This document shows positions 1 to 61,854 of a DNA stretch of 61,854 nucleotides, piece after piece. How positions within the stretch are numbered: the first letter of the stretch is position 1; every line of letters begins with the position of its first letter. The notes beneath the pieces are model-generated. The model was given only the letters and a program-made list of their open reading frames with translations. It was not told the origin of the DNA and made no database searches. This DNA comes from Myxococcota bacterium (lineage in GTDB: Bacteria; Myxococcota_A; Polyangia; HGW-17): assembly GCA_036802685.1 (NCBI GenBank), contig DAIRVS010000005.1, forward strand, positions 10,027 to 71,880, in the 5' to 3' direction. The position numbers were made by a program, and so were the translations under genes.

Positions 1-80
1 AAGCTGCCTGGAGTGCGAAGCTGCCTGGAGTGCGAAGCTGCCTGGAGTGCGAAGCTGCCTGGAGTGCGAAGCACTCCAAG
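1..80. repeat. Tandem 17-bp repeat (GCCTGGAGTGCGAAGCT) ending in a REP-like hairpin GGAGTGC-GAA-GCACTCC
   Basis: Units at 6-22, 23-39 and 40-56, a partial unit at 1-5, and a final unit from 57 that extends into the perfect hairpin at 61-77. The array probably continues beyond the window start. Confidence 0.9.
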
Positions 81-108
81 CGGCTGACCCGCGCAGCGGG
101 TCAGCCGC
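80..108 (-). terminator. Stem-loop overlapping the stop codon of the gltG-like paralog (terminator or mRNA 3' stabiliser)
   Basis: Perfect 13-bp inverted repeat GCGGCTGACCCGC (80-92) / GCGGGTCAGCCGC (96-108) with a 3-nt loop. No clear U-tract, so intrinsic termination is uncertain. Confidence 0.5.
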
Positions 109-1747
109 CAGGTTGCAGGGTCCACGCGTAGGAGATCTTCGCCAGGCCACCCTCGGGTTGGGGGAAGCGCCAGGTCTGGATGCGCCCGCAGATGCACTGG
201 CCGACGGACGAGACCGAGAGGTTCTCCTCGACCCGGCACTCCATCGCCCGACCGCCGGGGTTGAGATGGAAGACGACACGCACGACGCCGGCGGAGCGGT
301 CGTTCTCGAGCAGGCCCTTCTGGTAGCAGTGGTGCACTTCGTTGCGGTGGGCTCGGATCACGGCGCGGACCTCGTTGGGATCGAGCTTGCCGGAGATCTC
401 GGGGCGTCCGTCGCGGAGGATGGGCTCGCGGCGGTTCCGTCCGGGGAGATCGGCCAGGCGCGGGGGGCCGGAGCGGTCCGAGGAGAAGATGCCGCCCCAG
501 CCCGTGTTTGGGTTGCCCCCAATGGCCAGGCTACCGGAGGAGGGCTGTCCGCCGGGGCCGCCACGGGGTCCGAAGTTGCCGTCGGGATCCAACTCGCCGC
601 CATCGAAGTCGGCGAGCAGATCCGACAGGTTTTCGGTCTCCTGACCGAACACGGAGTTGCTGGCCGTGAGGCTGGCGGTCATGGCCGACACCGAGGATGC
701 GAGGACGTTGGCCACGCCGATCCCCTGCTGGGTGGGAACCCTAGAAGCCGGACCGGAGGGGCCGCTCTCGGTCCGACGGGGGTCGCTGGGCCCCTCTTTC
801 GCGGTCTTGGGAGACGCAGGAACGGGCTCGAAGATCGGCTTGAGTTTCTCTTGGTCTTTCAATTGGGCCTCCTGCAGTTGTTTCTTCTTTTCGGCGACTA
901 GGTCGGGCGCCTTGACGTAGCGCTGAACCACGATCTCCTGGCTCTCCACCCGGTCGCTGAAGATAGGATCTTCGGTCAGCCGGTTCAGGTAGGCCGCCGA
1001 AGCCAGCCCGACGACCAGCGAGATGGCCAGACAGGCGGTGAAGAGCCCGGCTCTGGCACCGAGGGGCAGTTTGAGGGAGGCAGGCGCGCTGCGGGAGAAG
1101 ACCCAGACCTGCTCGTCCTGTTCGATTCGGACCTCGCGGAACGCATCCAGCAGGAAAGATTGGACGACCGGCGATTCAGCATGGCCACGGGTCTGCGCGA
1201 ACTGGGCCAGGGTGAATACCTGTCCGTCATCCAGGTGGACCAGGCCGTTCATTCCCAGGCAAACCTGGAAACGGCAGGCGAGGGAGTCCTCGATGGAGGC
1301 CAGCGCAAAGCGCGGTTCCGGGAGCCTGCGCGAGGAGCAGACCCAGGAGGAGGCCGGGTCCTCGCCGATGGTGAAACTGGAGCTCAAGTGCCGCAGCAGC
1401 GCCGCCCGAGCGAGGCCGGAAAAGACCAGCACGCCGCCGACGAGGGCCAGGGCTAGGGCCGCGAGCTCCAGGGTGAGGTCCCCGCGTACGGCCGGCACCA
1501 GTTTTTCGGACAGTCCGCGATCCTTGGCGATGTCGAGCCAGATCGCCCGGACGGTCTGTTCCTGGGCCACCAGGCGCACGGCCATGATCCCCAGCGTGGC
1601 CGCGCCGGCCAGCAACAGGGCTCCGGCCCCTCCGAGCATCCACGGCAGGCGCTTCGTCCAGAGTCCCGGCTCTGGGACGAGCAGCGTGGCCTTCTCGGGA
1701 CGATGCCGGACCTCGGTGCGCACGTAGACGGAGTTTTTGTTTTCCAT
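101..1747 (-). CDS. GltG/PglI-like membrane protein with C-terminal TonB-like domain, lacking FHA (paralog of 2225..4345)
   Basis: 548-aa ORF with three hydrophobic segments. The C-terminus SGKLDPNEVRAVIRAHRNEVHHCYQKGLL...CICGRIQTWRFPQPEGGLAKISYAWTLQPGG is nearly identical to that of the neighbouring FHA-TonB protein. Confidence 0.8.
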   Translation of the reverse strand: MENKNSVYVRTEVRHRPEKATLLVPEPGLWTKRLPWMLGGAGALLLAGAATLGIMAVRLVAQEQTVRAIWLDIAKDRGLSEKLVPAVRGDLTLELAALALALVGGVLVFSGLARAALLRHLSSSFTIGEDPASSWVCSSRRLPEPRFALASIEDSLACRFQVCLGMNGLVHLDDGQVFTLAQFAQTRGHAESPVVQSFLLDAFREVRIEQDEQVWVFSRSAPASLKLPLGARAGLFTACLAISLVVGLASAAYLNRLTEDPIFSDRVESQEIVVQRYVKAPDLVAEKKKQLQEAQLKDQEKLKPIFEPVPASPKTAKEGPSDPRRTESGPSGPASRVPTQQGIGVANVLASSVSAMTASLTASNSVFGQETENLSDLLADFDGGELDPDGNFGPRGGPGGQPSSGSLAIGGNPNTGWGGIFSSDRSGPPRLADLPGRNRREPILRDGRPEISGKLDPNEVRAVIRAHRNEVHHCYQKGLLENDRSAGVVRVVFHLNPGGRAMECRVEENLSVSSVGQCICGRIQTWRFPQPEGGLAKISYAWTLQPGG

Positions 1748-1867
1748 GACTCACCAGCCTTTCCTGTGTGGAGCTTTCTTCGTCAGAAGCGAAACGAAGC
1801 TTGTACTTCCTGGGGAATATACGAGGTTGTCAGGTCAACCTTGCGCAGGAATTTGCCGGGACTTGGT

Positions 1868-2007
1868 GGACATGAAGACCGCTGGCGCGGTCTTCCGGCG
1901 AACGTGGACGTTCGCCAAATGATGGGACATGAAGACCGCTGGCGCGGTCTTCCGGCGAACGTGGACGTTCGCCAAATGATGGGACATGAAGACCGCTGGC
2001 GCGGTCT
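1868..2007. repeat. 57-bp tandem repeat (about 2.5 copies), each unit with two hairpins
   Basis: Units start at 1868, 1925 and 1982. Hairpins: GAAGACCGC-TGGC-GCGGTCTTC and GGCGAACG-TGGA-CGTTCGCC. Confidence 0.9.
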
Positions 2008-2043
2008 ACTCTGTCTACTTGTATTTCAGAAGCAGGATTCGTC

Positions 2044-2203
2044 ACGCCCGGAGTGCGAAGCAGCCTGGACTTCAGGCCGAAGGCGAGGAAAGATCCGGGG
2101 AGAGAGGTAACGCCCGGAGTGCGAAGCAGCCTGGACTTCAGGCCGAAGGGGAGGAAAGAGCCTGGGAGAGTGGAGTCGCGCCTGGAGTGCGAAGCACTCC
2201 AAG
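2044..2203. repeat. Imperfect 66-68-bp tandem repeat with GGAGTGCGAAGC core, ending in the same REP-like hairpin as 1..80
   Basis: Core at 2050, 2116 and 2184. The first two units share ACGCCCGGAGTGCGAAGCAGCCTGGACTTCAGGCCGAAGG; the last is GCCTGGAGTGCGAAGCACTCCAAG. Confidence 0.85.
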
Positions 2204-2232
2204 CGGTTGAGCCGCGTCAGCGGATCAACCGC
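2203..2232 (-). terminator. Stem-loop overlapping the gltG stop codon
   Basis: GCGGTTGAGCCGC (2203-2215) / GCGGATCAACCGC (2220-2232), 12 of 13 paired. Homologous to the 80..108 hairpin. Confidence 0.45.
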
Positions 2233-4345
2233 CAGGTTGCAGGGTCCAACTGTAGGAGATCTTGGCGAGACCGCCCTCGGGCTGCGGGAAGCGCCAGGTC
2301 TGAAGGCGCCCGCAGATGCAGTTGCCGACTTCGGCGACGGCCAGGTTCTCCTCGACGCGGCATTCCTGGGCGCGGCCGGCCGGGTTGATCAGGAACACGA
2401 CGCGGACGTTGCCGGAGAGCTTGTCGTTCTGGAGCAGGCCCTTCTGATAGCAGTGATGGACCTCGTTGCGGTGGGCGCGGATGACCGCGCGGACCTCGTT
2501 GGGATCGAGTTTGCCGGAGACCTGGGCCGCGCCCTCACGCATGCTGATGCCGCGCCGTCCGCCGCCGCCGATCTGGCCGAACTTGCCGCCGAGACCGCCG
2601 CCGCCGCCGAGGCCGATGCCGCCCCAGCCGGAGCCGCCGCCGCCGCCGATGCCGAGACCGCCGCCGGCACCGCCGCCGCCGGCGCCGCCACGACCGCCGA
2701 AGCCGCCGTCGACCGCTTCGCCGTCGGGGTCGCCGTCGCCGAGCAGGTCGGAGAGGTCTTCGGTCTCCTGACCGAAGACCGTGTTGGAGGCGGTCAGGGA
2801 GGCCGTCATGGCGCTAATTTGGGAGGCGAGGACGTTGGCCACGCCGATGCCCTGAGGGCCGCTCACACGGCTGATGCCGGCGCCGGCGCCGCCCTGTCCG
2901 GCAGAGGTGGCCGTGCTGCGGGCGTCGCGGGGAGCGGTGGCCTGATCCTTGAGCTGGTTCTCAGCCTTGTAGATCTGCTTTTCCTTTTCCTTGTCTTTCT
3001 GCTTTTCCTGCTCGAGCTGCTTCTTCTTCTCGGCGACGGTGTCAGGCGGCTTGACGATGGCCTTCACTGTGGTCTCCTGCGCTTCCGTGTCGTCGGAAAA
3101 GATGGGATCGTTCTGCAGGTGGACGAAGTACCACGCCAGCAGCGTGGACAGACCGACGGACAGGAGCACGAGCACCATGAACAGACCCTTCTGGAACTTG
3201 AAGGGCAGCGCAAGCCGGGACTGGTTGACGGAGCGAACTACCCACTCGTAGTTGCCGTACTTGATGCGGGCGCTGTGGTTGTCGGGGATCTGGAAGTCGT
3301 AGGTGCCAGGCATGTCAGCGCCGGTGGCGCGCCCCTGCTGAACGAGCTCGGTCAGCATGTACTTGTTGCCGGCCGGGTCGATGACGGAGCCTTCCATCGT
3401 CTCGGTGAAGAGCAAGTGATAGCCTGCCGAGCGGTCAGTGCGGACCAGTGGGAACTTGGGCGCAGGCAGCTGCTTGGAGGTGCAGGTGAACGTGGCCGAG
3501 GGATCCTCACCCACGGTGAAGTTCGCCAGGATCCGGCGGCGAAGATAGACACGGCCAAGGCCGACGTACAGGATGCTCGCGCCGAAGAGGGAGAGCAGGA
3601 TGAAGGCGAGCTCGTAGCCGAAGTCACCCTTCACTTTGGGGACGAACTTGTCCGAGAGGCCGCGGTCCTTGGCGATGTCGCGAATGACGTTGGTGACCCG
3701 CTGCTCTTCCTGGACGATGGCCAGGGACTGGTACCCCGCGAACATGCCGGCCAGCACCAGGACGGCGCCGATGACGATGGCGGCCAAGGGAAGCATGCCG
3801 GCCTTTTCGCCTTCCTTGTGGTCGGTCAGGACGTTGGTCTGCACGGGCAGGTTCTCGAAGTAGGACGTGACGAACACGGCCTGCTTTTTGGAGGTGTCCT
3901 CCAACGCGCTGACGTCCATGGTGCTCAGGCCCTGCAGGGAGGCCGTGGCCGCGAACGAAGGGACCTCGACGCCGCCGGCGGCGGGAGTGGCGGCCGCGAT
4001 CGGTTCGGCGGCCTGGGCCTCGGCGAAGTTGATGGTCAGCAGGGTGTCGCCCAACAGGATTTCGTCACCGGACTTCAGTTTGCACTTGTTGACTTTTTGT
4101 CCGTTGACGATGGTGCCGCGTTGGGAGACGACGTCGGACACGAAGACCTCACCCTCGGGCGTGGTCTGGATGAAGGCGTGCATCAGGCCGACGGTCTCGT
4201 CATCGAGGCGGAGATCGGCTGCGGGACCCTTGCCGACCTTGATGACGTCCTGTTCGAAAGCGGCTTCCTTCAGGAAAAGGGGCTTTCCAGACGGCTCCTT
4301 GCGATAGATCTTAAAACTGATTGGAATCGATCCATTTTCTCCCAT
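2225..4345 (-). CDS. gltG: FHA-domain / TonB C-terminal domain gliding-complex protein (GltG/PglI-like)
   Basis: 706 aa. N-terminal FHA-like fold (IKVGKG...HAFI...SQRGTIVNGQKV...LKSGDEILLGDT), TM segments, charged and Gly-rich linker, TonB-like C-terminal domain. Lies directly downstream of a gltF-like gene, as in the M. xanthus gltF-gltG pair. Confidence 0.75.
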   Translation of the reverse strand: MGENGSIPISFKIYRKEPSGKPLFLKEAAFEQDVIKVGKGPAADLRLDDETVGLMHAFIQTTPEGEVFVSDVVSQRGTIVNGQKVNKCKLKSGDEILLGDTLLTINFAEAQAAEPIAAATPAAGGVEVPSFAATASLQGLSTMDVSALEDTSKKQAVFVTSYFENLPVQTNVLTDHKEGEKAGMLPLAAIVIGAVLVLAGMFAGYQSLAIVQEEQRVTNVIRDIAKDRGLSDKFVPKVKGDFGYELAFILLSLFGASILYVGLGRVYLRRRILANFTVGEDPSATFTCTSKQLPAPKFPLVRTDRSAGYHLLFTETMEGSVIDPAGNKYMLTELVQQGRATGADMPGTYDFQIPDNHSARIKYGNYEWVVRSVNQSRLALPFKFQKGLFMVLVLLSVGLSTLLAWYFVHLQNDPIFSDDTEAQETTVKAIVKPPDTVAEKKKQLEQEKQKDKEKEKQIYKAENQLKDQATAPRDARSTATSAGQGGAGAGISRVSGPQGIGVANVLASQISAMTASLTASNTVFGQETEDLSDLLGDGDPDGEAVDGGFGGRGGAGGGGAGGGLGIGGGGGSGWGGIGLGGGGGLGGKFGQIGGGGRRGISMREGAAQVSGKLDPNEVRAVIRAHRNEVHHCYQKGLLQNDKLSGNVRVVFLINPAGRAQECRVEENLAVAEVGNCICGRLQTWRFPQPEGGLAKISYSWTLQPGG

Positions 4346-4420
4346 GGGTACAACCCTCCAATTCGCAGGCCCTGCACCTGCGAGGAAAAGGTGAAATTAC
4401 CTCAAGTTTTCAAACACGCT

Positions 4421-4669
4421 TTACAGGTCTTCCGCGGACATGATCATCTCGTTGATGAAGTTGTCGCGGAACTGGATCAGCGAGTTCAGAATGGAGATCT
4501 TGCGGCCGGACATGAAGTCCCCGTCCGGTCCCATGAGCTCACCGTCCAGGCTCTCGCTACCGAGGTCGTACGACTCGGTGATCTTCTCCTTGGCCTGGCC
4601 GAAGGCGACGGTCGGGCCGGCGAACGCGAACGCCAGAAAAACCGAGAAAAACAGAGCTTTGATCTTCAT
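4421..4669 (-). CDS. gltF: Small secreted gliding-complex protein, CglF/GltF family
   Basis: 82 aa with signal peptide. The mature part SYDLGSESLDGELMGPDGDFMSGRKISILNSLIQFRDNFINEMIMSAEDL matches the recalled CglF pattern (acidic-I/L-x-G-x-L-x-x-P-D-G...S-L-I-x-x-R-x-x-F). Confidence 0.7.
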   Translation of the reverse strand: MKIKALFFSVFLAFAFAGPTVAFGQAKEKITESYDLGSESLDGELMGPDGDFMSGRKISILNSLIQFRDNFINEMIMSAEDL

Positions 4670-4839
4670 GGCTGCTACTCCTTCGTGAGCGTGAACCGCG
4701 CCATGCTACGCTTTTACCCTCGAAATCTTTCCAATACAATAAAAATTTTCTTGGAAAATGAGGGGGAAAAAGATCGATAACAGGTGCATTGTATTTCCAA
4801 AAAAAGGACCGCGCCGAACGGGGATCGCACGCGACGGGA

Positions 4840-7443
<2,604 letters not shown>

Positions 7444-7473
7444 GATTTCCTCACGCGCGCCAAAGTCTGGGCA

Positions 7474-7502
7474 ACTCTAAAGACATGCCGGACCAAAGTC
7501 AA
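7474..7502 (-). promoter_or_regulatory. Putative sigma70-type promoter of the kinase gene
   Basis: Minus strand TTGACT-N17-TAGAGT about 30 nt upstream of the kinase ATG. Confidence 0.5.
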
Positions 7503-7522
7503 TCCGATATTCCAAGGATTTT

Positions 7523-8737
7523 TCATATTTTACCGGCTCCGGACGGGTGCGTCGTCCCCGGATCCCCGGAGCAGGGGTAAATATTTTTATCAAGCCAATC
7601 CAACCCCTCTTCGAGGTTCTCCTCGGTGAAGAGGCGGATCCCGGAGTCGCCCAGGCGCTGGGCCAGGGGGCCGGGTCCCGGCACACGGGCGCCGCGGCAG
7701 GGGACCCGGAGGGTGCCGCAGGAGGGGCTGTTTTCCTTGAGGAAGGCGGCGAGGACGCCGGCCTCCCGGCACCAGGCGGCGACCCGTTCCACCGCGTCCA
7801 CCAGCGCGTCGGTGACGTCGGTGCCGTGCTCGTCGCGGATCAGCGGTGACCGGGCGCACGCGGGTCCGGGCTCGTTCTCGAGCTGGATCCGGGGGCGCGG
7901 GACGCCGAGCCCGGCGAGGACCTCGGGGCACACGGGGAGCACGTCCAGGCGCCCCAGGGCGCCGATCAACCCGGGGGCGGCGCGGCTCTGCCCGTCGTAG
8001 CGGCAGGGGAAGCCGAGCAGGCAGGCGGACACGGCCACGGCGGGGCGGCCGGGTGCGGCGGGAGAGGGCGGCGCGGTCCCTGCGTGATGGGCGGTGCAGA
8101 AGGCCTCCCAGAGGGGGCGCAGGGGCGCCGGCGGAGAGAAGGTGCGCGCACGGCCGTCCACGATCAGGAGCTCATGACGGCAGAACCGTGCGAGGGTCTC
8201 CGGGTACAGGCGGTGCTCATGCTCCAGGATGCGGGCTAAGAGGGAACCGACGTCCAGATCGGGGGGGACACGGAAGCAGGCCTGATCGAGGATTGGCCCC
8301 GTGTCCATGCCGGCGTCGACCAGATGGACGGTGCAGCCCGCGTACCTCACGCCGGCGGCGTGGGCCTGCTCCTGGGCGTGCAGGCCGGGGAAGGCGGGCA
8401 GCAGGCTCGGGTGGATGTTCAGCACGCGGCCGGGGAAGGCCGAGAGCAGGGTCGGGCCCAGGATGCGCATGTAGCCGGCGAGGGCCACCACGCGGACCCC
8501 GTGGGCGCGCAGGAGGTCCACGAGGCCCTCCTCGAACCGATGTTTCTTCACACCGGGGAGTTTCTCATGGGTGAACGCGGGGATCCCGGCTTCCCGGGCG
8601 AGCTCCAGGGCGGGGGCGCCGGGCTGGTCGGAGACGACGCAGGCGATGCGAAAGGGACAACCGGGACGGCGGGCCCGTGCGATCAGGGCGGCGAGGTTGG
8701 AGCCCCGGCCCGAGACGAGCACGCCGATGGGGGTCAT
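7523..8737 (-). CDS. purN: Phosphoribosylglycinamide formyltransferase fused to a C-terminal DUF523 (TudS thiouracil desulfidase-like) domain
   Basis: ATG at 8737 overlaps the purM stop (ATGA); 404 aa. PurN motifs GVLVSGRGSNL, LAGYMRILG, NIHPSLLPAFPG, VDAGMDTGPI. DUF523 motifs VSACLLGFPCRYDG, CPEVLAGLGVPR, LKENSPSCG. Confidence 0.88.
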   Translation of the reverse strand: MTPIGVLVSGRGSNLAALIARARRPGCPFRIACVVSDQPGAPALELAREAGIPAFTHEKLPGVKKHRFEEGLVDLLRAHGVRVVALAGYMRILGPTLLSAFPGRVLNIHPSLLPAFPGLHAQEQAHAAGVRYAGCTVHLVDAGMDTGPILDQACFRVPPDLDVGSLLARILEHEHRLYPETLARFCRHELLIVDGRARTFSPPAPLRPLWEAFCTAHHAGTAPPSPAAPGRPAVAVSACLLGFPCRYDGQSRAAPGLIGALGRLDVLPVCPEVLAGLGVPRPRIQLENEPGPACARSPLIRDEHGTDVTDALVDAVERVAAWCREAGVLAAFLKENSPSCGTLRVPCRGARVPGPGPLAQRLGDSGIRLFTEENLEEGLDWLDKNIYPCSGDPGTTHPSGAGKI

Positions 8738-9780
8738 GTCCAACCCAGACGGGTGGAGCGGTCTTCCCCCGGCCGCGGCGAGATGGCGCCCACGCGATGG
8801 AAGTTCTCCCCCATTTCCGTGAGTCGGGCGCCCACGGCGCCCTCGTCCTCGGGGTGGACGACCATCAGGAAGCCCAATCCGCAGTTGAACGTGCGGGCCA
8901 GCTCCTGGGGTGCGACTCCGGCGTCCCGGATGCGGGCGAAGACCTCGGGCAGCGGCCACGACGAGGGCTCCAGATCCATGCCCAGGCCGGGCGGCACCGA
9001 GCGCGGCGGGTTTTCAATCAGGCCGCCCCCGGTGACGTGCACCATGCTCTGAACGAGCCCGGCTTCGATGAGGGGTAGGACTTGGTTTACATAAATACGG
9101 GTGGGGGTCAGCAGCTCCTGGCCGACGGTGCGGCCGGTGTCGTCCCAGGGGGCGTCCACGGGGAGTCCGAGCACCTCGAGGAGCATCTTGCGCGCCAGGC
9201 TGTAGCCGTTGGAGTGCAGGCCCGAGGAGGGTAGGGCGATCACCACGTCTCCGGCCCGCACGCGCCCGGCGTCCGGGAGGTTGGCGCGATCCACGACGCC
9301 GACGGCGAAGCCCGCCAGGTCGTACTCCCCGGCCTGGTAAAAACCCGGGAGCTCGGCGGTCTCGCCGCCCAGCAGCACGACTCCGCAGGACGCGCACGCA
9401 TCGTAGATCCCCTGCACGACCTTGGCCGCGACGGGGACCTCCAGTTTTCCGGTGGCGAAATAATCGAGGAAAAACAACGGCTTGGCCCCGCAGACGAGGA
9501 TGTCGTTCACGCTCATGGCGACGAGATCCCAGCCGATGGTGTCGTGGACCCCGGTGGCGAAGGCGAGCTTGAGCTTGGTGCCGACGCCGTCGGTGGAGGC
9601 CACCAGGATCGGCTCCCGGTAACCGGGGGGCAGGGCGAACAGCCCGCCGAAGCCGCCGATGCCGCCGAGCAGGAAGGGACTCTTCTGCGGGCGGGTGATG
9701 CGCTTGATTTCCTGAACCAGAGCGTCGCCCGCGTCGATGCTGACGCCGGCGCTGGCATAATCATGGGTGTTCGTCGTCAT
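8734..9780 (-). CDS. purM: Phosphoribosylformylglycinamidine cyclo-ligase (AIR synthetase)
   Basis: 348 aa. YASAGVSIDAG, GGFGGLF, STDGVGTKL, DYFATGKL, GGETAELPG, SGLHSNGYSL, HVTGGG, RTFNCGLG. Confidence 0.97.
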   Translation of the reverse strand: MTTNTHDYASAGVSIDAGDALVQEIKRITRPQKSPFLLGGIGGFGGLFALPPGYREPILVASTDGVGTKLKLAFATGVHDTIGWDLVAMSVNDILVCGAKPLFFLDYFATGKLEVPVAAKVVQGIYDACASCGVVLLGGETAELPGFYQAGEYDLAGFAVGVVDRANLPDAGRVRAGDVVIALPSSGLHSNGYSLARKMLLEVLGLPVDAPWDDTGRTVGQELLTPTRIYVNQVLPLIEAGLVQSMVHVTGGGLIENPPRSVPPGLGMDLEPSSWPLPEVFARIRDAGVAPQELARTFNCGLGFLMVVHPEDEGAVGARLTEMGENFHRVGAISPRPGEDRSTRLGWT

Positions 9781-9806
9781 GGCGTTTCCTGTCCGGGGTT
9801 GAATAT

Positions 9807-10535
9807 TTAATTCAATCCTTCTTCAGTCGTGGTGGACTGCACCGCGGGGCAGCGGTAGGCCTCTCCGCCGCCTGCATTCGTATCCAGGCAACAGTGGATC
9901 GGGGCGTCCTGGCTCTTGTTGCAGGTGTGGCCCAGATATACCGTGTCCGGGAACGTGGCCGTGGCGCAGGAGCCGATGTTGATGGCCAGGCAACCGTTGC
10001 AGATGGTGATCGGCAGATTGATGCTGTTGGTCTCGATGTCGGACCCGCCGCGCTCGCCCACCAGTTGGATCTTGGCCACGGCCTCGACGAACTGCCCGGC
10101 GCCCACGCTCAGGCGGCCGGCCAGGTTCGGGGGGATCACGTTGACCTGCAGCGAGCGGGTCTCCCCAGGGCTGATCGTCACGAAGGTGTAGTCGGCGAAG
10201 CTGGTGAAGTCAGAGAGTCCGGCGCCGGCTGCGCCCAGGCTCACGTCAATCTGGGCCGACTTCATCTCCACCGCGTTGAGTTCGATACCGTGGCTGTCGA
10301 CGGTGGACTTGAGGTTGTTGGACACCACCAGCCACGCGTAGTACTGCGGTGTGATGCCGTAGGCGGCGGCGCCGATGTCGAGGACACCGTGGCTGACGAA
10401 GTTGTCCGAGATGGTGTTCGACGCCGAGCAGCCCTCCTCGGGGGCCTGGTTCTGCAGGATGACCAGCGAGGAGCTGTTCTCCGCGCAGGCGGTCAGCGCG
10501 ACGACGAGCAGGATGATGAGCGATGCGTGTTTCAT
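9807..10535 (-). CDS. Hypothetical Cys-containing lipoprotein at the end of the pil operon
   Basis: 242 aa, lipobox LTAC, beta-rich core, C-terminal Cys cluster (CNGCL, CATA, HTCN, HCCL, YRCP). Starts 27 nt after the pilQ stop. Confidence 0.8.
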   Translation of the reverse strand: MKHASLIILLVVALTACAENSSSLVILQNQAPEEGCSASNTISDNFVSHGVLDIGAAAYGITPQYYAWLVVSNNLKSTVDSHGIELNAVEMKSAQIDVSLGAAGAGLSDFTSFADYTFVTISPGETRSLQVNVIPPNLAGRLSVGAGQFVEAVAKIQLVGERGGSDIETNSINLPITICNGCLAINIGSCATATFPDTVYLGHTCNKSQDAPIHCCLDTNAGGGEAYRCPAVQSTTTEEGLN

Positions 10536-10562
10536 GAGTCACCTCACCCGGGATCCCAGGGG

Positions 10563-13500
10563 TTAGTCCTTCGTTATTATACCCGACCGGTTCAAAACGC
10601 GAGGGGTGATGAAGATTAAAAGTTCGCTGCGTGTGTCCTTCTTGTATTGGTTTTTGAACAGCCATCCCACGATGGGGATGTCGGCGAACCAGGGGACCTT
10701 GCGATAGATCAGGCTGCTCTGGCGCTTGTAGATACCGCCGATGACAGCGGTGTCTCCGCTCTTCACCAGCAGCTCGGTCTTCGCGCTCTTCTTGGAAATG
10801 CCCAGCGAGCCGTCTGCGCCGCGGTTGGTCAGGTCGGGCTCGTCCTTGGTGACCTCGATCTTCATCTGCACCATGTTGTCGTTGGTGACGTGCGGGGTCA
10901 CGGACAGGCTCAGCACCGCCTGCTTCATGATGACGGTGTTGCCCTGGGCCGAGCTCTGGGGATACGGGATCTCCACGCCCTGGCTGATCTTCGCCTCGAC
11001 GTTGTCCAGGGTGGTGATCTTGGGCGCCGCGATGGAGCGGACGTGGCCGATCTCCTCCATGGCCGAGATGCGCAGGTTGATGTTGACCGCGCCAGACAGG
11101 CTGCCCAGGGTCATGCCCAGGGCGCCGCCGGCGCCGCTGCCCGTGTTGGCGGGCAAGTTCACGGCGAAGTCGGGGTTGGCCGCGCCTGCCGAGGAGATGC
11201 CGCCGGTCTTGGTGAGCGTGTCCATGTTGCCGCCGGCCAAGCCGATGTTGGATGGGAAGATCAGGCCGGTGGGGTTTCCCGAGGCCGAGTTGGCCAGAAG
11301 CGAGCCACCCCACTGGACGCCGATTTCGCGCAGGAAGGTGGTCTCGGCCTCGACGATGCGGGCCTCGATCTGCACCTGCGGGGTGGGCAGGTCCAGGGAG
11401 CGGACCAGCTCCTGGGCCACCTTGAGCTTGGAGGGGACGTCCACGTAAATGATGACGTTGGTGCGCTTGTCGAAGGACACCTTGCCCCGGGAGCTCATCA
11501 CGTTGGCCTCGATGGTCTTGGCGATGTCCTCGACGTTGGAGTAATTGATGGGGATCAGGCGCGTCTCCGTCGGGATCATCTTCACCTCGGTCTTGGTGCG
11601 CGCCAGTTGGTCCTCCCGCTCCTTGTTCAACTGCTCCAGGGTGGCGATGCGGATGATGTTGCCGCCCTCGTTCACCCAGTCCAGGCTCTTGGACTTGAGG
11701 ATGACGTCGAAGGCACGATCCACGCGGACGTTGGTGAGCTTGATGGAGATGGTCCCCTTCACGTCGTCCGGGATGACCACGTTCTTGCCCCACACCTCGG
11801 CCACCAGGCGGATGACGTTGTGTAGATCGGCGTCCTTGAAGTCCAGGTCGACGAACCGGCCGCTGTAACCGCCGCCGCCGGTGCCGGTGCGACCGGCTGG
11901 TTTGATACCCTTGCGGGCCGACGAGGGGGCGGTGGGCAGGTTGTTCTTGACCGCCGTCTGGGTGTCGACGTAGCCGCCGACCTCGGAGGGAGGCACGGAG
12001 GACTTCTGGAACCGGCGGACCTCGGCGACGGTCTTGGGCACCAGGATGAGGATCTGGTGGCCGTTGCGGCGCACCTGAAGGCTGCGGGTGCCGGCGGTGT
12101 GGAGCTCGACGACCGCTGTCGGCGTCTTGCCGGTGGTGCGGTTGAAGGTCAGCACGCGGGAGACAGGCCCCTGGTAGGAGGCCGTGTCCATGTTGCGGCG
12201 CAGATCCTGTCGGAACTGGCCTTGCGGGAAGGTGATCGTCCACAGATCACCCTTCTGGGCGAGGGTCTCGGGACCGGGCGCCGCGGTGAATCGCAGCACG
12301 AGGTGGTGGGACCATGGAGAGTCCACGAATTCCACGTGCTCGACCTGGGCGGTGCCGGTCGGGGTCGGTGCCGGTGCCGGGGTCGGGGTGGGGGCCGGAA
12401 CGGGAGTCGGAACGTCCTTCTCCACTGTGGCGACCTTGCGCTCGGCGAGGACTGCGAGCTCGCGCTGGAGCTGGACCTTGCGGGTCTCCAGTTCGCGGAT
12501 CTCGGCTTCCCGCGCCTTCTTTTCCTGGTCATCGCGGGTGGTCTTGCGCCGGTTCATCTCGTCGAGCTGGCGGCCCAACTCCACCCGCTTGCGCTCGAGG
12601 TCGGTCAATTCGGTCTGCGCCTTGAGCTTGTCCATCTCCAGGCGGCGCAGGCTCTCCCGCGTGGCTTCGAGGGCGGCCAGGTCCCGCTCGAGCTTGCCTT
12701 TTCGGGTCTCGAGCTCGGCGATCTGCGCGGTCCGTCGCTTCACCTCCTCGGGATCGACGCGTCCGGCCTTCGGGTCGGTTCGGACCGCGGTCTCGAGCTG
12801 GGTCTTTCTGGCCTTGAGGGTCTCCAGTTCGGCCTGGATCTGGGTCTTGCGGGCATCGAGCTGGCGGAGGTTCTCCTGATCCTGCTTCACGCGCTCGGCG
12901 AGGGCCTTCGCCGAGAGGGTCAGTTCCCGGTATTCCTTCTCCTTGATCGCCTGTTTGCGCTCCAGGGCCTCGAGGGCGGCCCGGTTCGCCTCCAGTTTTG
13001 TCTCCGTGCGCTTCAACTGACCTTCGCGCTCTGCGAGCTGCCGGATGAGCTCGGCCAGGCGGCGCTTCTCGGCGGCGGTCTGCCGGGAGATGCCCTCCAG
13101 CCGGGCGTTGAGCTCCCGCAGTTGGCCACGGGCCTCGTCGCGAGACTGGGAGATCATGATCAGATCCTGGGAGGCGGCTTCGTAGCGGGTCCGGGCCTCC
13201 TCGAGCTCTGTCCGGGCCTTGGCCAGGCGGCCACCCAGCGTCTTGACCTCGGCCTCACCCTCGCGGGCGGCCTTCTCCCACCGGGAGGCCTGCTTCTCCA
13301 GCCGGGCGATCTCGGTCTCCCGCTGCTGCTGGCGCTCCTTCAGGCGGACCAGCTCGCGGCGCTGTCCTTCGCGCTCCAGTTTCTCCTTCTGGGTCTCCTC
13401 CTGAGCGAGCAGCTTCTGGTGCTCGGTCCGGGCCGCCTTCAACTGCTTCAGGCTCTCCTGTTCCCGGCCCTTGTGGACCTGGATCATGGCCAGTTCGTCC

Positions 13501-14906
13501 TTCTCGCGGGCCAGCAGCGTCTCGATGCCACGGCGGCGCTTCTCGAGGACGGTCGCGCGCTCCTGCTCCTCGGCGGCGAGCCGGGCGGCCTGCTTCTGGA
13601 GCTCTTCGGACTTCTTGCGGGCCGCCTCCAGGGAGGCCTGGAGCTGGCGCTCCTTCTCGACGGCCTGGTGGAGGCTGTCACGCCGGGCGGCCAGTTCGTC
13701 GGTCTCCTTGCGAAGTTGGACCTTCTGGGACTGCAGTTCGCCGGTCTGGCGGCGCAGCTCGGCGATCTCGGCGGTGAGCTTGCGATTCTCGAGCTCGGCG
13801 TTGGTGCGGAGGGTGGAGAGTTTCTGCTCCTCCTCGGTCAACTGGCGCTGGAGCTCGGCCCGCCGGGCCTCTACCGCCTTCACCTGTGCCTGCGCCGTCT
13901 GCAGCCTGCGCTCGGATTCGCCGACGCCCTTCTCCAGGGTGGCGAGCCGGTCAGCCGCCTCCCGGGTCAGTTTCTGTCCGTTCTGCTCCTGGGTCCGCGC
14001 CTGCTTGCGGAGGGTCTCGATCTCGGCCCGGGCGGTCTGGATCTCCCGCTCGATCTGCCGGCGACGGTCGAGCCCCTCGTTGAGCTCCCGGGTGGCCTTC
14101 TCCAACTCGGCTCGGCTCTTCTCCCGCTGGACCTCCATGGTCCGGGTCACGGTCTGGAGCTCGGTGAGGCGGGCGCGGGCCTTCTCCTCGCTCTCCCTGG
14201 CCTGGGCGAGCTGGGCCTGCAGGGTCTTCATCTCCGCAGCGATCTTGTCGCGGGACTCGGACAGGGCCTTCACCTGGCGGCGGGCCTCCTCCTGCTCCCG
14301 GGCGAGCTGGTCGCCGGTCTTGCGCGAGTCCGTCAGGTCGGTCTTGCGTCGGGCGCTCTCGTTCTCGAGACGCGCGCGCTCGACGCGGAGCTTCTCGGCT
14401 GCGGCCTGGGCCTCGCGGAGCCGATTCTCCATCTCGGTGGCCTGCTTCTGCAGGCGGGCGAGGCGCGCGGTGGCCTCCTCGGTGGAGGGCGGCGGCGCCT
14501 GTTCAGGCGTGAGCACCAACTGGACCGTCTGATCCTTCGTCAGGACCTGGTAGCCGGCCTTGCGCGCCAGAAAGACGGTGACCCGGCCCTTGGTCTGCCC
14601 CGTCTTTCCGTGGTTGGACAGGGACACCGAGGAGACCGTCCAGTCGTCCACATCCAGGGGGGTCGCGGTGTCCTCGAACCAGGTCGAGGCCAGCTCGAGG
14701 ACGATCCGGGGCGGTGAGTCCGCCGCGAAGGCGGTGAAGTTCACGCCGCGGGTGCCCGGGACGTGGACGACCGTCTTGCCGTCCGCGCGCTCGAACCGGA
14801 TCTGCCGGACCCTGTTGATGTCCTGCCCCCAGGACGCTCCCGGGACGAGGCAGGCGCCCAGAAGGGCGACGAAGAGGATTCTATGGATGGGGTGGCGGCT
14901 GTTCAT
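10563..14906 (-). CDS. pilQ: Type IV pilus secretin PilQ with a very long coiled-coil insertion
   Basis: 1447 aa. Signal peptide, AMIN-like domain, about 680 aa of E/K/R/Q/L-rich coiled coil, PT linker, second AMIN-like domain, N0 (YSGRFVDLDFKDADLHNVIRL), secretin domain (PQVQIEARIVEA, APKITTLDN, VPWFADIPIVGWLFK, ELLIFITPRV). Follows pilMNOP. Confidence 0.93.
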   Translation of the reverse strand: MNSRHPIHRILFVALLGACLVPGASWGQDINRVRQIRFERADGKTVVHVPGTRGVNFTAFAADSPPRIVLELASTWFEDTATPLDVDDWTVSSVSLSNHGKTGQTKGRVTVFLARKAGYQVLTKDQTVQLVLTPEQAPPPSTEEATARLARLQKQATEMENRLREAQAAAEKLRVERARLENESARRKTDLTDSRKTGDQLAREQEEARRQVKALSESRDKIAAEMKTLQAQLAQARESEEKARARLTELQTVTRTMEVQREKSRAELEKATRELNEGLDRRRQIEREIQTARAEIETLRKQARTQEQNGQKLTREAADRLATLEKGVGESERRLQTAQAQVKAVEARRAELQRQLTEEEQKLSTLRTNAELENRKLTAEIAELRRQTGELQSQKVQLRKETDELAARRDSLHQAVEKERQLQASLEAARKKSEELQKQAARLAAEEQERATVLEKRRRGIETLLAREKDELAMIQVHKGREQESLKQLKAARTEHQKLLAQEETQKEKLEREGQRRELVRLKERQQQRETEIARLEKQASRWEKAAREGEAEVKTLGGRLAKARTELEEARTRYEAASQDLIMISQSRDEARGQLRELNARLEGISRQTAAEKRRLAELIRQLAEREGQLKRTETKLEANRAALEALERKQAIKEKEYRELTLSAKALAERVKQDQENLRQLDARKTQIQAELETLKARKTQLETAVRTDPKAGRVDPEEVKRRTAQIAELETRKGKLERDLAALEATRESLRRLEMDKLKAQTELTDLERKRVELGRQLDEMNRRKTTRDDQEKKAREAEIRELETRKVQLQRELAVLAERKVATVEKDVPTPVPAPTPTPAPAPTPTGTAQVEHVEFVDSPWSHHLVLRFTAAPGPETLAQKGDLWTITFPQGQFRQDLRRNMDTASYQGPVSRVLTFNRTTGKTPTAVVELHTAGTRSLQVRRNGHQILILVPKTVAEVRRFQKSSVPPSEVGGYVDTQTAVKNNLPTAPSSARKGIKPAGRTGTGGGGYSGRFVDLDFKDADLHNVIRLVAEVWGKNVVIPDDVKGTISIKLTNVRVDRAFDVILKSKSLDWVNEGGNIIRIATLEQLNKEREDQLARTKTEVKMIPTETRLIPINYSNVEDIAKTIEANVMSSRGKVSFDKRTNVIIYVDVPSKLKVAQELVRSLDLPTPQVQIEARIVEAETTFLREIGVQWGGSLLANSASGNPTGLIFPSNIGLAGGNMDTLTKTGGISSAGAANPDFAVNLPANTGSGAGGALGMTLGSLSGAVNINLRISAMEEIGHVRSIAAPKITTLDNVEAKISQGVEIPYPQSSAQGNTVIMKQAVLSLSVTPHVTNDNMVQMKIEVTKDEPDLTNRGADGSLGISKKSAKTELLVKSGDTAVIGGIYKRQSSLIYRKVPWFADIPIVGWLFKNQYKKDTRSELLIFITPRVLNRSGIITKD

Positions 14907-15640
14907 GGTCCGACCTCCTTGGGCTTGTTCTTACCGTACATGCGAACTCGGATCCCGCGCTGGTCGGCGCGGAGCTTGTCGTACTGGACCTGGTAGGGCC
15001 CCGACGTCCGGGCCAGGGAATACTCCATCACCTTGGGTTCCTCCCCCTGCACGGAGCCGGGGACCTCCACGAGCACCTTGTCATGGGTGATCTCCCGGAT
15101 CAGGGCACGGGACCTGCTGATCCGGTCGTCCTTCATCACGGTTGTGGGCTGCCCCGAGGGATCCGTGAACAGGGCTTTCTCCCGGCCGGCAGACCACACG
15201 ATCCCGGACAGGGTCAATTGGTTCAACTGGAAGTTCTCGAGGAGGATCACAACTGTGCTCTCAGTGACGCCGGGCTCGGTGGTGGGGGCCTCGACCTCCT
15301 TGGCCACGAGGAGCCCGTACAGGTCGACGAAGGGGTCGCGCTGCTCCTTACCGTGCTCGACGAAGACCTCGGGCGGCAGGGTCCGGGCGTTCTCGTTGAA
15401 CGGCGGGATCGCCAGGTTTTCGTCGGCGAAGTTGTGCAGGGGCACGGCGTTCTTGGCCTTTCCGCCGGGCGCGCGAGGCCCCTGGGGGGGCGGGGGCGGG
15501 GTGGCGGCGCCGGGGGTGCCGGCCGCCGGAGGCGGGGGCTGTCCGCCGGAGGATCCCTTGTCGTCGCCGCCGCAGCCGGGGGCCGCCAGCAGCCATGCAA
15601 CAGAGCAAAGAAGGAGCGTCCTCATGGCTATCCCTTTCAT
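14903..15640 (-). CDS. pilP: Type IV pilus assembly lipoprotein PilP
   Basis: Lipobox AAPGC, Pro-rich linker, RDPF motif, LENFQLNQLTLSGIVW...KALFTDPSG. Start either at 15640 (overlaps the pilO stop) or at 15625. Confidence 0.85.
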   Translation of the reverse strand: MKGIAMRTLLLCSVAWLLAAPGCGGDDKGSSGGQPPPPAAGTPGAATPPPPPQGPRAPGGKAKNAVPLHNFADENLAIPPFNENARTLPPEVFVEHGKEQRDPFVDLYGLLVAKEVEAPTTEPGVTESTVVILLENFQLNQLTLSGIVWSAGREKALFTDPSGQPTTVMKDDRISRSRALIREITHDKVLVEVPGSVQGEEPKVMEYSLARTSGPYQVQYDKLRADQRGIRVRMYGKNKPKEVGP

Positions 15641-16314
15641 GGACCGACCGGCGCGTCGGGTCCCATGGTCATGCGGTTGGCGCCCTCCCGGAGCAGGTCG
15701 GGCTTCTTCTTGTCCACCGCCGGTTTTGCCGGGATGAACGACGGCGAATAATAGATCCGGGCCGTGAACTCGGCCTCGAGTAGGTTGCGGTCGGCGGTGT
15801 TCCCCTGCGTGGTGGCGCGCATGCGCATCACCACGTCGCCCACGTCCATCAGCCGGTTCATCTGAAACATCTTGTAGAGGAAGCGACAAATGGAATGGAA
15901 GCGGCCCTGCACGATGAGCTTGATGGGCCGGACCACCACGGCGTCGAAGGAGTCGGTGTCGTCCTCCTGCGGGATGATCGAAGAGATGCGGATGTCGTCG
16001 GCCATCTGGTCGAGCTCGCCGACGAGCTCCGAGAGATCCACCGAGACGGGGATACGCTTGGTCAACTCTTCGCTCTTCAGTTCCATTTCGTCAAGCTCGG
16101 CTTTGGCCTTCTTGGCGTTCTCCAGGTTTCTCTGGGCTTCCGCGATGGCGTATTCTCCATACTCCGCCTGCTTCCTGGACTTCTCGATGTCGTCCTTGGC
16201 GACGGTGTACGGGTTCAGGAAATAGTAGGCGACCATGGCCCCGGACACGAAGACGGTCAGGAGGAACTTGTGCGTGAACGGTGCCTTGGCCAGCCAGTGG
16301 TAGATGCGTTCCAT
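15637..16314 (-). CDS. pilO: Type IV pilus assembly protein PilO
   Basis: 225 aa. N-terminal TM, coiled coil, then RPIKLIVQGRFHSICRFLYKMFQMNRLMDV. Lies between pilN and pilP. Confidence 0.88.
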   Translation of the reverse strand: MERIYHWLAKAPFTHKFLLTVFVSGAMVAYYFLNPYTVAKDDIEKSRKQAEYGEYAIAEAQRNLENAKKAKAELDEMELKSEELTKRIPVSVDLSELVGELDQMADDIRISSIIPQEDDTDSFDAVVVRPIKLIVQGRFHSICRFLYKMFQMNRLMDVGDVVMRMRATTQGNTADRNLLEAEFTARIYYSPSFIPAKPAVDKKKPDLLREGANRMTMGPDAPVGP

Positions 16315-16339
16315 GAGATCACCTGCGTCGTTTCATGTC

Positions 16340-16993
16340 CTAGTACACCATCACGGCCTTGATCTTGAACGTGACCATGGTCGTCTCGGGTGTGTCCTTC
16401 TTCTGTTGACCGGAGTTCACGGTCTGGACCTTCGCCTCCAGGATCTCCGGGTTCCGGAAATAGGCCGACACCCGCATACGCCGCGCGAGCTCGGACACGT
16501 CGTAGTGGCTGCGGGCCACGCCCTCGAGGGCGAGGAAACGATCCTTGTCCTCGATCTTGGTGAAGAACATCGGGGAGGGGTCCCAGTTCGTGTCCAGATC
16601 GGTGCGCGCCTCGGGGCCGGTCACCGTGGGCAGCTGGCCCACGCTGACGATGCGGGCCAGCTCCAGCAGGACGAACACCGGGTTCGAGCGGACCTTCTCG
16701 ATTCGCCCCACCGTGTCCACGCGTTTCTGGTACTCGGCCTTCATCTTCTGTTTTTCGGCTTCGGGCAGCACCTTGAACTGGGACAGTTGGGCCTGCAGCG
16801 CGTTGATCTTGCGGTTGTTTTCCTCGATGATGCCGCGGTTCTTCTCGATACTGGAGGTGTCCAGCACGAACTTGTAATGATAGAAGAGGCCGCCGCCGGT
16901 CAACAGCCAGGTCGCCAGGATCAGGAGCAGCACCTGCTGTCCCCGGGCTTCCTTCGGGGAGACCTTCTGTGGAATCAGGTTGATGCGCAACAT
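16340..16993 (-). CDS. pilN: Type IV pilus assembly protein PilN
   Basis: N-terminal MLRINLIP motif, TM, coiled coil, LEGVARSHYDVSELARRMRVSAYFRN. SD AAGGAG is best spaced to the ATG at 16993. Confidence 0.9.
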   Translation of the reverse strand: MLRINLIPQKVSPKEARGQQVLLLILATWLLTGGGLFYHYKFVLDTSSIEKNRGIIEENNRKINALQAQLSQFKVLPEAEKQKMKAEYQKRVDTVGRIEKVRSNPVFVLLELARIVSVGQLPTVTGPEARTDLDTNWDPSPMFFTKIEDKDRFLALEGVARSHYDVSELARRMRVSAYFRNPEILEAKVQTVNSGQQKKDTPETTMVTFKIKAVMVY

Positions 16994-17018
16994 CGGCATA
17001 CTCCTTCGGGAAGATCCC

Positions 17019-18071
17019 CTAGATCTTCTTGTCGCCCGGTCGGCGCAGGGCCAGGCCCAGGGCGACCGAGGCGGTGGCGGCCTGGGACTGCAAGAGCGGC
17101 ATGTCGAACATGCCCGGGTCGACGATGACGCCGCGGGTGAAGCCGTCGAAGACGGTCACCGAGTTCTTGGACCGTCGCTCGATGGCCTGGACCAGCGGCC
17201 TCATGATGGAACCGCCGCCGGTGGCGACCAGCCGGGTGGCGTTCGTCGCCGGCGCCGAGCTCAGGAAGAAGTCGATGGAGCGCTGCAGCTCGCCCGCCAT
17301 CACGTCGCACACGCGGTTGACGATGCCCAGGATGTTCGGATCCGGGGTGGCGCTCATGGCGAGCTCGCGCTTGCGGTTCTCTGCCTCGTCCGCGGCGATC
17401 TGCAGGGTGCGCTGGATCTCGCCGGTGATGGTCTGCCCGCCGATGCCGATGCCGCGGGCGAAGGTCGTCACGCCGCCGATGACGACGTTGAGTGACGTGG
17501 AGACGGCCCCGATGTTGAGCATCACCACGGTCTCCGTCGGGGAGAAGCCGACGAGCCGCTCGTACAGGTTCTGCACGGCGAAGGCCGCGACGTCGATGAT
17601 CACGGGGTTCAGGCGGGCCTCCTTCACGATGTCGAGGAAGTCCTGCACGGTCTCCTTCTTGGCGGCCACGAGGAGGATCTCCATCTGCCCCTCGGTGTTC
17701 TTCGGCACCACGATGTCGTAATCCACCTCGACCTCGTCGCGGGCGAACGGGATGTGGTGGGACATCTCCAGGTTCAGTTCCTCGGCCAGCTCCGCCCTCG
17801 ACATCACGGGCATGGCGATCTTCTTCACGATCACTGAGCGGCCGGAGATCGCGATCGCGACCTCCTTGCGCTTGATCCCCAGGCGCGAGAACAGGGCTTC
17901 GATCGAGTCGAGGACCGCCGCCTGGTTCATGATCGCGCCGTCGACGATCGTCTCCGGGGGCAGGGGATTGATGCCGAAGTTCGCCAGCACGAGGCCCTTG
18001 CGGGTCTCCTCCAGTTGCACCACCTTGACCGATGAGGAACCGATGTCGAGGCCAATACAGTTTTTCGCCAT
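17019..18071 (-). CDS. pilM: Type IV pilus assembly actin-like protein PilM
   Basis: IGLDIGSSSVKVV, IPFARDEVEVDY, IDVAAFAVQN, LNIGA, ATGGGS, ASVALGLALR. SD AAGGA upstream of the ATG at 18071. Confidence 0.95.
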   Translation of the reverse strand: MAKNCIGLDIGSSSVKVVQLEETRKGLVLANFGINPLPPETIVDGAIMNQAAVLDSIEALFSRLGIKRKEVAIAISGRSVIVKKIAMPVMSRAELAEELNLEMSHHIPFARDEVEVDYDIVVPKNTEGQMEILLVAAKKETVQDFLDIVKEARLNPVIIDVAAFAVQNLYERLVGFSPTETVVMLNIGAVSTSLNVVIGGVTTFARGIGIGGQTITGEIQRTLQIAADEAENRKRELAMSATPDPNILGIVNRVCDVMAGELQRSIDFFLSSAPATNATRLVATGGGSIMRPLVQAIERRSKNSVTVFDGFTRGVIVDPGMFDMPLLQSQAATASVALGLALRRPGDKKI

Positions 18072-18120
18072 GATATTGTCATCCTTCGGTCCATGTGACA
18101 AATGGACCTACTCTGGAACC

Positions 18121-18150
18121 TTTATACCACATCAAGACACATGTAGTCAA
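18121..18150 (-). promoter_or_regulatory. Putative sigma70-type promoter of pilMNOPQ
   Basis: Minus strand TTGACT-N18-TATAAA with an extended -10 TG. The leader carries a 7-bp hairpin (18088-18108) just upstream of the SD. Confidence 0.6.
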
Positions 18151-18169
18151 ATTTCCGCAAAAAACTTTC

Positions 18170-19636
18170 TCACCCAAAGGTTTCCTTCTCTGAGTAATTG
18201 ATTTTATATAGTTTTATTTTATATTGCAAAGCCCTTTCGCTGATCTCGAGAAGTTGAGATGCAGCGAACTTCTTTCCACCTGTAATTTTTAAGGCTTCAG
18301 TTATTAAAATTTTTTCTATGTCCTTTATTGCTCGTTTGATCGACAAGCTCGTGGAGTCGGGTGCCTGGGTCGTCCGGCTCGCACCGGGGGCCTCGGCGGG
18401 CGTGATCGTCGGGCCGGGCAGATCGTCGGGTTGAAGTTCACGTCGGTCGGCCAGGATGGTCAGGCGTTCCATCCAGTTCTCGAGCTCGCGCACGTTACCC
18501 GGCCAGGGGTACCGCATCAAACGGGCCGCGGCCTCCGGGGACAGGATCTTCTCCTCCACGCCGTGACGGCGGGCCGCCCGGGCGAGGAAGTGACGGGCCA
18601 GGAGCAGCAGGTCCTCGGGGCGTTCGCGCAGCGGTGGCAGGTGGATCGGCACGACGTTGAGGCGGTAGAAAAGATCCTCGCGGAAGGCGCCGGCTGCGAC
18701 CTGGGCCGCCAGATCCCGCGCGGTGGCAGCCATCCAGCGCACCTGGACCCGCGTCTCCTGGCCGGCGCCCAGGGGCCGGAAGGCGCCCTCCTGGATCACG
18801 CGCAGGAGCTTCACCTGCAGCGAAAGCGGCAGTTCCCCCACCTCGTCGAGGAAAAGGGTGCCGCGATCCGCCTGTGCGAGCAGGCCGGTGCGATCCTCGT
18901 GGGCGCCGGTGTACGCGCCCCGCACGACGCCGAACAACTCGCTCTCGAGGAGGTTCTCGGGGATTGCGCCACAGTTCACCGCGACGAACGGGCCGGGGTC
19001 CGGGCGCAGCGCGTGGATGAGGCGGGCGACCACCTCCTTGCCCGTGCCGCTTTCGCCCGTGATCAGCACCGTGGACTGGAAGCTGGCGATCTTCTGCACC
19101 TTCTGCAGCACCTGCTGGATCGAGGGGGAGACGCCGATGAGCATGCCGTCGGGATCGCGGCCGGTGAGCCGGGAGCGCAGCGCCCGGTTCTCCTCGATCA
19201 GGGCCAGGCGCTCCTCGGCCTTGCGCACCGTGTGCAGCAGCACGTCCTTGCCGAAGGGCTTGGAGAGGAAGTGGTAGGCGCCGGCCTGCAGCGCGCTCAC
19301 GGCCATCTCGATGGACCCGTAGGCCGACATGACGATCACCGTGCGCTCGGGGGCCTCGCGCATCAATTCTGATAGCAGCTGCATGCCGTCCTTCTTCGGG
19401 AGCCGTACGTCGGTGAGGATCAGTTGCAGGAGGGGATCGGCGAGGGCGAGCCTGAGGGCCTGCTCTCCGTCCTCGGCGGTGACCACCCGATAACCCGCCC
19501 CGGTCAGCACGCTCTCGATGACCAGGCGCAGCCCCGGTTCGTCCTCGACGACGAGGACGCCCCGGAACAGGGGGTTCCTGGAAAGGGTCTCTGGGGATGG
19601 GGTCAACCGGTTCGTCTCCTTCAGCTTCCACAGCAT
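18170..19636 (-). CDS. Sigma54-dependent response regulator (NtrC/PilR-like: REC-AAA+-HTH)
   Basis: REC (VLVVEDE, LTDVRLP, FLSKPF), GESGTGKE, GAYTGA, LFLDEVGE, FREDLFYRLNV, WPGNVRELEN, Fis-type HTH. Start codon uncertain (19636 or downstream). Confidence 0.92.
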   Translation of the reverse strand: MLWKLKETNRLTPSPETLSRNPLFRGVLVVEDEPGLRLVIESVLTGAGYRVVTAEDGEQALRLALADPLLQLILTDVRLPKKDGMQLLSELMREAPERTVIVMSAYGSIEMAVSALQAGAYHFLSKPFGKDVLLHTVRKAEERLALIEENRALRSRLTGRDPDGMLIGVSPSIQQVLQKVQKIASFQSTVLITGESGTGKEVVARLIHALRPDPGPFVAVNCGAIPENLLESELFGVVRGAYTGAHEDRTGLLAQADRGTLFLDEVGELPLSLQVKLLRVIQEGAFRPLGAGQETRVQVRWMAATARDLAAQVAAGAFREDLFYRLNVVPIHLPPLRERPEDLLLLARHFLARAARRHGVEEKILSPEAAARLMRYPWPGNVRELENWMERLTILADRRELQPDDLPGPTITPAEAPGASRTTQAPDSTSLSIKRAIKDIEKILITEALKITGGKKFAASQLLEISERALQYKIKLYKINYSEKETFG

Positions 19637-19736
19637 ATGTAAGGAAGCCGAAGGGCGCAAAAAATGAAGGGAAAGTAGGGGATGGGGGAGGTGCCGGGGA
19701 GCCGGACCATGGGAGCGGGCCCGAAGCCCGGGGCGG

Positions 19737-21470
19737 TCAGCCGCCGACGAACGGATACTGGAAGGACTTGGTCGAGGGCTTCTTGAACTTCGGGAACTTG
19801 GCGCCCCTCACGGCCTTCTCGATGCAGCCGCCCAGCGGGGAGGAGGCGTGTTCGCCGGAGGCCGAGGCGCTCTGGACGTTACCATTGCAGCCCACGGACA
19901 CGCGGACGGTGACCTTGCCGGAGATGCCGAACTTGGAGAAGCAGGCGTTGACCGCCGTGCGGACGTTGGACATGCCGTCCTTGACGTCGGCGGGGGTGAG
20001 GGTCTCGTTGGGGTTGCCGGCACAGGCGTCGTCGCCGCCGGAGTTCATGGGGCCGTCGCCGCCACGGAACGGGGCGCAACAGTCGGGGGCGTTGTTCTTC
20101 AGCATGCACCACACCTTGGTGCAGCCGCCGTCGGCGGGCATGTCGTCGTTCATGGGCGGCATGTCGACGGGCATGTCCGGGGTCATGACGGGGTCCATGG
20201 AGCCGCCCATGACCACCACGGGGTCCATGGAGCCGCCCATCTCGACCGGGCGGTCGCCGCCCATCTCGGCAGGCATGTCGGGAGGCATGTCGCCGTCGGC
20301 AGGCATGTCGGGGGGCATGTCGCCGTCGGCGGGCATGTCGGGGGGCATGTCGCCGTCGGCGGGCATGTCGGGGGGCATGTCGGGAGGCATGTCGCCGGGG
20401 CCCATGTCGTTGTTGGCCGCGGGCATGTCACCGGGTGTCTTGTTGTTGGCCGCCGCGACGTTGTTGGCAGCGGGCTTGTTGTTCTGGGCCACCGGGGTGC
20501 CGCCCTGTTCCTTCTTGCCGGAGGACATCTGCCACACCACGAACCCTCCGATGAGGACCACGGCCACGACGGCGCCGATGATGGCGGGTACGATCCATTT
20601 GGGCTTCTCGGACTCCATCTGAGTGGGGATCAGGACCGGCGCGATACTGATGGGGGTGGCGACGACGGGCGCGGCCGGCAGGTCGAAGGGGACCGCGTCC
20701 TGCTTGGCGGGTTTCCCCGTGTTCATCGACGCGGCCATCTCCTGGATGTCGACGAGCCCGGAGCCCTGGCTGGACGGATTGATGTAGCCGGGACGGGGAG
20801 CCGGCTTCTTCGCGGAGGACGCCGCCAGGTTCTGGAGGTTGTCCAGGGAGAAGAGCACGGAGTTCTCATGGCGCTGGCCCTTGAGGGCGGTAGAGGCGGA
20901 GGAATCCTCTTCTTCGGTGCCGAAGAAGCCGCCGCCGGCGGGCTTCGCCGCGGGTTCGGGGGCGGGTTCGGGGGCTGCCTGCTTGGCCGGGGCGGCCTGC
21001 CTGGCGGGCTCGGCCTTGGCCGGGGCGGGCTCGGCCTTGACCGGGGCGGGCTCGGCCTTGGCCGGAGCGGGCTCGGCCTCGGCTTCGGGGAAGTGGGCGG
21101 AGAACTCGCCCAACGTGCTGATCTTCTTCCAGTCGGGGAGGCCTTCGTTCCAGGCGAGCGCGTCGGGCGGGATGGCGCCGGCGGCGATCTGATCCACCAC
21201 CTCGGAAACAGTCATCGGACCATCGGTCTTGTCGCCGACGGCCACGTGCCAAATCTTGGCGTCCGCTTCACTAGCTGCGGCCTGGCCGCCGGACATGGCG
21301 CTGTAGTCCACCACGCGCGTGGACTCGTCTTCGCCGCCGCCCTCGTCGGCGGGCTTCACCATGATGACGTGACCGCACTTTTTACACTTGATCTTGAAGG
21401 TCTTTCCCTTGGTCAGTTTGTCATCCGAGAGCGAATACTTGGCATGGCAACTATCGCAGATCACTTTCAT
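19737..21470 (-). CDS. gltJ: GltJ/AgmX-like protein: zinc ribbon - GYF_2 - TM - Pro/Asp/Met linker - TonB-like C-terminal domain
   Basis: 577 aa. CDSCHAKY...IKCKKCGH zinc ribbon; WHVAVGDKTDGPMT...LAWNEGLPDW GYF_2 domain; TM WIVPAIIGAVVAVVLIGGFVVW; C-terminal VNACF...VTVRVSV...LGGCIEKAVRGAKFPKF. Confidence 0.8.
   Translation of the reverse strand: MKVICDSCHAKYSLSDDKLTKGKTFKIKCKKCGHVIMVKPADEGGGEDESTRVVDYSAMSGGQAAASEADAKIWHVAVGDKTDGPMTVSEVVDQIAAGAIPPDALAWNEGLPDWKKISTLGEFSAHFPEAEAEPAPAKAEPAPVKAEPAPAKAEPARQAAPAKQAAPEPAPEPAAKPAGGGFFGTEEEDSSASTALKGQRHENSVLFSLDNLQNLAASSAKKPAPRPGYINPSSQGSGLVDIQEMAASMNTGKPAKQDAVPFDLPAAPVVATPISIAPVLIPTQMESEKPKWIVPAIIGAVVAVVLIGGFVVWQMSSGKKEQGGTPVAQNNKPAANNVAAANNKTPGDMPAANNDMGPGDMPPDMPPDMPADGDMPPDMPADGDMPPDMPADGDMPPDMPAEMGGDRPVEMGGSMDPVVVMGGSMDPVMTPDMPVDMPPMNDDMPADGGCTKVWCMLKNNAPDCCAPFRGGDGPMNSGGDDACAGNPNETLTPADVKDGMSNVRTAVNACFSKFGISGKVTVRVSVGCNGNVQSASASGEHASSPLGGCIEKAVRGAKFPKFKKPSTKSFQYPFVGG
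20260..20410 (-). repeat. Coding tandem repeat (PPDMPADGDM-like, 30 bp) in the GltJ periplasmic linker
   Basis: Repeated GGCATGTCG units on the + strand; translation PPDMPPDMPADGDMPPDMPADGDMPPDMPADGDMPPDMPAEM. Boundaries approximate. Confidence 0.85.
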
Positions 21471-21524
21471 GGGAAGCCAACTCCTGGGGGTGACCGATCA
21501 GCCCGAAGCTGATTCAGGAACACT

Positions 21525-21553
21525 GTTCTATATATTTCAGGCTCGAATGTCAA
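21525..21553 (-). promoter_or_regulatory. Putative sigma70-type promoter of gltJ
   Basis: Minus strand TTGACA-N17-TAGAAC, about 55 nt upstream of the ATG. Confidence 0.5.
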
Positions 21554-21698
21554 TCCGGAGGATCCAGAAAAGAACCCTCTCGGGATGTGTCGGAACCCCC
21601 CTCCGTTCGACGCAGGATACGCACGCGAGGAGCCGGTTTCACCTGGAATACAAGCGGTCGCGTCGAACGCTCGGAGGCGCCCGGAGAGGAGAGGTGGA

Positions 21699-22115
21699 TC
21701 AGTGCCGGACGCTCTCGGTGCCGCCCTTGACGATGCGGCCGACGGTGCGGGGATACCATTTTACCTCGCCGCGGGAGTTGGGGACGTTCTGATTCTCCAG
21801 TTCCTGGGCGATCCGGTACGCGGACAGGCCGTCGCGGTGCATTTTGAGGATGAGCTCCTTCACGTCCTTCACGATGCGGAAGCGGCCGGTGTCCTTGCCC
21901 ATCTGGTTGAGGGCGGCGCGGATCGTGCTCTGGGACCACTGACCACCGCGGGCGGCCGGAATGCCTTCGTCGTTGAACGTGCGGGCGATCTCTTTCAGGG
22001 AAGCGCCGAGCTCGTGCATCTGGGCGATGCGCATGCGCAGTTCGGTGCTGATCTCGTAACTTCCACGGGCACGGCCACGGGACTTGGGCTTCTGGGGGAC
22101 GGTCTGCTCGGTCAT
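21699..22115 (-). CDS. Small protein of two tandem resolvase/recombinase-type HTH DNA-binding domains, no catalytic domain
   Basis: 138 aa from the ATG with SD AAGGAG. Repeats GASLKEIARTFNDEGIPAARGGQWSQSTIRAAL and GLSAYRIAQELENQNVPNSRGEVKWYPRTVGRIV. Confidence 0.8.
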   Translation of the reverse strand: MTEQTVPQKPKSRGRARGSYEISTELRMRIAQMHELGASLKEIARTFNDEGIPAARGGQWSQSTIRAALNQMGKDTGRFRIVKDVKELILKMHRDGLSAYRIAQELENQNVPNSRGEVKWYPRTVGRIVKGGTESVRH

Positions 22116-22457
22116 TTCATCACTCCTTGAGAAAACGGTTAGTAAACAAAAAATTTGCCGATGTACGGCAAAAACAATCTGAACAACCAAAGCCTCTACT
22201 CGGAACTCTCGAGCCAAATTTTAGAAAAAAAGAACTTCGGTCTCATCGACCCGGGAAAAACCCAGAGAATGAGACGATTCCGTCATCCGAGTAGGGTCAC
22301 TGTACCCAGAACGGCAGAAAATACAAGGCTTTTTTGCCACTATTTGCGACCTTGAATATTTTCGAAGGGTTATTAATCATGAAAATCTTTGATTTTCCAA
22401 TATTTTTTTGGGACCTCCCATGGGCAGAAAATGCGTGAAATTTACGGATCGCACCCG

Positions 22458-22511
22458 GTCAAGTCCAAGTCCAAGTCCAAGTCGAAATCGAAATCGAAAT
22501 CGAAATCGAGA
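22458..22511. repeat. Hexamer tract (AAGTCC)3 followed by (TCGAAA)4
   Basis: Read directly. Related tracts at 50988 and 59305. Confidence 0.9.
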
Positions 22512-22558
22512 ATCCGTTCCGGCGGATCTGGCTTCCACTCGTTTGTCCAGTCAAATCC

Positions 22559-22695
22559 CAGCGGTGGTCAAGTCCACTGATACCAGGACCCTCACAGGCT
22601 GATCATCCCGGTCACTTCGTGACCTCAGTCGGGACACCCTTTTGCGGGCGTCCCTCGGTCGCCGGTCAAGGGTTCAACGGACTTGACCGGCGCTG
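22559..22695 (+). ncRNA. Candidate structured ncRNA (rod-like, possibly 6S-like)
   Basis: Intergenic. 22559-22575 pairs with 22679-22695 (17 bp, one mismatch, one G-U on the + strand). Inner helix 22586-22592/22669-22675. Hairpins at 22610-22624 and 22631-22654. Family assignment unverified. Confidence 0.35.
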
Positions 22696-22808
22696 TCAGA
22701 ACTCGATCGCCCGGGGATCCTCGTATGGGGTGGTGGTGCCGGCCCACGGAATGTGCTAGAAAAAGAGACCCGTGAACTTCCGGGTGACCGCCCGAGAGGA
22801 GTACGATC

Positions 22809-24983
22809 ATGTGGACATGGCGCATCCTGCCGTTGGTCGTTTGTTTTTTAATTTTTGCCTGTGAGAGGGATGGGACGCGGGTGACCTGCCGCACGGTGAA
22901 CGACTGCAGCCGGGGCCAGGTCTGCGATCCCGACACCCTCACCTGCGTACCGGGGCGGATCGCCGACATGGACGTGCCCGACCTCGACGGCGGGCTCCCC
23001 CTGCCCGACGGACCGGTGGCCGACGGGGACGTGGTCACTGATGGACCGACGCCGGACGGGGACGCGGTGGAGCTCGACGATCCCGTGCGCGTCTGCCGGT
23101 ACGTCCCGCCGCCGGGGGACTTCTTGCCGGTGATGAAGTGCCGCTGGAACTCCTCCGTGCAGTACGCGACCTCCGACGACGTCGTCATGACGCCGGCGGT
23201 GGCCAACCTCACGGATGACAACGGCGACGGCGTCATCGACACGCGCGACGTCCCGGACATCCTCTTCGTGACTTACCGCCTGGCCGAGGACGGTTGCTGC
23301 AACACCCCGGGGGTGCTGCGCGTGGTCTCCGGGCGCTGCGGAGACGACGGTCACCTGGTGGAGCACTTCTCGGTGGCCACCCCCGCCCTGGACAACTCGG
23401 CCGGCCTGGCCGTGGGCGATCTCGACGACGACGGCTTGCCCGACATCGTGGGCATGACCCGCACCAGCGGCACCGTCGCCTACTCGAACACGGGCGTCGT
23501 GAAGTGGACCAGCCCGCATCCGCAGGGAGAGGACACCCTCACAGCGGTGCAGCCGGCCATCGTCGATCTCGACGGGGACGGCGTCGCCGAGGTCCTCGTC
23601 GGTCGCGTCGTCCTCGACGGGCTCACCGGGCTCATCAAGTGGCGCGGCGTGGCCGGCCTGGGCATCAACGCCTTCCTCGGTCCCATGAGCTTCGCCGCCG
23701 ACCTCGATCTCGACGGTCGGCCCGAGATGATCGCCGGGAGCTCGGTGTACCGCGCCGACGGCCTGTTGCTCTGGCAGTTCCCCTATCCGTCGGCCCAGTC
23801 CCCCTGCGCCTCCGGGAGCCGCCCCTGCGACGGATACGCCGCGGCCGGCGACCTCGACGCCGACCCCGAGGGCGAGGTCGTGATCGTCCGTTCGGGAGAC
23901 GTGTGGATCCTCCAGCACGACGGGACCCTGCTCGCCCACCTGCTGATCCCATGGGACAACTGCGCCAACAACGAGGGCGGTCCGCCGACCATCGCGGACT
24001 TCGACGGCGACGGCCGGGCCGAGATCGGGGTGGCCGGCGCGGATTTCTACGCGGTGTTTGACCTGGACTGCTGCGACGCGCTGCCGGACTGCCCCGCCGT
24101 GCCCGCCGGCGCCGACGCCTGCTCGGCGCCCGGCATTCGGTGGTCGGTGCCCAACAACGACTGTTCGTCGCGCGTGACGGGCTCCTCGGTGTTTGATTTC
24201 GACGGTGACGGACAGGCCGAGGTGGTCTACAACGACGAGACGAACTTCCGCATCTTCCGGGGCACCGACGGCACGATCCTGTTCGAGGAGCCCAACCGGT
24301 CCCACACCCGGCTCGAGTATCCGATCATCGCCGACGTCGACAACGACGGGAACGCCGAGATCGTCTTCATCGAGAACACCACAGTGGCAGGCAGCCCCGA
24401 CCACGGCATCGAGGTCTGGGGTGACGGGCTGGACCGCTGGGTGCCCACCCGCCGTATCTGGAACCAGCACATGTACGCGATCACCAACATCACCGAGGAC
24501 GGGCTGCTGCCGGCCTACGGTTCCCCGCCGAACTGGCTGCTTTACAACAACTTCCGGCAGAACCTCCCCGACTACGACGTGTTCGCCGCGCCCGATCTGC
24601 AGCTCGAGTGGCTCGGCGTGGATCGATCCCAGTGCAACGGGCGGCTCGGCCTGCGGGTGCGCGTCTGCAACTTCGGGTCGTTGCGCGTGGGCCCCGGGGT
24701 CCCGGTGACCTTCTGGGACACCATGGCCGGCGCCGCGATCGCGTGCGAGACGCCGACGGCCACCACTGCCACCCTGGAGCCCGAGGAGTGCGAGGAGGTC
24801 ACCTGCTGGTGGACCTCGCCGCCGCTGAACCCGGCCCGGGCGGAGGTCTCCGCCTGCGTGGACAACGACGCCCCGGCTTGCACCGCCGGCGGCCTGAACA
24901 ACGAGTGTCGCGAGGACAACAATGCCGCCGCCGTCTCCGAGGCAGGCTGCAATGGCCCCGTGGGCAAGGGAGGTGTCCGATGA
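22809..24983 (+). CDS. FG-GAP/VCBS-repeat beta-propeller lipoprotein with C-terminal CARDB-like Ig domain
   Basis: 724 aa, lipobox IFAC. Repeated DxDxDG loops (DLDDDGLPDIV, DLDGDGVAEV, DLDLDGRPEM, DFDGDGRAEI, DFDGDGQAEVVY, DVDNDGNAEIV). C-terminal ECREDNN. Confidence 0.88.
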   Translation: MWTWRILPLVVCFLIFACERDGTRVTCRTVNDCSRGQVCDPDTLTCVPGRIADMDVPDLDGGLPLPDGPVADGDVVTDGPTPDGDAVELDDPVRVCRYVPPPGDFLPVMKCRWNSSVQYATSDDVVMTPAVANLTDDNGDGVIDTRDVPDILFVTYRLAEDGCCNTPGVLRVVSGRCGDDGHLVEHFSVATPALDNSAGLAVGDLDDDGLPDIVGMTRTSGTVAYSNTGVVKWTSPHPQGEDTLTAVQPAIVDLDGDGVAEVLVGRVVLDGLTGLIKWRGVAGLGINAFLGPMSFAADLDLDGRPEMIAGSSVYRADGLLLWQFPYPSAQSPCASGSRPCDGYAAAGDLDADPEGEVVIVRSGDVWILQHDGTLLAHLLIPWDNCANNEGGPPTIADFDGDGRAEIGVAGADFYAVFDLDCCDALPDCPAVPAGADACSAPGIRWSVPNNDCSSRVTGSSVFDFDGDGQAEVVYNDETNFRIFRGTDGTILFEEPNRSHTRLEYPIIADVDNDGNAEIVFIENTTVAGSPDHGIEVWGDGLDRWVPTRRIWNQHMYAITNITEDGLLPAYGSPPNWLLYNNFRQNLPDYDVFAAPDLQLEWLGVDRSQCNGRLGLRVRVCNFGSLRVGPGVPVTFWDTMAGAAIACETPTATTATLEPEECEEVTCWWTSPPLNPARAEVSACVDNDAPACTAGGLNNECREDNNAAAVSEAGCNGPVGKGGVR

Positions 24984-27598
24984 TCCTCCCGCTGATGTGC
25001 ACGCTTCTTTTCGGCGCGCAGAACACGCTGTACTTCGATTTCACCCCCCGGCCGTTCCAGCAGGGCGTCTACCAACTGAGCGCCAACGTGGTGGTGGATG
25101 ACGGCGCCGCCCGGCTGGCCGCGGCCCCCGACTGGCACCTGCCCGGCTGGGCGGCCCGCGTCGAGTTCTTCGTGGAGAACGCGACCACGGTCCAGCTCGA
25201 GGAGTACCCCGTTCACGTGGACCTGTCCCGGTTGCCCGCCGAGCTCTTCGACGTCGCGGCCATCGACGGCGCGGATCTGCGCCTGGTGGACGCCGACGGC
25301 GGGGAGATCACCGAGTTGTGGGTGGAGAACTTCGATTTCATCGCCCGCACCGGCGAGCTCTGGCTCCAGTTGCCCACCCTGCCGCCGGGGCAGACGCGGA
25401 TTTATCTCTACTTCGGGAACCCCGTCGCCGAGCCGGCAGGTTCCTGGCAGGCCGTCTTCCGCTGGTCGTCCCTGCGGTACGGAGCCTGGTGGCCCTTCCC
25501 GGGGACCTCCCAGGTGAGTGTCGTCTCCCTCGAGCCCGTGCGGGTGCAGGTTGGCGCCTCGGCGGCGGTGGACGTGACGGCCCAGCCGCTCACCTTCGCG
25601 GCCGACCCCGGGGTCGTGGCGGCCAACGGACCGTACGTCCTGGCCGGGGATCTCAACGCGTCCGACCTCGCCGTACCCTTCTCGATGGCCGGGACCGCCT
25701 TCACCTTCGCCGCCCAGCGGGGCCTCGACGTCCTGGAGGTCTTCTCCCCGTTCGGCGTGGCCCAGGTCAGGCTGCTGCAGGGGGAGACCGTGCTCGCGGA
25801 GGCCACCGTGGGCCAGTTGGCGGCGCAGAGCCTGACGGTGGACGTGCCCACCGGGGCTTATCGGCTGCTCTCGGACAGCCCCGTGGTCGCCTTCCACTGG
25901 ACCTCGGACGGCTACGACGGGCACCCGCTGGTGCCGGCCTCCACCGAGCTCTGGGGGGCCGCCCTGGGCACTGTCTACGTCACCGCCCTCGAGGACGACA
26001 CACACCTGACAGTGTATCGGTCCGACCTCGTGACCACGACGCACACGCTCCAGCGCGACGCCGTGCTGACCCTGTCCTACGGCGCCACGGCCGGGAGCGG
26101 GCCCGCCCTGCACCTGGTGGCGGACAAGCCCGTGGGGGCGCTGTCCCAGGCCGACGGCTCGGGCGGCGAGAGCGTGGCCTTCTTGTCCGGACGTCTGTTG
26201 GGCCGCGACTTCGCGCTGCCCCGCTCCGCCACCTACCTCGCGCTGGCCGCCACGGCCCCCGCGACCGTGTGCGCGACCGCCACCGCCGATGGAACCCCCC
26301 TCTCCCAGGTGACCTCCGAGGCCACCCCGTCGCCGTTCCCGAACAAGCTCCTGTTGGGCGCCCTGCCTGCCGGGACGCGGCTCACGTGCACGGCGCCGGT
26401 GGCCGCCTTCGTGGAGGACGCCGCGCTGGGGGATGAACGGCACCTGGCCACCGTCAAGGATCATCGCCCGTTCGTCCATCCGGAGCCCACGCTGGAGGCG
26501 GTCGCTTCCCTGGCCGTGCCGCGCTTCGATCCGGGACCCGGACGGGTCGTCACCCCCGAGCTGGTGGTCCCGCACCGGATCACCCGGTGGGAGGAGATCG
26601 GTTTCCTCGCGCCCACCGCGCGCCCTGCGGAGACGGCCCTGCGGTTCGAGGTGAGCACCGACGCGGGCGCCAACTGGCAGGTCTATGACGGTCTGGCCTG
26701 GGTGGATTCGGCCGGCGTCGGCATGGAGCCGGGCTACCTGGCCGCCGGATTCCCTCAGTTGCCGGCGGGGCGTTCGCTCATGCTGCGCGCGACCCTCACG
26801 GGGGACGGAGCCGACACGCCCGTGCTGGGTCCCGTCGCGGTTACCTACCGCTATGACGAGGGCGCCGCCTCTCTGCGATTCGGCCCCATCGGCAGCCCCC
26901 AGTTGCAGGGTGTGCCGTTCCCGGTGACGGTGGAGGCCGTGGACGCCGACGGCGCCCTCCTCGCCGGCTACGACGAGCCCCTCCTGCTCTCGGCCGGCAG
27001 CGCCCGGCTTCAGCCCGCGCGGCACGAGGGTTTCCTGGACGGACGTGCGGTCTTCTATGTGGTGGTGATGGACGCGGGAGAGGGGATCACGCTCTTCGCC
27101 TCGGACGGGCAGGCCTCGGGCGTGTCCGAGCCGTTCGACGTGCTGCCGGTGGACGCCGCTCGTCTCGAGAAGGTTGCAGGCGACGGCCAGTGGGGCTTTG
27201 AGGGGGAACCCCTCGAGGTCCCGCTTGTGGTGCGGCTCCTGGACGCCGAGGGGCGCCCGCTGGCCGCCCACGACGTGACCTTCACCGCAGACGCGGGCAC
27301 CTTCGAAGGGGATGACGACGGAGTCACCACGGTCGAGACCGGTAACACCGGCTATGTGGCGGTGACCTTCGTTCCGGGGCGGGGCGCGAACGTGGTGACC
27401 GCCACCCACGGTGGGCTGGAACCCGTGGTGTTCTCGGTGCGGGGCGACGAGCGGGATCCGACCCTGTACGATGCCGCGGGCTCCACGGCCTGCGCCGCAC
27501 GACCCGGTCTGTCCGGGGTGCGGACCCGGGTGATTGCGCCGCTGCTGACGTTGCTGGGACTGCTGTTCCTGCGCCGTTCGCGCCGTCGCCTACGGTGA
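24980..27598 (+). CDS. DUF2341-domain surface protein with Ig-like domains and MYXO-CTERM-like sorting tail
   Basis: ATG overlaps the upstream stop (ATGA); 872 aa. DUF2341-like DGADLRLVDADGG...LWVE...LWLQLPTL...IYLYFGNP. Big-1-like LEKVAGDGQ...PLVVRLLDAEGRPL. Tail GSTACAA...LLTLLGLLFLRRSRRRLR. Confidence 0.8.
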   Translation: MILPLMCTLLFGAQNTLYFDFTPRPFQQGVYQLSANVVVDDGAARLAAAPDWHLPGWAARVEFFVENATTVQLEEYPVHVDLSRLPAELFDVAAIDGADLRLVDADGGEITELWVENFDFIARTGELWLQLPTLPPGQTRIYLYFGNPVAEPAGSWQAVFRWSSLRYGAWWPFPGTSQVSVVSLEPVRVQVGASAAVDVTAQPLTFAADPGVVAANGPYVLAGDLNASDLAVPFSMAGTAFTFAAQRGLDVLEVFSPFGVAQVRLLQGETVLAEATVGQLAAQSLTVDVPTGAYRLLSDSPVVAFHWTSDGYDGHPLVPASTELWGAALGTVYVTALEDDTHLTVYRSDLVTTTHTLQRDAVLTLSYGATAGSGPALHLVADKPVGALSQADGSGGESVAFLSGRLLGRDFALPRSATYLALAATAPATVCATATADGTPLSQVTSEATPSPFPNKLLLGALPAGTRLTCTAPVAAFVEDAALGDERHLATVKDHRPFVHPEPTLEAVASLAVPRFDPGPGRVVTPELVVPHRITRWEEIGFLAPTARPAETALRFEVSTDAGANWQVYDGLAWVDSAGVGMEPGYLAAGFPQLPAGRSLMLRATLTGDGADTPVLGPVAVTYRYDEGAASLRFGPIGSPQLQGVPFPVTVEAVDADGALLAGYDEPLLLSAGSARLQPARHEGFLDGRAVFYVVVMDAGEGITLFASDGQASGVSEPFDVLPVDAARLEKVAGDGQWGFEGEPLEVPLVVRLLDAEGRPLAAHDVTFTADAGTFEGDDDGVTTVETGNTGYVAVTFVPGRGANVVTATHGGLEPVVFSVRGDERDPTLYDAAGSTACAARPGLSGVRTRVIAPLLTLLGLLFLRRSRRRLR

Positions 27599-28657
27599 GC
27601 CTTCGGACCCTGCCGGGGTGCCGTCAGGCGGGGTCTCTTCCTCCACCACCTTCGGACCCACATAAGGGAAGAAGGCGCACCACCCGAGGTAGGCCAGCCC
27701 CAGCACGTTGAACACCAGGCGGCGCAGCCGGCGGATGAACTCTTGCATGAAGCCGTACACGGGATCGAAACCGATCCACTGGTACAGACCCATGCTGCCG
27801 GCCTCGGTGACGCCCATCTCCACGGGGGAGAGCGAGACCACGGTCTGCAAAAGGGAGCTCCCGGTGAATAGAAAGACACTCGTGGCCCAGGAGACCTCGA
27901 CCCCCAGGAGCCTGAGGACGAACCAGATCTCGTAACACACGCTCACGTGGACCAGCAGCAGCAGCAGGGCGGCGGCAAGGAGTCGCCAGCGGTAGTTCCG
28001 GCCGAAGTCGCGGAAGGTCTCGTCGAGCTCGTGGGAGAAGGACTCCACCTTGGAGAGATCCAGGCGGCGCACCAGCGGCAGCCGGTGCAGCCAGCGCGCG
28101 ATGCGCTTGACCCCGATGCGGGTGACCAGCCACCAGGCCAGCGGCAGGTACAGGGCGGTGAGGAGCCCCAGGCCGAGGAACCAGAGCACGACCACCGTGC
28201 CGATGGGGCGCGGGTCGGTGTCGAAGGGGCCGAACACCAGGTACAGCAGCGGACCGGCCACGGTGACGAGCTTCTTGGTCACCGCGTAGAGGAAGTTCCA
28301 CAGCAATAGCGAGGAGACGGCCTCGTGGGCGCCGATCACGGGGCCGATGAGGTTCCCCTTCACGAACTCGCCGCCGTCCCCGGAAGGGGTCAGCGCGTTG
28401 ATCGCGGTCCCCGAGTTGGCCACGAGCATGATCCGGATCATGGACACGGGCCGACGGATCAGCAGACGCCAGGAGACCGTGTCCCCGAGCATGGTGACGA
28501 GGTAGATGGGAAAGAGCCAGAAGAAAGACCAGCCCGTGCGGGATAGGTGCTCCTTCGTGGTATCCCAGCCGATGTTGCGGATCAGGCCCACGATGACGAC
28601 GGTCCCGACGAGGAAGACGATGAGATTGAATATTTGGCTTCTCCTGAATTTGGGCAT
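27590..28657 (-). CDS. Lysylphosphatidylglycerol synthase TM-region / flippase-like (UPF0104/YbhN-type) membrane protein
   Basis: 355 aa, multi-TM. WRLLI, NALTPSGDGGEFVK, SPVEMGVTEAG, RRLRRL. Confidence 0.8.
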   Translation of the reverse strand: MPKFRRSQIFNLIVFLVGTVVIVGLIRNIGWDTTKEHLSRTGWSFFWLFPIYLVTMLGDTVSWRLLIRRPVSMIRIMLVANSGTAINALTPSGDGGEFVKGNLIGPVIGAHEAVSSLLLWNFLYAVTKKLVTVAGPLLYLVFGPFDTDPRPIGTVVVLWFLGLGLLTALYLPLAWWLVTRIGVKRIARWLHRLPLVRRLDLSKVESFSHELDETFRDFGRNYRWRLLAAALLLLLVHVSVCYEIWFVLRLLGVEVSWATSVFLFTGSSLLQTVVSLSPVEMGVTEAGSMGLYQWIGFDPVYGFMQEFIRRLRRLVFNVLGLAYLGWCAFFPYVGPKVVEEETPPDGTPAGSEGSP

Positions 28658-28673
28658 GGAACTCCGGGGGTCG

Positions 28674-29993
28674 TCAGATCAGGACGATCTCCTCTTCCTC
28701 GGCGTCGGCCGCCCGGGCGGCCAGGGTCTCCTGGGTCCGGGTCAAACGGCTGTCGGCGAGCTGGGAGAAGTAATCGCGCATCTCGGGCACGCTCTGCACC
28801 AGGCGCAGGAAGTAATGACGGGAGAGGAACAGCAGGGTGGTGCGCCGGGTGGCTACGACCGAGGCGGTCGTCTCGGAGCCCAGCAGGAGGCTGATCTCGC
28901 CGAAGCTCTCGGGGGCCTGCAGCGTGGCCAGGGAGACCGCCTGGGGGGTGTCCAGGTCGCGCATGACCTCGACCTCGCCGCCCAGGATGAGATACAGCCC
29001 GGTCCCCTCCTCGCCCTGACGGACGATCACGGTGTCGGTCTCCACGACGTAGGCCTGGAAATGCTTGAGCAGATCCATGCGCTGGGTCCGGGAGAAGGGC
29101 CTGAACAGGGGGCTGGTGGCCAGCAGGTTGCCAACCAGGCGTTCACGGGTGAACTTGTCCAGGGCTACGGCCACCTGCTCGAGATGTTCGGCCAGGCGGG
29201 CGATGGCCTCGGCGGGGAACTCGAGCACCTGCGCCCAGCTCTGGGCGGTGACCGAGGCCGAACGGGGAGCCCGCTGGACCAGGGCCATCTCGCCGACGAT
29301 GGCGCCCGCGTGCAGGGTCGCCAGGGGGGTCACGCGACCCAGCGCGTCGGTCTTGAACACCGAGAAGGAGCCCGTGCCGATCATGAAGAACGAGTTGCCG
29401 GGCTCGCCTTCGCGGATCAGCGCCTGGCCGGGCGCCAGCGGGACCAGGCGCAGCACGCGCGCGACCTCGACGAAGTGATGGGCGGGCACGTCGGAGAGCA
29501 GCGGCATGGGCAAGAGGGTGGCCGGGAAGTCCTCGGCCTTGGTGATGGTCTGGGCGAGGCCGGTCACCGTGGCGACGAGCTCTGCCAGGGAGGGGAGGAG
29601 CTCGGCGGGCCCGTCCACGGGCGTCTCGTCGGGCAGGGGGGCCACCTTGGAGCCGGACTGGGACAGTTGCGTGGAGTTGGCGGAATAGAGATAGGCGAGC
29701 CGCTTCCAGAGCGGGTCGGCGTCCTTGCCCAGCCGTTCGAGCAGGTGCAAGAAGGCCATGGCGGCGATGGGGTGCCCCGCCCGCATGGCGATCTCGGCGG
29801 AGTACACGAGGACCTTCTCCAGAGGCTCGACGGCCTGCAGGCGGGCCAGGACGTCGATCGTGAGGAACCGCACCTCGAGGTCCAGCGGGTCCGCCTTGAG
29901 GGCGGCCACCAGGCTGCCCAGGGTCTGCTCCATGTTTCCCTGCGCGAAGTGCGCGAAGGCGAAATCCTTGAGTGACTTGTAGGTGACCTTCAT
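28674..29993 (-). CDS. Protein with two cyclic-nucleotide-binding domains and a helical (TPR-like) N-terminus
   Basis: 439 aa. LIREGEPGNSFFMIGTG...GEMALVQRAPRSASV and IVRQGEEGTGLYLILGGEV...FGEISLLLGSETTASV. The second domain lacks the Arg of the phosphate-binding cassette. Confidence 0.88.
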   Translation of the reverse strand: MKVTYKSLKDFAFAHFAQGNMEQTLGSLVAALKADPLDLEVRFLTIDVLARLQAVEPLEKVLVYSAEIAMRAGHPIAAMAFLHLLERLGKDADPLWKRLAYLYSANSTQLSQSGSKVAPLPDETPVDGPAELLPSLAELVATVTGLAQTITKAEDFPATLLPMPLLSDVPAHHFVEVARVLRLVPLAPGQALIREGEPGNSFFMIGTGSFSVFKTDALGRVTPLATLHAGAIVGEMALVQRAPRSASVTAQSWAQVLEFPAEAIARLAEHLEQVAVALDKFTRERLVGNLLATSPLFRPFSRTQRMDLLKHFQAYVVETDTVIVRQGEEGTGLYLILGGEVEVMRDLDTPQAVSLATLQAPESFGEISLLLGSETTASVVATRRTTLLFLSRHYFLRLVQSVPEMRDYFSQLADSRLTRTQETLAARAADAEEEEIVLI

Positions 29994-30028
29994 GGGTGGA
30001 CCCTCCCGGCCTGGCCGTCAGGGACGGA

Positions 30029-30058
30029 AGTATAGCCTGCGAACGCGGGAGATTTCAA
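30029..30058 (-). promoter_or_regulatory. Putative sigma70-type promoter of the cNMP-binding protein gene
   Basis: Minus strand TTGAAA-N18-TATACT, 35 nt upstream of the ATG. Confidence 0.55.
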
Positions 30059-30080
30059 GCGTCGTCTGCCATCGCCGCCG

Positions 30081-30725
30081 TCAGAAGAACGAGAGCGGCG
30101 TCTCGGGCTCGAACAGGATCACGAAGGAGCAGGTCGTGTGGCCGGTGGTCATGCAGTTCTCCTCGTGGATGCGCAGGCAGGGGATGCGGTGCAGCTCGAG
30201 GATGCCCCCGGCGAAGCCGGAGATCACGCTGCAGAACAGGGGCAGGTTCACGGGCCTCGCCAGGGCGTGGAACGCGATCTGGGAGGGGGAGACCCGCTCG
30301 TCCACGGCCGCCTCCAGGGGAAGGAACCAGTTGGGCAGTCGCTCGAGACCCCGCTGGAGCCGGGCGGCGACGTGGAGGATGGCGGTGGACCGCTTCTGGT
30401 GGAACATCCGGGACAGGGAGTCGAGCTGGGCCACGGTGAGATCGCCGACGAACTTGCCGGCGTGGGAGGTCACGAACCGGCGTCCCCAGGCGGCGCCGAA
30501 GTCCGCCAGCATCGGGTGCATCTGCATGTCCACTGCAGCAAGCAGGATGGAGAATTCGCGGGCGGAGACCCAGGCGTCGGGCTCCCCCTCGCGGGCGAAG
30601 ACCATCTTGAGGGTGGCCGGCAGCAGGGAGAGGAATCGCGCGAAGGCGACTTCGCCGATGGTCTCGGTGAAATACTCGCACAGATCGCCGAACACCTCCT
30701 GTTTCACCAGGAGCTCGGGGTTCAT
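30081..30725 (-). CDS. V4R/HNOB-like small-ligand-binding domain protein
   Basis: 214 aa; ATG overlaps the sigma-factor stop (ATGA). C-terminal FCSVISGFAGGILE...IHEENCMTTGHTTCSFVI resembles the V4R Cys pattern. Confidence 0.6.
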   Translation of the reverse strand: MNPELLVKQEVFGDLCEYFTETIGEVAFARFLSLLPATLKMVFAREGEPDAWVSAREFSILLAAVDMQMHPMLADFGAAWGRRFVTSHAGKFVGDLTVAQLDSLSRMFHQKRSTAILHVAARLQRGLERLPNWFLPLEAAVDERVSPSQIAFHALARPVNLPLFCSVISGFAGGILELHRIPCLRIHEENCMTTGHTTCSFVILFEPETPLSFF

Positions 30726-31396
30726 GGCTGCACCCCCGATCCCTGGCGGAGGTGGTCGATGACGCGAGCGTGGAGCCTGCAGGCCCAGCTCTTGGAGCGG
30801 CCCTTCTGCCGGGCGAACTCGTCGAGGGAATGACCGTCGTGATAGACCGCCCGAACCAGCTCCTGCCACGGCTCGGGCAGCTCCGCCACCTGGGTGCGGA
30901 CCCAGGCCAGCTCGCTGCGCCGCTCGACCTCGTCTAACCCCTCGCCGCTGCCGGCGTCGGGGAGCTCGTCGAGGCGCTCCGAGGAGAGGCGGTAGCAGGT
31001 GGTCAACCCCGCGAGGGTGGAGGAGAGGCGATCCACCAACTCGGCGGTGGAGGGGGCCGCGGGACCCCTCTGCAGGGGCAAACTCTTCTCCTGGAGATAG
31101 GAGTTGGCGGTCTCCTCGGCGATGAGCTCGGTCTGGTGCCCGATCTGGAACCACTGGCGGCGCACGCCGTCGAGGATCGCCCCCTTGATCCGATAGTAGG
31201 CGAACGTGGAGAACTGGAAACCGCGCTGCGGATCGTACCGGCGTGCGGACTCGATCAGGCCGATCGTGCCCATGTTGATGAGCTCGTCCACCTCGATCTT
31301 CCGATGGACCAGGCGATGCACGTCGTTGGCGATCTTCCGGACGAGGTCCAGGTTGCCGTCGACGAGTTCCTGCTGCAGCCGGTCCGGGCGCTCCAT
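30722..31396 (-). CDS. FliA/WhiG-like alternative sigma-70 family factor
   Basis: 224 aa. Region 2 DELINMGTIGLIESARRYDPQRGFQFSTFAYYRIKGAILDGVR. Region 4 SLDEFARQKGRSKSWACRLHARVIDHLR. Confidence 0.9.
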   Translation of the reverse strand: MERPDRLQQELVDGNLDLVRKIANDVHRLVHRKIEVDELINMGTIGLIESARRYDPQRGFQFSTFAYYRIKGAILDGVRRQWFQIGHQTELIAEETANSYLQEKSLPLQRGPAAPSTAELVDRLSSTLAGLTTCYRLSSERLDELPDAGSGEGLDEVERRSELAWVRTQVAELPEPWQELVRAVYHDGHSLDEFARQKGRSKSWACRLHARVIDHLRQGSGVQP

Positions 31397-31403
31397 GATC
31401 GTC

Positions 31404-32171
31404 TCACCGGTGTTTGAGGGGGCGGGCCTGGAAGCGCCGCGTGCCGTCGGGATCCTCTCCCACCAGATCGAACTGCAGCACCTGCATGCTCAGGCGGGCC
31501 TTGTTCTTGCTGGGCAGCCACACCTCGAGCATGTCGCCGGAGTCGACCTTTTGTACGCGGCAGGAGCCGAACTTGAAGTGCTCGACGATGTCCCCCGCGC
31601 CGGGCAGAGCGAAGCCGTCGTTGGAGACGCCTCCTGCGGCGGCGGCGCTCTCGGAGACGAGGGTGGGCGACTCGGTCTCGGGTTCGGCAGGTGCGGCGTC
31701 CGATGGACCCGGGCTCGGTCGGTCCGCCGCTCCGGCGGACTCGGTGAAGCAGTCCGCCCAGGCGGGGAACAGGAGCTTCGGGTCGGAGCGCTTCACGATG
31801 AAGACGTCGTCGAAGGCGTCGAGGCGGAACTCGCACGAAAGGAGGCGGGCGGAGACGAGCAGGCCCCCCACGATCTGAAGTCCGGCCGGTCCGGGGACCT
31901 GCAGGGTGGCCATCAGTTGGGTCTCCACCTTGCCGTCGACGTCGGAGACGAAGCCTGTGCAGCGCAGGATGAGCGCCGGCGCGTTCACGACGAGGGGGAC
32001 GCCGCGGGGTTCGGTCACCAGGGAGAACCCCTCGAGCTGGCCAGCGAGCTCCACGTGGCCGGACCGGATCCCGTGATCGGTGAACAGCCGCGAGAAGGCG
32101 GTCGGCAGCTCCATGCCACGCGTGAAGGAGCCGACCAGATGACGGACTTTCTGGGTATGGACGCAGAACAA
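31404..32171 (-). CDS. PPC/DUF296-like domain protein with a C-terminal SH3/Tudor-like domain
   Basis: 255 aa, TTG start with SD GGAGG. DUF296-like GMELPTAF...IRSGHVELAGQL...ILRCTGFV...IVGGLLVSA. C-terminal PGAGDIVEHFKFGSCRV. Confidence 0.55.
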   Translation of the reverse strand: MFCVHTQKVRHLVGSFTRGMELPTAFSRLFTDHGIRSGHVELAGQLEGFSLVTEPRGVPLVVNAPALILRCTGFVSDVDGKVETQLMATLQVPGPAGLQIVGGLLVSARLLSCEFRLDAFDDVFIVKRSDPKLLFPAWADCFTESAGAADRPSPGPSDAAPAEPETESPTLVSESAAAAGGVSNDGFALPGAGDIVEHFKFGSCRVQKVDSGDMLEVWLPSKNKARLSMQVLQFDLVGEDPDGTRRFQARPLKHR

Positions 32172-32195
32172 GGGGACCTCCGGGTGCCGGGGGGT

Positions 32196-33296
32196 TCACT
32201 CCAGCATCAGGATGCCGGGCAGGTTGTAGCGCTTGACGCACTGCCTGAACTGCCAGCAGTTCGGCCGCTCGAGGCAGTGGTTGGCGTGTACGCGCTGGGA
32301 CTTGTGCAGGTGGCGGATGGCCGCGCCCACCTTCTGGTTCCATTCGCTCTCATGCTCATCGAAGAACCGGGCGGATTTCTGGATCCGGGGCACCAGGAAC
32401 CGCAGATCGGCGGCGATCTGCTTGGGCACGGCCACCGAGAGGTCGCTGAGGACGCCCTTGATGACCTGCGGGTGCATGGAACGGTAGAAGGCCTCGTCGT
32501 CACCCTTCCTGCGGGCAGCCAGCTCCTCGCGGGTCACCAGTTCATGGATCTGGGCCTCCAGCACGCGCATGCTCTCGAAGAGCTCGGACAGGGGCTTCTC
32601 GGGGAGCTCTTGTCCGGTGGCGGCGAGGAAGCGGGCGACCTCGAGCTCGAGTTGGGCCGCCTGCTCACAAAAGACGGTCAACTTGGAGACCACCGGATCC
32701 TGTGCGAGGAAGGAGCACGTCTCGGGCACGTCCATGCCGCACCCCGCGCGTTTGGCGATGTCCTGGGGGCCGGGTTCGGTCTCGGCGGCCGGGGAGTCCC
32801 CGGGGAGCGGCGCGGGCTTCTCGTCGACGACCTTGTCCCCCATGTCCTCGTTCACCAGGCGCTTGTCCCTGGCCTTCTTGGCCGCGGCCTCGCCCTCGGC
32901 GTCGAGGGAGGGGCCTTCGGGGACGATGAGCTCGGGCGTCCGGTCAGTCTTGGGGTCCTGTTCATCCTCGCCGGGCACGCGGGCCCCGCTGATGAGGGTC
33001 GCCACGGCGGTGATGCCCGCGCCGGGGACGCACTCGGCGTGCTTGCCCACCGGGCACTGGTGCTTCTGCAGGTGCTCCTGAAGCTCGGTGAGGAGCTTCT
33101 CGGCCTCGGTGACCTTGTCCTGGACCCGCTTTTCGAGGTCGGCCAGGGTCTCCTTGGCGCACTGGAGGTTGCGGTCCACCCAGTTTCTCGAGTCGAGCCG
33201 CGAGGGATCCTTCTTCTTGCACCCGGTGAGCGACGGCGTCCACGCGGTCGCAAGGGTCAGCAAAAGAATGATCCACCCCGGGTTCGATCTACGCAT
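32196..33296 (-). CDS. Hypothetical helical lipoprotein
   Basis: 366 aa, lipobox LTGC, helical/coiled segments, acidic Pro-rich linker, paired Cys. No family recognised. Confidence 0.75.
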   Translation of the reverse strand: MRRSNPGWIILLLTLATAWTPSLTGCKKKDPSRLDSRNWVDRNLQCAKETLADLEKRVQDKVTEAEKLLTELQEHLQKHQCPVGKHAECVPGAGITAVATLISGARVPGEDEQDPKTDRTPELIVPEGPSLDAEGEAAAKKARDKRLVNEDMGDKVVDEKPAPLPGDSPAAETEPGPQDIAKRAGCGMDVPETCSFLAQDPVVSKLTVFCEQAAQLELEVARFLAATGQELPEKPLSELFESMRVLEAQIHELVTREELAARRKGDDEAFYRSMHPQVIKGVLSDLSVAVPKQIAADLRFLVPRIQKSARFFDEHESEWNQKVGAAIRHLHKSQRVHANHCLERPNCWQFRQCVKRYNLPGILMLE

Positions 33297-33320
33297 GGGG
33301 GGCTCCTTGAGGCAGGGGTC

Positions 33321-33614
33321 TCAGAACGTGAAGTGCTGCTGGATGTCCGCCGCCATCTCGGAGTGGGACAGCACGGGGCGGTTCGCCTGGGGCGCGGTCG
33401 CGGCGGCGGAAACCTCGCCGGGATTGGCCGGTTCATATTCGTCCACGTAGGGCAGCGGGGGCTGCTCGTCCATCAGCGAGCCGTTGAGGAAGGAGGAGAT
33501 GCGGTTCTCCACGAAGGAGCTCATGCTGATGTTGTTCGATTCGCAATAATCGTGAATCCGGTCGTACAGTTCACCGCGGACAGAGATGGAACGACGAGTC
33601 TGCTGTTTGGCCAT
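33321..33614 (-). CDS. Ribbon-helix-helix (CopG/Arc-like) DNA-binding protein
   Basis: 97 aa. Alternating beta strand RRSISVRG followed by two helices ELYDRIHDYCESNNISMSSFVENRISSFL, then a disordered tail. Confidence 0.65.
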   Translation of the reverse strand: MAKQQTRRSISVRGELYDRIHDYCESNNISMSSFVENRISSFLNGSLMDEQPPLPYVDEYEPANPGEVSAAATAPQANRPVLSHSEMAADIQQHFTF

Positions 33615-33667
33615 GGGGATCATCAACCTTCCATTGAGTTGAATGGATGAGCGGCATCCATCCGAAA

Positions 33668-33706
33668 AACCGGAGGTCTTTATAAACGAACCGAACCGGA
33701 GGTCAA
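33668..33706 (-). promoter_or_regulatory. Putative promoter of the RHH gene with an 11-bp direct-repeat operator
   Basis: Minus strand TTGACC-N16-TATAAA (33706..33679). AACCGGAGGTC occurs at 33668-33678 and 33694-33704. Confidence 0.55.
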
Positions 33707-33746
33707 GCTGAAAATCGTATGTTTGATGGTGGAATAGTTCAGTGGA

Positions 33747-35000
33747 TTACGAACTGGGAGGCATGGGGGGCAGGGCCTGGGCCATCTCGAGTTTTTTCAG
33801 GTAGTCCGGCTTGGAGTAGGGAACCTGGGCGTGCCGCGCGTGATCCTGGTGGGGGAGCTCCTGGGAGGGGGAGACGCGGGGCAGCTCGGAGGTGGAGTAG
33901 GCGTTGCGCGGGCCGGAGTCGGCCTCCCGCTGCCCGTAGGGGGCGGTGGCGGTGTACGGCAGGCTCATCTGGGTCTGCTGCTGCCGGATCGAGGAGCCGT
34001 TGTTGACGAGCTCGTGCTTGGGCGTGGTCTTGGCCGGGGCGACGTTCTGGTCGAAGCCGGTGGCGATGATGGTCACGCGCACCTCGTTCTGGAGGTTGGG
34101 ATCGACGACCGAGCCCCAGATGACGTTGGCGTCCTCGTTGGCCACGTCCTCGATGAGCATGGCGGCCTCGGAGATCTCCTGCAGGGAGAGGTTCGGCGAG
34201 CAGGTGATGTTGACGAGCACCCCGGTGGCGCCGTCGATGGACACGTCCTCGAGCAGCGGGGAGGAGATGGCGTTGCGGACGGCCTCGACGGCGGCGTGGT
34301 CGCCCTTGCTGACGCCGATGCCCATCAGGGCGCGGCCCTTGTTGGCCATGACCGAGCGGACGTCCATGAAGTCGACGTTGATGTAGCCGCTCTCCAGGAT
34401 GAGGTCGGTGATGCCGCGGGCGGCGTTGAGCAGGACCTCGTCGGCCCGGGAGAAGGCGTCCATCATGCTGATGTTCGCGGACAGCGACAGCAGCTTGTCG
34501 TTGGGGATGACGATCAGGGCGTCGACCTCGTCCTGCAGGGCGGCGATGCCCTCCTCGGCCTGGCGCATGCGGCGCTTGCCCTCGAACCGGAACGGTTTGG
34601 TGACCACGCCGACGGTCAGCGCGCCGGTCTCCTTGGCGATGCGGGCGATCACGGGGGCCGCGCCCGTGCCGGTGCCGCCGCCCATGCCGGCGGCGATGAA
34701 GATCATGTCGGCGCCGGACACCGAGCCGCGGATGAGCTCGGCGCTCTCCTCGGCGGCCTTGCGGCCGACCTCGGGGTTGGCGCCGGCCCCGAGACCGGAG
34801 GTGATCTTGTCGCCGAGCTGGATCTTGGTGCCGGCGAGGCTCTTCTCGAGCGCCTGGCGGTCCGTGTTGGCGGCATAGAACTGCACGCTGTCGAGGTGGT
34901 TCGAGAGCATGTTGTTCACGGCGTTGCCGCCGGCTCCGCCGACGCCGATGATCTTGATGCGGGCTTCTCCGGTCACGTTGTCATCCAGGGTGTAAGGCAT
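33747..35000 (-). CDS. ftsZ: Cell division GTPase FtsZ
   Basis: IKIIGVGGAGGNAVNNM, GLGAGANPEVGRKAAEE, tubulin signature GGGTGTG, INVDFMDV. SD GGAGG upstream of the ATG at 35000. Confidence 0.98.
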   Translation of the reverse strand: MPYTLDDNVTGEARIKIIGVGGAGGNAVNNMLSNHLDSVQFYAANTDRQALEKSLAGTKIQLGDKITSGLGAGANPEVGRKAAEESAELIRGSVSGADMIFIAAGMGGGTGTGAAPVIARIAKETGALTVGVVTKPFRFEGKRRMRQAEEGIAALQDEVDALIVIPNDKLLSLSANISMMDAFSRADEVLLNAARGITDLILESGYINVDFMDVRSVMANKGRALMGIGVSKGDHAAVEAVRNAISSPLLEDVSIDGATGVLVNITCSPNLSLQEISEAAMLIEDVANEDANVIWGSVVDPNLQNEVRVTIIATGFDQNVAPAKTTPKHELVNNGSSIRQQQTQMSLPYTATAPYGQREADSGPRNAYSTSELPRVSPSQELPHQDHARHAQVPYSKPDYLKKLEMAQALPPMPPSS

Positions 35001-35109
35001 CGAAATTCCTCCGTATTTATGGGACAGATCCACTCGAGGTGGTCCAGTTCATCAGTCTTCGCACGACAGCTCGACGGACTTCTCAGGCATCGTAAGAGCT
35101 GTGCGCGAC

Positions 35110-36387
35110 TCAGTCAAAAAAACCGCCGAAAAAATCTGCCAACTTCTTGAAAACATTACTGTTTTTCTTCTCGACCTGGCAGGGTTCCAGCCGCCCCGGA
35201 TGGCCGTCTCCGTGGGAGGCGGCGTACATGACCACCCCCACCGAGGAGGAGAAGACCGGGTTCCGGGCCAGGTCGAACATCCCCACCGGGAGGTTGGCCT
35301 GGCCGACCTCGACGGGCAGCTCGATGAGCTCCTGGATGAAGGAGCGCAGGGCGCCGAGTTGGGCGGTGCCGCCGGTGATCACGATGGAGTGGGGGGCGGT
35401 CAGATGGATGCCCGCGTAGTGCAGCCGGTTGAGCGCGATGTGCAGGATCTCCGAGATCCGGGCCTCGAGGAGGTGGGCCACCTGGCCATAGGTGACCGGC
35501 GCGCAGCCGCACAGCAGGCGGGAGTCCACGAGCTTGTCCGGATGCTCGACGTAGGCCGGGGAGGCGGTGCCGCATTTGACCTTGATGACCTCGGCCTCCT
35601 CGCGCAGGCAGCGCAGACCGCCGGCGATCGCCTCGGTGAACGACTGGCCGCCCATGGGGACGACGTCGCAGTAGCGGAGGCGGTCGCCCTCCATCATGAC
35701 CACGTCGGTGGTGCCCGCGCCGATGTCCAGCATCAGGACGCCGAGCTGGCGCTGGCGGGGATGGGTCACGGCCTGGAGCGTGCCCAGCGGGCTGAAGAAG
35801 ATGTCGCGCACGACGAGCCCGGCGGCCCGGCACACGCGCTCGACGTTCTGGATCGAGACGCGGGGCACGGTCAGCACCGTGGTCTCGACGTCCACGCGCA
35901 CCCCGGAGCGCCCCACCGGGTCGGCCACCGGATGCCCGTTGACTAGGTACTGCTCGGGAATGACATGGAGGATCGCCTCGTTCTCCCTGAGCGGCATGGC
36001 CGTCTCGGCGGCCTCGAGCACGTCGGCGATGTCCTCGGCGGTCACCGAGTCGCCGGCGACGGCCACCATTGCGGTGTTCCGATGCATGGCGATCTCGGGA
36101 TCGGTGATGCCGACGAAGACCTCGGTGACCGAGAACCCGATGATGTCGACGGCCTCGCCCAGGAGCTTGCGGATCGTCGCCGTGACCGCCTCGAGGTTGG
36201 TGATGCGGCCCGAGGTGATGCCGTGGCACTGGTGATGAACCACCCCGAGGAGCGCGTCGAACCTGCCGTCCAGCGTCTGGCCGATCGAGAGCGAAATCTT
36301 GTTCGATCCGATGTCCAGCGCGGCGATGTAGTCGATGTTCTCTTCCGGATTGGTCAGGTAGCTCTCATTGGCCTTCATCGCACGCAT
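35110..36387 (-). CDS. ftsA: Cell division protein FtsA
   Basis: AALDIGSNKI, ILHVIPEQYLVNG, LDIGAGTTDV, VITGGTAQL, C-terminal amphipathic VFKKLADFFGGFFD. Directly upstream of ftsZ. Confidence 0.93.
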   Translation of the reverse strand: MRAMKANESYLTNPEENIDYIAALDIGSNKISLSIGQTLDGRFDALLGVVHHQCHGITSGRITNLEAVTATIRKLLGEAVDIIGFSVTEVFVGITDPEIAMHRNTAMVAVAGDSVTAEDIADVLEAAETAMPLRENEAILHVIPEQYLVNGHPVADPVGRSGVRVDVETTVLTVPRVSIQNVERVCRAAGLVVRDIFFSPLGTLQAVTHPRQRQLGVLMLDIGAGTTDVVMMEGDRLRYCDVVPMGGQSFTEAIAGGLRCLREEAEVIKVKCGTASPAYVEHPDKLVDSRLLCGCAPVTYGQVAHLLEARISEILHIALNRLHYAGIHLTAPHSIVITGGTAQLGALRSFIQELIELPVEVGQANLPVGMFDLARNPVFSSSVGVVMYAASHGDGHPGRLEPCQVEKKNSNVFKKLADFFGGFFD

Positions 36388-36487
36388 AGGCAAAGCTCCT
36401 TTTTGCGTGTTTCAACGCAAGAAAGGTTTACATGAACCCGGATATGGTTGCGAATTTTACCCCAGTAGGTGTTTTAACGCATTGTTA

Positions 36488-37219
36488 TCATTGAATATTT
36501 TTCGGAGCTGGAGAGGTCGTTCCGGTCTGCGGCAGGATGACGGTGCCCACCCGCGCGGCTCCCACGAAGATGTCGAGGTAGGAGCGCCCCGTCTCCTCAC
36601 TGTGCAGGGGTTGCAGCCGGCCGAGATCCACGATGATCCGTCCGTCGGACGGCAACACGCCCAGCGACACGTGTCCGATCCGGGTGAGCACCTCGACCCG
36701 GGAGCCCTCCGGTGGCGGCACCTTGCCGCAGGCGAAGTCCGTGCTCTTGACCTCGCGGCGCACGTCCCCGGCCTCCTCCACGGTGGTCCGCTCCTCGAGC
36801 CGCTTCCACAGCCCGTATCCGCCCAGGGCCAGGCCAGGCCCCAGAAAGACGCCGGTGCCCACCGAGAGGTGGATGGCGCGGGCGGTCCCGGTGGAGTCGC
36901 CAAACCCCATGTAGTAAGACGGGATAGAGAGAGCGGCGACCAGGCTCCCCAGGAGCATGTAATAGGCCGCGCCTGGGCGTGTCTGGGTGCGGACTAGGCT
37001 CATCTTTTCGACGTCGAACTGGACGTGGCGGCAGAACAGGATCTCCTCGAACCGGAGGTGGAGGCGGTTTCCGTCGACCTGGTGGTGCACGCGCAGCTCC
37101 CGGCGGATGTTGCGCTGGACCTCGACCTCGTAGTGGAGGTGCCGGTGGCGGGTGGTGACGTAGGAGCGACCGTCGATGCAGGAACCGAGCAGCAGCAGCG
37201 AGAGGAAGATCGGCTTCAT
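36488..37219 (-). CDS. Hypothetical lipoprotein / membrane protein
   Basis: 243 aa from MKPIFLSLLLLGSC (lipobox-like), with two internal hydrophobic segments. Confidence 0.6.
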   Translation of the reverse strand: MKPIFLSLLLLGSCIDGRSYVTTRHRHLHYEVEVQRNIRRELRVHHQVDGNRLHLRFEEILFCRHVQFDVEKMSLVRTQTRPGAAYYMLLGSLVAALSIPSYYMGFGDSTGTARAIHLSVGTGVFLGPGLALGGYGLWKRLEERTTVEEAGDVRREVKSTDFACGKVPPPEGSRVEVLTRIGHVSLGVLPSDGRIIVDLGRLQPLHSEETGRSYLDIFVGAARVGTVILPQTGTTSPAPKNIQ

Positions 37220-37289
37220 GCCGGACAGGGACAGCGAGGGGCGCCGCCGGTTGCACGAAGTGGATGCGGGGCTCGACATGAAGGCCGGT

Positions 37290-38597
37290 TCATCCCTCGA
37301 TGGTCTTGATGACCAGAGGTCCCGGGGTCGCGGGCGTGTCGCCGATGACGTAGGCGCCGGCGATGCGCGCGAGCGCGTCGTCCAGGCCGCGGTCGTCGTT
37401 GTAGTGCACCTCCACGAGGACGTCCCCCGCCGAGACCGTGTCTCCGATCTTCCGGCGCACGAAGAGGCTCACCCCGGGGTCCACGGGGTCGGTGACCTGC
37501 CGGCGGCCGGCGCCCAGGACCACGCCCGCCATGCCGATGGCGGTGGAGTTCAAGCTCTGCACCACGCCGGACCGATCGGCACGCACCGCTGTGGCGTGGG
37601 CGGCCTTCGCGAACAGGTCCGTACGCTCGACGGCCTCGGGGTTCCCGCCCTGGGCGGCGATCATCTCCTGGAACTTGCGGATGGCCGAGCCGTCGGCCAG
37701 CGCCCGCAGGCAGCGCTCGCGGGCCGAGGCGGGCTCCGGGGCCGCCCCGCCCAGGACGAGCATGTGGGAGGCCATCAGCAGCGTCAGTTCGCGGATGTCG
37801 GAGGGGCCGCCGCCGCGCAGCACGTCGATGCTCTCGATCACCTCGCAGGCGTTCCCCACCGCCTCGCCCAGGGGATCGTCCATCCGGGTCAGGAACGCGG
37901 TCACGCGCTTGCCCGCCCGGGCGCCGATCCCGACGAGGGTGCGGGCGAGCTCCTCGGCCTTCTGCTCGGTGGGCATGAAGGCGCCGGTGCCCACCTTGAC
38001 GTCGAGGACCAGGGCGTCGATACCCTCGGCGAGCTTCTTGCTCATGATGCTCGAAGCGATCAACGGAATCGAGGGGACGCAGCCGGTGGCATCCCGCAGC
38101 GAGTAGATCTTCCGGTCCGCCGGCGCGAGCTCCTCGGTCTGGCCGATCATGCACACCCCCACCTCCTCGACGATGCGGGCGTAGGCATCCAGGGGGAGGC
38201 GCACGGAGAAGCCCGGGATGGACTCGAGCTTGTCCAGGGTGCCGCCGGTGTGTCCGAGGCCGCGGCCCGAGACCATGGGGACGCGCACCCCGCAGGCGGC
38301 GACCAGGGGGGCCAGCGGGATGCTGATCTTGTCCCCCACGCCGCCGGTGCTGTGCTTGTCGACCTTGATTCCGGGGATGTGGGACAGATCCACCACCGTG
38401 CCGCTGTGCAGCATGGCGTTGGCGAACCAGCTCAACTCCTCGCCGTCGAGGCCGCGGATGAAGATGGCCATGATCAGCGCGGCCGCCTGGTAGTCGGGCA
38501 GGGCGCCGGAAGTGTAGGCGCCGATGAAGAAGTCGATCTCGGCCTGCGTAAGTCGCAGACCGTCACGTTTTTTAGAGATGATATCTTGAATCAGCAT
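37290..38597 (-). CDS. pdp: Pyrimidine-nucleoside/thymidine phosphorylase
   Basis: 435 aa. IISKKRDG, DYQAAALIMAI, VDKHSTGGVGDK, SGRGLGHTGGTLDKLESIPG, SIMSKKLAEG, LDVKVGTGAFM. Confidence 0.96.
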   Translation of the reverse strand: MLIQDIISKKRDGLRLTQAEIDFFIGAYTSGALPDYQAAALIMAIFIRGLDGEELSWFANAMLHSGTVVDLSHIPGIKVDKHSTGGVGDKISIPLAPLVAACGVRVPMVSGRGLGHTGGTLDKLESIPGFSVRLPLDAYARIVEEVGVCMIGQTEELAPADRKIYSLRDATGCVPSIPLIASSIMSKKLAEGIDALVLDVKVGTGAFMPTEQKAEELARTLVGIGARAGKRVTAFLTRMDDPLGEAVGNACEVIESIDVLRGGGPSDIRELTLLMASHMLVLGGAAPEPASARERCLRALADGSAIRKFQEMIAAQGGNPEAVERTDLFAKAAHATAVRADRSGVVQSLNSTAIGMAGVVLGAGRRQVTDPVDPGVSLFVRRKIGDTVSAGDVLVEVHYNDDRGLDDALARIAGAYVIGDTPATPGPLVIKTIEG

Positions 38598-38702
38598 GAG
38601 CGGCGCTCCTCCTCGCGCCTCTTGTAACGGAAAAGGCGGACCATGGAAAGCTGTTTGTCGGATCTGACGGGTCGGTCGGGTCCGGCCCTCCCAGAAAATG
38701 GT

Positions 38703-38731
38703 TTGACGATTCGCCCATTGAATTGTATATA
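38703..38731 (+). promoter_or_regulatory. Putative sigma70-type promoter of the TPR/Glt-like operon
   Basis: TTGACG-N17-TATATA, 56 nt upstream of the ATG at 38788. Confidence 0.55.
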
Positions 38732-38787
38732 TTCGCTGCATCACGTCCGGTTGCCCCGGTCGATGAATCAGAGAGTCGAGAGGTATC

Positions 38788-39591
38788 ATGAAAAAGTTGC
38801 GCGTCCTTCCCGTGTTTTTATTTTTGATTTTTGCTGCTTCCAACACGCTGGCCCAGACCGCCCCGACCACGCCGGAGCCGCCGAAGGATCCTGCGACCAC
38901 GACCCCCGCGCCGACCCCGGCCGCGCCCACGGTCGATCCCAAGGCGCCGGCCGTGCCCGTCACGGTGGGCACCGAAGGGGACCGCGACACGAACCCCTCG
39001 CCCGAGAAGGTGCAGGCCACCGAGGTAGCGAGCAACGAGCTCAAGTTGCGCCAGTTGGCCGAGTTGGTCGAGGATCTGAAGAACAAGGTCACGGCCACCA
39101 AGTTCCGCCTCCAGCTGCTCAAGGAGGCCATGACGGCCGAGAAGGAGACCCTCGGCGGCGCCCGGATAGTCCTCAAGCACGTCAACAAGATGGGCGGCGC
39201 CTTCAAGATGGTCCGGCTGCGCTACCTGATGGACGGCAAGCTCGTCGCGTCCTACAGCGACGCCGGTGAGAAGGACCGCGAGGTCCTGGCCAAGAAGGAG
39301 ATCTCCATCCCCGTCGGCCACGTCTCCCCCGGCAACATCCGTTTCCGGGTCTTTGTCACCTATCAGGGCAACGGTTACGGCGTCTTCAAGTACGTCAAGG
39401 AATGGAAGTGGGAGGTCCACAACACCTACTCGTTCAACGCCGAGCCCGGCAAGGACTACACCCTCGAGGTCCAGGGCGTGGAGAAGGGCGGCTGGACGAC
39501 TCCCCTCGACCAGCGGCCGCACATTCAGTTCCAGCTCCAGTCCAAGGCCCTGGTCACCAAGGAAGAGGCCAAGCCGGCCAAGACCAAGTGA
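38788..39591 (+). CDS. Secreted protein heading the TPR cluster (coiled segment plus beta-sandwich)
   Basis: 267 aa, signal peptide, Pro/Thr linker, helix ELKLRQLAELVEDLKNKV, then YQGNGYGVFKY...EKGGWTTPLDQRP. Resembles a conserved myxobacterial hypothetical family (from recall, not searched). Confidence 0.8.
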   Translation: MKKLRVLPVFLFLIFAASNTLAQTAPTTPEPPKDPATTTPAPTPAAPTVDPKAPAVPVTVGTEGDRDTNPSPEKVQATEVASNELKLRQLAELVEDLKNKVTATKFRLQLLKEAMTAEKETLGGARIVLKHVNKMGGAFKMVRLRYLMDGKLVASYSDAGEKDREVLAKKEISIPVGHVSPGNIRFRVFVTYQGNGYGVFKYVKEWKWEVHNTYSFNAEPGKDYTLEVQGVEKGGWTTPLDQRPHIQFQLQSKALVTKEEAKPAKTK

Positions 39592-39635
39592 CGACCCCGA
39601 CGGGCGCGCGCGCCCCGAGGCGAAGGATTCCGACC

Positions 39636-42314
39636 ATGAAAACACGCCTGTTCCTCCTGGCCTGTGTCACGTTTTTGCTGGTTCCCCACCTCGCGGGGGC
39701 CGATCCTCTGGACAAGGTGAACGACTCGGTGTCGGCGCTGGACTTCGCCCTCAAGCGGCTCGAGGGCGTCATCGCCTCGGCCACGAAGGTGCAGATGGCG
39801 AAGCAGCACGACGACATGCAGCGCTTCCTCAACGGCATCTACCTGCTCAAGAACGATCGTCCCCAGGACGCGGCCGCCCTGTTCCTCTCGCTGATCGACC
39901 ACGCCACCCTGGGCAAGGAGGCCACGTTCTACCTGAGCGAGGCCATGTTCCTGAGCGCGAACTACCAGGTGGCGTCCGATTACTACTGGATGGTCGTCGA
40001 ACAGCGCTGGGATCCCGCGTTCCGTTCCAAGGCCATCAAGCGCCTCCTCGAGATCTCCATCAAGACGCAGAACTACAAGGGTATCGAGAAGCTCGTCGAG
40101 CTCGTAGAGCAAATGCCCGAGTTGAAGGACTCCCCCGAGGTGAACTACGCCCGCGGGAAGTTCGCGTACTACCAGGCATACGAAGAGTTCCAGAAGCCCG
40201 CCGGGGAGCGCCGCGAGGCCTGGGCCCAGGACAAGTTCCTCGAGGCCCTGCGCTTCTTCGACCGGATCGTCCCAGGTCAGGACAAGGACGGCAAACGGAC
40301 CTTCCCCCAACTTTATCCCCAGGCCATCTATTTCTCCGGCGCGGTGCTGGTGCGCATGGCCCAGGTGGGCGCCACCTCCTTCGTGCGCGGAGGCAAGACC
40401 GTGAACCTGACCCAGTACACGACCTCCCTGGGTGAGATGCGCGAGATGCTCATGTTCGAGGCGGTGCGGCGGTTCTCGGTGCTCGCCTCCGATCAGTCCA
40501 TCCAGAAGTGGCTGCAGAAGGTGCCCGCCCAGTCCGGCGAGGCCGTCGAGGTCAAGTACTTCGAACCGCGCAACGACGATGAGAAAGAGGTCCAGGCGCT
40601 TGCCCGCATGGCCCTGGGCCGTATCTTCTACGAGCTCGGCGAGACCGGCGAGGCGGTCCGCTGGTACAAACTGATCGGCGACAAGTCCCCGCACTACGAG
40701 GACGCGCTGTACGAGATGGCCTGGGTGTACGTCCGCGAGGAGGAGGTCATGAAGGCCGCCGAGACGCTGGCCATCATGGAGGTCCGCAACCGCAACAGCG
40801 TGTTCCTGCCTCGCGCCCGCCTCCTGCTGGGGTACCTGCACGTGCGCGGCGAGAAGTGGGCCGACGCCAACCGTGCTTTCTCCGAGACCGCGTCGCGCTA
40901 CAAGGCCGTGCATCTGCAGATCCAGGAGCTCATGGAGAAGGAGCTCGACCTCAAGGCCTTCTTCGACCAGATCACGCGCAAGAAGGAGGAGAAGGCGGAA
41001 GCCGGCAAGGACGGAGGCAAGACCGTCTTCCGGCTGCAGTACGCCATCCCCCCCGAGGCGGTCCCCCTGTTCCAGGACGACCAGACGCTCATGAAGGCCG
41101 TGCTGGTCACCGAGGACATCACCGGCATCGGGCAGAACCTCGAGCACGCCCGGGACAGCCTGCTGATGATCAAGCGCCGGCTCCAGTCGGCCAGCAAGAT
41201 CGGCCTGTTCCCGCTCCTGGCCGACACCCGCACCAAGACCTACGAGATGGAGCTCAAGAACGTCGAGGCCCGCGCGGCCCTGCTCAAGGTCGCCCGGGAG
41301 CAGTTCGCCCGCCACGTGACCGGCAACGTGGTCACCCAGTTGAAGAAGGCCCAGGACGAGCGGCAAAAGCACGAGAAGACCTTGAGCGAGGTGCCCAAGA
41401 GCACCGACAGCGTGGCCACCCGCCTGGCGGCCAAGCGCAAGGTGTTCGACGAGAAGATCATGGCCGTGGACAACATGATCAAGGACCTGGAGGGCTACCG
41501 CCAGTTGGTCTCCGGCATGTACGAGTACTACCAGAAGCAGAAGCCCGAGCGTCAGAACCAGCTCAAGCCGCTGCTCACCCAGCTCCACGAGGAGGCCGCC
41601 GGCATCGAGGCGGGCCTCGAGATGGCCCGCCAGATCCGGGCGCGGATCCTCGACGCCAGCCTCACCGTGGGCGTGGACGACGCCGACATGGAGGCCGAGC
41701 GCCAGGTGCGTGTCCAGTACCGCGCCGCCATCGCCGCCGAGTTCGCCGTGTGGTCCAGCCTGCGCGGCCGGCTCTCCAACACGGAGATGGCCCTGTTCGA
41801 CCGGATGGTCACGATGATGCAGAACGCCGACGCCGTGGACCGTCGGCTCGACGACCTGAACAACCGGCTCCAGGCCATGGCCGACGAGCGTCTCACGAAG
41901 ATCAAGGAAGAGATCGCCGTGGAGGAGGCCAACCTCAAGGCCTACGAGGTCCAGTACCAGCAGTACAAGCAGCAGTCCGGGCAGATCAACGTCCTGATCA
42001 CCCGCGACAGCATCCGCCAGATCGCCCGCCATTTCCACGACGTGGTGGTGGAGTCCGATCTGGGCATCGTCGACGTGAACTGGTCGCTACGCTCCAAGAC
42101 ACGCATGGAGTACAACAAGCTCAACGACCGGAACAAGCAGATCACCAACGAGATGAGAAACCGGTACCGGGAGGTCGAGGAGCAACTGGTCGAGTTCGAG
42201 GATGAGCGGTATCAGGATCCGTTCGCCCCTCGGGTCGAACCGAAAGATGGCGAGAAGCCCGGCTCGGGCAAGACCGAGCCCGGCGCTCCCGGGACCGGAG
42301 GACAGCCCAAATGA
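39636..42314 (+). CDS. Secreted TPR and coiled-coil protein (GltC-like)
   Basis: 892 aa from the ATG with SD AAGGA. Signal peptide, TPR-like repeats (ALGRIFYELGETGEAVRWY, DALYEMAW), long C-terminal coiled coil ending in DLGIVDVNWS. Confidence 0.8.
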   Translation: MKTRLFLLACVTFLLVPHLAGADPLDKVNDSVSALDFALKRLEGVIASATKVQMAKQHDDMQRFLNGIYLLKNDRPQDAAALFLSLIDHATLGKEATFYLSEAMFLSANYQVASDYYWMVVEQRWDPAFRSKAIKRLLEISIKTQNYKGIEKLVELVEQMPELKDSPEVNYARGKFAYYQAYEEFQKPAGERREAWAQDKFLEALRFFDRIVPGQDKDGKRTFPQLYPQAIYFSGAVLVRMAQVGATSFVRGGKTVNLTQYTTSLGEMREMLMFEAVRRFSVLASDQSIQKWLQKVPAQSGEAVEVKYFEPRNDDEKEVQALARMALGRIFYELGETGEAVRWYKLIGDKSPHYEDALYEMAWVYVREEEVMKAAETLAIMEVRNRNSVFLPRARLLLGYLHVRGEKWADANRAFSETASRYKAVHLQIQELMEKELDLKAFFDQITRKKEEKAEAGKDGGKTVFRLQYAIPPEAVPLFQDDQTLMKAVLVTEDITGIGQNLEHARDSLLMIKRRLQSASKIGLFPLLADTRTKTYEMELKNVEARAALLKVAREQFARHVTGNVVTQLKKAQDERQKHEKTLSEVPKSTDSVATRLAAKRKVFDEKIMAVDNMIKDLEGYRQLVSGMYEYYQKQKPERQNQLKPLLTQLHEEAAGIEAGLEMARQIRARILDASLTVGVDDADMEAERQVRVQYRAAIAAEFAVWSSLRGRLSNTEMALFDRMVTMMQNADAVDRRLDDLNNRLQAMADERLTKIKEEIAVEEANLKAYEVQYQQYKQQSGQINVLITRDSIRQIARHFHDVVVESDLGIVDVNWSLRSKTRMEYNKLNDRNKQITNEMRNRYREVEEQLVEFEDERYQDPFAPRVEPKDGEKPGSGKTEPGAPGTGGQPK

Positions 42315-45300
42315 GACACCTTGCCCTGAGCCTGATCGCCTTCGCCTTTCCCCTGGTCCTGCCGGGCGCACTCCCGGCGCAGCAGCCCAAGCCCAAGCCG
42401 GCCGAGGCCGACATGACGCCCCCGAAGGCCCCCGCGCCCGAGCCCGTGGAGCGGCCCGAGGTCCAGAAAGAGATCGACCAGCTCCGCCGGGACTACAATT
42501 TATATAAGGAAGGAGTCGTCCGGTTCGCGGAGACGACGGATTATATGGTGAAGCGCATGAAGAGCAACGAGGAGATGTTCCTGCGCGCCCAGGTGGACCG
42601 CGACAGCCGCGCCGCCAAGGCCAAGGACATCGTCGAGCGCGCCAAGTTGCTCCAGTTGCTCGAGCAACGCCTGGTTCAATACGAAAAGAACCCCGACCCG
42701 ACCTGGACCCCCGAGTTGCTCTGGCGCACGGCGGTCATCTATCAGGAGATCGCCGAGGAACTGAACACTTTTTACATCAACCAGGACGAGAAGACCGGCA
42801 AGGACGTCTACGAGGAAGAATACCAGCAGATCATGGCCAAGGCCCGCGAGCTGGCCAAGGGCACGGTGCGGCCGGCCGAGGCCGATCTGGGCATGGAGTT
42901 CTACCACAAGAAGGCCGAGGGCAATCTCCGCAAGCTCGTGGAGCAGTATCCGAAGTTCCGGGACATCGGCTCGGTGCTGCACCTGCTGGCCCGCATGTAC
43001 GAGCGCCCGCCGTTCTCCCTCGACGACGAGGAGGGCGTCATGCCCGCCAAGCTCTCCATCGCGTCGGTCTGCGCCAACTGGGGGTTCTCCCCGTTCCGGG
43101 ACAACCTCAAGGCCTTCCTCGTGAAGAAGGGCCTCGAGACCATGCCTCTCTCGGCGATGAACGAATACGAGAAGTGGACGATCTCCGATTTTCCCGCCCA
43201 CCTGCCGTTCGATCCGTTCGCCTCCTGCCGGCCCATCCAGGGAAACGTGGAGTTTCTCGGCACCGCCTGGGCCACCCTGGGCAAGTATTTGTCCGCCTCC
43301 GATTACCGCCTGCAGTTCCTGGCCGCCGAGACCACCGACCAGGACAAGTTGTACAACCTCGCCATGACCAAGTGGTACAGCTTGTCGGCCTACAAGCAGG
43401 CCCTGGGGCCCGAGTTCCGCACGCTCTCCACCCGGGGCTACGTGGTCTACTTCGCCGGCCTGATGATGTACCAGAACGAGACCAATCCGGCCCTGACGAT
43501 GAAACTGCTGGATCTGGTCGTCGCTCTGGGCCAGAACCTGGACGAGAACAGTCCGCATGAAGCGGCCATAAAATATATTGGATTTTTGTTGCAGGAAGAA
43601 AAATTTGTCATGGGATCTGAGAGCGATCCCAACAAGGCCTTCAGTTGGACGGCGCCGTTCCCCGTCACCTGCCAGGACAAGTGTCCGGTCAAGAAACTGG
43701 TCGCCTTCTACAAGAACCGCGACGCCGAACCCCACGTGAAGCGCATCTGGAAGGGTGTGGCCGACTTCTTCATGGGGTTCGAGGAGAACAAGACCTACCA
43801 GCGGTCCGAGGCGGACTATGCCTTCGCCTACGAGTTGTACGATTACGTCTTCCGCAAGATGGACGTCGAGGGCGGCTGGCGCTACAACCCCGACAAACCC
43901 ACGATTTTCTGGAACATGATCTCCTTGATCGAGATGCGCATCAAGGGGGTCGAGCGGGAGATCGGCGAGGTGAAGTCCGAGCGTGACAAGAACGTGCTGC
44001 GTGAGAGCCTGCGCACGTGGCAGGACAAGAAGCGCGAGTTGTACGAGTTCGCCGTGAACAAGGTGTTCACCAACGACGAGGTCCAGGAGTACCTGGCCTA
44101 CCACCAGCGCTTCCTGGTCGAGAACCAGAAGAAGAACGTCCGCCTGCGCACCGTCTCCATCGACAAACTGCGGGAGGATCTCCTCGGCATCCGCACGTTC
44201 GCCCTCATCGACACGGGCCAGGCGATGATCAAGAAGGCGGCCCAGCTCGGGGATGCCGCCAAGGCCGCCACGGGCGCCGAGAAGACCCAGTTGTCCAAGA
44301 AGGCCCTCGAGGAGTTCCAGAAGGTCGTGGCCTATTACCAGGGTATCATCCGCGACTTCCCCAACTCCTCGCTGCAGTACGACGCCTCGTACATGATCCT
44401 GTTCGTCTACCGCGACTACATCATCGATCTCTCGGAGTCGGACGCCGCGCGCAAGGAGGCCATCATGGCGACCCTGGACTGGGGTCGCAAGGTGCGCGAC
44501 TCCCATCTGGGCAGCAAGTACCAGAAGGAGAGCGCGGCCATCATCTACGAGGTCTACGACAAGAAACTGGACCTCAAGATCCCGCCGCCGCCTTTTGACA
44601 TCAAGGAAGAGGAGAAGTTGATCAAGTACGCGGCGAAGGAGCTGGCCCCGGACTTCAAGAACTACGTTCAGGACGCCTTCGAATACATGAAGATCTACCC
44701 CAAAAGCGACAACGCACCGATCTTCATCAACAACATCGCCAACATCTACCTGCACTACGAGCAGATCACCGAGGCCCGCAAGTACTATTGGCAGATCCTC
44801 GAGGCCTATTGCTCCCACTCCGTGGCGATCAACGCCTCGCAGATGCTCTTTCTCACGTACAAGTTCCAGCAGGCCGAGCCCGGCACCGAGGCCACCTTCA
44901 CGGCCGAGCGGGACGCCGCGATCAAGAAGCTCGAGAAGAACAAGTGCGGCGGCGACAAGGAACACCGCGAGTTGATGTTCATGATCACCGCGCTGGAGTT
45001 CAAGGAGCTGGTCAAGAAGGCCGAGGTCGTGTTCGCCGAGGCCGAGAAGGCCAAGGCCGACGGCAAGAACGATCCCAAGAAGTGGCGCGAGGCGCTGCTC
45101 ATGTTCCGCCAGCTCGAGGTCCAGATGAAGGACCGCCGGCCCGACGACAAGGACGCCAACAAGCTCAAGGAGTTCGAGTCCAACCTCTTCGGTGTGTACT
45201 GGAAGATCTACACCTGCACCAAGGAGCTGGGGGACTATCCGGGGGCCATCGAGGTCCTGAACAAGAAGATCTACGAGGACGAGACCGGCAAGATGATGGC

Positions 45301-47341
45301 CAACGCCCACCAGGATGGCCTGAAGGAGTTCCTGATCTACGAGCTCGCCGAGGCGGCCACGAAGTTCTTCATGGAGGACCTGGCCATGAAGATGTGGCAG
45401 GAGCTGACGGTGGTCAAGCCGGGCGGCTGGCGCATCAAGAAAGAGAAGAAGATCGAGGTCAAGGACGAGAGCTCCTATCGCGTCCTCGCCGAGGAGCGGC
45501 TGTTCTGGATCTACAAGAACGGCGGACCCAAGTTGCACGGCAAGGCGCTGACCCAGGCGGACCGGCTGCTCGAGCTCTTCCGCAAGGCCAAGAAGATGTA
45601 CAACAAGGAGTTCGAGGTCTCCGAGGCGGCCCTGCTCAAGGAGCTCGCCCAGAAAATGGGCGTCACCGAGGACGCCGCTCAGAACTACTACAGCGTCTCG
45701 AGCATCTGCGAGGGCGGCCGCTGCAAGGTCATGGTCTCCGACAAGGTCCTCTATTACACCGACGTGGTCTTCAACATGGAGCAGGACCGGATCGCCCAGA
45801 AAGGCGACAACGAGGCCGCCTTCCGCGACATGCTCACCAAGATCGAGGCCTACGAGGCGTTCCTCGACGGCTACGTGCCGCTCGCCAAGGTCAAGACCAA
45901 GGAGAACGAGGGCATGTGGAAGGTCCGCATGGATCTCCTCTATCGCAAGGCCGGCCTGTGGGGGCAGATCCAGGCCGCGCTGGCCAAGAGCCCGGACAAG
46001 GCGAAGAAGGCGGGCGAGGAGTACGCGCGCCTCATCCAGGAGTACAACGATCTGTACGACCAGGGCACCAAGGCCGGCCTGGAGCCGGGCATCCACGTCA
46101 TCAACCGCGGCAAGGCCATCGTGCAGTTCGCCGAGAGCAGCCTGGTGAAGACCTTCGAGAACCCCTTCAAGGAGAAGTCCACCACCGAGATCGACAACTT
46201 CGAGAAGATCAAGGTCGCCTATGATTTGTGGCAGAAGCAGCTTCAGGGCAAGGGCGAGGATCTGCAGAAGCGCGGGACCCAACTCCAGGAGGAACTGCAG
46301 AAAAAGCAGGCGGAGTGTCTCGCCGAGATTCAGGAGCTGCTCAACGCGCTGCAGAAGATCCAGCAGTATCAGGCGAACAACGCTTCCGTGCCCCCCAAGG
46401 AGTTGACCGCGGCGGTGAACACGTACCAGACGCTGAACAAGAAGTACCCCAACTTCATCAAGGATCTGCAGGCCCTCGGAGACGTGAACAAGGCGGTCAC
46501 CAAGACCATCACCGAGCGCAAGGACATCGCCGCGCTGATCAAGGAACTGACGGCGCTCTCGGAGGCCGGCCAGAAGATGGGCCCCGAGAACATCAAGAAG
46601 TACATCAAGGAGCAGCTGCCGTTGGCCACCAAGGCCCTGGCCGCCGTCAAGAAGCGCTTCTCCGGCAAGAACATCCCCGAGATCGCCCAGAGCGAGACCA
46701 TCCTGAAGGGCATCAAAGCCGACTCCACGGACATCAACGACATCGGCAAGCTCCTCCAGGTCATGAAGATCCTCGCCTGGCTGAGCGTGCTGCAGCCGGC
46801 CACCGACACGGTCACGTCCATGCTGCAGAACGGTCGTTCCATGGACAACCTGGCGCGCAACTACGACTTCTTCAAGAACTACAAGGGGTCCCTTCGCCAG
46901 CAGGTGGCGGTTCTCAAGGGGGAGCTGCTCGCCCTCAAGTTGCGGCTGCTCTACCGCGGGATCAAGGCCTTCTCCGAGGCGCCGTTCACGAGCATGATCG
47001 CCCGGGAGGACCTGAAGAACCCCGCCGAGGTCGCCAAGTCGGGGTGCACGCAGACCAAGGCCGACGAGTTGGAAGATTGCTACCTGGCCTACCGCCGGAA
47101 GACCTACTACGAAAGCACGTACCGCGTCACCCTCGATGGCCAGAGCCAGGACCTGGCGATCATCCCCCAGGACCGGCTCACCGACGAGTACAACCAGACC
47201 TTCACCGCGTTCTACGAACTGGTCGAGGCCGAGAAACTGTCCACCGCGAACATCGAGGAGGCCCTGGCCGAGTACCGGGACTTCACGAAGAAGAAGCTGC
47301 GCCGCTCGTATCAACCCGAGGTGGAGCCGCTGTCCCGCTAG
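42311..47341 (+). CDS. Very large secreted TPR-like helical protein (GltD/AgmU-like)
   Basis: 1676 aa, signal peptide, overlaps the upstream stop (ATGA), all-helical with TPR-like segments. Placed upstream of a TPR lipoprotein and a GltF-like gene, as in gltD-gltE-gltF. Confidence 0.78.
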   Translation: MRHLALSLIAFAFPLVLPGALPAQQPKPKPAEADMTPPKAPAPEPVERPEVQKEIDQLRRDYNLYKEGVVRFAETTDYMVKRMKSNEEMFLRAQVDRDSRAAKAKDIVERAKLLQLLEQRLVQYEKNPDPTWTPELLWRTAVIYQEIAEELNTFYINQDEKTGKDVYEEEYQQIMAKARELAKGTVRPAEADLGMEFYHKKAEGNLRKLVEQYPKFRDIGSVLHLLARMYERPPFSLDDEEGVMPAKLSIASVCANWGFSPFRDNLKAFLVKKGLETMPLSAMNEYEKWTISDFPAHLPFDPFASCRPIQGNVEFLGTAWATLGKYLSASDYRLQFLAAETTDQDKLYNLAMTKWYSLSAYKQALGPEFRTLSTRGYVVYFAGLMMYQNETNPALTMKLLDLVVALGQNLDENSPHEAAIKYIGFLLQEEKFVMGSESDPNKAFSWTAPFPVTCQDKCPVKKLVAFYKNRDAEPHVKRIWKGVADFFMGFEENKTYQRSEADYAFAYELYDYVFRKMDVEGGWRYNPDKPTIFWNMISLIEMRIKGVEREIGEVKSERDKNVLRESLRTWQDKKRELYEFAVNKVFTNDEVQEYLAYHQRFLVENQKKNVRLRTVSIDKLREDLLGIRTFALIDTGQAMIKKAAQLGDAAKAATGAEKTQLSKKALEEFQKVVAYYQGIIRDFPNSSLQYDASYMILFVYRDYIIDLSESDAARKEAIMATLDWGRKVRDSHLGSKYQKESAAIIYEVYDKKLDLKIPPPPFDIKEEEKLIKYAAKELAPDFKNYVQDAFEYMKIYPKSDNAPIFINNIANIYLHYEQITEARKYYWQILEAYCSHSVAINASQMLFLTYKFQQAEPGTEATFTAERDAAIKKLEKNKCGGDKEHRELMFMITALEFKELVKKAEVVFAEAEKAKADGKNDPKKWREALLMFRQLEVQMKDRRPDDKDANKLKEFESNLFGVYWKIYTCTKELGDYPGAIEVLNKKIYEDETGKMMANAHQDGLKEFLIYELAEAATKFFMEDLAMKMWQELTVVKPGGWRIKKEKKIEVKDESSYRVLAEERLFWIYKNGGPKLHGKALTQADRLLELFRKAKKMYNKEFEVSEAALLKELAQKMGVTEDAAQNYYSVSSICEGGRCKVMVSDKVLYYTDVVFNMEQDRIAQKGDNEAAFRDMLTKIEAYEAFLDGYVPLAKVKTKENEGMWKVRMDLLYRKAGLWGQIQAALAKSPDKAKKAGEEYARLIQEYNDLYDQGTKAGLEPGIHVINRGKAIVQFAESSLVKTFENPFKEKSTTEIDNFEKIKVAYDLWQKQLQGKGEDLQKRGTQLQEELQKKQAECLAEIQELLNALQKIQQYQANNASVPPKELTAAVNTYQTLNKKYPNFIKDLQALGDVNKAVTKTITERKDIAALIKELTALSEAGQKMGPENIKKYIKEQLPLATKALAAVKKRFSGKNIPEIAQSETILKGIKADSTDINDIGKLLQVMKILAWLSVLQPATDTVTSMLQNGRSMDNLARNYDFFKNYKGSLRQQVAVLKGELLALKLRLLYRGIKAFSEAPFTSMIAREDLKNPAEVAKSGCTQTKADELEDCYLAYRRKTYYESTYRVTLDGQSQDLAIIPQDRLTDEYNQTFTAFYELVEAEKLSTANIEEALAEYRDFTKKKLRRSYQPEVEPLSR

Positions 47342-47358
47342 CGAAGAGAGGTTCGATC

Positions 47359-48522
47359 ATGAAGTGCTCCTCGAGGACGTTGCGTTTGGCCGTGACCCTG
47401 CTGTGGATCGTGTTGTCCATGGCGCTGGTCGCGGGCTGTTCGAAGAAGAAGAAGACCACCACCGCCACGAAGGATCCGGCCGCCGACAAGAAGGAGGCGT
47501 CCGCCTCGAAAGACGAGGCGGACAGCAAGGGCCAGGACACGAGCCCGGACACCACGCCCGACGGGGCCAAGGATGGCGACACGAGTCCCGACGCCACATC
47601 GGACACCCCGGCGGCGGACCCGAAGACCGACGCGGACGGGAAGCCGACGGATCCGAAGACCGATGCCCCCGCCCCGCCCCCCAAGGAGCAGTCCGAGGCC
47701 GAGAAGCTGCGGGGCAAGGTGCTCCAGGCGGAGCAGCTCGCGGCGAAGAAGACCGACGAGGCCTACAAGGAGGCGCTGGCGCTGATCACCGAGATCCTCA
47801 AGCAGGACTTCGCCAACTTCGATGCGCTCCTGGTGATGGCGACGATCCACTATCAGCAGGAGAACCTCGAGAAGATGCGCTCGGTGCTGGACTACATCCT
47901 GGGTCTGCACAAGAAGAACAACCCGCCCACCGAGCCCGGGCCGCAGTGGCAGTACATGATGGGCAAGTATTATCTCTTCCTCGCCGACAACGCCGAGACC
48001 AAGGGCATGAACATCAGCGCGATTTCTTATCGCAGCCAGGCCGAGAAGTACTTCGGCCATCCCAGCGCGGCCAGCCACCCCGAGGCGCAGTTCGCCCTGG
48101 GCGTGCTGCTGCTCGAGCGCGGCGAGCTCGATCTGGCCATCCCCGCCCTCGAGAAGGCCGAACGCCTCGGAGCCGGGAACGTGCTCAAGAAGGAGTGGCG
48201 GCTGCCGCTGAACCTGGGCGCGGCCTATCTAATGCAAAAGAAGGCCGACGCCGCCCTGACCAAGTTCGAATACGCGCTGACCCTCAACAAGAGCTGCGAG
48301 CGGTGCCACTACAACCTGGCGCTGCTCTTCGTCAGCGTCGAGGAGTTCCCGCAGGTGGGCAAGTACACCGACAAAGAGCGCGCCGACAAGGTCCTCCTGC
48401 ACGCCAAGGCCTACAACGAGTTCCTGAAGAAGAAGAAAAACGTGGACCGCGCGCTGCAGATCCGCATCGACGCGTGGCTCGAACTGGCCAGGGAGCGCCA
48501 GGCCGCGAAAGGATCCAAGTAA
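47359..48522 (+). CDS. TPR lipoprotein (GltE/AglT-like)
   Basis: 387 aa from MKCSSRTL..., lipobox VAGC, Asp/Thr/Pro linker, TPR repeats (AQFALGVLLLERGELDLAIPALEKA, CHYNLALLF). Confidence 0.8.
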   Translation: MKCSSRTLRLAVTLLWIVLSMALVAGCSKKKKTTTATKDPAADKKEASASKDEADSKGQDTSPDTTPDGAKDGDTSPDATSDTPAADPKTDADGKPTDPKTDAPAPPPKEQSEAEKLRGKVLQAEQLAAKKTDEAYKEALALITEILKQDFANFDALLVMATIHYQQENLEKMRSVLDYILGLHKKNNPPTEPGPQWQYMMGKYYLFLADNAETKGMNISAISYRSQAEKYFGHPSAASHPEAQFALGVLLLERGELDLAIPALEKAERLGAGNVLKKEWRLPLNLGAAYLMQKKADAALTKFEYALTLNKSCERCHYNLALLFVSVEEFPQVGKYTDKERADKVLLHAKAYNEFLKKKKNVDRALQIRIDAWLELARERQAAKGSK

Positions 48523-48770
48523 TGAGAATCATTCATCTTTTTCCATTGGTTGTCCTCGCCTGCGCGTGGCTCGCCCCCGTCCCCGCCCAGGGACAGGATC
48601 CCAAGACCGGCGGTGGAGATGTCCTCGAGGTCCAGATCCCGCGTCCGAAGTTCGAGATCTTCAAGGCCTGGGAGTATGGCGGCTTCTGGCGCTGGGATGA
48701 AAAAGATCCTCGTTTTTACCGGGATTTCCTGAAGAAGATCCACGATTCCCTCGCCACGGGGCCTTTCTGA
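48522..48770 (+). CDS. Small secreted GltF-like protein
   Basis: 82 aa, ATG overlaps the upstream TAA, signal peptide. Ends RDFLKKIHDSLATGPF, like the ...F-x-x-K-I-x-x-S-x-x-x-x-P-F end of small Glt-cluster proteins. Occupies the gltF position. Confidence 0.6.
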   Translation: MRIIHLFPLVVLACAWLAPVPAQGQDPKTGGGDVLEVQIPRPKFEIFKAWEYGGFWRWDEKDPRFYRDFLKKIHDSLATGPF

Positions 48771-48870
48771 TCAAATGCGCAGATTTTCCTTTCCCAAGAG
48801 GATTGAAATACGTTATAAATGCGAGCGCCCGGAGGTTGGGGTCCGGACGTTTTTGAGGAACAGCTGAAAT

Positions 48871-48898
48871 TTGATTGCTTTTTTCGAAAGGTTTTAAT
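48871..48898 (+). promoter_or_regulatory. Putative promoter of the motor operon
   Basis: TTGATT-N16-TTTAAT in an AT-rich intergenic region upstream of SD GGAGGA and the ATG at 48950. Confidence 0.4.
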
Positions 48899-48949
48899 AG
48901 GTTCGTCTCACTTTAACCGGGCTTGAGTGCCCTACCGGAGGATACGGAA

Positions 48950-49585
48950 ATGAGTGGTCTTGCAAAGGCATTTGTTGACGGCGGCGAGTTCATGTATGTC
49001 ATTCTGTTTGCGTCGGCATTTGGTATCGCCATCATCATCGAGCGGTCCATCTTCCTTCTGTTCCGCTACAACATCAACGCGGAAGCCTTCATGAGCCAGG
49101 TCATGCAGCTCGTCGGGTCGAACAACATCGACCAGGCGATCAAGCTCTGCAACGCCGCCCCCACGGCCGCGCTGCCCCGCGTCATCAAGGCCGGCCTCAC
49201 CAAGTACGGTGACGGCGCCGCCGCCGTGTCCGCCGCGATCGAGGAAGCCAAGCTCGAGATCGCCCCCGAGGTCACCCGCCGCACCCCGGCCCTGCAGGGC
49301 GTCGCCAACATCGCGACCCTGGTCGGTCTGCTCGGAACCATCATGGGCATGATTCAGGCGTTCGACGCCCTCGGCACGGCCACCCCCGAAAACCGCTCCG
49401 CGGTTCTGTCGCACGGCATCGCCGTCGCCATGAACACCACGGCCTTCGGTCTGATCGTCGCGGTGCCCTGCCTGACCGCGCACCTGCTGCTGACGGGCTT
49501 CACCAAGAAGATCATCGACGACGTGGAACTGTACTCCACGAAGCTGGACAACCTGCTGTCCCGGCGCCTGACCCGCGCCCGCTAG
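48950..49585 (+). CDS. MotA/TolQ/ExbB proton-channel family protein (AglR-like)
   Basis: 211 aa, three TMs. ATLVGLLGTIMGMIQAF, GIAVAMNTTAFGLIVAVP. Confidence 0.92.
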   Translation: MSGLAKAFVDGGEFMYVILFASAFGIAIIIERSIFLLFRYNINAEAFMSQVMQLVGSNNIDQAIKLCNAAPTAALPRVIKAGLTKYGDGAAAVSAAIEEAKLEIAPEVTRRTPALQGVANIATLVGLLGTIMGMIQAFDALGTATPENRSAVLSHGIAVAMNTTAFGLIVAVPCLTAHLLLTGFTKKIIDDVELYSTKLDNLLSRRLTRAR

Positions 49586-49689
49586 TGGGGGTTTCCAGTC
49601 GTTCGTCCACCGGCTGGCGACCCAATAGGGTCGCTTGACCGTCGGATGATAACGGGTTCGATGAACCGCAAGGATCGAGGAGTCCTGTC

Positions 49690-50349
49690 ATGGCAAGAAA
49701 GAAGATGGCTGTTGACGAAAGTTTGCGAGATCTGGACTTGATGCCGATCATGAATCTGCTCTGCCTGCTGATTCCCTTCTTGCTGCTGAGCGCCCAATTC
49801 ATTCAGATCGGTATCGTCCTGGTCGACACGCCCCGCCAGTCGAGGAATCAGACCCAGAAGAAAGATGACACGCAGAAGGTCCTGGGCCTGACAATCAACA
49901 TCAAGCAGGACGGCTACGACATCACCACCAAGAGTGGCGGTTCGGCCTGCCCGCAGCGCGCGGCCTCCAACCAGGTCTGCATCCCGGTCACCCATGCCGG
50001 CGGCAAGAAGGTCTACAACGCCGTGGCCCTGCGCAAGTTCCTGTACGACAAGTTCTACAAGCCCCATTACAAGAACAACACGCTCGACGCGAGCAAGGAT
50101 GCGGCCAAGCCGGCCGGCTCCTTCTCCGACTGGGGCAAGGTCACGATCGTCCCCGAGGACACCATCCTGTACGAGACGGTCATCGAGACCCTCGACGCGA
50201 CGCGTGAGCTTCCGCCCGAGGCCAAGAACGAGATCCAGGACGTCAAGGGCGGCACACTCGCCTGTGTCTTCAAGAAGAAGCCCGGCGACAAGGAATGGCA
50301 GCTCGAAGGCAATTGCATGTTCCCCCTCGTGGCAGTGGGTCGTCTCTAA
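49690..50349 (+). CDS. ExbD/TolR family protein (AglQ position)
   Basis: 219 aa. TM motif DLMPIMNLLCLLIPFLL, periplasmic VTIVPEDTILYETVIETLDATR. Confidence 0.85.
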   Translation: MARKKMAVDESLRDLDLMPIMNLLCLLIPFLLLSAQFIQIGIVLVDTPRQSRNQTQKKDDTQKVLGLTINIKQDGYDITTKSGGSACPQRAASNQVCIPVTHAGGKKVYNAVALRKFLYDKFYKPHYKNNTLDASKDAAKPAGSFSDWGKVTIVPEDTILYETVIETLDATRELPPEAKNEIQDVKGGTLACVFKKKPGDKEWQLEGNCMFPLVAVGRL

Positions 50350-50361
50350 AGGAGTGCGCAC

Positions 50362-50916
50362 ATGGTTGATGTGAAAACCAACGAACAGTTGCTGGAAGAC
50401 GAACTTCCGCCGAAAAAGAAAAAGGGCCCATGGACTCCGGGCGACAACCCGTTGACCATCACCTCCCTCATGGACGCGCTCACCATCATCCTGATCTTCC
50501 TGCTCAAGAGCTACGGGTCCGACCCGATGCAGGTCCCGCAGAAGAAGAACGAACTGATGGTTCCGAAGTCCGACACCATGAGCAACATGGTCGAGTGCGT
50601 CGACATCCAGATCTCCCGCACCACCATCGTGGTCAAGGGTAAAAAGGTCGTCGTCGTGACCAATGGTACGGTGTCCTCCTCCGACACCCCCGACGGCTTC
50701 ACGATCAAGGCCCTCAAGGACTCCCTGGATGAGATCGCCCGCAAGGAGATCGAGGACAAGGGTGGTCAGACGACCATCCAGAACTTCCAGGGTGAGGCCT
50801 TCATCGCCGCGGACACGAGCATCCCCTGGAAGCTGGTGAACCAGGTCATGATGACCTGCACTCGCGCCAAGTACACGCGGTTCAGTTTCGCCGTCGTCAA
50901 GACCCGCGGCGGCTGA
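50362..50916 (+). CDS. ExbD/TolR family protein (AglS-like)
   Basis: 184 aa. TM motif ITSLMDALTIILIFLLKSY, C-terminal IAADTSIPWKLVNQVMMTC. Confidence 0.88.
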   Translation: MVDVKTNEQLLEDELPPKKKKGPWTPGDNPLTITSLMDALTIILIFLLKSYGSDPMQVPQKKNELMVPKSDTMSNMVECVDIQISRTTIVVKGKKVVVVTNGTVSSSDTPDGFTIKALKDSLDEIARKEIEDKGGQTTIQNFQGEAFIAADTSIPWKLVNQVMMTCTRAKYTRFSFAVVKTRGG

Positions 50917-50987
50917 TCCGTCGTCCCGTCCTTCGATCCGTCCGCCCTCCACTTCCATTACAAACAGAAAGATCGCCCGCGATCAGG

Positions 50988-51030
50988 TTCGATTTCGATT
51001 TCGATTTCGATTTCGATTTCGACTGGGACT
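50988..51030. repeat. Hexamer tract (TTCGAT)5, i.e. (TCGAAA)n on the - strand
   Basis: Lies between the convergent aglS-like gene and recR. Confidence 0.9.
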
Positions 51031-51036
51031 CTAGGG

Positions 51037-51648
51037 TCAGTGACGGAGCTCGCGCTTGAGCGTGAAGGCGTGGGAGAGGGTGATGCCGTCGGTATACTCG
51101 AGCTCGCCACCGAAGGGAAGACCGGCGGCGAGCCGGTGGACGCGGATATGCCGGGGCAAAAGCTCGAGTAGATACTGGGCGGTGTAGTCCGCGTCGGCGA
51201 CGGCGTCGAAGGCCAGGATGACCTCGGTGATGCGTTCGGTGTCCACGCGGGCGACGAGGGAGTCCACGCGCAGGTCCTCGGGGAAGACCTGGTTGAGCGG
51301 CGAGATGTAGCCGCCAAGCACGTGGTAGCGGCCGTGGAAGATGGCGGCCTCCTCGATGGCCAGGACGTCCTGGATACGCCCCACCACGCAGAGTTGGCCG
51401 GGTTGCCGGTGGGGGGAGGCGCACAGCGCGCAGCTCTCCTGTGGCCGGGAGAAGAAGCCGCAGGTGGGGCAGTGGGCGAGCTCGGCCTGGAGGCGTCCCA
51501 GGGCCAGGTGAAGCTGGCGTGCCTTCTCGGGGGGCGCGTCGACGAGGTGGAAAGCCAGGCGCCGGGCGGTCTTGGCGCCGATGCCCGGCAAAGTGGAGAA
51601 CGCGGCCACGAGATCGGAGATGGCGGTGGGTAGAAGGGGAGCGCTCAT
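51037..51648 (-). CDS. recR: Recombination mediator RecR
   Basis: LPGIGAKTARRLAF, zinc finger CPTCG...CALC, YHVLGGYISPL, RLAAGLPFGGELEYTDGITL. Confidence 0.96.
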   Translation of the reverse strand: MSAPLLPTAISDLVAAFSTLPGIGAKTARRLAFHLVDAPPEKARQLHLALGRLQAELAHCPTCGFFSRPQESCALCASPHRQPGQLCVVGRIQDVLAIEEAAIFHGRYHVLGGYISPLNQVFPEDLRVDSLVARVDTERITEVILAFDAVADADYTAQYLLELLPRHIRVHRLAAGLPFGGELEYTDGITLSHAFTLKRELRH

Positions 51649-51655
51649 GGTGGAC

Positions 51656-51997
51656 TCAGAACAGCGGATTGTTCTGTAAGAAGGAGGCCATGGGACCGAG
51701 CTCCTCGGCAGCGATGGCCTGGGCTTTCTCGCGGCAGCGGTCGATCACCAGATTGAAGCAGGCGGCGACGAGATCCTCGGTCATCTCCCGATCCTGCAGA
51801 TCCATCAGGCTGGGGCTGAGGGTGACCCGGCGAATCCGCATGTTGGCGGTGGCCTCGATGGTGACCATGCCGCCGCCGGTCTCGGCGATGACGGTTTCGG
51901 AGGCGGTGCGCTGTTGCATCTTTTCCAGTTTGGCCGGGAGCTCGTTGAGGCCCGGCAGGAACGAGCCAAGGGCGGAGAAGTCCATCGGTGTCGGCAT
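51656..51997 (-). CDS. ybaB: YbaB/EbfC nucleoid-associated protein
   Basis: 113 aa. ETGGGMVTIEA, DREMTEDLVAACFN. Lies between dnaX and recR. Confidence 0.93.
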   Translation of the reverse strand: MPTPMDFSALGSFLPGLNELPAKLEKMQQRTASETVIAETGGGMVTIEATANMRIRRVTLSPSLMDLQDREMTEDLVAACFNLVIDRCREKAQAIAAEELGPMASFLQNNPLF

Positions 51998-52010
51998 GGG
52001 TCCCTCGTGT

Positions 52011-53789
52011 TCAGGTCAGGTCGGTGAAGTCGACGATCTCCCCTTGCATGCGGTCCAAAAGTAGGCGTACGAAGGGGTGGTTCTTCATCTCTTCCTCCTG
52101 ACGCTTCCAATCGGTGGCGACCTGGCGCTCGCGGACCTCCCGGGCCGAGGTGGCCAGGGTGACGCCCTGGGGGGCCACGGCGAGCTCGGTGGGCAAGGGT
52201 GGTTTGTCCGAGAGGGTCAGGAGGATGCCGCAGGAGACGCCCAGGTGGGCGGTTAGTTGGTCCTCGAGCACCTGGGTGTTGTCCAGCAGGCGGGTGTGGC
52301 TGAAATCGTGCTTGCCCCGGGCGAACCAGATATGCACGACCGTGCGTCCGTTCTCCTGCTGCGCGCCGCAGAAGCGTCCGTCATCGAGCAACATGCTCAG
52401 GGTGGGGAACGTGGGCCGCAGCACGGAGATGAAAGCCAGCCAGGTCTGGAGGTCGATGGTCGGCGACGGTGATGGTGACGGTGACGGTGACGGTGACGGT
52501 GACGGTGACGGTGACGGTCGCGGTGACGGTGACGGTGACGGTGACGGTGACGGTGACGGTCGCGGTCGCGGTTTTGGCGAAGGGGTAGGAGCGGCAGACG
52601 GCGCCGGGACGCCTGCGCGCGGTCCTGGGATTCCCCCGGCCGGCCGGCCCTGTTCCAGGCTCTCGAGCCGGGAGAACAGGTCGGTCAGCGGCACCAGCGG
52701 CTGGGCCAGCAACAGTTCACAGAACAGCATCTCGAGGGCCAACCGGGCCGAGCTGGCCCGAGCGATCTGATCGATGCCCAGAAATACACGGGAGAACAGA
52801 TGGTAGACGTGGTCGACCGGGTAGGCGGCGGTGCGCTCCTGTATTTCGTTGAGCTCCTCGGGCGTGAGGGAGAGGAAGCGCCCGGGATTTCCGGTGAGCC
52901 GGCATAGGACGAGGTCGCGAAACGCGGTGGCCAGCGCCTTGGTGAAATGGACCAGATCACTGCCATCGGTGAAGACCGTCTCGAGGATGGTGAACACTCC
53001 CTCGCGATCGCGTGCCAACAGCGCGAAGGCCATCTGTAAAAGGGCGCGCCGGTCCGAGAGGCCGAGCACGTGGGACACCTCGGCGGCCGTGAGCTCGCCG
53101 TCGGTGTGGTGGGCGAGCACCTGGTCGAGCAGGCTCAGGCTGTCGCGCACGCTCCCCTCGCCCTCGAGGGCGATGATGCGCAGGGCATCGCGGGAGGCGG
53201 TGAAACCCTCGCTCTGGAGCAGGCCCATCAGGTACGAGGTGAGCACGTCGGTGTCGACCCGGTGGAAGTCGAAGCGTTGCACGCGGGACAGGATGGTCGC
53301 CGGGATCTTGTGAGGCTCGGTCGTCGCCAGGATGAAGATCACGTGGGGTGGCGGCTCCTCGAGGGTCTTGAGCAGCGCGTTGAACGCCGACGTGGTGAGC
53401 ATGTGCACCTCGTCGATGATGACGATGCGGTAGCGCCCGGAGGACGGCATGTAGCGGATGTCCTCGCGTAGGGCGCGAACGCTGTCGACCCCGGTGTTGG
53501 TGGCGCCGTCGATCTCGAGGACGTCCACGTCCTTCGAGGCCGCGATGTCCGCGCAGTGCTGACAGCGGTTGCACGGGTTCACGGTGGGACCTTCGACGCA
53601 GTTCAGCGATTTGGCCAGGATGCGGGCGGTGGTGGTCTTGCCGGTGCCCCGCGCACCGGTGAACAGGAAGGCGTGGTGGACGCGTCCGCCGGTGATGGCG
53701 TTGCCCAGGATGGTGACGATGTGGTCCTGTCCGACGAGCTCGGCGAAGGTCTGCGGACGGTATCGGCGGGCGAGAACGAGATAGGCCAC
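52011..53789 (-). CDS. dnaX: DNA polymerase III subunit gamma/tau
   Basis: LARRYRPQTF, GARGTGKTT, C4 zinc module, IIDEVHML, FNALLKTLEEPP, GSVRDSLSLLDQ. GTG start. Confidence 0.97.
   Translation of the reverse strand: MAYLVLARRYRPQTFAELVGQDHIVTILGNAITGGRVHHAFLFTGARGTGKTTTARILAKSLNCVEGPTVNPCNRCQHCADIAASKDVDVLEIDGATNTGVDSVRALREDIRYMPSSGRYRIVIIDEVHMLTTSAFNALLKTLEEPPPHVIFILATTEPHKIPATILSRVQRFDFHRVDTDVLTSYLMGLLQSEGFTASRDALRIIALEGEGSVRDSLSLLDQVLAHHTDGELTAAEVSHVLGLSDRRALLQMAFALLARDREGVFTILETVFTDGSDLVHFTKALATAFRDLVLCRLTGNPGRFLSLTPEELNEIQERTAAYPVDHVYHLFSRVFLGIDQIARASSARLALEMLFCELLLAQPLVPLTDLFSRLESLEQGRPAGGIPGPRAGVPAPSAAPTPSPKPRPRPSPSPSPSPSPSPRPSPSPSPSPSPSPSPSPSPTIDLQTWLAFISVLRPTFPTLSMLLDDGRFCGAQQENGRTVVHIWFARGKHDFSHTRLLDNTQVLEDQLTAHLGVSCGILLTLSDKPPLPTELAVAPQGVTLATSAREVRERQVATDWKRQEEEMKNHPFVRLLLDRMQGEIVDFTDLT
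52465..52566 (-). repeat. Coding hexamer microsatellite (CCGTCA)n encoding (Pro-Ser)n in the DnaX linker
   Basis: + strand GACGGT repeats with two CGCGGT interruptions; translation PRPRPSPSPSPSPSPSPRPSPSPSPSPSPSPSPSPSPT. Confidence 0.92.
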
Positions 53790-53810
53790 GGCTGGTTCCG
53801 GAAAAAGGAA

Positions 53811-53912
53811 CAGCCCTTGAGGCTCCAGGCACCCGCTCGTACAGCTACCGTTGCTTCCTTCCGGACCTGGCGGGGTTCACAAAACTTGCGTCGCCCGGAG
53901 CCTCAAGGGCTG
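53811..53912 (-). ncRNA. ffs: Signal recognition particle RNA (4.5S)
   Basis: Minus strand contains GTGAACCCCGCCAGGTCCGGAAGGAAGCAACGG (SRP helix 8). Terminal arms CAGCCCTTGAGGCTCC/GGAGCCTCAAGGGCTG. Conserved position upstream of dnaX. Confidence 0.95.
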
Positions 53913-53915
53913 CGG

Positions 53916-54003
<88 letters not shown>

Positions 54004-54053
54004 AAAAATGTCGGCCGTTCCCGCTGCGACCACCGGAGGCCCAGCAGGATCTG

Positions 54054-54140
54054 CGGAGAGAAAGGGATTCGAACCCCCGGTACGATTACTCGTACACCTG
54101 ATTTCGAGTCAGGCTCCTTCGACCACTCGGACATCTCTCC
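54054..54140 (-). tRNA. tRNA-Ser (anticodon CGA)
   Basis: GGAGAGA acceptor stem, anticodon arm CCTGA-CTCGAAA-TCAGG, long variable arm, GGTTCGAATCC. CCA not encoded. Confidence 0.96.
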
Positions 54141-54260
54141 GGATGGAGAAAGGCAGAGTCCTTTCTCAACCGACCCAAACTAATAGAGGAAACAAGTTTC
54201 GATTGCAAGCAAAAAATCGGTCGGACCACCAGCGTTCGGGCGACCGTCCGCCGGCGACGG

Positions 54261-54289
54261 TTGCTTCCGGGATCGGGTGCGGGTACACT
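54261..54289 (+). promoter_or_regulatory. Putative sigma70-type promoter of miaA (likely leaderless transcript)
   Basis: TTGCTT-N17-TACACT; the in-frame GTG at 54296 is 7 nt downstream of the -10; no SD. Confidence 0.5.
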
Positions 54290-54298
54290 CCGTCCGTG

Positions 54299-55225
54299 AT
54301 GACGATCTCGGGTCCTTTCCCCCGCATCCTGGTGCTCGCCGGTCCAACTGCCTCGGGCAAGACCGCGGCCGCGATCGAACTGGCGCTGCGCTTTGGCGGC
54401 GAGATAGTGGGCGCCGACTCGGTGCAGGTGTACCGCCACCTGGACATCGGCTCGGCCAAGCCCACGGCCGAGGAGCGCGCGCGGGTGCCCCACCATTGCA
54501 TTGACCTGCTCGATCCCTGCGACGATCACTCGGTGGGCGCGTACCAGCGCGAGGCCTTGGCCTGCATCCGGGAACTCGTCGGTCGCGGGCGGCTTCCCGT
54601 CGTCGCGGGGGGCACCGGGCTCTACCTGCGCTCGCTCACCCATGGACTGTTCGAAGGTCCCGCGGCGGACCGGACGTTGCGCGCGCGCATGGAACAGGAG
54701 GAGGACGCGGCCCCCGGCGCGCTCCACGCCCGCCTGGCACAGGTGGATCCAGAGACCGCCGCCCGTCTGCACCCCCACGACCGGATACGCCTGATCCGCG
54801 CCCTGGAGGTATGGGAGAAGACGCGCATCCCGATCTCCGAGCACCACCGTCAGGACGCCCTGCGCCCCGCTCCGTGCGAGTCCCTGGTGTTCGTGCTCAA
54901 CCCGCCCAGAGAGGTGCTCTCGGCCCGCATCCGGGAGCGGGTGCGCCGGATGCTGGCGGACGGGTTCGTGGACGAGGTCCGCGCCCTCGTGGCGCGCTGG
55001 GGGGCCGACGCGCGGGCGCTGTCCTCCGTGGGTTACCGGGAGGTGGCCGCCTGCCTGCGGGGGGAGCTGGAGCCATCCTGCCTCGAGGACGAGATCGTGC
55101 GCGCCCATGAACGGTACGTGAAGCAGCAGCGGACTTGGTTCCGGGACTTCCCCCGCCAGGTCGCCTCGGCGGGCGAGCTGCCCCTCGACGAGCTCGCCGC
55201 CTGGGTGGCGTCCCGCACACCCTGA
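54299..55225 (+). CDS. miaA: tRNA dimethylallyltransferase
   Basis: LAGPTASGKT, ADSVQVYRHLDIGSAKP, AGGTGLY, DRIRLIRALEV, VGYREV, YVKQQRTWFR. Start at ATG 54299 or GTG 54296. Confidence 0.96.
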   Translation: MTISGPFPRILVLAGPTASGKTAAAIELALRFGGEIVGADSVQVYRHLDIGSAKPTAEERARVPHHCIDLLDPCDDHSVGAYQREALACIRELVGRGRLPVVAGGTGLYLRSLTHGLFEGPAADRTLRARMEQEEDAAPGALHARLAQVDPETAARLHPHDRIRLIRALEVWEKTRIPISEHHRQDALRPAPCESLVFVLNPPREVLSARIRERVRRMLADGFVDEVRALVARWGADARALSSVGYREVAACLRGELEPSCLEDEIVRAHERYVKQQRTWFRDFPRQVASAGELPLDELAAWVASRTP

Positions 55226-55317
55226 ATCTGGCCTTCCCCGTGGTCCCGGATTTTTCCGTTTGTAACCGCGCCCGGGTGCGGTATGCCTGAGCGGGGCCCG
55301 CCCCCGAACCCTGGAGG

Positions 55318-56358
55318 ATGAATACGATGCGTCTCATAATCCTGTGCTGCCTGACTTCCCTGGCCTTCTTCGCCTGCACCTTCGACAGTTCGGATCGGCT
55401 GTATCAGGAGCACTGCTCAAACGGTGTCGACGACGATCTCGATGGTCACGCCGACTGTGCCGATCCGGACTGCCACCACTACGGGGTTTGCGCCGGCTTC
55501 GAGGTCTGCGACAACGATGTCGACGACGATCGCGACTCGTTTAAGGACTGCGACGACCAGGACTGCTTCTTCAACGCGCTGTGCGCCGGTCCACGGGAGC
55601 TCTGTGACAACGGCGAGGACGACGACGGGGACACGTTCGCGGACTGCGCCGACCCGGACTGCGCCGACACCGAGGCCTGCCTGCATCCCCGGGAGCGCTG
55701 CGACAACGGCGAGGACGACGACGGGGACGGCTACGTGGACTGCGCCGATCAGGATTGCTACCAAGACGCGGCCTGCACCAACCGCCTCGAGGCCTGCGGG
55801 AACGGGGTGGACGACGACGAGGACGGCTTCGTGGACTGCGCCGACCAGGACTGCGTCGGCGACTCCCTGTGCACGGGCGATCCCGAGAACTGCGGGAACG
55901 GGGCTGACGACGACGGCGACGGCTACGTGGACTGCGTGGACCCCGACTGCGACGAGTTCCCCGCCTGCATCCCGGTGGACGAGGTCTGCGACAACGACGA
56001 CGACGACGATCTGGACGGGGACACGGACTGCGACGACGAGGACTGCCGCTGGTCGGTGTCCTGCCTCACTCAGGTGAACTGCGATCCCATCCTGAACGTG
56101 GGTTGCGCCTTCTGGAACGACGAGGCCTGCTACTACATCCCTCAGGCCAACGAGAGCACCTGCCACGCGCCCGAGGGCACGGTCCCTCTGGGCGGCACCT
56201 GCGTCCAAACCATTGACTGCGTGCCCGGGCACGCCTGCGTGGGCGGCTTCCTGGGCTCCACCTGCCGCAAGCTCTGCCACGTGCAGGGTGCCGGCGAGTG
56301 CGAGGTGCTCTGCTACGACGGCTTCGGCAACGGCAACATCGGACACTGCGTCCCGTAA
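55318..56358 (+). CDS. Cys/Asp-rich repeat lipoprotein (putative Ca2+/metal-binding surface protein)
   Basis: 346 aa, lipobox FFAC. Seven repeats of about 32 aa, ExCxNGxDDDxDGxxDCxDxDC, then a Cys-rich C-terminal domain. Confidence 0.88.
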   Translation: MNTMRLIILCCLTSLAFFACTFDSSDRLYQEHCSNGVDDDLDGHADCADPDCHHYGVCAGFEVCDNDVDDDRDSFKDCDDQDCFFNALCAGPRELCDNGEDDDGDTFADCADPDCADTEACLHPRERCDNGEDDDGDGYVDCADQDCYQDAACTNRLEACGNGVDDDEDGFVDCADQDCVGDSLCTGDPENCGNGADDDGDGYVDCVDPDCDEFPACIPVDEVCDNDDDDDLDGDTDCDDEDCRWSVSCLTQVNCDPILNVGCAFWNDEACYYIPQANESTCHAPEGTVPLGGTCVQTIDCVPGHACVGGFLGSTCRKLCHVQGAGECEVLCYDGFGNGNIGHCVP

Positions 56359-56367
56359 AGCGGCATC

Positions 56368-58491
56368 ATGGATCCCAATCTCCTCCGGTTTCTCCTGCTC
56401 CTGTTCGTCATCAACCTGGGCTTCCAGTTGGTGCGCCGCTTCCGGGAGGGTTTCGCGGCCGATCTCCCGTACAACCTGCTGCTCACCGGGGACGCCGGGC
56501 TGTGCGTCTACGCCCTGTCCTCGCCCGACCGGCTCGTCTCCCTGTGGTCCTGGCTGGCCATTGGCGTCTTCGTTGGGGCCGTCCTGATCCCGGCGATCCT
56601 TCAGTTGCTGGCCCAGGCGGCCATGGGCCGGGCGCGCTGGGAGCTCGCCCTGCGGTTGCTGGCGCTGCGACACGTGTTCGCCCCCTCGGTGGAGGTGCGG
56701 CGCCAGCTCGAGCACGTGGCGCGCCTGCGCCGCGCCCACTCGGGCAACGTGGAGGAGATTGAGCAGGAGCTTACGGCCGAGTTGGCCCGCGCCGAGGATC
56801 CCGAGGGCCGCCGCCTGCTCCAGGAGACCCACCTCGAGCTGCTCGCGTTCTCGGGGCAGTGGGAGCGCTGCCTGGCCCTGTACGAGCGCATGGTGCAGGA
56901 GGGCATGACCCGGCTCGGCCGACCCACCCTGGCCGTGGCGCTGATCCGCGCCGGCCTCGAGAGCGGCGACGCCGGTCGTGTCTGGGGGTTCTACCGCGAG
57001 TTGCAGCGGTTCGACCCGAACGATCCCACGGTCTCGTCCGCCCTGCTCTCCGCCGAGATCATGCTGCTGGCGGCTTACGGGTACGCCGATCAACTGGAGC
57101 GGGTCCTGTATCCCGCCCACCGCGCCCACCCGGTGTTTCCCGTCTCCTCCAAGCGGTACTGGCTGGGTCTGGCCCACCTGCAGGACGGCGCCACGGCCCG
57201 CGCCGAGACCTACCTCACCTTCGGACCCGCGCTGGCGCGGGAGAACCCCATCCTGGACCGCCTGGCCCGGGAGCTGGTCCGCCGCGGCCCCGCGCGCTTC
57301 GAGGCGCCCGACGACCGCCAGCGCGCGGAGCTCGATCGCATGGCCCACCAACTGCCCGCCCGCTTCCTGCAGGTGCGCGGTCCGCGCCCCCCGGTGGCCA
57401 CCGGGCTTTTCCTCGCCGGCATGCTCGGCGCCTTCGTCCTGCAGACCTGGCATGGGGCCGCGGACGATCTCTGGACCCTCTACCAGTTGGGCGCCAACTA
57501 CCGTTCCCTGAGCCTGTTTCAGGAGCCCTGGCGCCTGGTGACGGCCATGTTCCTGCACGCGGGGGTGCTCCACCTGCTGCTCAACGGCCTGATGATGTTC
57601 ATGTTCGGGCGCATCCTCGAGGTGCACTTCGGCTTTCTGCGCACCATGGCCGTGTTCGTCTTCTCGGGGGTGGCCGGGAACGTCGCCTCGGCCCTGTTCT
57701 ACCGGCAGGGCCTGTCGGTGGGCGCCTCGAGCACGGTGTTCGGCATGATCGGCGCCGTGCTGATGATGTTCGTGGTCGCCCGGGACCTGTGGCACCCGGT
57801 GTGGCGGAAAAAGCAGATCCACAACCTGATCTTCCTGCTGCTTCTGAACCTGATCCTGGGCTTCTCCATGTCCATGATCGACAACGCCGCGCACATCGGC
57901 GGCTTCCTCGGGGGCGCGCTGCTCGGGTGGTTCTTCCTGGTGTTCGGCTCGGCCGGCTGGCGACGGCACCTGGTGCGGGCGCTGGGCCTCGCCGCGCTCG
58001 GCCTGTTGATCTTCAGCGTCGTGCAGGTGTCCGGGCACCTGGGCACGGCCCGGATGACGCCGGTCTCCTGGCGGCAGGGCGGGCATGAGCTCACCCTGCG
58101 CGCGCCGGTCTTCTGGCAGCAGACGGTGGAGAGCCTGCAGAACCCCATCTGCCGGCTCATGCCCACGTTCTCGGTGACCCATGCCGAGCTCCCCGCCGCT
58201 GGTCTCCCCGAGGCCGAGGTGGTGGACGGGTTCCTCACCCAGTACCAGTCCCATGGCAAGCGCGACGGCCTCAAGCTCGAGTGGCGCGCGGCCGCCACGG
58301 ACGCCGGCGTGGAGGTGGAGTTCTCGTTCCGGTTTCAGCAGACCCCCGGCCGCGAGCGCCTGTTCATCCGCCTCGACGGCCGCATGCTGTGGGTGCTGCG
58401 CTTCGTCTGGGACCCGGGCTGCGCGGCCTCGGTGGGCCCGTTCGTCCTGCCCGTCGCGCGCTCGTTCCACGCGCGGCGCACCGGGAGTTGA
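56368..58491 (+). CDS. Rhomboid-family intramembrane serine protease with N-terminal helical and C-terminal soluble extensions
   Basis: 707 aa. EPWRLVTAMFLHAGVLHLLLN, catalytic GASS, DNAAHIGGFLGG. Confidence 0.9.
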   Translation: MDPNLLRFLLLLFVINLGFQLVRRFREGFAADLPYNLLLTGDAGLCVYALSSPDRLVSLWSWLAIGVFVGAVLIPAILQLLAQAAMGRARWELALRLLALRHVFAPSVEVRRQLEHVARLRRAHSGNVEEIEQELTAELARAEDPEGRRLLQETHLELLAFSGQWERCLALYERMVQEGMTRLGRPTLAVALIRAGLESGDAGRVWGFYRELQRFDPNDPTVSSALLSAEIMLLAAYGYADQLERVLYPAHRAHPVFPVSSKRYWLGLAHLQDGATARAETYLTFGPALARENPILDRLARELVRRGPARFEAPDDRQRAELDRMAHQLPARFLQVRGPRPPVATGLFLAGMLGAFVLQTWHGAADDLWTLYQLGANYRSLSLFQEPWRLVTAMFLHAGVLHLLLNGLMMFMFGRILEVHFGFLRTMAVFVFSGVAGNVASALFYRQGLSVGASSTVFGMIGAVLMMFVVARDLWHPVWRKKQIHNLIFLLLLNLILGFSMSMIDNAAHIGGFLGGALLGWFFLVFGSAGWRRHLVRALGLAALGLLIFSVVQVSGHLGTARMTPVSWRQGGHELTLRAPVFWQQTVESLQNPICRLMPTFSVTHAELPAAGLPEAEVVDGFLTQYQSHGKRDGLKLEWRAAATDAGVEVEFSFRFQQTPGRERLFIRLDGRMLWVLRFVWDPGCAASVGPFVLPVARSFHARRTGS

Positions 58492-58505
58492 CCGAGCCGC
58501 TCACG

Positions 58506-59234
58506 CTACCAGTTGATTTGTCGTTCCAGGGGTTCTGTGCAAAGGGTCGCCAATTGGCGGGCCAGGGCCACGGCGAGCCGCTCGCGGTGGGCGGGGTCGA
58601 GGATCCGCGGGCCCTCGGTCTCGTGGTCGAGGAAGCCGCCCTCCACCAGGAGGGCGCGGGTGCCGGTGGTCGTGATCACGTCGAAGGCGGCGGGGGCCAC
58701 CTGCACCACCTTGTGTCCGGCCGCGTCCAGGCGCCACGCCAGGCGCCGGGCCAGGTTGCGTGAGCCAACGCCGAGCGCCTCGCGCTGCAGCCGCGCCAGG
58801 TAGCCGTCCACCAGCGGGGAGCCGTCCCAGGGCGGGTTCCCGTCCCCGGGAGGGGCGTCACCGCCCGGCCGCGCCGCCGGATCCCGCGCCAGGTCCCCGC
58901 GGGGGTAGTACACCTCCACGCCGGTGCGGTTCTTCAGCGGGCTCGCATTGAAGTGGAGGGACACGAAGCACGCCGGCCGCAGCTCGCGCACCCGCTGGGC
59001 GCGGCGCCACAGGGAGACGTACTCGTCCGTACGGCGGATCTGTTCGACCCGCACCGGGTACCCCGCGAGCGCCCTTTCCAGCCGCAGCGCCAAGTCCAGG
59101 GTGAGGGTCTTCTCCCAGGTGCCGTCGACGGCCTGTGCGCCGTAGTTGGTGCCGCCGTGACCGGCGTCGACCAGAATGGTCACGGGGGCGAACAGGTACC
59201 ACAACGAGAAGAACAGAGGAGAGATGGTGAGCAT
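58506..59234 (-). CDS. N-acetylmuramoyl-L-alanine amidase (Amidase_3)
   Basis: Zn/catalytic residues present: VDAGHGG, EKTLTLDLA, VSLHFNAS, LLVEGGFL. Start uncertain (59234 or 59267). Confidence 0.92.
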   Translation of the reverse strand: MLTISPLFFSLWYLFAPVTILVDAGHGGTNYGAQAVDGTWEKTLTLDLALRLERALAGYPVRVEQIRRTDEYVSLWRRAQRVRELRPACFVSLHFNASPLKNRTGVEVYYPRGDLARDPAARPGGDAPPGDGNPPWDGSPLVDGYLARLQREALGVGSRNLARRLAWRLDAAGHKVVQVAPAAFDVITTTGTRALLVEGGFLDHETEGPRILDPAHRERLAVALARQLATLCTEPLERQINW

Positions 59235-59304
59235 GTATACACCTACATGTAGGTAAACTAGCACCAATCACCCCTGACCGCAAACTTTCCATCCCCCATC
59301 CAGG

Positions 59305-59334
59305 TCGAAATCGAAATCGAAATCGCAGTCGGGA
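59305..59334. repeat. Hexamer tract (TCGAAA)3 plus degenerate units
   Basis: Intergenic, between the amidase gene and the Cys-rich protein gene. Confidence 0.85.
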
Positions 59335-59343
59335 TGCGAGGGA

Positions 59344-60621
59344 TTACAGATCGTCGATAGCCATGCACAGATAACTCGAGTAGGCGTAGTCGCAGTTCTG
59401 ATCGTTCCAGGAGGAGACGTCCCCGAACCCGTTGTAGTTGAACCGGAGCCAGCAGGTGGCGTCGTAGTCGCCGCTGGGCTCGTCGTCCGTGCCCTCCGTG
59501 GCCCAGAACGCACCGTCGGTCGCGAGCGAGGTGAAGCCGCAGTCCGGCCGGCTGATGGTTTCTTCACCGCCCCCGCCGATCATCTTTTTTTCGCAGCACA
59601 CCTTGTAGACCGAGCCGCACCAGTTGCTCGAGCCGATGGTGGTGACCCCGTCGCGGGGGTTGTAGATGCCCAGCGGCCCCAGGAAATCGCCGGCCGTGAC
59701 CGCGCCGAGGCCCAGGGCGACGTCCCGGCCCAGGGCGTACAGGGCGGCGGTGCGGGGGGTGAACAGGGACAGGCCTGCGGCCTTGCAGGAGTCGTCGTCG
59801 GTGGTCCGTCGCGTCGCGAGGCCGCCCTGGACGTAGGCGAAGGTGTAGGCAGTCCCGTTCTCGATGTGGCAGTACACCGGTACCGAGGCCAGGGCTGTGG
59901 TGATTGTATAGGCGCCGGAGACGGTGCCGGGGACCCGGGCGAGCAGGTCCTTGCAGGAGGTGACCGCGCCGCAGAAGCCGCCGTCGCAGAAGCCCGAGCG
60001 GCAGTCGGCGTGCTGGAGGCAGCCCAGCCCGTCGGCGCAGGGATCGCAGGTGAACCCGCCGCAGTCCACGTCCGTCTCGTACGCGTTGTGGGTCGAGTCC
60101 TCGCAGGTGGGGATCTGGCAGATCAGCCCGCTGCAGACTCGGCTGGCGCAGTCCGAGCGCACCAGACAGTGCTGTCCGTTGGCGCAGGAGGGGCAGTCGC
60201 CGCCGCCGCAGTTGAGGTCGGTCTCGTCGCCGTTGGTCCAGGCGTCGTCGCAGGTGGGCGCGCCGCAGATCCCGTCGGGGCGGCAGTAGGCGACCGCGCA
60301 GTCGGCGCCCTCCAGGCAATGGAGACCGTCGGCGCAGGGGGGGCAGGCGCCGCCGCAGTCCTGGTCCGTCTCGTCCTGGTTGGTGACGCCGTCGGCGCAG
60401 GATGGTTCGATTACATTGTTCGTATTGTTGATGTTATTGACGTTATTGACGTTGTTGACGTTGTTGATGTTGTTGAGATTGTTGAGATTGTTCAGGTTGT
60501 TCGCGTTGTTGACGTTTCCGGCCGGCTCCGGGAGCCCGGCGGCGTCGAACGCGCAGCCTCCGGACACGAGGACCGACATGACCAAAACCGTAGCCAGGAT
60601 CAGGAAGAGGGGAGTCTTCAT
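59344..60621 (-). CDS. Cys-rich repeat lipoprotein with Asn-rich linker and fibrinogen-like C-terminal domain
   Basis: 425 aa, SD GAGGT, lipobox-like SGGC. Linker NVNNANNLNNLNNLNNINNVNNVNNVNNINNTNN. Three CxDxxxNxxETDxxCGG repeats, then SCKDLLARVPGTVSGAYTI. Confidence 0.85.
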   Translation of the reverse strand: MKTPLFLILATVLVMSVLVSGGCAFDAAGLPEPAGNVNNANNLNNLNNLNNINNVNNVNNVNNINNTNNVIEPSCADGVTNQDETDQDCGGACPPCADGLHCLEGADCAVAYCRPDGICGAPTCDDAWTNGDETDLNCGGGDCPSCANGQHCLVRSDCASRVCSGLICQIPTCEDSTHNAYETDVDCGGFTCDPCADGLGCLQHADCRSGFCDGGFCGAVTSCKDLLARVPGTVSGAYTITTALASVPVYCHIENGTAYTFAYVQGGLATRRTTDDDSCKAAGLSLFTPRTAALYALGRDVALGLGAVTAGDFLGPLGIYNPRDGVTTIGSSNWCGSVYKVCCEKKMIGGGGEETISRPDCGFTSLATDGAFWATEGTDDEPSGDYDATCWLRFNYNGFGDVSSWNDQNCDYAYSSYLCMAIDDL

Positions 60622-60751
60622 CGGTACCTCATGGTTGTCCGGGCGTCGTCGGTGCACCGGAACCGGTGGTCGGTCCGACGCGCCGACAGGGAAGTATCCC
60701 AGCGCCCCGCCGGGTTGTCAATGCCGTGGAGGGCCAGGGTGCGCACCCGCA

Positions 60752-60780
60752 TTGCCTCTCGCGCGCGGATCTGTTATACG
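60752..60780 (+). promoter_or_regulatory. Putative sigma70-type promoter of guaA
   Basis: TTGCCT-N17-TATACG with an extended -10 TG, upstream of SD AAGGAGG. Confidence 0.45.
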
Positions 60781-60802
60781 GCACCTGCGAGAAGGAGGCC
60801 CC

Positions 60803-61854
60803 ATGACCCAGCACCGGCCCATCACCGTCATCGATCTCGGGGGACAGTACGCGCACCTGATCGCCGCCAAGTTCCGCGGCCTCGGATACCATGCCGTGAT
60901 CGCCGACCCGGAGGCGCCGCTCGAGGAGCTCGCGAAGTCCAGCGGCATCGTGCTCTCCGGCAGCCCGTCGCTCTCGGCCTACGACGAGGATGGCTCGGCG
61001 GTGCGCCGCATCCTCGATCTGCCGTTGCCGATCCTGGGCTTCTGCTTCGGGCACCAGGAGATCGCCAAGCACTACGGCGGCACGGTGGTCCACGGGCAGC
61101 CCGAGTACGGCCCGTCCACCCTGACGATCACCCGGGAGTCCCCGATCTTCCGCGGGGTCCCCGAGAAGAGCGTGGTGTTCATGAGCCACGGCGACACCGT
61201 CACCGCGGTGGGGCAGGGCTTCCACGAGCTCGGCACCAGCGCCGCGGGTGACGGCCCCGTGCACCGGTTTGCCGCCATCGCCGACGAGGAACGCCGCCGC
61301 TGGGGCTTCCAGTACCACCCCGAGGTGGACGACAGCGTCTACGGGCACGTCATGCTCGGCAACTTCGCCGAACTGTGCGGCTGCGAGAAGACCTGGGACG
61401 CAGCGCACATGCTCCCGGAAAAACTCGCCTCGATCCGCAGGGACGCCGCCGGGCGCGACGTGTTCCTGCTGGTCTCCGGCGGGGTGGACTCCTCGGTGGT
61501 GGCCGAGTTGCTGCTGCAGGCGCTGCCCCCCGAGCGGGTGCACATGCTCCACGTGGACACCGGCTTCATGCGCGACGAGGAGAGCGCCGAGGTCCGCCGC
61601 CTGTTCGAGGACCGCGTCGGCGCGCGTTTCCACTTCGTGGACGCCTCCGCGCGCTTCTACTCGGCCCTCGCGGGCGTCATCGCCCCCGAGGAGAAGCGCC
61701 GGATCATCGGGGAACTGTTCGTCACCGTGTGCGAGGAGGAGATGTCCCGGCTGAACCTGTCCGACGCGCTCCTGGCCGCGGCGCGGATCTACCCGGACCC
61801 CATCGAGAGCGGGGGCACGCGGCGCGACCACGTCATCAAGACCCACCACAACCG
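60803..61854 (+). CDS. guaA: GMP synthase (glutamine-hydrolysing), truncated by the window end
   Basis: Not in the ORF track because it has no stop in the window. Translated by hand: DLGGQYAHLIA, GFCFGHQ, MSHGD, QYHPEV, VSGGVDSSV, VDTGFMR, EEKRRIIG, IKTHHN. Confidence 0.95.
   Translation, partial: MTQHRPITVIDLGGQYAHLIAAKFRGLGYHAVIADPEAPLEELAKSSGIVLSGSPSLSAYDEDGSAVRRILDLPLPILGFCFGHQEIAKHYGGTVVHGQPEYGPSTLTITRESPIFRGVPEKSVVFMSHGDTVTAVGQGFHELGTSAAGDGPVHRFAAIADEERRRWGFQYHPEVDDSVYGHVMLGNFAELCGCEKTWDAAHMLPEKLASIRRDAAGRDVFLLVSGGVDSSVVAELLLQALPPERVHMLHVDTGFMRDEESAEVRRLFEDRVGARFHFVDASARFYSALAGVIAPEEKRRIIGELFVTVCEEEMSRLNLSDALLAAARIYPDPIESGGTRRDHVIKTHHN

Follow-up and report, generated by a model that had tools for sequence, protein, structure and literature searches.

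Organization of the purN-DUF523 gene

The window, by which we mean the whole 61,854-nucleotide stretch of Myxococcota DNA that was analyzed, carries on its minus strand a single stop-free open reading frame of 404 aa, in which a GAR transformylase (PurN) domain is followed by a DUF523 domain of the TudS type (Table 1). The gene lies directly downstream of purM, and the two share an ATGA at 8734-8737, read TGGACATGACCCC, where the ATG of the fusion (8737-8735) overlaps the purM TGA (8736-8734). The coupling to purM that had been claimed in the original prediction, made by a model from the sequence alone, is a direct overlap of stop and start codons. A promoter and terminator scan of positions 7300-10700 gave no signal relevant to the operon that exceeded the level expected from shuffled sequence.

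Both domains were recognized by profile searches. In Pfam, Formyl_trans_N (PF00551) matched aa 6-182 with an E value of 2.8e-48 and 164.5 bits, against a gathering score of 26.1, and 2-thiour_desulf (PF04463, formerly DUF523) matched aa 234-373, or profile positions 1-140 of 141, with an E value of 3.8e-29 and 101.9 bits, against a gathering score of 34.7. These were the sole Pfam matches at E values up to 0.01, and DUF1722 was not among them. The NCBIfam equivalog model for PurN (TIGR00639) scored 197.7 bits against a cutoff of 150.1, while the PurU, Fmt and ArnA models all fell far below their own cutoffs. The PurN half contains the motif N107-I-H109 and D145, which we take to correspond to Asn106, His108 and Asp144 of E. 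coli PurN, and the second domain contains SACLLGFPCRYDG (C239), CPE (C270 and E272) and SPSCG (S337, S339 and C340). Every sequence test that we ran placed the protein in both the PurN and the PF04463 families, and the earlier reading of one continuous frame, with a complete PurN and a DUF523 domain bearing three cysteine motifs, was borne out in each of these respects. The same reading had described the region between the domains as a Pro/Ala linker. A stretch of this kind is indeed present (PPSPAAPGRPA, aa 222-232), but the junction also contains a conserved helix at aa 204-218.

Table 1. Coordinates of the fusion gene, its parts and the other genes discussed, in positions of the window
Feature	Position	Strand	Basis or remark
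Whole purN::DUF523 fusion ORF	7523..8737	-	continuous translation; 404 codons plus TGA at 7523-7525
PurN (GAR transformylase) domain, aa 1-203	8129..8737	-	PF00551, TIGR00639, Foldseek
PurN catalytic residues	N107 8417-8419; H109 8411-8413; D145 8303-8305	-	invariant in 21/21 fusions
Conserved interdomain helix (predicted), aa 204-218 (APLRPLWEAFCTAHH)	8084..8128	-	conservation and AlphaFold2; H217 at 8087-8089
Pro/Ala-rich connecting segment, aa 219-232 (AGTAPPSPAAPGRP)	8042..8083	-	sequence
DUF523 / TudS-like putative [4Fe-4S] desulfidase domain, aa 233-373	7619..8041	-	PF04463, alignment to 6z92
Predicted cluster ligands of DUF523 domain	C239 8021-8023; C270 7928-7930; C340 7718-7720	-	alignment to TudS
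DUF523 catalytic residues (by homology)	E272 7922-7924; R281 7895-7897; S337 7727-7729; S339 7721-7723	-	
DUF523 substrate contacts (by homology), R246 and Y247	7997-8002	-	
C-terminal helix (predicted), aa 372-386, and low-complexity tail, aa 387-404	7526..7618	-	AlphaFold2
purM (AIR synthetase), directly upstream of fusion	8734..9780	-	PF00586 and PF02769 on called gene
pdp-like gene (Glycos_transf_3 and PYNP_C)	37290-39206	-	adjoins ftsA and ftsZ

Conservation, predicted structure and probable origin of the fusion

Adjacent and overlapping purN and DUF523 genes occur in relatives, where an error of one nucleotide could imitate a fusion, and a related contig, P0014, has a frameshift, though it lies inside the DUF523 domain and is an exception among the relatives. 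That a frameshift, an assembly error or a masked stop merged two neighboring genes in the window is nevertheless exceedingly improbable. The identical 404-aa product was recovered from two independent assemblies, a 69-kb ENA contig and the Logan assembly of run SRR6007444. Searching 5.8 billion protein clusters returned about 20 further two-domain proteins with 35-84% identity, and about 25 orthologues in this identity range have an intact reading frame; these fusions, more than 20 in number, come from differing samples and assemblers, and one of them sits on an 8.02-Mb contig (GCA_963853155.1). The third codon positions keep a GC content (GC3) of 0.8-1.0 across the junction, and this unbroken codon-position signal, the purifying selection acting over the junction, and a conserved and apparently structured junction helix that is specific to the fused form all argue against an artefact. 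The architecture is also rare, as the original prediction had implied: an exhaustive HMMER pass over 1.84 billion representatives found about 11 clusters at 50% identity that matched across both halves (P0003, P0015, P0018, P0019, P0020, P0023, P0240, P0241, P0242, P0292 and the N-truncated P0175).

Both halves of the fusion are under purifying selection. The dN/dS ratio of the PurN half was 0.22 against L170 and 0.16 against L083, and that of the DUF523 half was 0.28 and 0.25 against the same two sequences; the C-terminal tail, common only to close relatives, had a ratio of 0.58. Across 21 full-length fusions, the columns of the three PurN catalytic residues were invariant, as were C239, R246, C270, P271, E272, R281, S337, P338, S339 and C340 on the DUF523 side. 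Taken together with the orthologues and the GC3 profile of the junction, these ratios and invariant catalytic columns indicate that both halves have been kept as working enzymes. The sequence and its domain architecture are real, rare, evolutionarily maintained and new, and are made from two known enzymes.

The PurN domain ends in a C-terminal beta-hairpin (strands at 190-193 and 196-199), which belongs to that domain. The hairpin (aa 190-199) is followed by a conserved L-R-P-x-W-E-x-F-x-x-x-H and then by a variable Pro/Ala stretch, and H217 of the junction helix is nearly invariant, with at least 90% conservation. An AlphaFold2 model of the fusion, built from an alignment of 108 sequences, had a mean pLDDT of 93.5 and a pTM of 0.89. 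The helix at aa 204-218 was predicted with a pLDDT of about 95, and the Pro/Ala segment (aa 219-232), which varies in sequence among orthologues, was yet predicted as ordered, with values of 89-97. A further helix was predicted at the C-terminus (aa 372-386), beyond which the pLDDT drops to 50-61. As a control, the fusion P0021, which has a short linker and lacks the helix, was modeled with the same sequences, giving a pLDDT of 93.7, a pTM of 0.68 and linker values of 69-79. Judged by pTM alone, fusions of the window type are predicted to hold a fixed geometry between their two domains. A Foldseek search of the PDB aligned the PurN half with 3auf, 2ywr and 1cde at TM scores (target) of 0.90, 0.89 and 0.89, respectively. 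All of the best 50 matches were PurN or formyltransferase structures, and none of these 50 entries spanned both domains. Since they speak to the PurN half only, the DUF523 half is supported by its sequence match to 6z92.

Four kinds of junction were found among the fusions. Proteins of the window type have the hairpin, the helix and the Pro/Ala stretch; P0021 has the hairpin and a short linker; in P0023 the hairpin is joined directly to the second domain; and P0292 has no hairpin. By nearest-neighbor identities, both halves of P0021, P0023, P0292 and P0017 were closest to unfused proteins. These identities, together with a neighbor-joining tree that carries no support values, suggest that fusion may have occurred more than once. 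In the lineage to which the window belongs, the fusion is an old one, since P0020, although only 35% identical, lies in the same order of genes as the window, consisting of pilQ, a lipoprotein gene, purM, the fusion, a PEGA kinase gene, a small ORF and a gene for an FHA protein. We also considered whether the neighborhood is conserved beyond purM and rejected this, as the pilMNOPQ genes and those for the lipoprotein and the PEGA kinase are limited to that lineage and were absent around P0017, P0021 and P0023.

The fusion most likely arose from coupled operon neighbors through loss of a stop codon. In relatives with separate genes, the purN stop and the DUF523 start overlap as ATGA (L136 and L150) or abut as TAG-ATG (L116), so that one base change would fuse them. 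The process may also have run in the other direction. At two Myxococcota-labelled loci (L098 and L138), purM is followed by a stand-alone DUF523 gene whose product begins with W-E-x-(L)F-x-x-L-H-H, as in the fusion helix, and these look like fusions from which the PurN domain was secondarily lost.

A DUF523 clade associated with purine operons

Scanning genomes with an alignment of the linker plus DUF523 provided the informative set of loci, namely the 80 among GTDB species representatives that were most similar to the DUF523 domain of the window. Eighteen of these 80 were linked to purine genes. They comprise fusions with purM directly upstream in every case (L090-L094); purM, purN and DUF523 as separate genes (L109, L116, L126, L136 and L150); purN followed by DUF523 (L095); and purM followed by DUF523 with purN absent (L098, L112, L122, L138, L151 and L158). 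The linked genomes are MAGs labelled as Myxococcota, Haliangium, Kofleriaceae, Desulfomonilia, Desulfobacterales, Desulfobacteraceae, Smithella, 'Deltaproteobacteria' and Nitrospirota, and the 62 unlinked loci belong mostly to MAGs of Firmicutes and Actinobacteria. As a negative control, we used a genome scan with the full-length alignment, which matched by PurN peptide patterns only. Among the bacterial and archaeal matches listed, none of 79 ordinary purN loci had a DUF523 gene within 6 kb. The same scan also yielded a locus from a Smithella-labelled MAG (L001) with purM, purN, a gap of 78 nt and then DUF523. In a rough neighbor-joining tree, the pur-linked domains formed two neighboring groups that were almost free of unlinked members. 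Across the fusion loci examined, purM lay upstream with the sole exception of P0021.

These results demonstrate that a distinct DUF523 clade trails purM/purN operons in three bacterial phyla, as judged by MAG labels, and that it is often translationally coupled to them. This habit of the clade was previously unremarked, and the fusion is its end point. Among the papers listed by a full-text literature search, none paired DUF523 with purN or with purine biosynthesis, and a survey of the DUF523 family counted 58.9% stand-alone proteins, 40.1% DUF1722 fusions and about 1% other architectures (Jamontas et al. 2024, PMC11417400). The case for a real connection of de novo purine synthesis to a TudS-type enzyme is strengthened by the recurrence of the clade behind purN and purM as a separate gene. 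The original prediction had proposed a physical link between purine synthesis and thio-pyrimidine salvage. The genomic side of this proposal stands, while the pyrimidine side was assumed, and the loop that carries Tyr110 in TudS is gone.

Differences from characterized TudS are concentrated near the substrate pocket. Of the 28 pur-linked domains, 22 lack the TudS loop Y110-[DN]-G-[TS]-F114, whereas 61 of the 63 unlinked domains retain it, and the pur-linked clade has an insertion of 8-9 aa after TudS residue 58; being confounded by phylogeny, these counts describe the clade and not independent events. In docking models of TudS, Arg17 contacts the phosphate, Tyr18 and Pro102 contact the base, and Tyr110 stacks on the ribose (PMC10611767). 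The counterparts of the first three (R246, Y247 and P338) are conserved, and the equivalent of Tyr110 falls in the deleted loop. The loop deletion and the insertion suggest that the substrate specificity of the pur clade probably differs from that of characterized TudS.

Proposed activities and alternative explanations

On balance, we think it probable that this is a genuine bifunctional gene, encoding a GAR transformylase and a TudS-type desulfidase, that was fused from the coupled genes of a purM-purN-DUF523 operon. We take the N-terminal domain to be the housekeeping enzyme because it has the full catalytic set and occupies the position where purN normally sits. It would convert GAR and 10-formyl-THF to FGAR and THF by means of N107, H109 and D145. 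It resembles known PurN proteins (TIGR00639; E. coli PurN, 1cde; 3auf and 2ywr) in its equivalog score, its catalytic Asn, His and Asp, a TM score of about 0.9 and its purM-purN operon, and differs from them in about 200 extra C-terminal residues, a typical PurN having about 190-225 aa.

What we propose for the C-terminal domain, namely its cluster, its desulfidase activity and its substrate, is inferred from its likeness to TudS (6z92 and 6z96), as the domain matched 6z92 over its full length with an E value of 1.7e-17. In the alignment, C239, C270 and C340 correspond to Cys10, Cys43 and Cys104 of TudS, E272 to Glu45, S337 and S339 to Ser101 and Ser103, and R246, Y247 and P338 to the three conserved contacts named above; R281 corresponds to Arg54, which is Arg60 in RudS, where it orients the Glu. 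The roles of this catalytic set in TudS and RudS have been described (PMC10611767, PMC11417400), as has a desulfidase mechanism with a [4Fe-5S] state (PMC10611767). By analogy, a [4Fe-4S] cluster would be ligated by the three cysteines, leaving its fourth iron to bind the substrate, a thiolated nucleobase or nucleotide, at the thiocarbonyl sulfur; water would be activated by E272, which R281 would orient, with the assistance of S337 and S339; and C=S would be exchanged for C=O, the sulfide leaving via a [4Fe-5S] intermediate. The conserved helix at aa 204-218, which joins the domains in proteins of the window type, is predicted to give them a fixed packing, and the fusion would ensure that the desulfidase is made together with the purine enzymes in a 1:1 ratio. 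Unlike TudS, the fusion has a PurN partner, no Y-[DN]-G-[TS]-F loop and an insertion of 8-9 aa, and belongs to the pur-operon clade.

RudS, the tRNA s4U8 de-modifying TudS-DUF1722 protein, is the sole common DUF523 fusion (PMC11417400). It is comparable to the gene described here in that a fused partner presumably modifies the role of the TudS domain. The partner in RudS, however, is a C-terminal tRNA-binding DUF1722, and the partner here is an N-terminal metabolic enzyme. The fusion is not a RudS, as it has no DUF1722; the 31 residues after its DUF523 domain are predicted to form one helix and a disordered tail.

As a default, the substrate may be a thionucleotide resembling 4-thio-UMP, an assignment by analogy that is weakened by the missing ribose-binding loop. 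TudS prefers 4-thio-UMP and not the free base (PMC10611767). This preference bears on a further proposal of the original prediction, that a pdp-like gene in the window could supply thiouracil. We rejected this idea, as the gene lies 29 kb from the fusion, in the neighborhood of ftsA and ftsZ, and gives no contextual support. Salvage of the 4-thio-UMP type does not account for the association with purM and purN in three phyla, so that a thio substrate related to purines is also conceivable.

It is conceivable, though in our view rather unlikely, that the pur-operon clade acts in detoxification or metabolite repair by desulfurating a thiolated purine nucleotide or pathway analogue instead of 4-thio-UMP. 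Candidate substrates would be 6-thio-IMP, 6-thio-GMP or an FGAR thioamide, the last of which would form if a phosphorylated intermediate were attacked by sulfide in place of ammonia. Such a repair role would account for the placement of the clade in purM/purN operons, a linkage that holds in MAGs labelled as Myxococcota, Desulfobacterota and Nitrospirota and includes six loci with purM and DUF523 but no purN. It is also consistent with a pocket remodeled on its ribose and base side, through loss of the loop and gain of the insertion, around a catalytic core that is kept. In chemical terms, the C6=S group of a thiopurine is the counterpart of the C4=S group of 4-thiouracil. A literature search found no report of a TudS-family desulfidase tested on thioguanine, and thiopurines are absent from the TudS substrate paper (PMC10611767). 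However, a purine target is deduced from gene context, and operon position can be passed down without a common pathway. Thiopurine nucleotides and thio-FGAR are not known to have a natural source inside the cell, and a pyrimidine nucleotide would fit equally well, as the residues implicated in phosphate binding and uracil stacking by TudS docking (R246 and Y247) are conserved. In a further and quite unlikely version, the clade would be a guardian of the purine pathway and not a recycler of tRNA-derived thio-uridylate, returning thiolated purine nucleotides and thioamide analogues to their oxo compounds. The 6-thio-IMP, 6-thio-GMP and thio-FGAR could then stem from environmental thiopurines or from phosphorylated intermediates attacked by sulfide, and in proteins of the window type the conserved helix would serve to dock the enzyme on PurN.

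A regulatory function had also been raised in the original prediction, in the form of an Fe-S sensor acting on PurN. The DUF523 domain would then be mainly a regulatory module, in which the state of the cluster, responding to O2, iron or sulfide, controls the stability or activity of PurN. The predicted rigid and compact form of the window-type fusion, its conserved adapter helix with a nearly invariant His217, and the altered substrate loop could all be read in this way. The purine pathway also offers a precedent for a sensing cluster, as PurF of Bacillus subtilis contains a non-catalytic, oxygen-sensitive [4Fe-4S] cluster with a regulatory or structural role. In both proteins an Fe-S cluster, putative in the fusion, is physically attached to an enzyme of de novo purine synthesis. 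The PurF cluster, however, resides in the enzyme's own fold, whereas that of the fusion would lie in a separate domain with a complete catalytic set. Glu272, Arg281, Ser337, Ser339 and Arg246 are invariant in fusions down to 35% identity, and a pure sensor would need none of them. Members of the clade are also free-standing beside purN, and beside purM without a PurN to regulate, and the short-linker fusions P0021, P0023 and P0292 do without the adapter helix. The invariant catalytic residues and the free-standing members disfavor a sensor, which we regard as very unlikely.

TudS-family desulfidases have only recently been characterized, and at present they are explained wholly by a part in tRNA metabolism, TudS in the turnover of s4U and RudS in de-modification. 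A clade that is coupled to purine genes, has apparently been fused to one of them more than once and has a remodeled ribose loop suggests a role beyond this picture. If the substrate proves to be 4-thio-UMP, the gene would be an ordinary Rosetta-stone fusion of operon neighbors. We consider the pur-operon DUF523 clade as a whole a more interesting lead than the fusion itself. When the last 200 aa were used to look for stand-alone relatives and other architectures, the listing did not contain the fusions P0001-P0013 but included two further DUF523 architectures, one with PF18907 (P0193) and one with an acetyltransferase domain (P0228). In the NCBI and JGI databases, the fusion proteins are deposited under the plain name 'phosphoribosylglycinamide formyltransferase', which represents a systematic gap in annotation.

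Stand-alone DUF523 genes behind purM

A stand-alone DUF523 gene lies directly behind purM, with no purN between them, in six loci from other genomes (L098, L138, L112, L122, L151 and L158), and the MAGs carrying this arrangement are labelled as Myxococcota and Desulfobacteraceae. Both Myxococcota-labelled copies (L098 and L138) have at their N-termini the motif W-E-x-F-x-x-L-H-H, which is common to the interdomain helix of the fusion (aa 204-218, between its PurN and DUF523 domains). With a motif of the interdomain helix at their start, these proteins resemble a fusion that has lost its PurN domain.

Other unusual architectures were also found among the homologous proteins: P0243 (1564 aa) carries a PurN domain at its far C-terminal end, while DUF523 is fused to PF18907 in P0193 (345 aa) and to an acetyltransferase domain (PF13302) in P0228 (270 aa).

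Reading-frame cautions in DUF523 genes

P0014 (403 aa), a relative of the homologue P0005 from outside the window, is nearly identical to P0005 in its N-terminal half. Immediately past CLCGFP its sequence turns Arg/Pro-rich, marking a frameshift within the DUF523 domain, so that there is either a mistake in the assembly or the gene is a pseudogene. In Desulfosarcina sp. BuS5, one DUF523 (COG1683) protein is a predicted selenoprotein (PMC12013277). A TGA codon within the frame of DUF523 genes from Desulfobacterota may thus specify selenocysteine rather than a stop, which bears on the calling of split versus fused forms in that phylum.

Other features of the window

Near the fusion, the 12-bp tandem repeat within the Ser/Thr kinase gene translates to (PEMQ)n close to the C-terminus of the protein, and the kinase orthologue in L170, a locus with a fusion orthologue, has Pkinase and PEGA domains. 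The PilQ secretin contains a very long Glu/Arg/Ala/Lys/Gln-rich stretch between its AMIN and secretin parts (roughly residues 150-800, by eye) that looks like a coiled coil; its length is kept in L170 and in L083, a further locus with a fusion orthologue.

Coordinates of features in the window and in two comparison loci
Feature	Location	Position	Strand	Details
Ser/Thr kinase gene	window	4840-7443	-	867 aa
Tandem repeat within kinase gene	window	5059-5124		12-bp unit, 5.5 copies, 100% match
PilQ secretin	window	10563-14906	-	1447 aa
pdp-like ORF	window	37290-39206	-	
1676-aa ORF	window	42311-47341	+	strong coding GC3 = 0.92
miaA (tRNA isopentenyltransferase)	window	53915-55225	+	IPPT domain, residues 171-410
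Smaller neighbour ORF	window	101-1747		
Smaller neighbour ORF	window	30081-33626		
Smaller neighbour ORF	window	36488-37279		
Smaller neighbour ORF	window	55318-56358		
Stand-alone DUF523	L098	4992-5537		ATGA overlap with purM
Stand-alone DUF523	L138	about 1216-1764		directly behind purM

Neither the 1676-aa ORF nor its smaller neighbours had a Pfam match at E up to 1e-4. In the longest reading frame of the pdp-like ORF (pyrimidine-nucleoside-phosphorylase-like), the first Pfam domain begins only at residue 207, suggesting either an internal true start or some 200 additional aa at the N-terminus of the enzyme. In miaA, too, the longest ORF seems to be extended at its N-terminus, by ~135-170 aa.

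Follow-up and report, generated by a model that had tools for sequence, protein, structure and literature searches.

The type IVa pilus secretin PilQ encoded in this stretch of DNA (the window, 61,854 nucleotides) carries a canonical, non-repetitive heptad coiled coil between its two AMIN domains. This rod of 683 residues (143-825; 12432..14480) consists of five long helices linked by three short joints across which the heptad phase is preserved, and corresponds to the 12430-14480 of the original prediction; it and all other features given here lie on the minus strand (-). The gene (pilQ, 10563..14906) is a complete, uninterrupted ORF whose 1447-aa product, an outer-membrane secretin, matches the PilQ model TIGR02515 over residues 1018-1439 with 410 bits (cutoff 284). 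Both core elements of the original prediction, a giant PilQ and a coiled coil of about 680 residues between its AMIN domains, hold. We think the chances are a little better than even that the full explanation is a real rod that pairs in parallel between protomers and forms outrigger arms in the plane of the cell wall.

Pfam and TIGRFAM matches identify pilQ as the final gene of a pilMNOPQ operon. Its ATG start is preceded by AAGGAGG and shares bases with the pilP stop as ATGA. The pilP gene (14903..15640; Pfam PilP) encodes a lipoprotein (MKGIAMRTLLLCSVAWLLAAPGC) of about 245 aa if M84 of the listed ORF is taken as its start, and is preceded by the block 15637..18101, which holds pilO (15637-16314), pilN (16340-16999) and pilM (17019-18101), each with Pfam and TIGRFAM matches. 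The sizes of these three genes are normal relative to Myxococcus (locus L025), with PilN and PilO at 219 and 225 aa here and 225 and 208 aa there. A gene for a conserved Cys-rich lipoprotein of 242 aa (9807..10535; lipobox LTAC) begins 28 nt downstream of pilQ in conserved synteny; Pfam and NCBIfam scans of this protein returned no match.

PilQ is ordered as signal peptide, AMIN1, the helical insert, a Pro/Thr linker, AMIN2, N0, N3 and secretin. The signal peptide, read from the sequence, comprises residues 1-28 (14823..14906), with a probable SPase I cut site after residue 28, ahead of a conserved G-Q; Cys19 resembles a lipobox cysteine, and since it is not conserved in homologues PilQ is probably not a lipoprotein. 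AMIN1 (residues 29-134; 14505..14822; Pfam AMIN 4.8e-11, spanning 35-122) and AMIN2 (852-960; 12027..12353) match each other in reciprocal jackhmmer searches and are all-beta in the AlphaFold2 (AF2) model; AMIN2 scanned alone scores 20.5 bits against Pfam AMIN, which equals the cutoff, and Foldseek matches it to PilQ and AmiC AMIN structures (3jc8_Qa, 4bin, 4aqz). The flexible Pro/Thr/Ala-rich (PT) linker between rod and AMIN2, assigned by composition (826-851; 12354..12431), contains the sole DNA tandem repeat (12350-12410) and differs in length among homologues. After a Gly/Pro-rich disordered linker (961-1017; 11856..12026; pLDDT ~30 and composition) come the Pfam-defined N0 (1021-1087), N3/Secretin_N (1115-1177) and secretin (1282-1438) domains (10593..11846), a core with 93-97% identity within the close clade.

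The closest solved relative is Myxococcus xanthus PilQ (3jc8, E 6e-126), which aligns over residues 1012-1443 only, and none of the matched solved PilQs (571-901 aa chains) aligns to the rod. The M. xanthus protein (901 aa, three AMIN domains; PDB 3jc8/3jc9) has the same place in the operon and a matching N0-N3-secretin core, and its first and last AMIN domains are orthologous to AMIN1 and AMIN2 here; where it has a middle AMIN, the present protein has the coiled coil. In both proteins, binding of septal/polar peptidoglycan is expected of the AMIN domains (PMC10653833); AMIN domains are described as binding such peptidoglycan and as recruiting PilQ (PMC10653833, PMC5285504).

The evidence for the rod comes from composition, heptad order, conservation and structure prediction. 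The segment is rich in E, R, A, L, Q and K (17, 15, 13, 12, 9 and 8.5%, respectively) and has two prolines (712 and 719), where the flanking domains contain 7% Pro. Its best-register a/d score is 7.93 versus 5.12 +/- 0.22 for composition-matched shuffles (12.8 SD above), its period-3.5 power for LIVMFYW exceeds that of 500/500 shuffles, and the register breaks only five times (320, 465, 517, 750, 793), leaving runs as long as 233 residues. Invariant residues make up 52-58% of the core a/d positions compared with 11-17% of b/c/f, and conservation across nine homologues is 0.85 at a, 0.87 at d, 0.79 at e and 0.77 at g, as against 0.63-0.64 at b/c/f. AF2 places long helices at 142-190, 194-308, 315-499, 519-709 and 719-829. 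Coiled-coil prediction and AlphaFold, both proposed as checks with the original prediction, bear out the coiled coil. NCBIfam SMC matches fall far under cutoff (54.6 bits vs 567), and we read them as reflecting coiled-coil composition, not homology.

Misassembly, raised beforehand as something that could undo the finding, is excluded: PilQ showed no internal protein repeats, the one tandem repeat in the DNA is the PT linker, and eight independently assembled homologues have lengths of 1439-1455 aa and align almost without gaps, with rod indels only at the helix joints (145, 185-191, 303, 313, 711 and 790). Joint 1 (residues 186-199, the TDLTDSRKTGD region; 14310..14351), an AF2 helix break, carries in three homologues a deletion of exactly 7 residues that preserves the heptad phase. 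Joint 2 (309-314, NGQ; 13965..13982), also an AF2 break, has one-residue indels at 303 and 313 and a register shift at 320, and joint 3 (709-720, RTDPKAGRVDPE; 12747..12782), recognized from AF2 and indels, contains both rod prolines; the register of 517-749 passes through it uninterrupted. Midway lies a weak-heptad stretch (495-519; 13350..13424; pLDDT <50), the AF2 fold-back point, within a region (467-522) whose heptad score is low; the well conserved K490-A-A-R-T-E-H-Q-K-L-L-x-Q-E-E504 and G514 flank it.

The original prediction took such inserts to be rare and named their being common in PilQ as something that would undo it; at the sequence level they are indeed common: a coiled coil of at least 100 aa is present in 104 of the 150 closest secretin-core cluster representatives, the AMIN-coiled coil-AMIN layout in 130 of 267 PilQs, and, followed by the secretin, this is the commonest layout among the nearest relatives. 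In relatives the AMIN domains lie 94 to 1718 aa apart, the rods of the wider family run from about 100 to about 1650 residues, and many close relatives have no rod at all. In this family the two AMIN domains correspond to the first and third, AMIN1 and AMIN3, of three-AMIN PilQs. Judged from these sequences, PilQ of the AMIN-rod-AMIN type has a wide distribution among uncultured Myxococcota and also in Bradymonadales, where it occurs throughout, including in the cultured Lujinxingia vulgaris TMQ2. Our literature search found no paper describing a PilQ with a coiled coil between AMIN domains. A delta-proteobacterial AMIN fused to a TolA-like charged helical region was listed as architecture viii, separately from the PilQ architecture (iv) and with no link to a secretin (de Souza et al. 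2008, PMC2572700); sharing an N-terminal AMIN, a long charged helix and the broad taxonomic group with this PilQ, it may be an early-genome glimpse of what we describe here. In the PilQ described here, Pfam gave no match to TolA domain III or to a TM anchor.

The charges of the rod favor parallel pairing. Across the rods of 117 family members, attraction outweighs repulsion at g(i)-e(i+5) by 2056 pairs to 1111, an excess of 937, and at every other i+5 position pair it is either not in excess or in deficit. Each of nine clade members has a ratio of about 2:1; taken by itself, this protein gives a weak signal (17 vs 8, z 1.7). Such complementarity is expected of parallel, not antiparallel, pairing, and it is fairly well supported that the rod would pair parallel and in register with those of neighboring PilQ protomers over ~100 nm. 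Because K/R are frequent at a positions, the bundle is probably two-stranded. The reach of about 100 nm proposed originally stands if the bundle is parallel, and drops to ~50 nm in the AF2 hairpin.

That hairpin is the alternative we take most seriously, although we regard it as unlikely: the rod of each protomer would turn back at ~500-518 into an intramolecular antiparallel two-helix arm of ~45-50 nm, folded as in SMC, Rad50 or EnvC arms, with motif 490-504 and G514 as its conserved tip. AMIN1 would then be returned beside AMIN2, leaving the tip instead of AMIN1 as the distal functional end, which might, for instance, contact a neighboring machine or some other protein of the periplasm. The AF2 monomer has a low-confidence turn at 499-519 with matching helix lengths on either side (185 vs 191 and 115 vs 111), and by our reading the midpoint of this turn and those of the joint pairs (192, 829) and (311, 714) lie within ~4 residues of one another; the center has the weakest heptad score yet holds invariant residues. 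Pairing i with 1025-i lets ~70% of core positions coincide, but such coincidence recurs at every seventh offset and discriminates little. For single-chain input, AF2 often returns a folded-back model of a coiled coil that is truly a parallel homo-oligomer, which we count against the hairpin. Further, the five register discontinuities are not mirrored about the center, the supposed tip has neither indels nor a Pro/Gly-rich loop, the closest outgroup (P0038) lacks ~94 residues that all lie past 705 with no matching loss from the N-terminal arm, and proline is entirely missing from 80% of the rods in the family, which reach 1648 aa. The antiparallel arms of SMC, Rad50 and MukB resemble the rod in having long helices with discontinuities, and Foldseek matches the AF2 monomer to SMC and Rad50 arms over 200-500 aligned columns; however, those proteins have ATPase heads and a hinge domain, both absent from this periplasmic protein, and the g-e' charges point to parallel pairing.

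A passive spacer, that is, an expandable helical linker in place of the middle AMIN with no specific mechanical or positioning role, drifting in length and tolerated because one AMIN suffices for PilQ function, is improbable. It would suit the rod-free relatives, the large spread of lengths in the family and the fast evolution of the rod (26% identity against 84% in the secretin core); such divergence suits a spacer no less than a load-bearing strut and to that extent counts against the outrigger reading. Within the clade, rod length is held within 9 residues at only ~50% sequence identity, and ~400 consecutive residues (314 to 710) are free of indels; together with the phase-preserving 7-residue indel, the selective conservation at a/d/e/g, the exclusion of proline over hundreds to >1600 residues and the persistence of the layout in two deep lineages (a Haliangiales-like group and Bradymonadales), this argues for purifying selection on rod structure and length.

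We give very little credence to a periplasm-spanning ruler, with the rod perpendicular to the membranes and reflecting or setting a wide periplasm or OM-PG distance like Lpp or SlpA, since a length of 101 nm (50 nm for the hairpin) is far beyond any reported diderm periplasm, PilN, PilO and PilP bridge the same gap at ordinary length, rod length varies ~18-fold among relatives with 45-60% identical secretin cores, and AMIN2, directly before N0, already puts the secretin at the wall; the unusually wide periplasm once suggested is likewise not supported. SlpA (Deinococcus) and OmpM (Negativicutes) do offer an analogy, with a PG-binding domain, a parallel coiled-coil stalk and an OM beta structure in the same N-to-C order (PMC9388160). 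They have no sequence relationship to this PilQ, bind the wall by SLH rather than AMIN, and end in a trimeric porin-like barrel rather than a secretin multimer. Their stalks, several-fold shorter, differ from a ~100 nm rod, which cannot be perpendicular to the membranes. Thermus thermophilus PilQ is another T4P secretin elongated on the periplasmic side, but through globular ring domains piled up along the axis of the pilus so as to span a wide periplasm, whereas the addition here is a fibrous rod N-terminal to the last AMIN.

With parallel pairing, a 12- to 15-subunit ring would bear several jointed ~100 nm arms, each tipped with an AMIN1 cluster and beginning, via the flexible PT linker, at peptidoglycan-bound AMIN2. 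Since such arms would be at least three times as long as the periplasm is wide and start at AMIN2, they would have to lie in the plane of the sacculus; the lateral orientation proposed originally is therefore a sensible inference for a rod that cannot stand across the periplasm, and the normal length of PilN and PilO counts in its favor. Other than the established affinity of AMIN domains for septal/polar peptidoglycan (PMC10653833), we found no evidence for the suggested link to the Glt machinery or the division site. An in-plane arm carrying a second peptidoglycan anchor far from the pore is weakly supported, from geometry, and would give the machine a second set of attachments tens of nanometers away. 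If true, such an outrigger or guy-wire could widen the capture radius for septal/polar peptidoglycan, spread the load of pilus retraction over the wall, and fix a minimum spacing between machines.

The pilQ gene (10563-14906, reverse strand) is an uninterrupted open reading frame of 1447 codons and the last gene of a pilMNOPQ operon; its start codon, an ATG with AAGGAGG ahead of it, shares the sequence ATGA with the stop codon of the gene before it, and upstream of pilQ on the same strand lie pilP (encoding a lipoprotein of about 245 aa counted from an internal Met), pilO, pilN and pilM, and then a sigma-54 response regulator. The C-terminal part of the product scores 410.6 bits against TIGR02515 (PilQ; cutoff 284) over residues 1018-1439 and matches the Pfam domains Secretin (7e-46), Secretin_N (1.4e-9) and N0 (4.6e-9), and a first AMIN domain (AMIN1) is matched at residues 35-122 (4.8e-11). 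A hydrophobic N-terminus, a cleavable signal peptide, is kept among PilQ homologues; the LLGAC stretch within it resembles a lipobox, yet Cys19 varies among homologues, and we rejected a lipoprotein PilQ. The secretin core, the pilMNOP neighbourhood, an AMIN domain and a signal peptide identify the protein by sequence as a type IVa pilus secretin PilQ, a class of gated pores of 12 to 15 subunits through which the pilus passes. The best solved relative is Myxococcus xanthus PilQ (3jc8), for which the alignment is confined to residues 1012-1443.

The long insert, here called the rod, occupies residues 143-825 (12430-14480, reverse strand), and none of the solved PilQ chains matched (571-901 aa) aligns to it. 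It is followed by a 26-residue Pro/Thr linker (residues 826-851), which is the sole DNA tandem repeat of pilQ found by TRF, and then by a second AMIN domain, AMIN2 (residues 852-960). The AMIN2 segment by itself scores 20.5 bits on the Pfam AMIN profile, right at the cutoff; AMIN1 and AMIN2 retrieve each other in iterated profile searches (jackhmmer), and in Foldseek searches the AlphaFold2 (AF2) beta domains match the AMINs of M. xanthus PilQ and E. coli AmiC and the B2 domain of N. meningitidis PilQ.

Several neighbouring genes deserve mention. A 242-aa predicted lipoprotein (9807-10535, reverse strand; lipobox LTAC) starts 28 nt downstream of pilQ and carries invariant cysteines, among them those of a CxxC pair and of a QD...CC motif, with no match in Pfam or NCBIfam. 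It is found at the same position with 80-90% identity in the pil loci L001-L005 and L007 from genome scans, and downstream of pilQ with 25-31% identity in L013, L021, L024, L031, L044, L058 and L059, some of which are rod-less; it is a candidate PilQ-associated or pilotin-like lipoprotein not yet described. Ahead of pilM, next to the sigma-54 response regulator, is a gene (19737-21470, reverse strand) for a 577-aa protein rich in Pro and Ala, with a zinc ribbon at its N-terminus and a GYF_2 domain; it is conserved at this position in L001, L003, L004 and L005. Beyond the operon, a single reverse-strand reading frame at 7523-8959 joins a PurN formyltransferase (residues 80-256) to a 2-thiouracil desulfurase (PF04463, residues 308-447); it looks like a fusion, and its start, which overlaps purM, is probably over-extended. 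Downstream of purMN (2225-7443, reverse strand) come genes for an FHA-domain protein of 706 aa and for an 867-aa Ser/Thr kinase that ends in PEGA domains. On the forward strand, a 970-aa protein with weak TPR matches (39402-42314) precedes a 1676-aa reading frame (42311-47341) that has a signal peptide and is rich in K, A, L and E, has no Pfam match and is not coiled-coil by our a/d scorer; its region has lower GC (0.60-0.62) and a strongly positive AT skew. The window also contains ftsZ and ftsA side by side and dnaX (clamp loader tau/gamma; 33747-36393 and 52011-53789, both reverse strand), a setting of core chromosomal genes at about 20 kb from the pil operon.

The original prediction described the insert as a coiled coil set between two AMIN domains, and heptad score, conservation pattern and AF2 helices agree in confirming this. 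The rod is rich in E, R, A, L, Q and K and has two prolines in 683 residues, versus 7% proline in the flanking domains; its period-3.5 power of large hydrophobic residues exceeds that of 500 out of 500 shuffles. Coiled coils were scored with a home-made heuristic based on a/d positions (threshold 6.0), for which the controls gave 0-4.6 in AMIN and secretin regions, 5.1 in the shuffled rod and zero rod residues in 66 of 80 PilQ loci; with it, the best-register mean is 7.93 for the rod versus 5.12 ± 0.22 for composition-matched shuffles (z about 12.8); the AMIN and secretin parts of the protein stay under 4.7. AF2, given residues 29-1017 and nine aligned sequences (mean pLDDT 68), places helices at 142-190, 194-308, 315-499, 519-709 and 719-829 between two all-beta domains.

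Conservation follows the same heptad. In an alignment of the nine-sequence clade, formed by the window protein and eight homologues of near-equal length, conservation is 0.85 at a, 0.87 at d, 0.79 at e and 0.77 at g, versus 0.63-0.64 at b, c and f, with 52, 58, 41 and 34% of positions invariant at a, d, e and g versus 11-17% at b, c and f; since both position sets are made of E, R, Q and K, the gap between e/g and b/c/f is not an effect of residue type. Assigned on the profile by a Viterbi procedure, the register breaks at only five places (320, 465, 517, 750 and 793), with unbroken runs of up to 233 residues, and it crosses the proline-bearing joint at 709-720. By its periodicity, its few helix breakers and its a,d > e,g > b,c,f ranking, the rod has the sequence signature of a canonical left-handed heptad coiled coil. 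A single alpha-helix (ER/K) domain is ruled out, as the most conserved positions, a and d, are occupied by L, I, V, M or A in about 59% and about 69% of cases, respectively; heptad order, conservation pattern and predicted helices rule out a disordered spacer.

Misassembly, a worry raised with the original prediction, and recent tandem amplification are both rejected: self-BLASTP finds no internal repeats in the protein, TRF finds none in the gene beyond the Pro/Thr linker, and the eight homologues, of 1439-1455 aa, come from independent metagenome assemblies that carry the labels Haliangium, Kofleriaceae, Myxococcota and HGW-Deltaproteobacteria-17 and -22. P0007-P0009, the three that diverge most, match the window protein at 93-94% identity over the secretin core, about 60% over the AMINs and 49-53% over the rod. 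Despite this divergence, rod indels are restricted to residues 145, 185-191, 303, 313, 711 and 790, which are the AF2 helix-break sites, and the stretch 314-710 is indel-free; in P0007-P0009 the deletion of 185-191 removes exactly one heptad (7 aa). Because indels are few and confined to joints, we conclude that the rod is jointed and that selection maintains its length and phase. Pairwise gaps between the window rod and that of the homologue P0040 include 14, 14, 28 and 14 residues, which suggests that rod length changes in phase-preserving, whole-heptad steps. Within the clade, length and heptad phase are thus kept while sequence diverges, and between clades length varies about 18-fold. After composition correction, only four HSPs indicate homology between distant family rods among about 120 proteins compared; since distant rods share almost no sequence, their evolution is not traceable by alignment.

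To see how widespread such rods are, we searched 1.84 billion cluster representatives exhaustively with the secretin core alone (residues 1018-1447). Among the best 150 matches (45-94% identical), 96 are at least 1000 aa and 32 at least 1400 aa long; at least 100 coiled-coil-like residues precede the core in 104 and at least 500 in 32, the longest content being about 1270 residues in a 2249-aa protein. The resulting figure of 69% of nearest relatives with a rod is an overestimate, as clustering at 50% identity multiplies the fast-evolving rod proteins. In a word-index search with the core, PilQs of 500-850 aa predominate; this length distribution is to be handled with care, as the search missed the giant homologues P0002-P0009 (93-97% identical) and is seemingly biased against long proteins. 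In a census of 267 PilQs, 130 have an AMIN-coiled coil-AMIN layout, 51 are AMIN-AMIN, 33 are AMIN-AMIN-AMIN (the Myxococcus type) and 22 are N-terminally truncated coiled coil-AMIN forms; in the first class the inter-AMIN spacing is 94-1718 residues (median 640). Compared with three-AMIN PilQs, AMIN1 of this class groups with AMIN1 and AMIN2 with AMIN3, and the rod therefore occupies the position of the middle AMIN.

A scan of species-representative genomes found rods in 14 of 80 loci, all 14 from metagenome-assembled genomes (MAGs), and none in the Sorangium, Myxococcus, Archangium, Vitiosangium and Geomonas isolates; these counts exclude cultured Haliangium ochraceum, which is not among the loci recovered by four genome scans. 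In a scan seeded with a Bradymonadales MAG, 15 of 17 full-length Bradymonadales loci have the AMIN-coiled coil-AMIN layout, with proline-free rods of 208-390 residues. One of the rod-bearing proteins belongs to a cultured isolate, Lujinxingia vulgaris TMQ2 (locus L118, NZ_VOSL01000055.1, 5929-9432, forward strand): it is about 1130 aa long, is encoded downstream of pilMNOP and has two AMIN stretches, N0/STN, Secretin_N and Secretin in Pfam, with a proline-free rod at residues 192-569 (378 residues). This isolate provides a practical organism in which the ideas below are testable. By sequence comparison, AMIN-coiled coil-AMIN is the commonest layout among the nearest relatives of the window PilQ and general in Bradymonadales.

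The insert had been singled out as exceptional. By sequence it is not, given how common rods are in its relatives and in Bradymonadales; in the literature searched it is undescribed, as no account of a coiled coil in a PilQ or any other secretin turned up in full-text searches. Among the architectures of the 2008 AMIN paper is AMIN fused to a charged, TolA-like helical region, in several delta-proteobacteria and as an entry distinct from PilQ (PMC2572700), and a 2023 M. xanthus study surveyed the presence of AMINs in secretins, not rods (PMC10653833). TolA itself has an N-terminal transmembrane anchor and a domain III, whereas the window PilQ has no such match in Pfam or NCBIfam and its N-terminus is a cleavable signal peptide. 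SlpA/OmpM proteins combine SLH domains with a porin-like barrel; the window PilQ lacks both and has AMIN and secretin domains instead, making the likeness an analogy only.

How the rod pairs determines its reach: at 0.148 nm per residue, 683 residues span about 101 nm, or about 50 nm if folded as a hairpin. The most discriminating test between a parallel bundle and a hairpin is charge pairing, since g-e' pairs mark parallel in-register coiled coils and g-g' and e-e' pairs antiparallel ones. Over the 117 non-redundant rods of the family, attraction outnumbers repulsion at g(i)-e(i+5), with 2056 pairs versus 1111, an excess of 937 relative to random pairing; the other six i+5 position pairs show no charge excess or a deficit, and all i+3 and i+4 pairs come out positive, as is normal for helices. 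The window protein alone gives only 17 versus 8 for g-e(+5), and all nine clade members are at about 2:1. On this evidence we moderately favour parallel pairing of the rods between PilQ protomers over a hairpin. Lysine or arginine occupies 22 of 97 a positions; frequent K/R at a points to two-stranded coiled coils, and this weakly suggests a two-stranded rod.

In the alternative arrangement, each rod would fold back on itself, antiparallel within one chain, at about residues 500-518. The AF2 single chain does turn back there, with helix lengths matching on both sides, and pairing residue i with 1025-i makes 70% of core positions coincide, although such coincidence recurs at every seventh offset. 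However, the register discontinuities are not mirrored, the putative tip is indel-free and not loop-like in composition, and in general experience single-chain AF2 commonly folds back true parallel homo-oligomeric coiled coils. The nearest outgroup, P0038, is colinear with the window protein (core 84%, rod 26% identical) and lacks about 94 residues, every one of them beyond residue 705, which also speaks against a hairpin. Foldseek matches the AF2 model to SMC and Rad50 arms, a likeness limited to the fold-back: those arms need matched discontinuities plus a head and hinge, whereas the window PilQ has no ATPase or hinge domain. Because 80% of the rods in the AMIN-coiled coil-AMIN class are proline-free, mirror symmetry of prolines is uninformative here. 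Taken with the charge pairing, this makes the hairpin the less probable arrangement.

The original prediction offered three settings for such a rod: a lateral tether of about 100 nm, an unusually wide periplasm, and a link to the Glt machinery. The last is unsupported. PilN and PilO bridge the inner membrane to the N0 domain of PilQ, and they are 219 and 225 aa here, versus 225 and 208 in Myxococcus and 222 and 192 in Lujinxingia; because these proteins span the same gap and are ordinary-sized, there is no sign of a wide periplasm, which is unlikely. The tether is plausible by rod length if pairing is parallel, its reach falling to about 50 nm if the rod is a hairpin.

With parallel pairing, the rod, which leaves AMIN2 through the flexible Pro/Thr linker, would by its geometry have to run in the plane of the sacculus, and its three joints may allow it to bend with the curved pole; AMIN1 domains would cluster at its far end. 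The simplest interpretation is an outrigger, in which extra, distant peptidoglycan attachments would enlarge the capture radius for a polar landmark, distribute the retraction load and hold machines apart. Judged from sequence, the fast drift of the rod, with its length and phase tightly kept, is more in line with a structural strut than with a specific binding surface. A bolder proposal, which we regard as improbable, is that the rods are length-calibrated in-plane struts of a polar peptidoglycan scaffold that fixes machine-to-landmark and machine-to-machine distances. If true, the scaffold would be built by parallel bundles that form within one secretin or in trans between neighbours, rod length, which spans about 15 to about 250 nm depending on lineage, would be a genetically encoded ruler of the piliation pattern, and the whole would be a periplasmic, cytoskeleton-like positioning principle unknown for any secretin.

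Type IV pilus secretins are usually viewed as compact channels whose AMINs pin them to septal or polar peptidoglycan. The proteins described here form a large PilQ subfamily, unremarked before, that carries an inter-AMIN rod of 50-250 nm in place of this compact form, and that shows an unusual pattern of evolution, with length and phase conserved within a clade while the sequence diverges. The subfamily bears on what holds pilus machines in place against retraction forces, what keeps them apart and what sets their number at a pole.

Follow-up and report, generated by a model that had tools for sequence, protein, structure and literature searches.

A G4-type Glt-like core complex with a built-in proton motor in an uncultured myxobacterial lineage

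The stretch of DNA analysed here (the window; 61,854 nucleotides) contains an operon of eight co-directional plus-strand genes at positions 38788-50916 and comes from an uncultured myxobacterial lineage. Four of the genes (A-D) encode secreted or lipoprotein helical-repeat proteins and the fifth (E) a secreted peptide of 82 aa; these are followed by one MotA/ExbB-type gene (F) and two ExbD-type genes (G and H). All eight open reading frames, with bounds as drawn in an earlier sequence-only reading, have a coding-type GC3 of 0.85-0.92. The features of the locus are as follows.

38788-39591, plus strand: A, 267 aa, signal peptide; in the place of M. xanthus MXAN_1924, opening the module
39636-42314, plus strand: B, 892 aa, signal peptide; GltC-type (MXAN_1923-type)
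42311-47341, plus strand: C, 1676 aa, signal peptide; residues ~54-1050 of a diverged GltD-homologue type (MXAN_1922 type)
47359-48522, plus strand: D, 387 aa, lipobox LVAG|C, TPR; GltE position
48522-48770, plus strand: E, 82 aa, signal peptide, C-terminus ...SLATGPF; GltF position (MXAN_1920 type)
48771-48949, plus strand: E-F intergenic region with an AT-rich conserved box (AAATACGTTATAAAT), a hairpin plus T-run, and a leader
48950-49585, plus strand: F, 211 aa, AglR-like proton-channel subunit of the MotA/TolQ/ExbB family; PF01618 MotA_ExbB, 84.6 bits
49690-50349, plus strand: G, 219 aa, ExbD/TolR-type at the AglQ position; PF02472 ExbD, 31.5 bits
50362-50916, plus strand: H, 184 aa, ExbD/TolR-type at the AglS position; PF02472, 33.9 bits

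B and C overlap in the sequence ATGA (42311-42314), and D and E in TAATG (48520-48524), where the start codon of E overlaps the stop codon of D. Since relatives with no more than 41-45% identity in C have the identical eight-gene order, with thymidine phosphorylase on one side and recR-ybaB-dnaX on the other, the run is far beyond chance, and the operon-like succession ending in ExbB-ExbD-ExbD described in the sequence-only reading was confirmed in its reading frames, overlaps and coordinates. The 179-nt gap between E and F holds a hairpin with T-run (48829-48855), of which the terminator-like match at 48829-48846 is weak (the scan gave 21 sites vs 12.2 expected), and a conserved TTTAACCGG...GCCC..CGGAGGA leader immediately 5' of the F start codon. 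The boxes in this gap are invariant in a 10-locus clade alignment that includes members with C at 41-45% identity, which suggests that F-G-H may have a separate promoter or leader.

B has an N-terminal TPR region followed by a ~450-aa coiled coil and matched the NCBIfam model gliding_GltC over residues 48-459 (E 4.3e-11, 42 bits, cut-off 450), as did 17 of the 21 members of the wider B family, and an HMM built from the clade alone found syntenic B proteins of other lineages with E down to 1e-68 and scored 232 bits on the G4 gene of Archangium. A consists of a Pro/Thr-rich linker, a single long helix and a C-terminal domain rich in beta-strand (secondary structure only, from a poor single-sequence AF2 model with pLDDT 46) and matched no Pfam or NCBIfam family. 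Homologues of A precede B in 40/94 loci, and the A family HMM, iteratively built from all loci and not from the clade only, scored 229 bits on the Archangium gene that has mglA on one side and the B-like gene on the other.

Divergence is strong in C, D and E. On one TPR model C scored no more than 18 bits, and we call it a helical-repeat protein because of profile-profile homology to a TPR-rich family: clade C aligned with the typical C of 1100-1240 aa over 733 columns (hhalign probability 99.8%, E 1.9e-28), and its HMM matched the 1113-aa Archangium C (E 3.7e-11, 31 bits). D exceeds the cut-offs of TPR_16, TPR_1 and TPR_19 and is both shorter than the typical 480-570-aa form and diverged from it. 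The clade D HMM matched 25 syntenic D proteins (E 5e-8 to 0.8), plus one B-type ORF, and the Archangium D (2e-10, 30 bits); gliding_GltE was matched by 17 of 22 D-family proteins (best 1.3e-41), and by neither the D of the window nor the other four clade D proteins scanned. E, kept in all 14 clade loci that cover its position, is plausibly homologous to the small ORF that lies between D and its next neighbour in 39 other loci, since the two profiles align over 44 columns (hhalign probability 67%, E 5e-5) up to the C terminus, where the small ORF ends ...KSVEKEPF-COOH. For C, D and E, the sequence-level signal of homology to the typical families is weak, and the assignment depends largely on gene order and profile comparison. 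The sequence-only reading had allowed that the TPR proteins might show no Glt homology; with B matching GltC (4e-11) and the wider B and D families matching GltC and GltE, this was not borne out.

Synteny and HMMs together identify A-E as orthologues of the M. xanthus G4 set of Glt paralogues, MXAN_1924-1920. In Archangium violaceum the locus reads mglB-mglA-A-B-C-D-E'-tail-cNMP-X-barrel-Wza, with gene sizes that agree with MXAN_1923-1919 (Table S3, PMC3169522), and its Wza-like protein scored 244 bits on the M. xanthus WzaB crystal structure 9N9A. The order A-B-C-D-E'-F-G-H-tail-X-barrel-Wza, with or without F-G-H, was found in ~100 loci, and having the TPR core directly beside the motor is the usual order (~75 loci in several phyla). 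This "core complex" order (gltC-gltD-gltE-small gene-aglR-aglQ-aglS-gltG) was published in 2011 for e.g. Geobacter GM21_0438-0445, as was scaffold-motor contiguity for Bdellovibrio Bd0413-0420 and Bd0828-0838 (PMC3169522). Of the Agl-Glt variant proposed in the sequence-only reading, the kinship of motor and scaffold to Agl-Glt stands, whereas the notion of a rearranged or distinct arrangement does not. The locus is a form of a known kind of machine and matches the Myxococcus G4 set, which elsewhere lies beside a polysaccharide exporter.

The motor genes likewise pointed to the Agl family. F shares 50-52% identity with the AglR orthologues of Citreicoccus, Archangium and Anaeromyxobacter (E 6e-74), and in a neighbour-joining (NJ) tree of ~196 columns AglR and the F family formed one clade without E. 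coli TolQ and ExbB in 92/100 bootstraps; its scores on the NCBIfam models TolQ (66 bits, cut-off 221) and ExbB (36 bits, cut-off 206) fell well short of the cut-offs. The proposal of an Agl-Glt-like motor, as opposed to a generic Tol/Exb one, was in this respect upheld. G and H are 25-26% and 26-30% identical to AglQ and AglS orthologues, respectively. In an alignment with E. coli TolR and ExbD, Asn22 of G falls at TolR Asp23, ExbD Asp25 and AglQ Asp28, a substitution that the sequence-only reading had missed. At this plug position G4-type modules have Asn in 83 cases, Ser in 4, Ala in 2, Gly in 1 and Asp in 0, whereas AglRQS-type loci have Asp in 74/74; at the sequence level, this Asn/Asp dichotomy sets G4-type motors apart from AglRQS-type ones. 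H keeps its transmembrane Asp (Asp38), as do 116 of 117 H-type proteins. The AglQ D28N exchange kills the motor (PMC3858216), and with Asn in G the motor may be non-canonical or differ in stoichiometry from what is assumed here.

We consider it well supported that the locus is the clade's G4-type Glt-like "core complex" with a proton-motive-force motor built in. The whole reading, in which this complex also has an ancestral link to polysaccharide and not to gliding, we put at a probability of about 0.6. By analogy with TolQR, ExbBD and AglRQS, from which the steps of the mechanism are drawn, F would form an inner-membrane channel ring with G and H as single-pass plug subunits. Because a protonatable transmembrane Asp occurs only in H (D38; N22 in G), the stator would probably contain a G/H pair in which a single site binds protons, or else G would be a non-conducting structural subunit. 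The exported proteins A, B and C, lipoprotein D and peptide E would then build, in the periplasm, a scaffold of helical repeats and coiled coil for the motor to act on. In almost every other lineage the module runs on into genes for a short transducer of TonB type, a coiled-coil protein that is secreted, an 18-strand porin resembling WzpB and a class-3 OPX protein resembling WzaB, and from this gene linkage the ancestral role is most likely the energised handling of secreted polysaccharide at the envelope. Glt paralogues are known to work on polysaccharides (PMC3858216), and the role proposed here resembles that of Agl-Nfs with the spore coat polysaccharide. WzaB and WzpB export BPS.

Gliding is probably not the role of the module. 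A gliding or surface-motility variant of Agl-Glt, in which transducers beside the pil genes couple two motility systems, is nevertheless the alternative suggested by the ~50% identity of F to AglR and by further genes in the same 62 kb, all on the minus strand and candidate partners (the first three in trans):

101-1747, minus strand: FHA-less tandem GltG paralogue, 548 aa; GltG, 93.7 bits (cut-off 650)
2225-4345, minus strand: FHA-containing GltG-like protein, 706 aa; NCBIfam gliding_GltG, 258.6 bits (cut-off 650)
4421-4669, minus strand: secreted peptide, 82 aa
19737-21470, minus strand: GltJ-like protein with Zn_ribbon_4, GYF_2 and a C-terminal TonB-like tail; GltJ, 102 bits (cut-off 450)

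The two GltG paralogues have C-terminal domains that are 80% identical and match the AgmX/PglI C-terminal domain (82.9 bits for 2225-4345 and 75.8 bits for 101-1747, cut-off 40). As the sequence-only reading had stated, these genes flank the pil genes (pilM/N/O and pilQ, 10563-18101) 17-38 kb from the operon; the GltJ-like gene adjoins a sigma-54 activator and pilM. Five loci (L011, L012, L047, L049 and L051) also have GltJ-like genes in the neighbourhood of the module, 6-8 kb 3' of H in the clade loci L011 and L012. In addition, the position directly 5' of the module is taken by mglBA in three loci (Archangium, L035, L038) and by mglA in three others (L147, L149, L164), which makes polarity control by MglA plausible. 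Against this, a polar mutant in G4 MXAN_1922, the gltD homologue, glides normally (PMC3169522), the Asp on which AglQ depends is absent from G, and every Glt model score is far under its equivalog cut-off. GltG, NfsG and MXAN_1330 (the G1/G3/G5 paralogue type) have this FHA architecture, whereas the G4-type transducer is short and non-FHA. In M. xanthus, MXAN_3003, a motor protein outside the Agl set, does not bind GltG or NfsG. The 4421-4669 peptide showed no significant similarity to E, and no link was found that would make the FHA-type GltG genes transducers of the operon, as had been proposed. The suggested clustering with type IV pili is likewise not supported, because the distance is taken up by genes of housekeeping function (purMN, ftsAZ and a sigma factor) and a relative at 44% identity has other genes 5' of thymidine phosphorylase. 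Finally, in agreement with the sequence-only reading, GltA/B/H/K, GltI and CglB were not found within the window, where ~40 ORFs, scanned with Pfam and a subset also with NCBIfam, gave no match to a beta-barrel or OmpA-like protein, to a VWA protein like CglB or to a giant cytoplasmic TPR protein like GltI. On balance we regard a gliding variant as unlikely.

The window clade (13 species-level genomes) keeps all eight genes in 13/13, and its loci lack the block that in ~100 other loci comes after scaffold or motor, with genes for a TonB-like transducer, a coiled-coil protein, a porin resembling WzpB and an exporter resembling WzaB. A motif scan requiring an exact 10-residue pattern returned no G4-type tail from the 13 clade assemblies among the best 80 of 119 matches. 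As the clade nests, in an NJ tree, within lineages carrying tail, barrel and Wza genes, the loss of this block appears derived; it is the real oddity of the locus and was overlooked in the sequence-only reading. Without that neighbourhood, the polysaccharide role, which is based on it, may fail to transfer to the window clade. The transducer and OPX genes could sit elsewhere in the genome, or the motor could work with the FHA-type GltG proteins instead. In this clade, output would be supplied in trans or changed, C having gained a 627-aa helical end.

This end (residues 1050-1676) is a lineage-specific, all-helical region with no hhalign match; AF2 predicts helix throughout, with helices of up to 64 residues (pLDDT 86.3), and a Foldseek search of the model against the PDB reached E 0.05 at best (TM ~0.1). 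Only 13 full-length homologues of C were found among 5.8 billion proteins, and 13/13 have the region. This conservation, the confident helical prediction with neither sequence nor fold relatives, the shortened D and diverged E of the same clade, the eight intact genes and the strong constraint on F would all fit a rewired module. In such a module, with transducer, porin and OPX protein gone, the novel end of the enlarged C would make a new link, be it to the outer membrane, to peptidoglycan or to some other machine. The support is purely correlative, however, long helical extensions are common among periplasmic scaffolds, and the missing genes may lie elsewhere in the genome, so that we hold rewiring, too, to be a doubtful explanation.

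That the operon is a decaying, functionless remnant left by the loss of transducer and exporter would agree with the absent partner genes and the strong divergence of C (identity falling to 41% across the clade, and 27% in the basal member L013), D and E. It is nonetheless highly improbable, given eight intact reading frames with translational coupling kept in 13 species-level genomes, a conserved leader 5' of F, identities across the clade of 91-99% for F (78% in L013), 58-91% for G and 62-86% for H, and a G-H duplication in L013. Least credible of all is a generic Tol-Pal or ExbBD-TonB system that maintains envelope integrity or drives TonB-dependent uptake and has TPR neighbours by chance: the Pfam matches of F-H, TolQ and ExbB as the best solved-structure matches, and weak YbgF/CpoB-like TPR matches in B and C are outweighed by the low TolQ and ExbB scores, the lack of an adjacent TolA, TolB, Pal, TonB or TonB-dependent receptor, the two ExbD-type genes, one with Asn, the grouping of F with AglR, and the conserved synteny of the module.

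The subject of this analysis is a run of eight plus-strand genes at 38788-50916, here called A to H, of which A to E encode exported proteins, F a MotA/ExbB-type protein, and G and H ExbD-type proteins. The G+C content of the window is ~65%, and GC3 told the true genes from numerous spurious ORFs. The eight genes and their flanks are listed here.

37290-38690, minus strand: thymidine phosphorylase gene, one flank of the operon
38788-39591, plus strand: A, signal peptide, no curated family
39636-42314, plus strand: B, signal peptide, N-terminal TPR region and long coiled coil
42311-47341, plus strand: C, signal peptide, 1676 aa, no curated family
47359-48522, plus strand: D, TPR lipoprotein with a lipobox, 387 aa
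48522-48770, plus strand: E, signal peptide, no curated family
48950-49585, plus strand: F, MotA/TolQ/ExbB family
49690-50349, plus strand: G, ExbD/TolR family, Asn22
50362-50916, plus strand: H, ExbD/TolR family, Asp38
51037-53789, minus strand: recR-ybaB-dnaX, the other flank of the operon

This run had been described in the sequence-only reading, and the observation, with its coordinates and overlaps, was confirmed; an ATGA overlap joins B to C, and a TAATG overlap joins D to E. Full-length homologues of the 1676-aa C protein numbered only 13 among 5.8 billion proteins, all of them from uncultured Myxococcota or "Deltaproteobacteria" MAGs, and a relative whose C is 44% identical carries the same eight genes between the same two flanks. 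A genome scan based on F returned 13 genomes at species level that belong to this clade. Their labels are HGW-Deltaproteobacteria-22 and -17, Kofleriaceae, Haliangium, Polyangia and Polyangiaceae, although such taxonomic labels of MAGs are unreliable. Within the clade, identity to the window proteins was 91-99% for F (78% in L013, the basal member), 58-91% for G, 62-86% for H and 41-83% for C (27% in L013). This conservation marks the eight genes as an operon-like unit that is functional and under selection, the channel subunit being its most constrained part. In L013, a Polyangiaceae MAG, a single F is followed by a tandem G-H-G-H arrangement (10876-13476).

The intergenic region between E and F (48771-48949) contains two boxes that are invariant in the clade, AAATACGTTATAAAT and TTTAACCGG...GCCC..CGGAGGA, the latter before the start of F. 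It also contains a hairpin with a T-run at 48829-48855, the pairing of which is kept through base changes in close relatives. This spacer may give the motor genes a promoter or leader of their own; a sigma-70 promoter scan gave nothing above chance within the locus. H and recR converge on a spacer that holds a hexanucleotide array, (TTCGAT)x5.8, at 50988-51022.

The closest counterpart of the scaffold genes A to E was found in G4, the Myxococcus xanthus set of Glt paralogues encoded by MXAN_1919-1924. The link was made through Archangium violaceum, where recR lies near a locus that reads mglB(159)-mglA(195)-A(259)-B(788)-C(1113)-D(475)-E'(88)-tail(451)-cNMP(149)-X(180)-barrel(425)-Wza(205), with sizes in aa. 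Here E' is a small peptide at the position of E, the tail a short TonB-like transducer that has no FHA domain, cNMP a cNMP-binding protein, X a coiled-coil protein, the barrel a WzpB-like protein, and Wza a WzaB-like OPX protein. The ends of the M. xanthus locus are named genes (MglA is MXAN_1925 and MglB is MXAN_1926; WzaB is MXAN_1915 and WzpB is MXAN_1916), and given these ends, each of the twelve Archangium genes has a single counterpart in MXAN_1926-1915. In Table S3 of Luciano et al. (2011), MXAN_1923, 1922, 1921, 1920 and 1919 are listed at 809, 1111, 490, 91 and 447 aa, matching B, C, D, E' and tail (PMC3169522). Of note, the "Homolog to" column in the G4 block of that table is reversed relative to the gene sizes and to the main text, in which MXAN_1922 is the gltD homologue (PMC3169522). 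On the Archangium locus, the family HMM of A scored 229 bits, and HMMs built from clade sequences only scored 232 bits for B, 31 for C and 30 for D. Against the crystal structure of M. xanthus WzaB (9N9A), the Archangium Wza-like protein scored 244 bits and the Wza of a Nannocystaceae module 187 bits.

The Archangium equivalents of MXAN_1924-1920 thus agree with the window genes A-B-C-D-E both in gene order and in profile comparisons, both sets consist of exported TPR and coiled-coil proteins, and recR lies near both loci. By these sequence comparisons, A to E are orthologues of the G4 set. The two loci nevertheless differ in several respects. G4 of the Myxococcaceae has no motor genes inside it, whereas in the window F-G-H follow E; G4 continues with the 447-aa non-FHA transducer, the cNMP-binding protein, the coiled-coil protein, WzpB and WzaB, whereas the window has none of these; C has 1676 aa in the window versus 1111 aa in G4, and D 387 versus 490 aa; and mglBA (MXAN_1926/1925) adjoins G4, whereas it is not found upstream of the window cluster. 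The sole published G4 phenotype is that of a polar MXAN_1922 mutant, which glides normally (PMC3169522).

Since TPR profiles drift, we relied on synteny, clade-only HMMs and hhalign for the homology of the individual scaffold proteins. The clade-only HMM of B matched syntenic B proteins with E-values down to 1e-68, that of D was specific to syntenic D proteins (5e-8 and weaker), and that of C gave a single syntenic match (4e-7). When the clade C profile was aligned with that of typical C proteins by hhalign, the probability was 99.8% (E 1.9e-28) over 733 columns, covering window residues from about 54 to 1050. A search with the profile of typical C brought up 495 proteins, among them one from A. 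violaceum. Residues 1050-1676 of the window protein (627 aa) had no hhalign match; modeled with the 13-sequence alignment, this region was all-helical at a pLDDT of 86, with helices of up to 64 residues, and the model had no meaningful Foldseek match in the PDB. The clade defines a novel 627-aa domain. A likeness seen by eye between the extreme C termini of clade and typical C was unsupported by hhalign. For E, hhalign against the typical small peptide gave a probability of 67% (E 5e-5), with an alignment that reaches the shared C-terminal ...S(V/L)xxxPF and the same gene position. The single-sequence AF2 model of A was poor (pLDDT 46). Among curated families, window B matched NCBIfam GltC at 4.3e-11 and 42 bits (cut-off 450). 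Family-wide, GltC was matched by 17 of 21 B-like proteins and GltE by 17 of 22 D-like proteins (best 1.3e-41); window D did not match GltE, and by our count the five non-matching D-like sequences were those of the five clade members scanned. The NCBIfam search gave no GltD match, the existence of a GltD model in the library being unconfirmed.

The distribution of the module outside the clade was determined from two F-based genome scans that yielded 93 loci, in which ORFs (as longest-ORF calls) were called throughout and searched with HMMs built iteratively, one for every window protein and others for the neighbors found in relatives. The order A-B-C-D-E'-F-G-H-tail-X-barrel-Wza occurs in Myxococcota (Nannocystaceae, Bradymonadales and others), and the full order from A to Wza also in a group of MAGs from rumen and sediment that bear the labels Spirochaetales, UBP6 or Sumerlaeota, among others; MAGs of KSB1, Calditrichota and Zhuqueibacterota have B-C(about 1450-1550 aa)-F-G-H-tail. 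The tail protein has ~460 aa and no FHA domain. Its N-terminal domain is conserved (KILRIGIIQNGKIIEERL...), it has a single transmembrane segment, and its C-terminal domain is of the AgmX/PglI (TonB-like) type; its NCBIfam scores were 97.6 bits for myxo_SS_tail and 169 bits for GltG. X is a secreted coiled-coil protein, the barrel an outer-membrane beta-barrel of ~450 aa, and Wza a Poly_export/SLBB lipoprotein of ~205 aa. A further scan used the N-terminal motif of the tail (KILRIGIIQNGK) and covered the best 80 of 119 matching genomes; motif scans of this kind miss divergent members. Among the 79 loci annotated from it, the motor was inside the module in 37 (...D-E'-F-G-H-tail-X-barrel-Wza) and outside it in 40 (...D-E'-tail-X-barrel-Wza), and two were too short to tell. 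In the Cystobacterineae the module lies directly downstream of mglBA.

A WzpB-like porin and a WzaB-like class-3 OPX protein end the module in ~100 loci, and X, the WzpB-like barrel and the WzaB-like OPX protein are present in nearly all non-clade loci with a long enough flank. The module is therefore linked to WzpB/WzaB-type exporters across several phyla. Loci in which these three genes follow the module are L094 (Archangium violaceum CP069396, 5720-19558), L031, L032, L036, L037, L042-L063 and L097-L175. The papers on BPS and OPX call wzaB "orphan-like" and do not mention its Glt-like neighbors.

Among the annotated loci, the window clade is the only group that has the motor and yet lacks tail, X, barrel and Wza. 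In every clade locus, the short non-FHA transducer (with the KILRIGIIQNGK motif and the AgmX/PglI C-terminal domain) is absent after H, where recR or unrelated genes are found instead; none of the 13 clade assemblies was among the best 80 of 119 tail-motif matches; and within the window there was no match to X, the WzpB-like barrel or the WzaB-like OPX protein. In a neighbor-joining tree of F, the clade is nested among lineages with the full set, which argues that this absence is a derived loss or relocation. The clade shows that the module can persist under strong constraint with no transducer or exporter at the locus, and it defines a minimal motor-plus-scaffold unit.

The sequence-only reading had proposed an Agl-like motor, and this was borne out by the relationships of F. 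An exhaustive phmmer search with F against 1.84 billion representatives gave 132 matches below 1e-30. A genome scan queried with the best-scoring representative and one further high-scoring F match returned stand-alone three-gene loci in Myxococcaceae, Archangiaceae and Anaeromyxobacter, encoding proteins of 224-247, about 160-175 and 194 aa. These sizes agree with AglR, AglQ and AglS, as judged from MXAN_6862 (245 aa), MXAN_6860 (194 aa), Stigmatella (246/160/195) and Anaeromyxobacter (224/162/194), and residue 28 in the product of the middle gene of these loci is Asp, in line with the published AglQ. Window F was 50-52% identical to the AglR orthologues over 203 aa (E 6e-74), G 25-26% identical to AglQ, and H 26-30% identical to AglS. 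In a neighbor-joining tree (196 columns, 100 bootstraps), AglR was monophyletic (100) and nested inside the F family, and AglR plus the F family excluded TolQ and ExbB of E. coli as well as three further ExbB-like proteins (92); F is thus grouped with AglR, apart from the E. coli proteins. F scored far below the equivalog cut-offs for TolQ (66 bits versus 221) and ExbB (36 bits versus 206). Neither G nor H matched TolR, the ExbD_2 score was 18 bits against a cut-off of 123, and a PDB sequence search with G and H gave no match.

The two ExbD-type subunits differ at the universally conserved transmembrane Asp, the position of TolR Asp23, ExbD Asp25 and AglQ Asp28. In 90 G subunits of G4-type modules from several phyla this residue was Asn in 83, Ser in four, Ala in two, Gly in one and Asp in none, while the H-type subunits had Asp in 116 of 117; in AglRQS-type loci both subunits had Asp (74/74 for AglQ and 69/69 for the other). 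The window pair, with Asn22 in G and Asp38 in H, is therefore the Asn/Asp motor typical of the module. In M. xanthus, AglQ D28N abolishes proton conductance and function (PMC3858216). Since this substitution inactivates AglRQS and G never has the Asp, the G4-type motor would have to run on one protonatable plug subunit alone, unless G has another role. The natural D-to-N change in the AglQ-equivalent subunit is in this respect a natural experiment on the use of two plug aspartates by 5:2 stators. In M. xanthus, the sole other Agl-like set is M2 (MXAN_3003-3005), which is dispensable for motility and sporulation and the channel protein of which binds neither GltG nor NfsG (PMC3858216). M2 is a candidate for the detached motor of G4.

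The window arrangement had also been considered distinct, but its gene order is not new. The genes gltC, gltD, gltE and gltG together with aglR, aglQ and aglS have been described as a "core complex" of unknown function, which in Geobacter, gamma- and betaproteobacteria and Fibrobacter occupies a single locus that includes one additional gene, and agl and glt genes are also combined in Bdellovibrio clusters (PMC3169522). In Geobacter sp. M21 (GM21_0438-0445, Group B), the published order is GltC(626)-GltD(1090)-GltE(272)-[0441]-AglR(211)-AglQ(166)-AglS(165)-GltG(505) (PMC3169522). As compared via this published table, the order B-C-D-small gene-F-G-H is shared at similar sizes (the AglR homologue and F both have 211 aa), so that seven of the eight positions agree; the window differs in lacking the terminal gltG-type gene and in having the extra first gene A. 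Contiguity of scaffold and motor was therefore already published (PMC3169522), whereas the missing transducer falls outside the published description. What is known and ancestral is the scaffold-plus-motor order; what is specific to the clade is the lost transducer/export block and the novel extension on the GltD-like protein.

With the AglRQS-Glt gliding machinery of M. xanthus (M1, G1 and G2), the window shares the motor family, in which G and H take the places of AglQ and AglS, respectively, a paralogous scaffold of GltC, GltD, GltE and GltF type, and the presence of TonB-like GltG- and GltJ-type proteins in the same genome. It differs in that G has Asn at the position of AglQ Asp28, in that all NCBIfam Glt scores of the window are far under the equivalog cut-offs, and in that scaffold and motor are contiguous, whereas the agl and glt genes of M. 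xanthus are dispersed over three loci. GltA/B/H/K, CglB and GltI were not found among the ~40 ORFs of the window (62 kb of the genome), in agreement with the earlier observation that no GltA/B/H-like beta-barrel, GltI or CglB could be recognized. Tol-Pal and ExbB-ExbD-TonB belong to the same superfamily of 5:2-type ion-driven stators, and relatives of the window module have a TonB/TolA-like partner. In contrast to these systems, the window has two distinct ExbD-type subunits with the Asp in one only, its proteins are below every TolQ, TolR, ExbB and ExbD equivalog threshold, and no TolA, TolB, Pal, TonB or TonB-dependent receptor gene is adjacent to the operon. We conclude that the window locus is a real, conserved envelope machine related to Agl-Glt.

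By analogy with the Tol, Exb and Agl systems, F would form a proton channel ring around a G/H plug, and F-G-H would pass movement driven by the proton motive force into the periplasm, where the A to E scaffold would act. For G4-type modules with WzaB/WzpB beside them, the Agl-Nfs spore-coat machinery is the best functional analogy; in it, a Glt paralogue set acts, outside motility, on a Wza-exported polysaccharide (Wartel et al. 2013, PMC3858216). Nfs differs from the window module in that it borrows AglRQS instead of having its own motor, in its FHA-type NfsG, and in its outer-membrane proteins NfsA, NfsB and NfsC. The M. xanthus counterparts of the WzpB-like porin and the class-3 OPX protein WzaB export the biosurfactant polysaccharide BPS. 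Our best guess for the role of the family is energized handling or secretion of polysaccharide, rather than gliding, because of the WzpB/WzaB linkage in ~100 loci and because Glt and Nfs, the two characterized paralogues, both act on secreted polysaccharides (PMC3858216). On a wider reading, the core complex would ancestrally be an energized partner of polysaccharide secretion through a class-3 OPX protein and a beta-barrel. This matters for a Glt core complex that has been without known function since 2011, and the linkage of G4 to WzpB/WzaB predicts a polysaccharide-handling role that is open to test in M. xanthus. The most useful leads are the OPX linkage seen throughout the family and the plug subunit in which Asp is naturally replaced by Asn. 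An opinion article by Agrebi and colleagues from 2015 reportedly argued that such machines derive from a capsule-assembly system.

A polysaccharide role is less certain for the window clade, since its locus lacks the exporter genes. These may lie in another part of the genome; otherwise the output has changed, possibly via the novel C-terminal region of C. On the ordinary reading, one more arrangement is added to a known modular family. We think it unlikely that the clade was re-plumbed, i.e. that it kept its own Asn/Asp motor, shed the transducer and the WzpB/WzaB exit, gained the 627-aa helical module and now delivers force to a different target, possibly via the FHA-type GltG pair and the GltJ-like protein from around the pil genes; if true, a Glt-like motor would here have gained a new output.

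These GltG- and GltJ-like genes lie on either side of the pil genes, as follows.

101-4669: FHA-type GltG-like gene, its FHA-less tandem copy and a small peptide gene upstream, on one side of the pil genes
10563-18101: pilM/N/O and pilQ (1447 aa)
19737-21470: Zn-ribbon/GYF GltJ-like gene, on the other side of the pil genes

Against NCBIfam, the GltG-like protein scored 259 bits (cut-off 650) and the GltJ-like protein 102 bits (cut-off 450). The FHA-type protein (GltG1) is built as FHA-TM-domain-TM-linker-tail, like GltG, NfsG and MXAN_1330, and GltG2 is a recent FHA-less duplicate of it, with a C-terminal domain that is 80% identical. Because this FHA-type architecture differs, we rejected the pair as the G4-type transducer. 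They may belong to another partial Glt set, comparable to Hoch_5625-5628 of Haliangium (PMC3169522). A protein search with the window GltG-like protein returned only close relatives, and the small peptide (4421-4669) was rejected as a paralogue of E at an hhalign probability of 8%. For the proposed tie of the motor to type IV pili no support was found: housekeeping and regulatory genes intervene (purMN, a kinase, the pil genes, regulators, ftsAZ and others lie between the GltG genes and the operon), and in the relative with the 44% identical C, different genes lie upstream of the thymidine phosphorylase gene. In some loci GltJ-like genes recur near the module and in others mglBA precedes it, and cytoplasmic polarity control of the module is plausible.

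Several other features of the window were noted. Perfect or near-perfect tandem repeats at 1-72 (17 nt x4.2), 1868-2007 (57 nt x2.5, 100% identical) and 2044-2196 (66 nt x2.3) are placed partly downstream of the FHA-less GltG-like gene (101-1747) and partly between this gene and its FHA-type neighbor, and a (TCGAAA)x5.3 array is found at 22482-22514, upstream of an FG-GAP protein gene. The pilQ secretin (10563-14906) is unusually long at 1447 aa, with one AMIN domain and with N0, secretin-N and secretin domains within the last 430 residues; the ~900 residues between AMIN and N0 had no family match. The longest ORF at 7523-8959 combines purN-type formyltransferase and 2-thiouracil desulfurase domains and overlaps the purM ORF by 226 nt, so that its true start is probably further downstream, or it consists of two genes. 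At 31404-33626 on the minus strand, between ftsZ and a sigma-70-family gene, three consecutive ORFs of 101, 366 and 255 aa had no Pfam or NCBIfam family. Finally, 55318-56358 encodes a 346-aa protein of acidic double-disulfide repeats (NF033662, 165 bits, six stretches) with 96-nt repeats in the DNA, and it is followed by a 707-aa rhomboid-domain protein.
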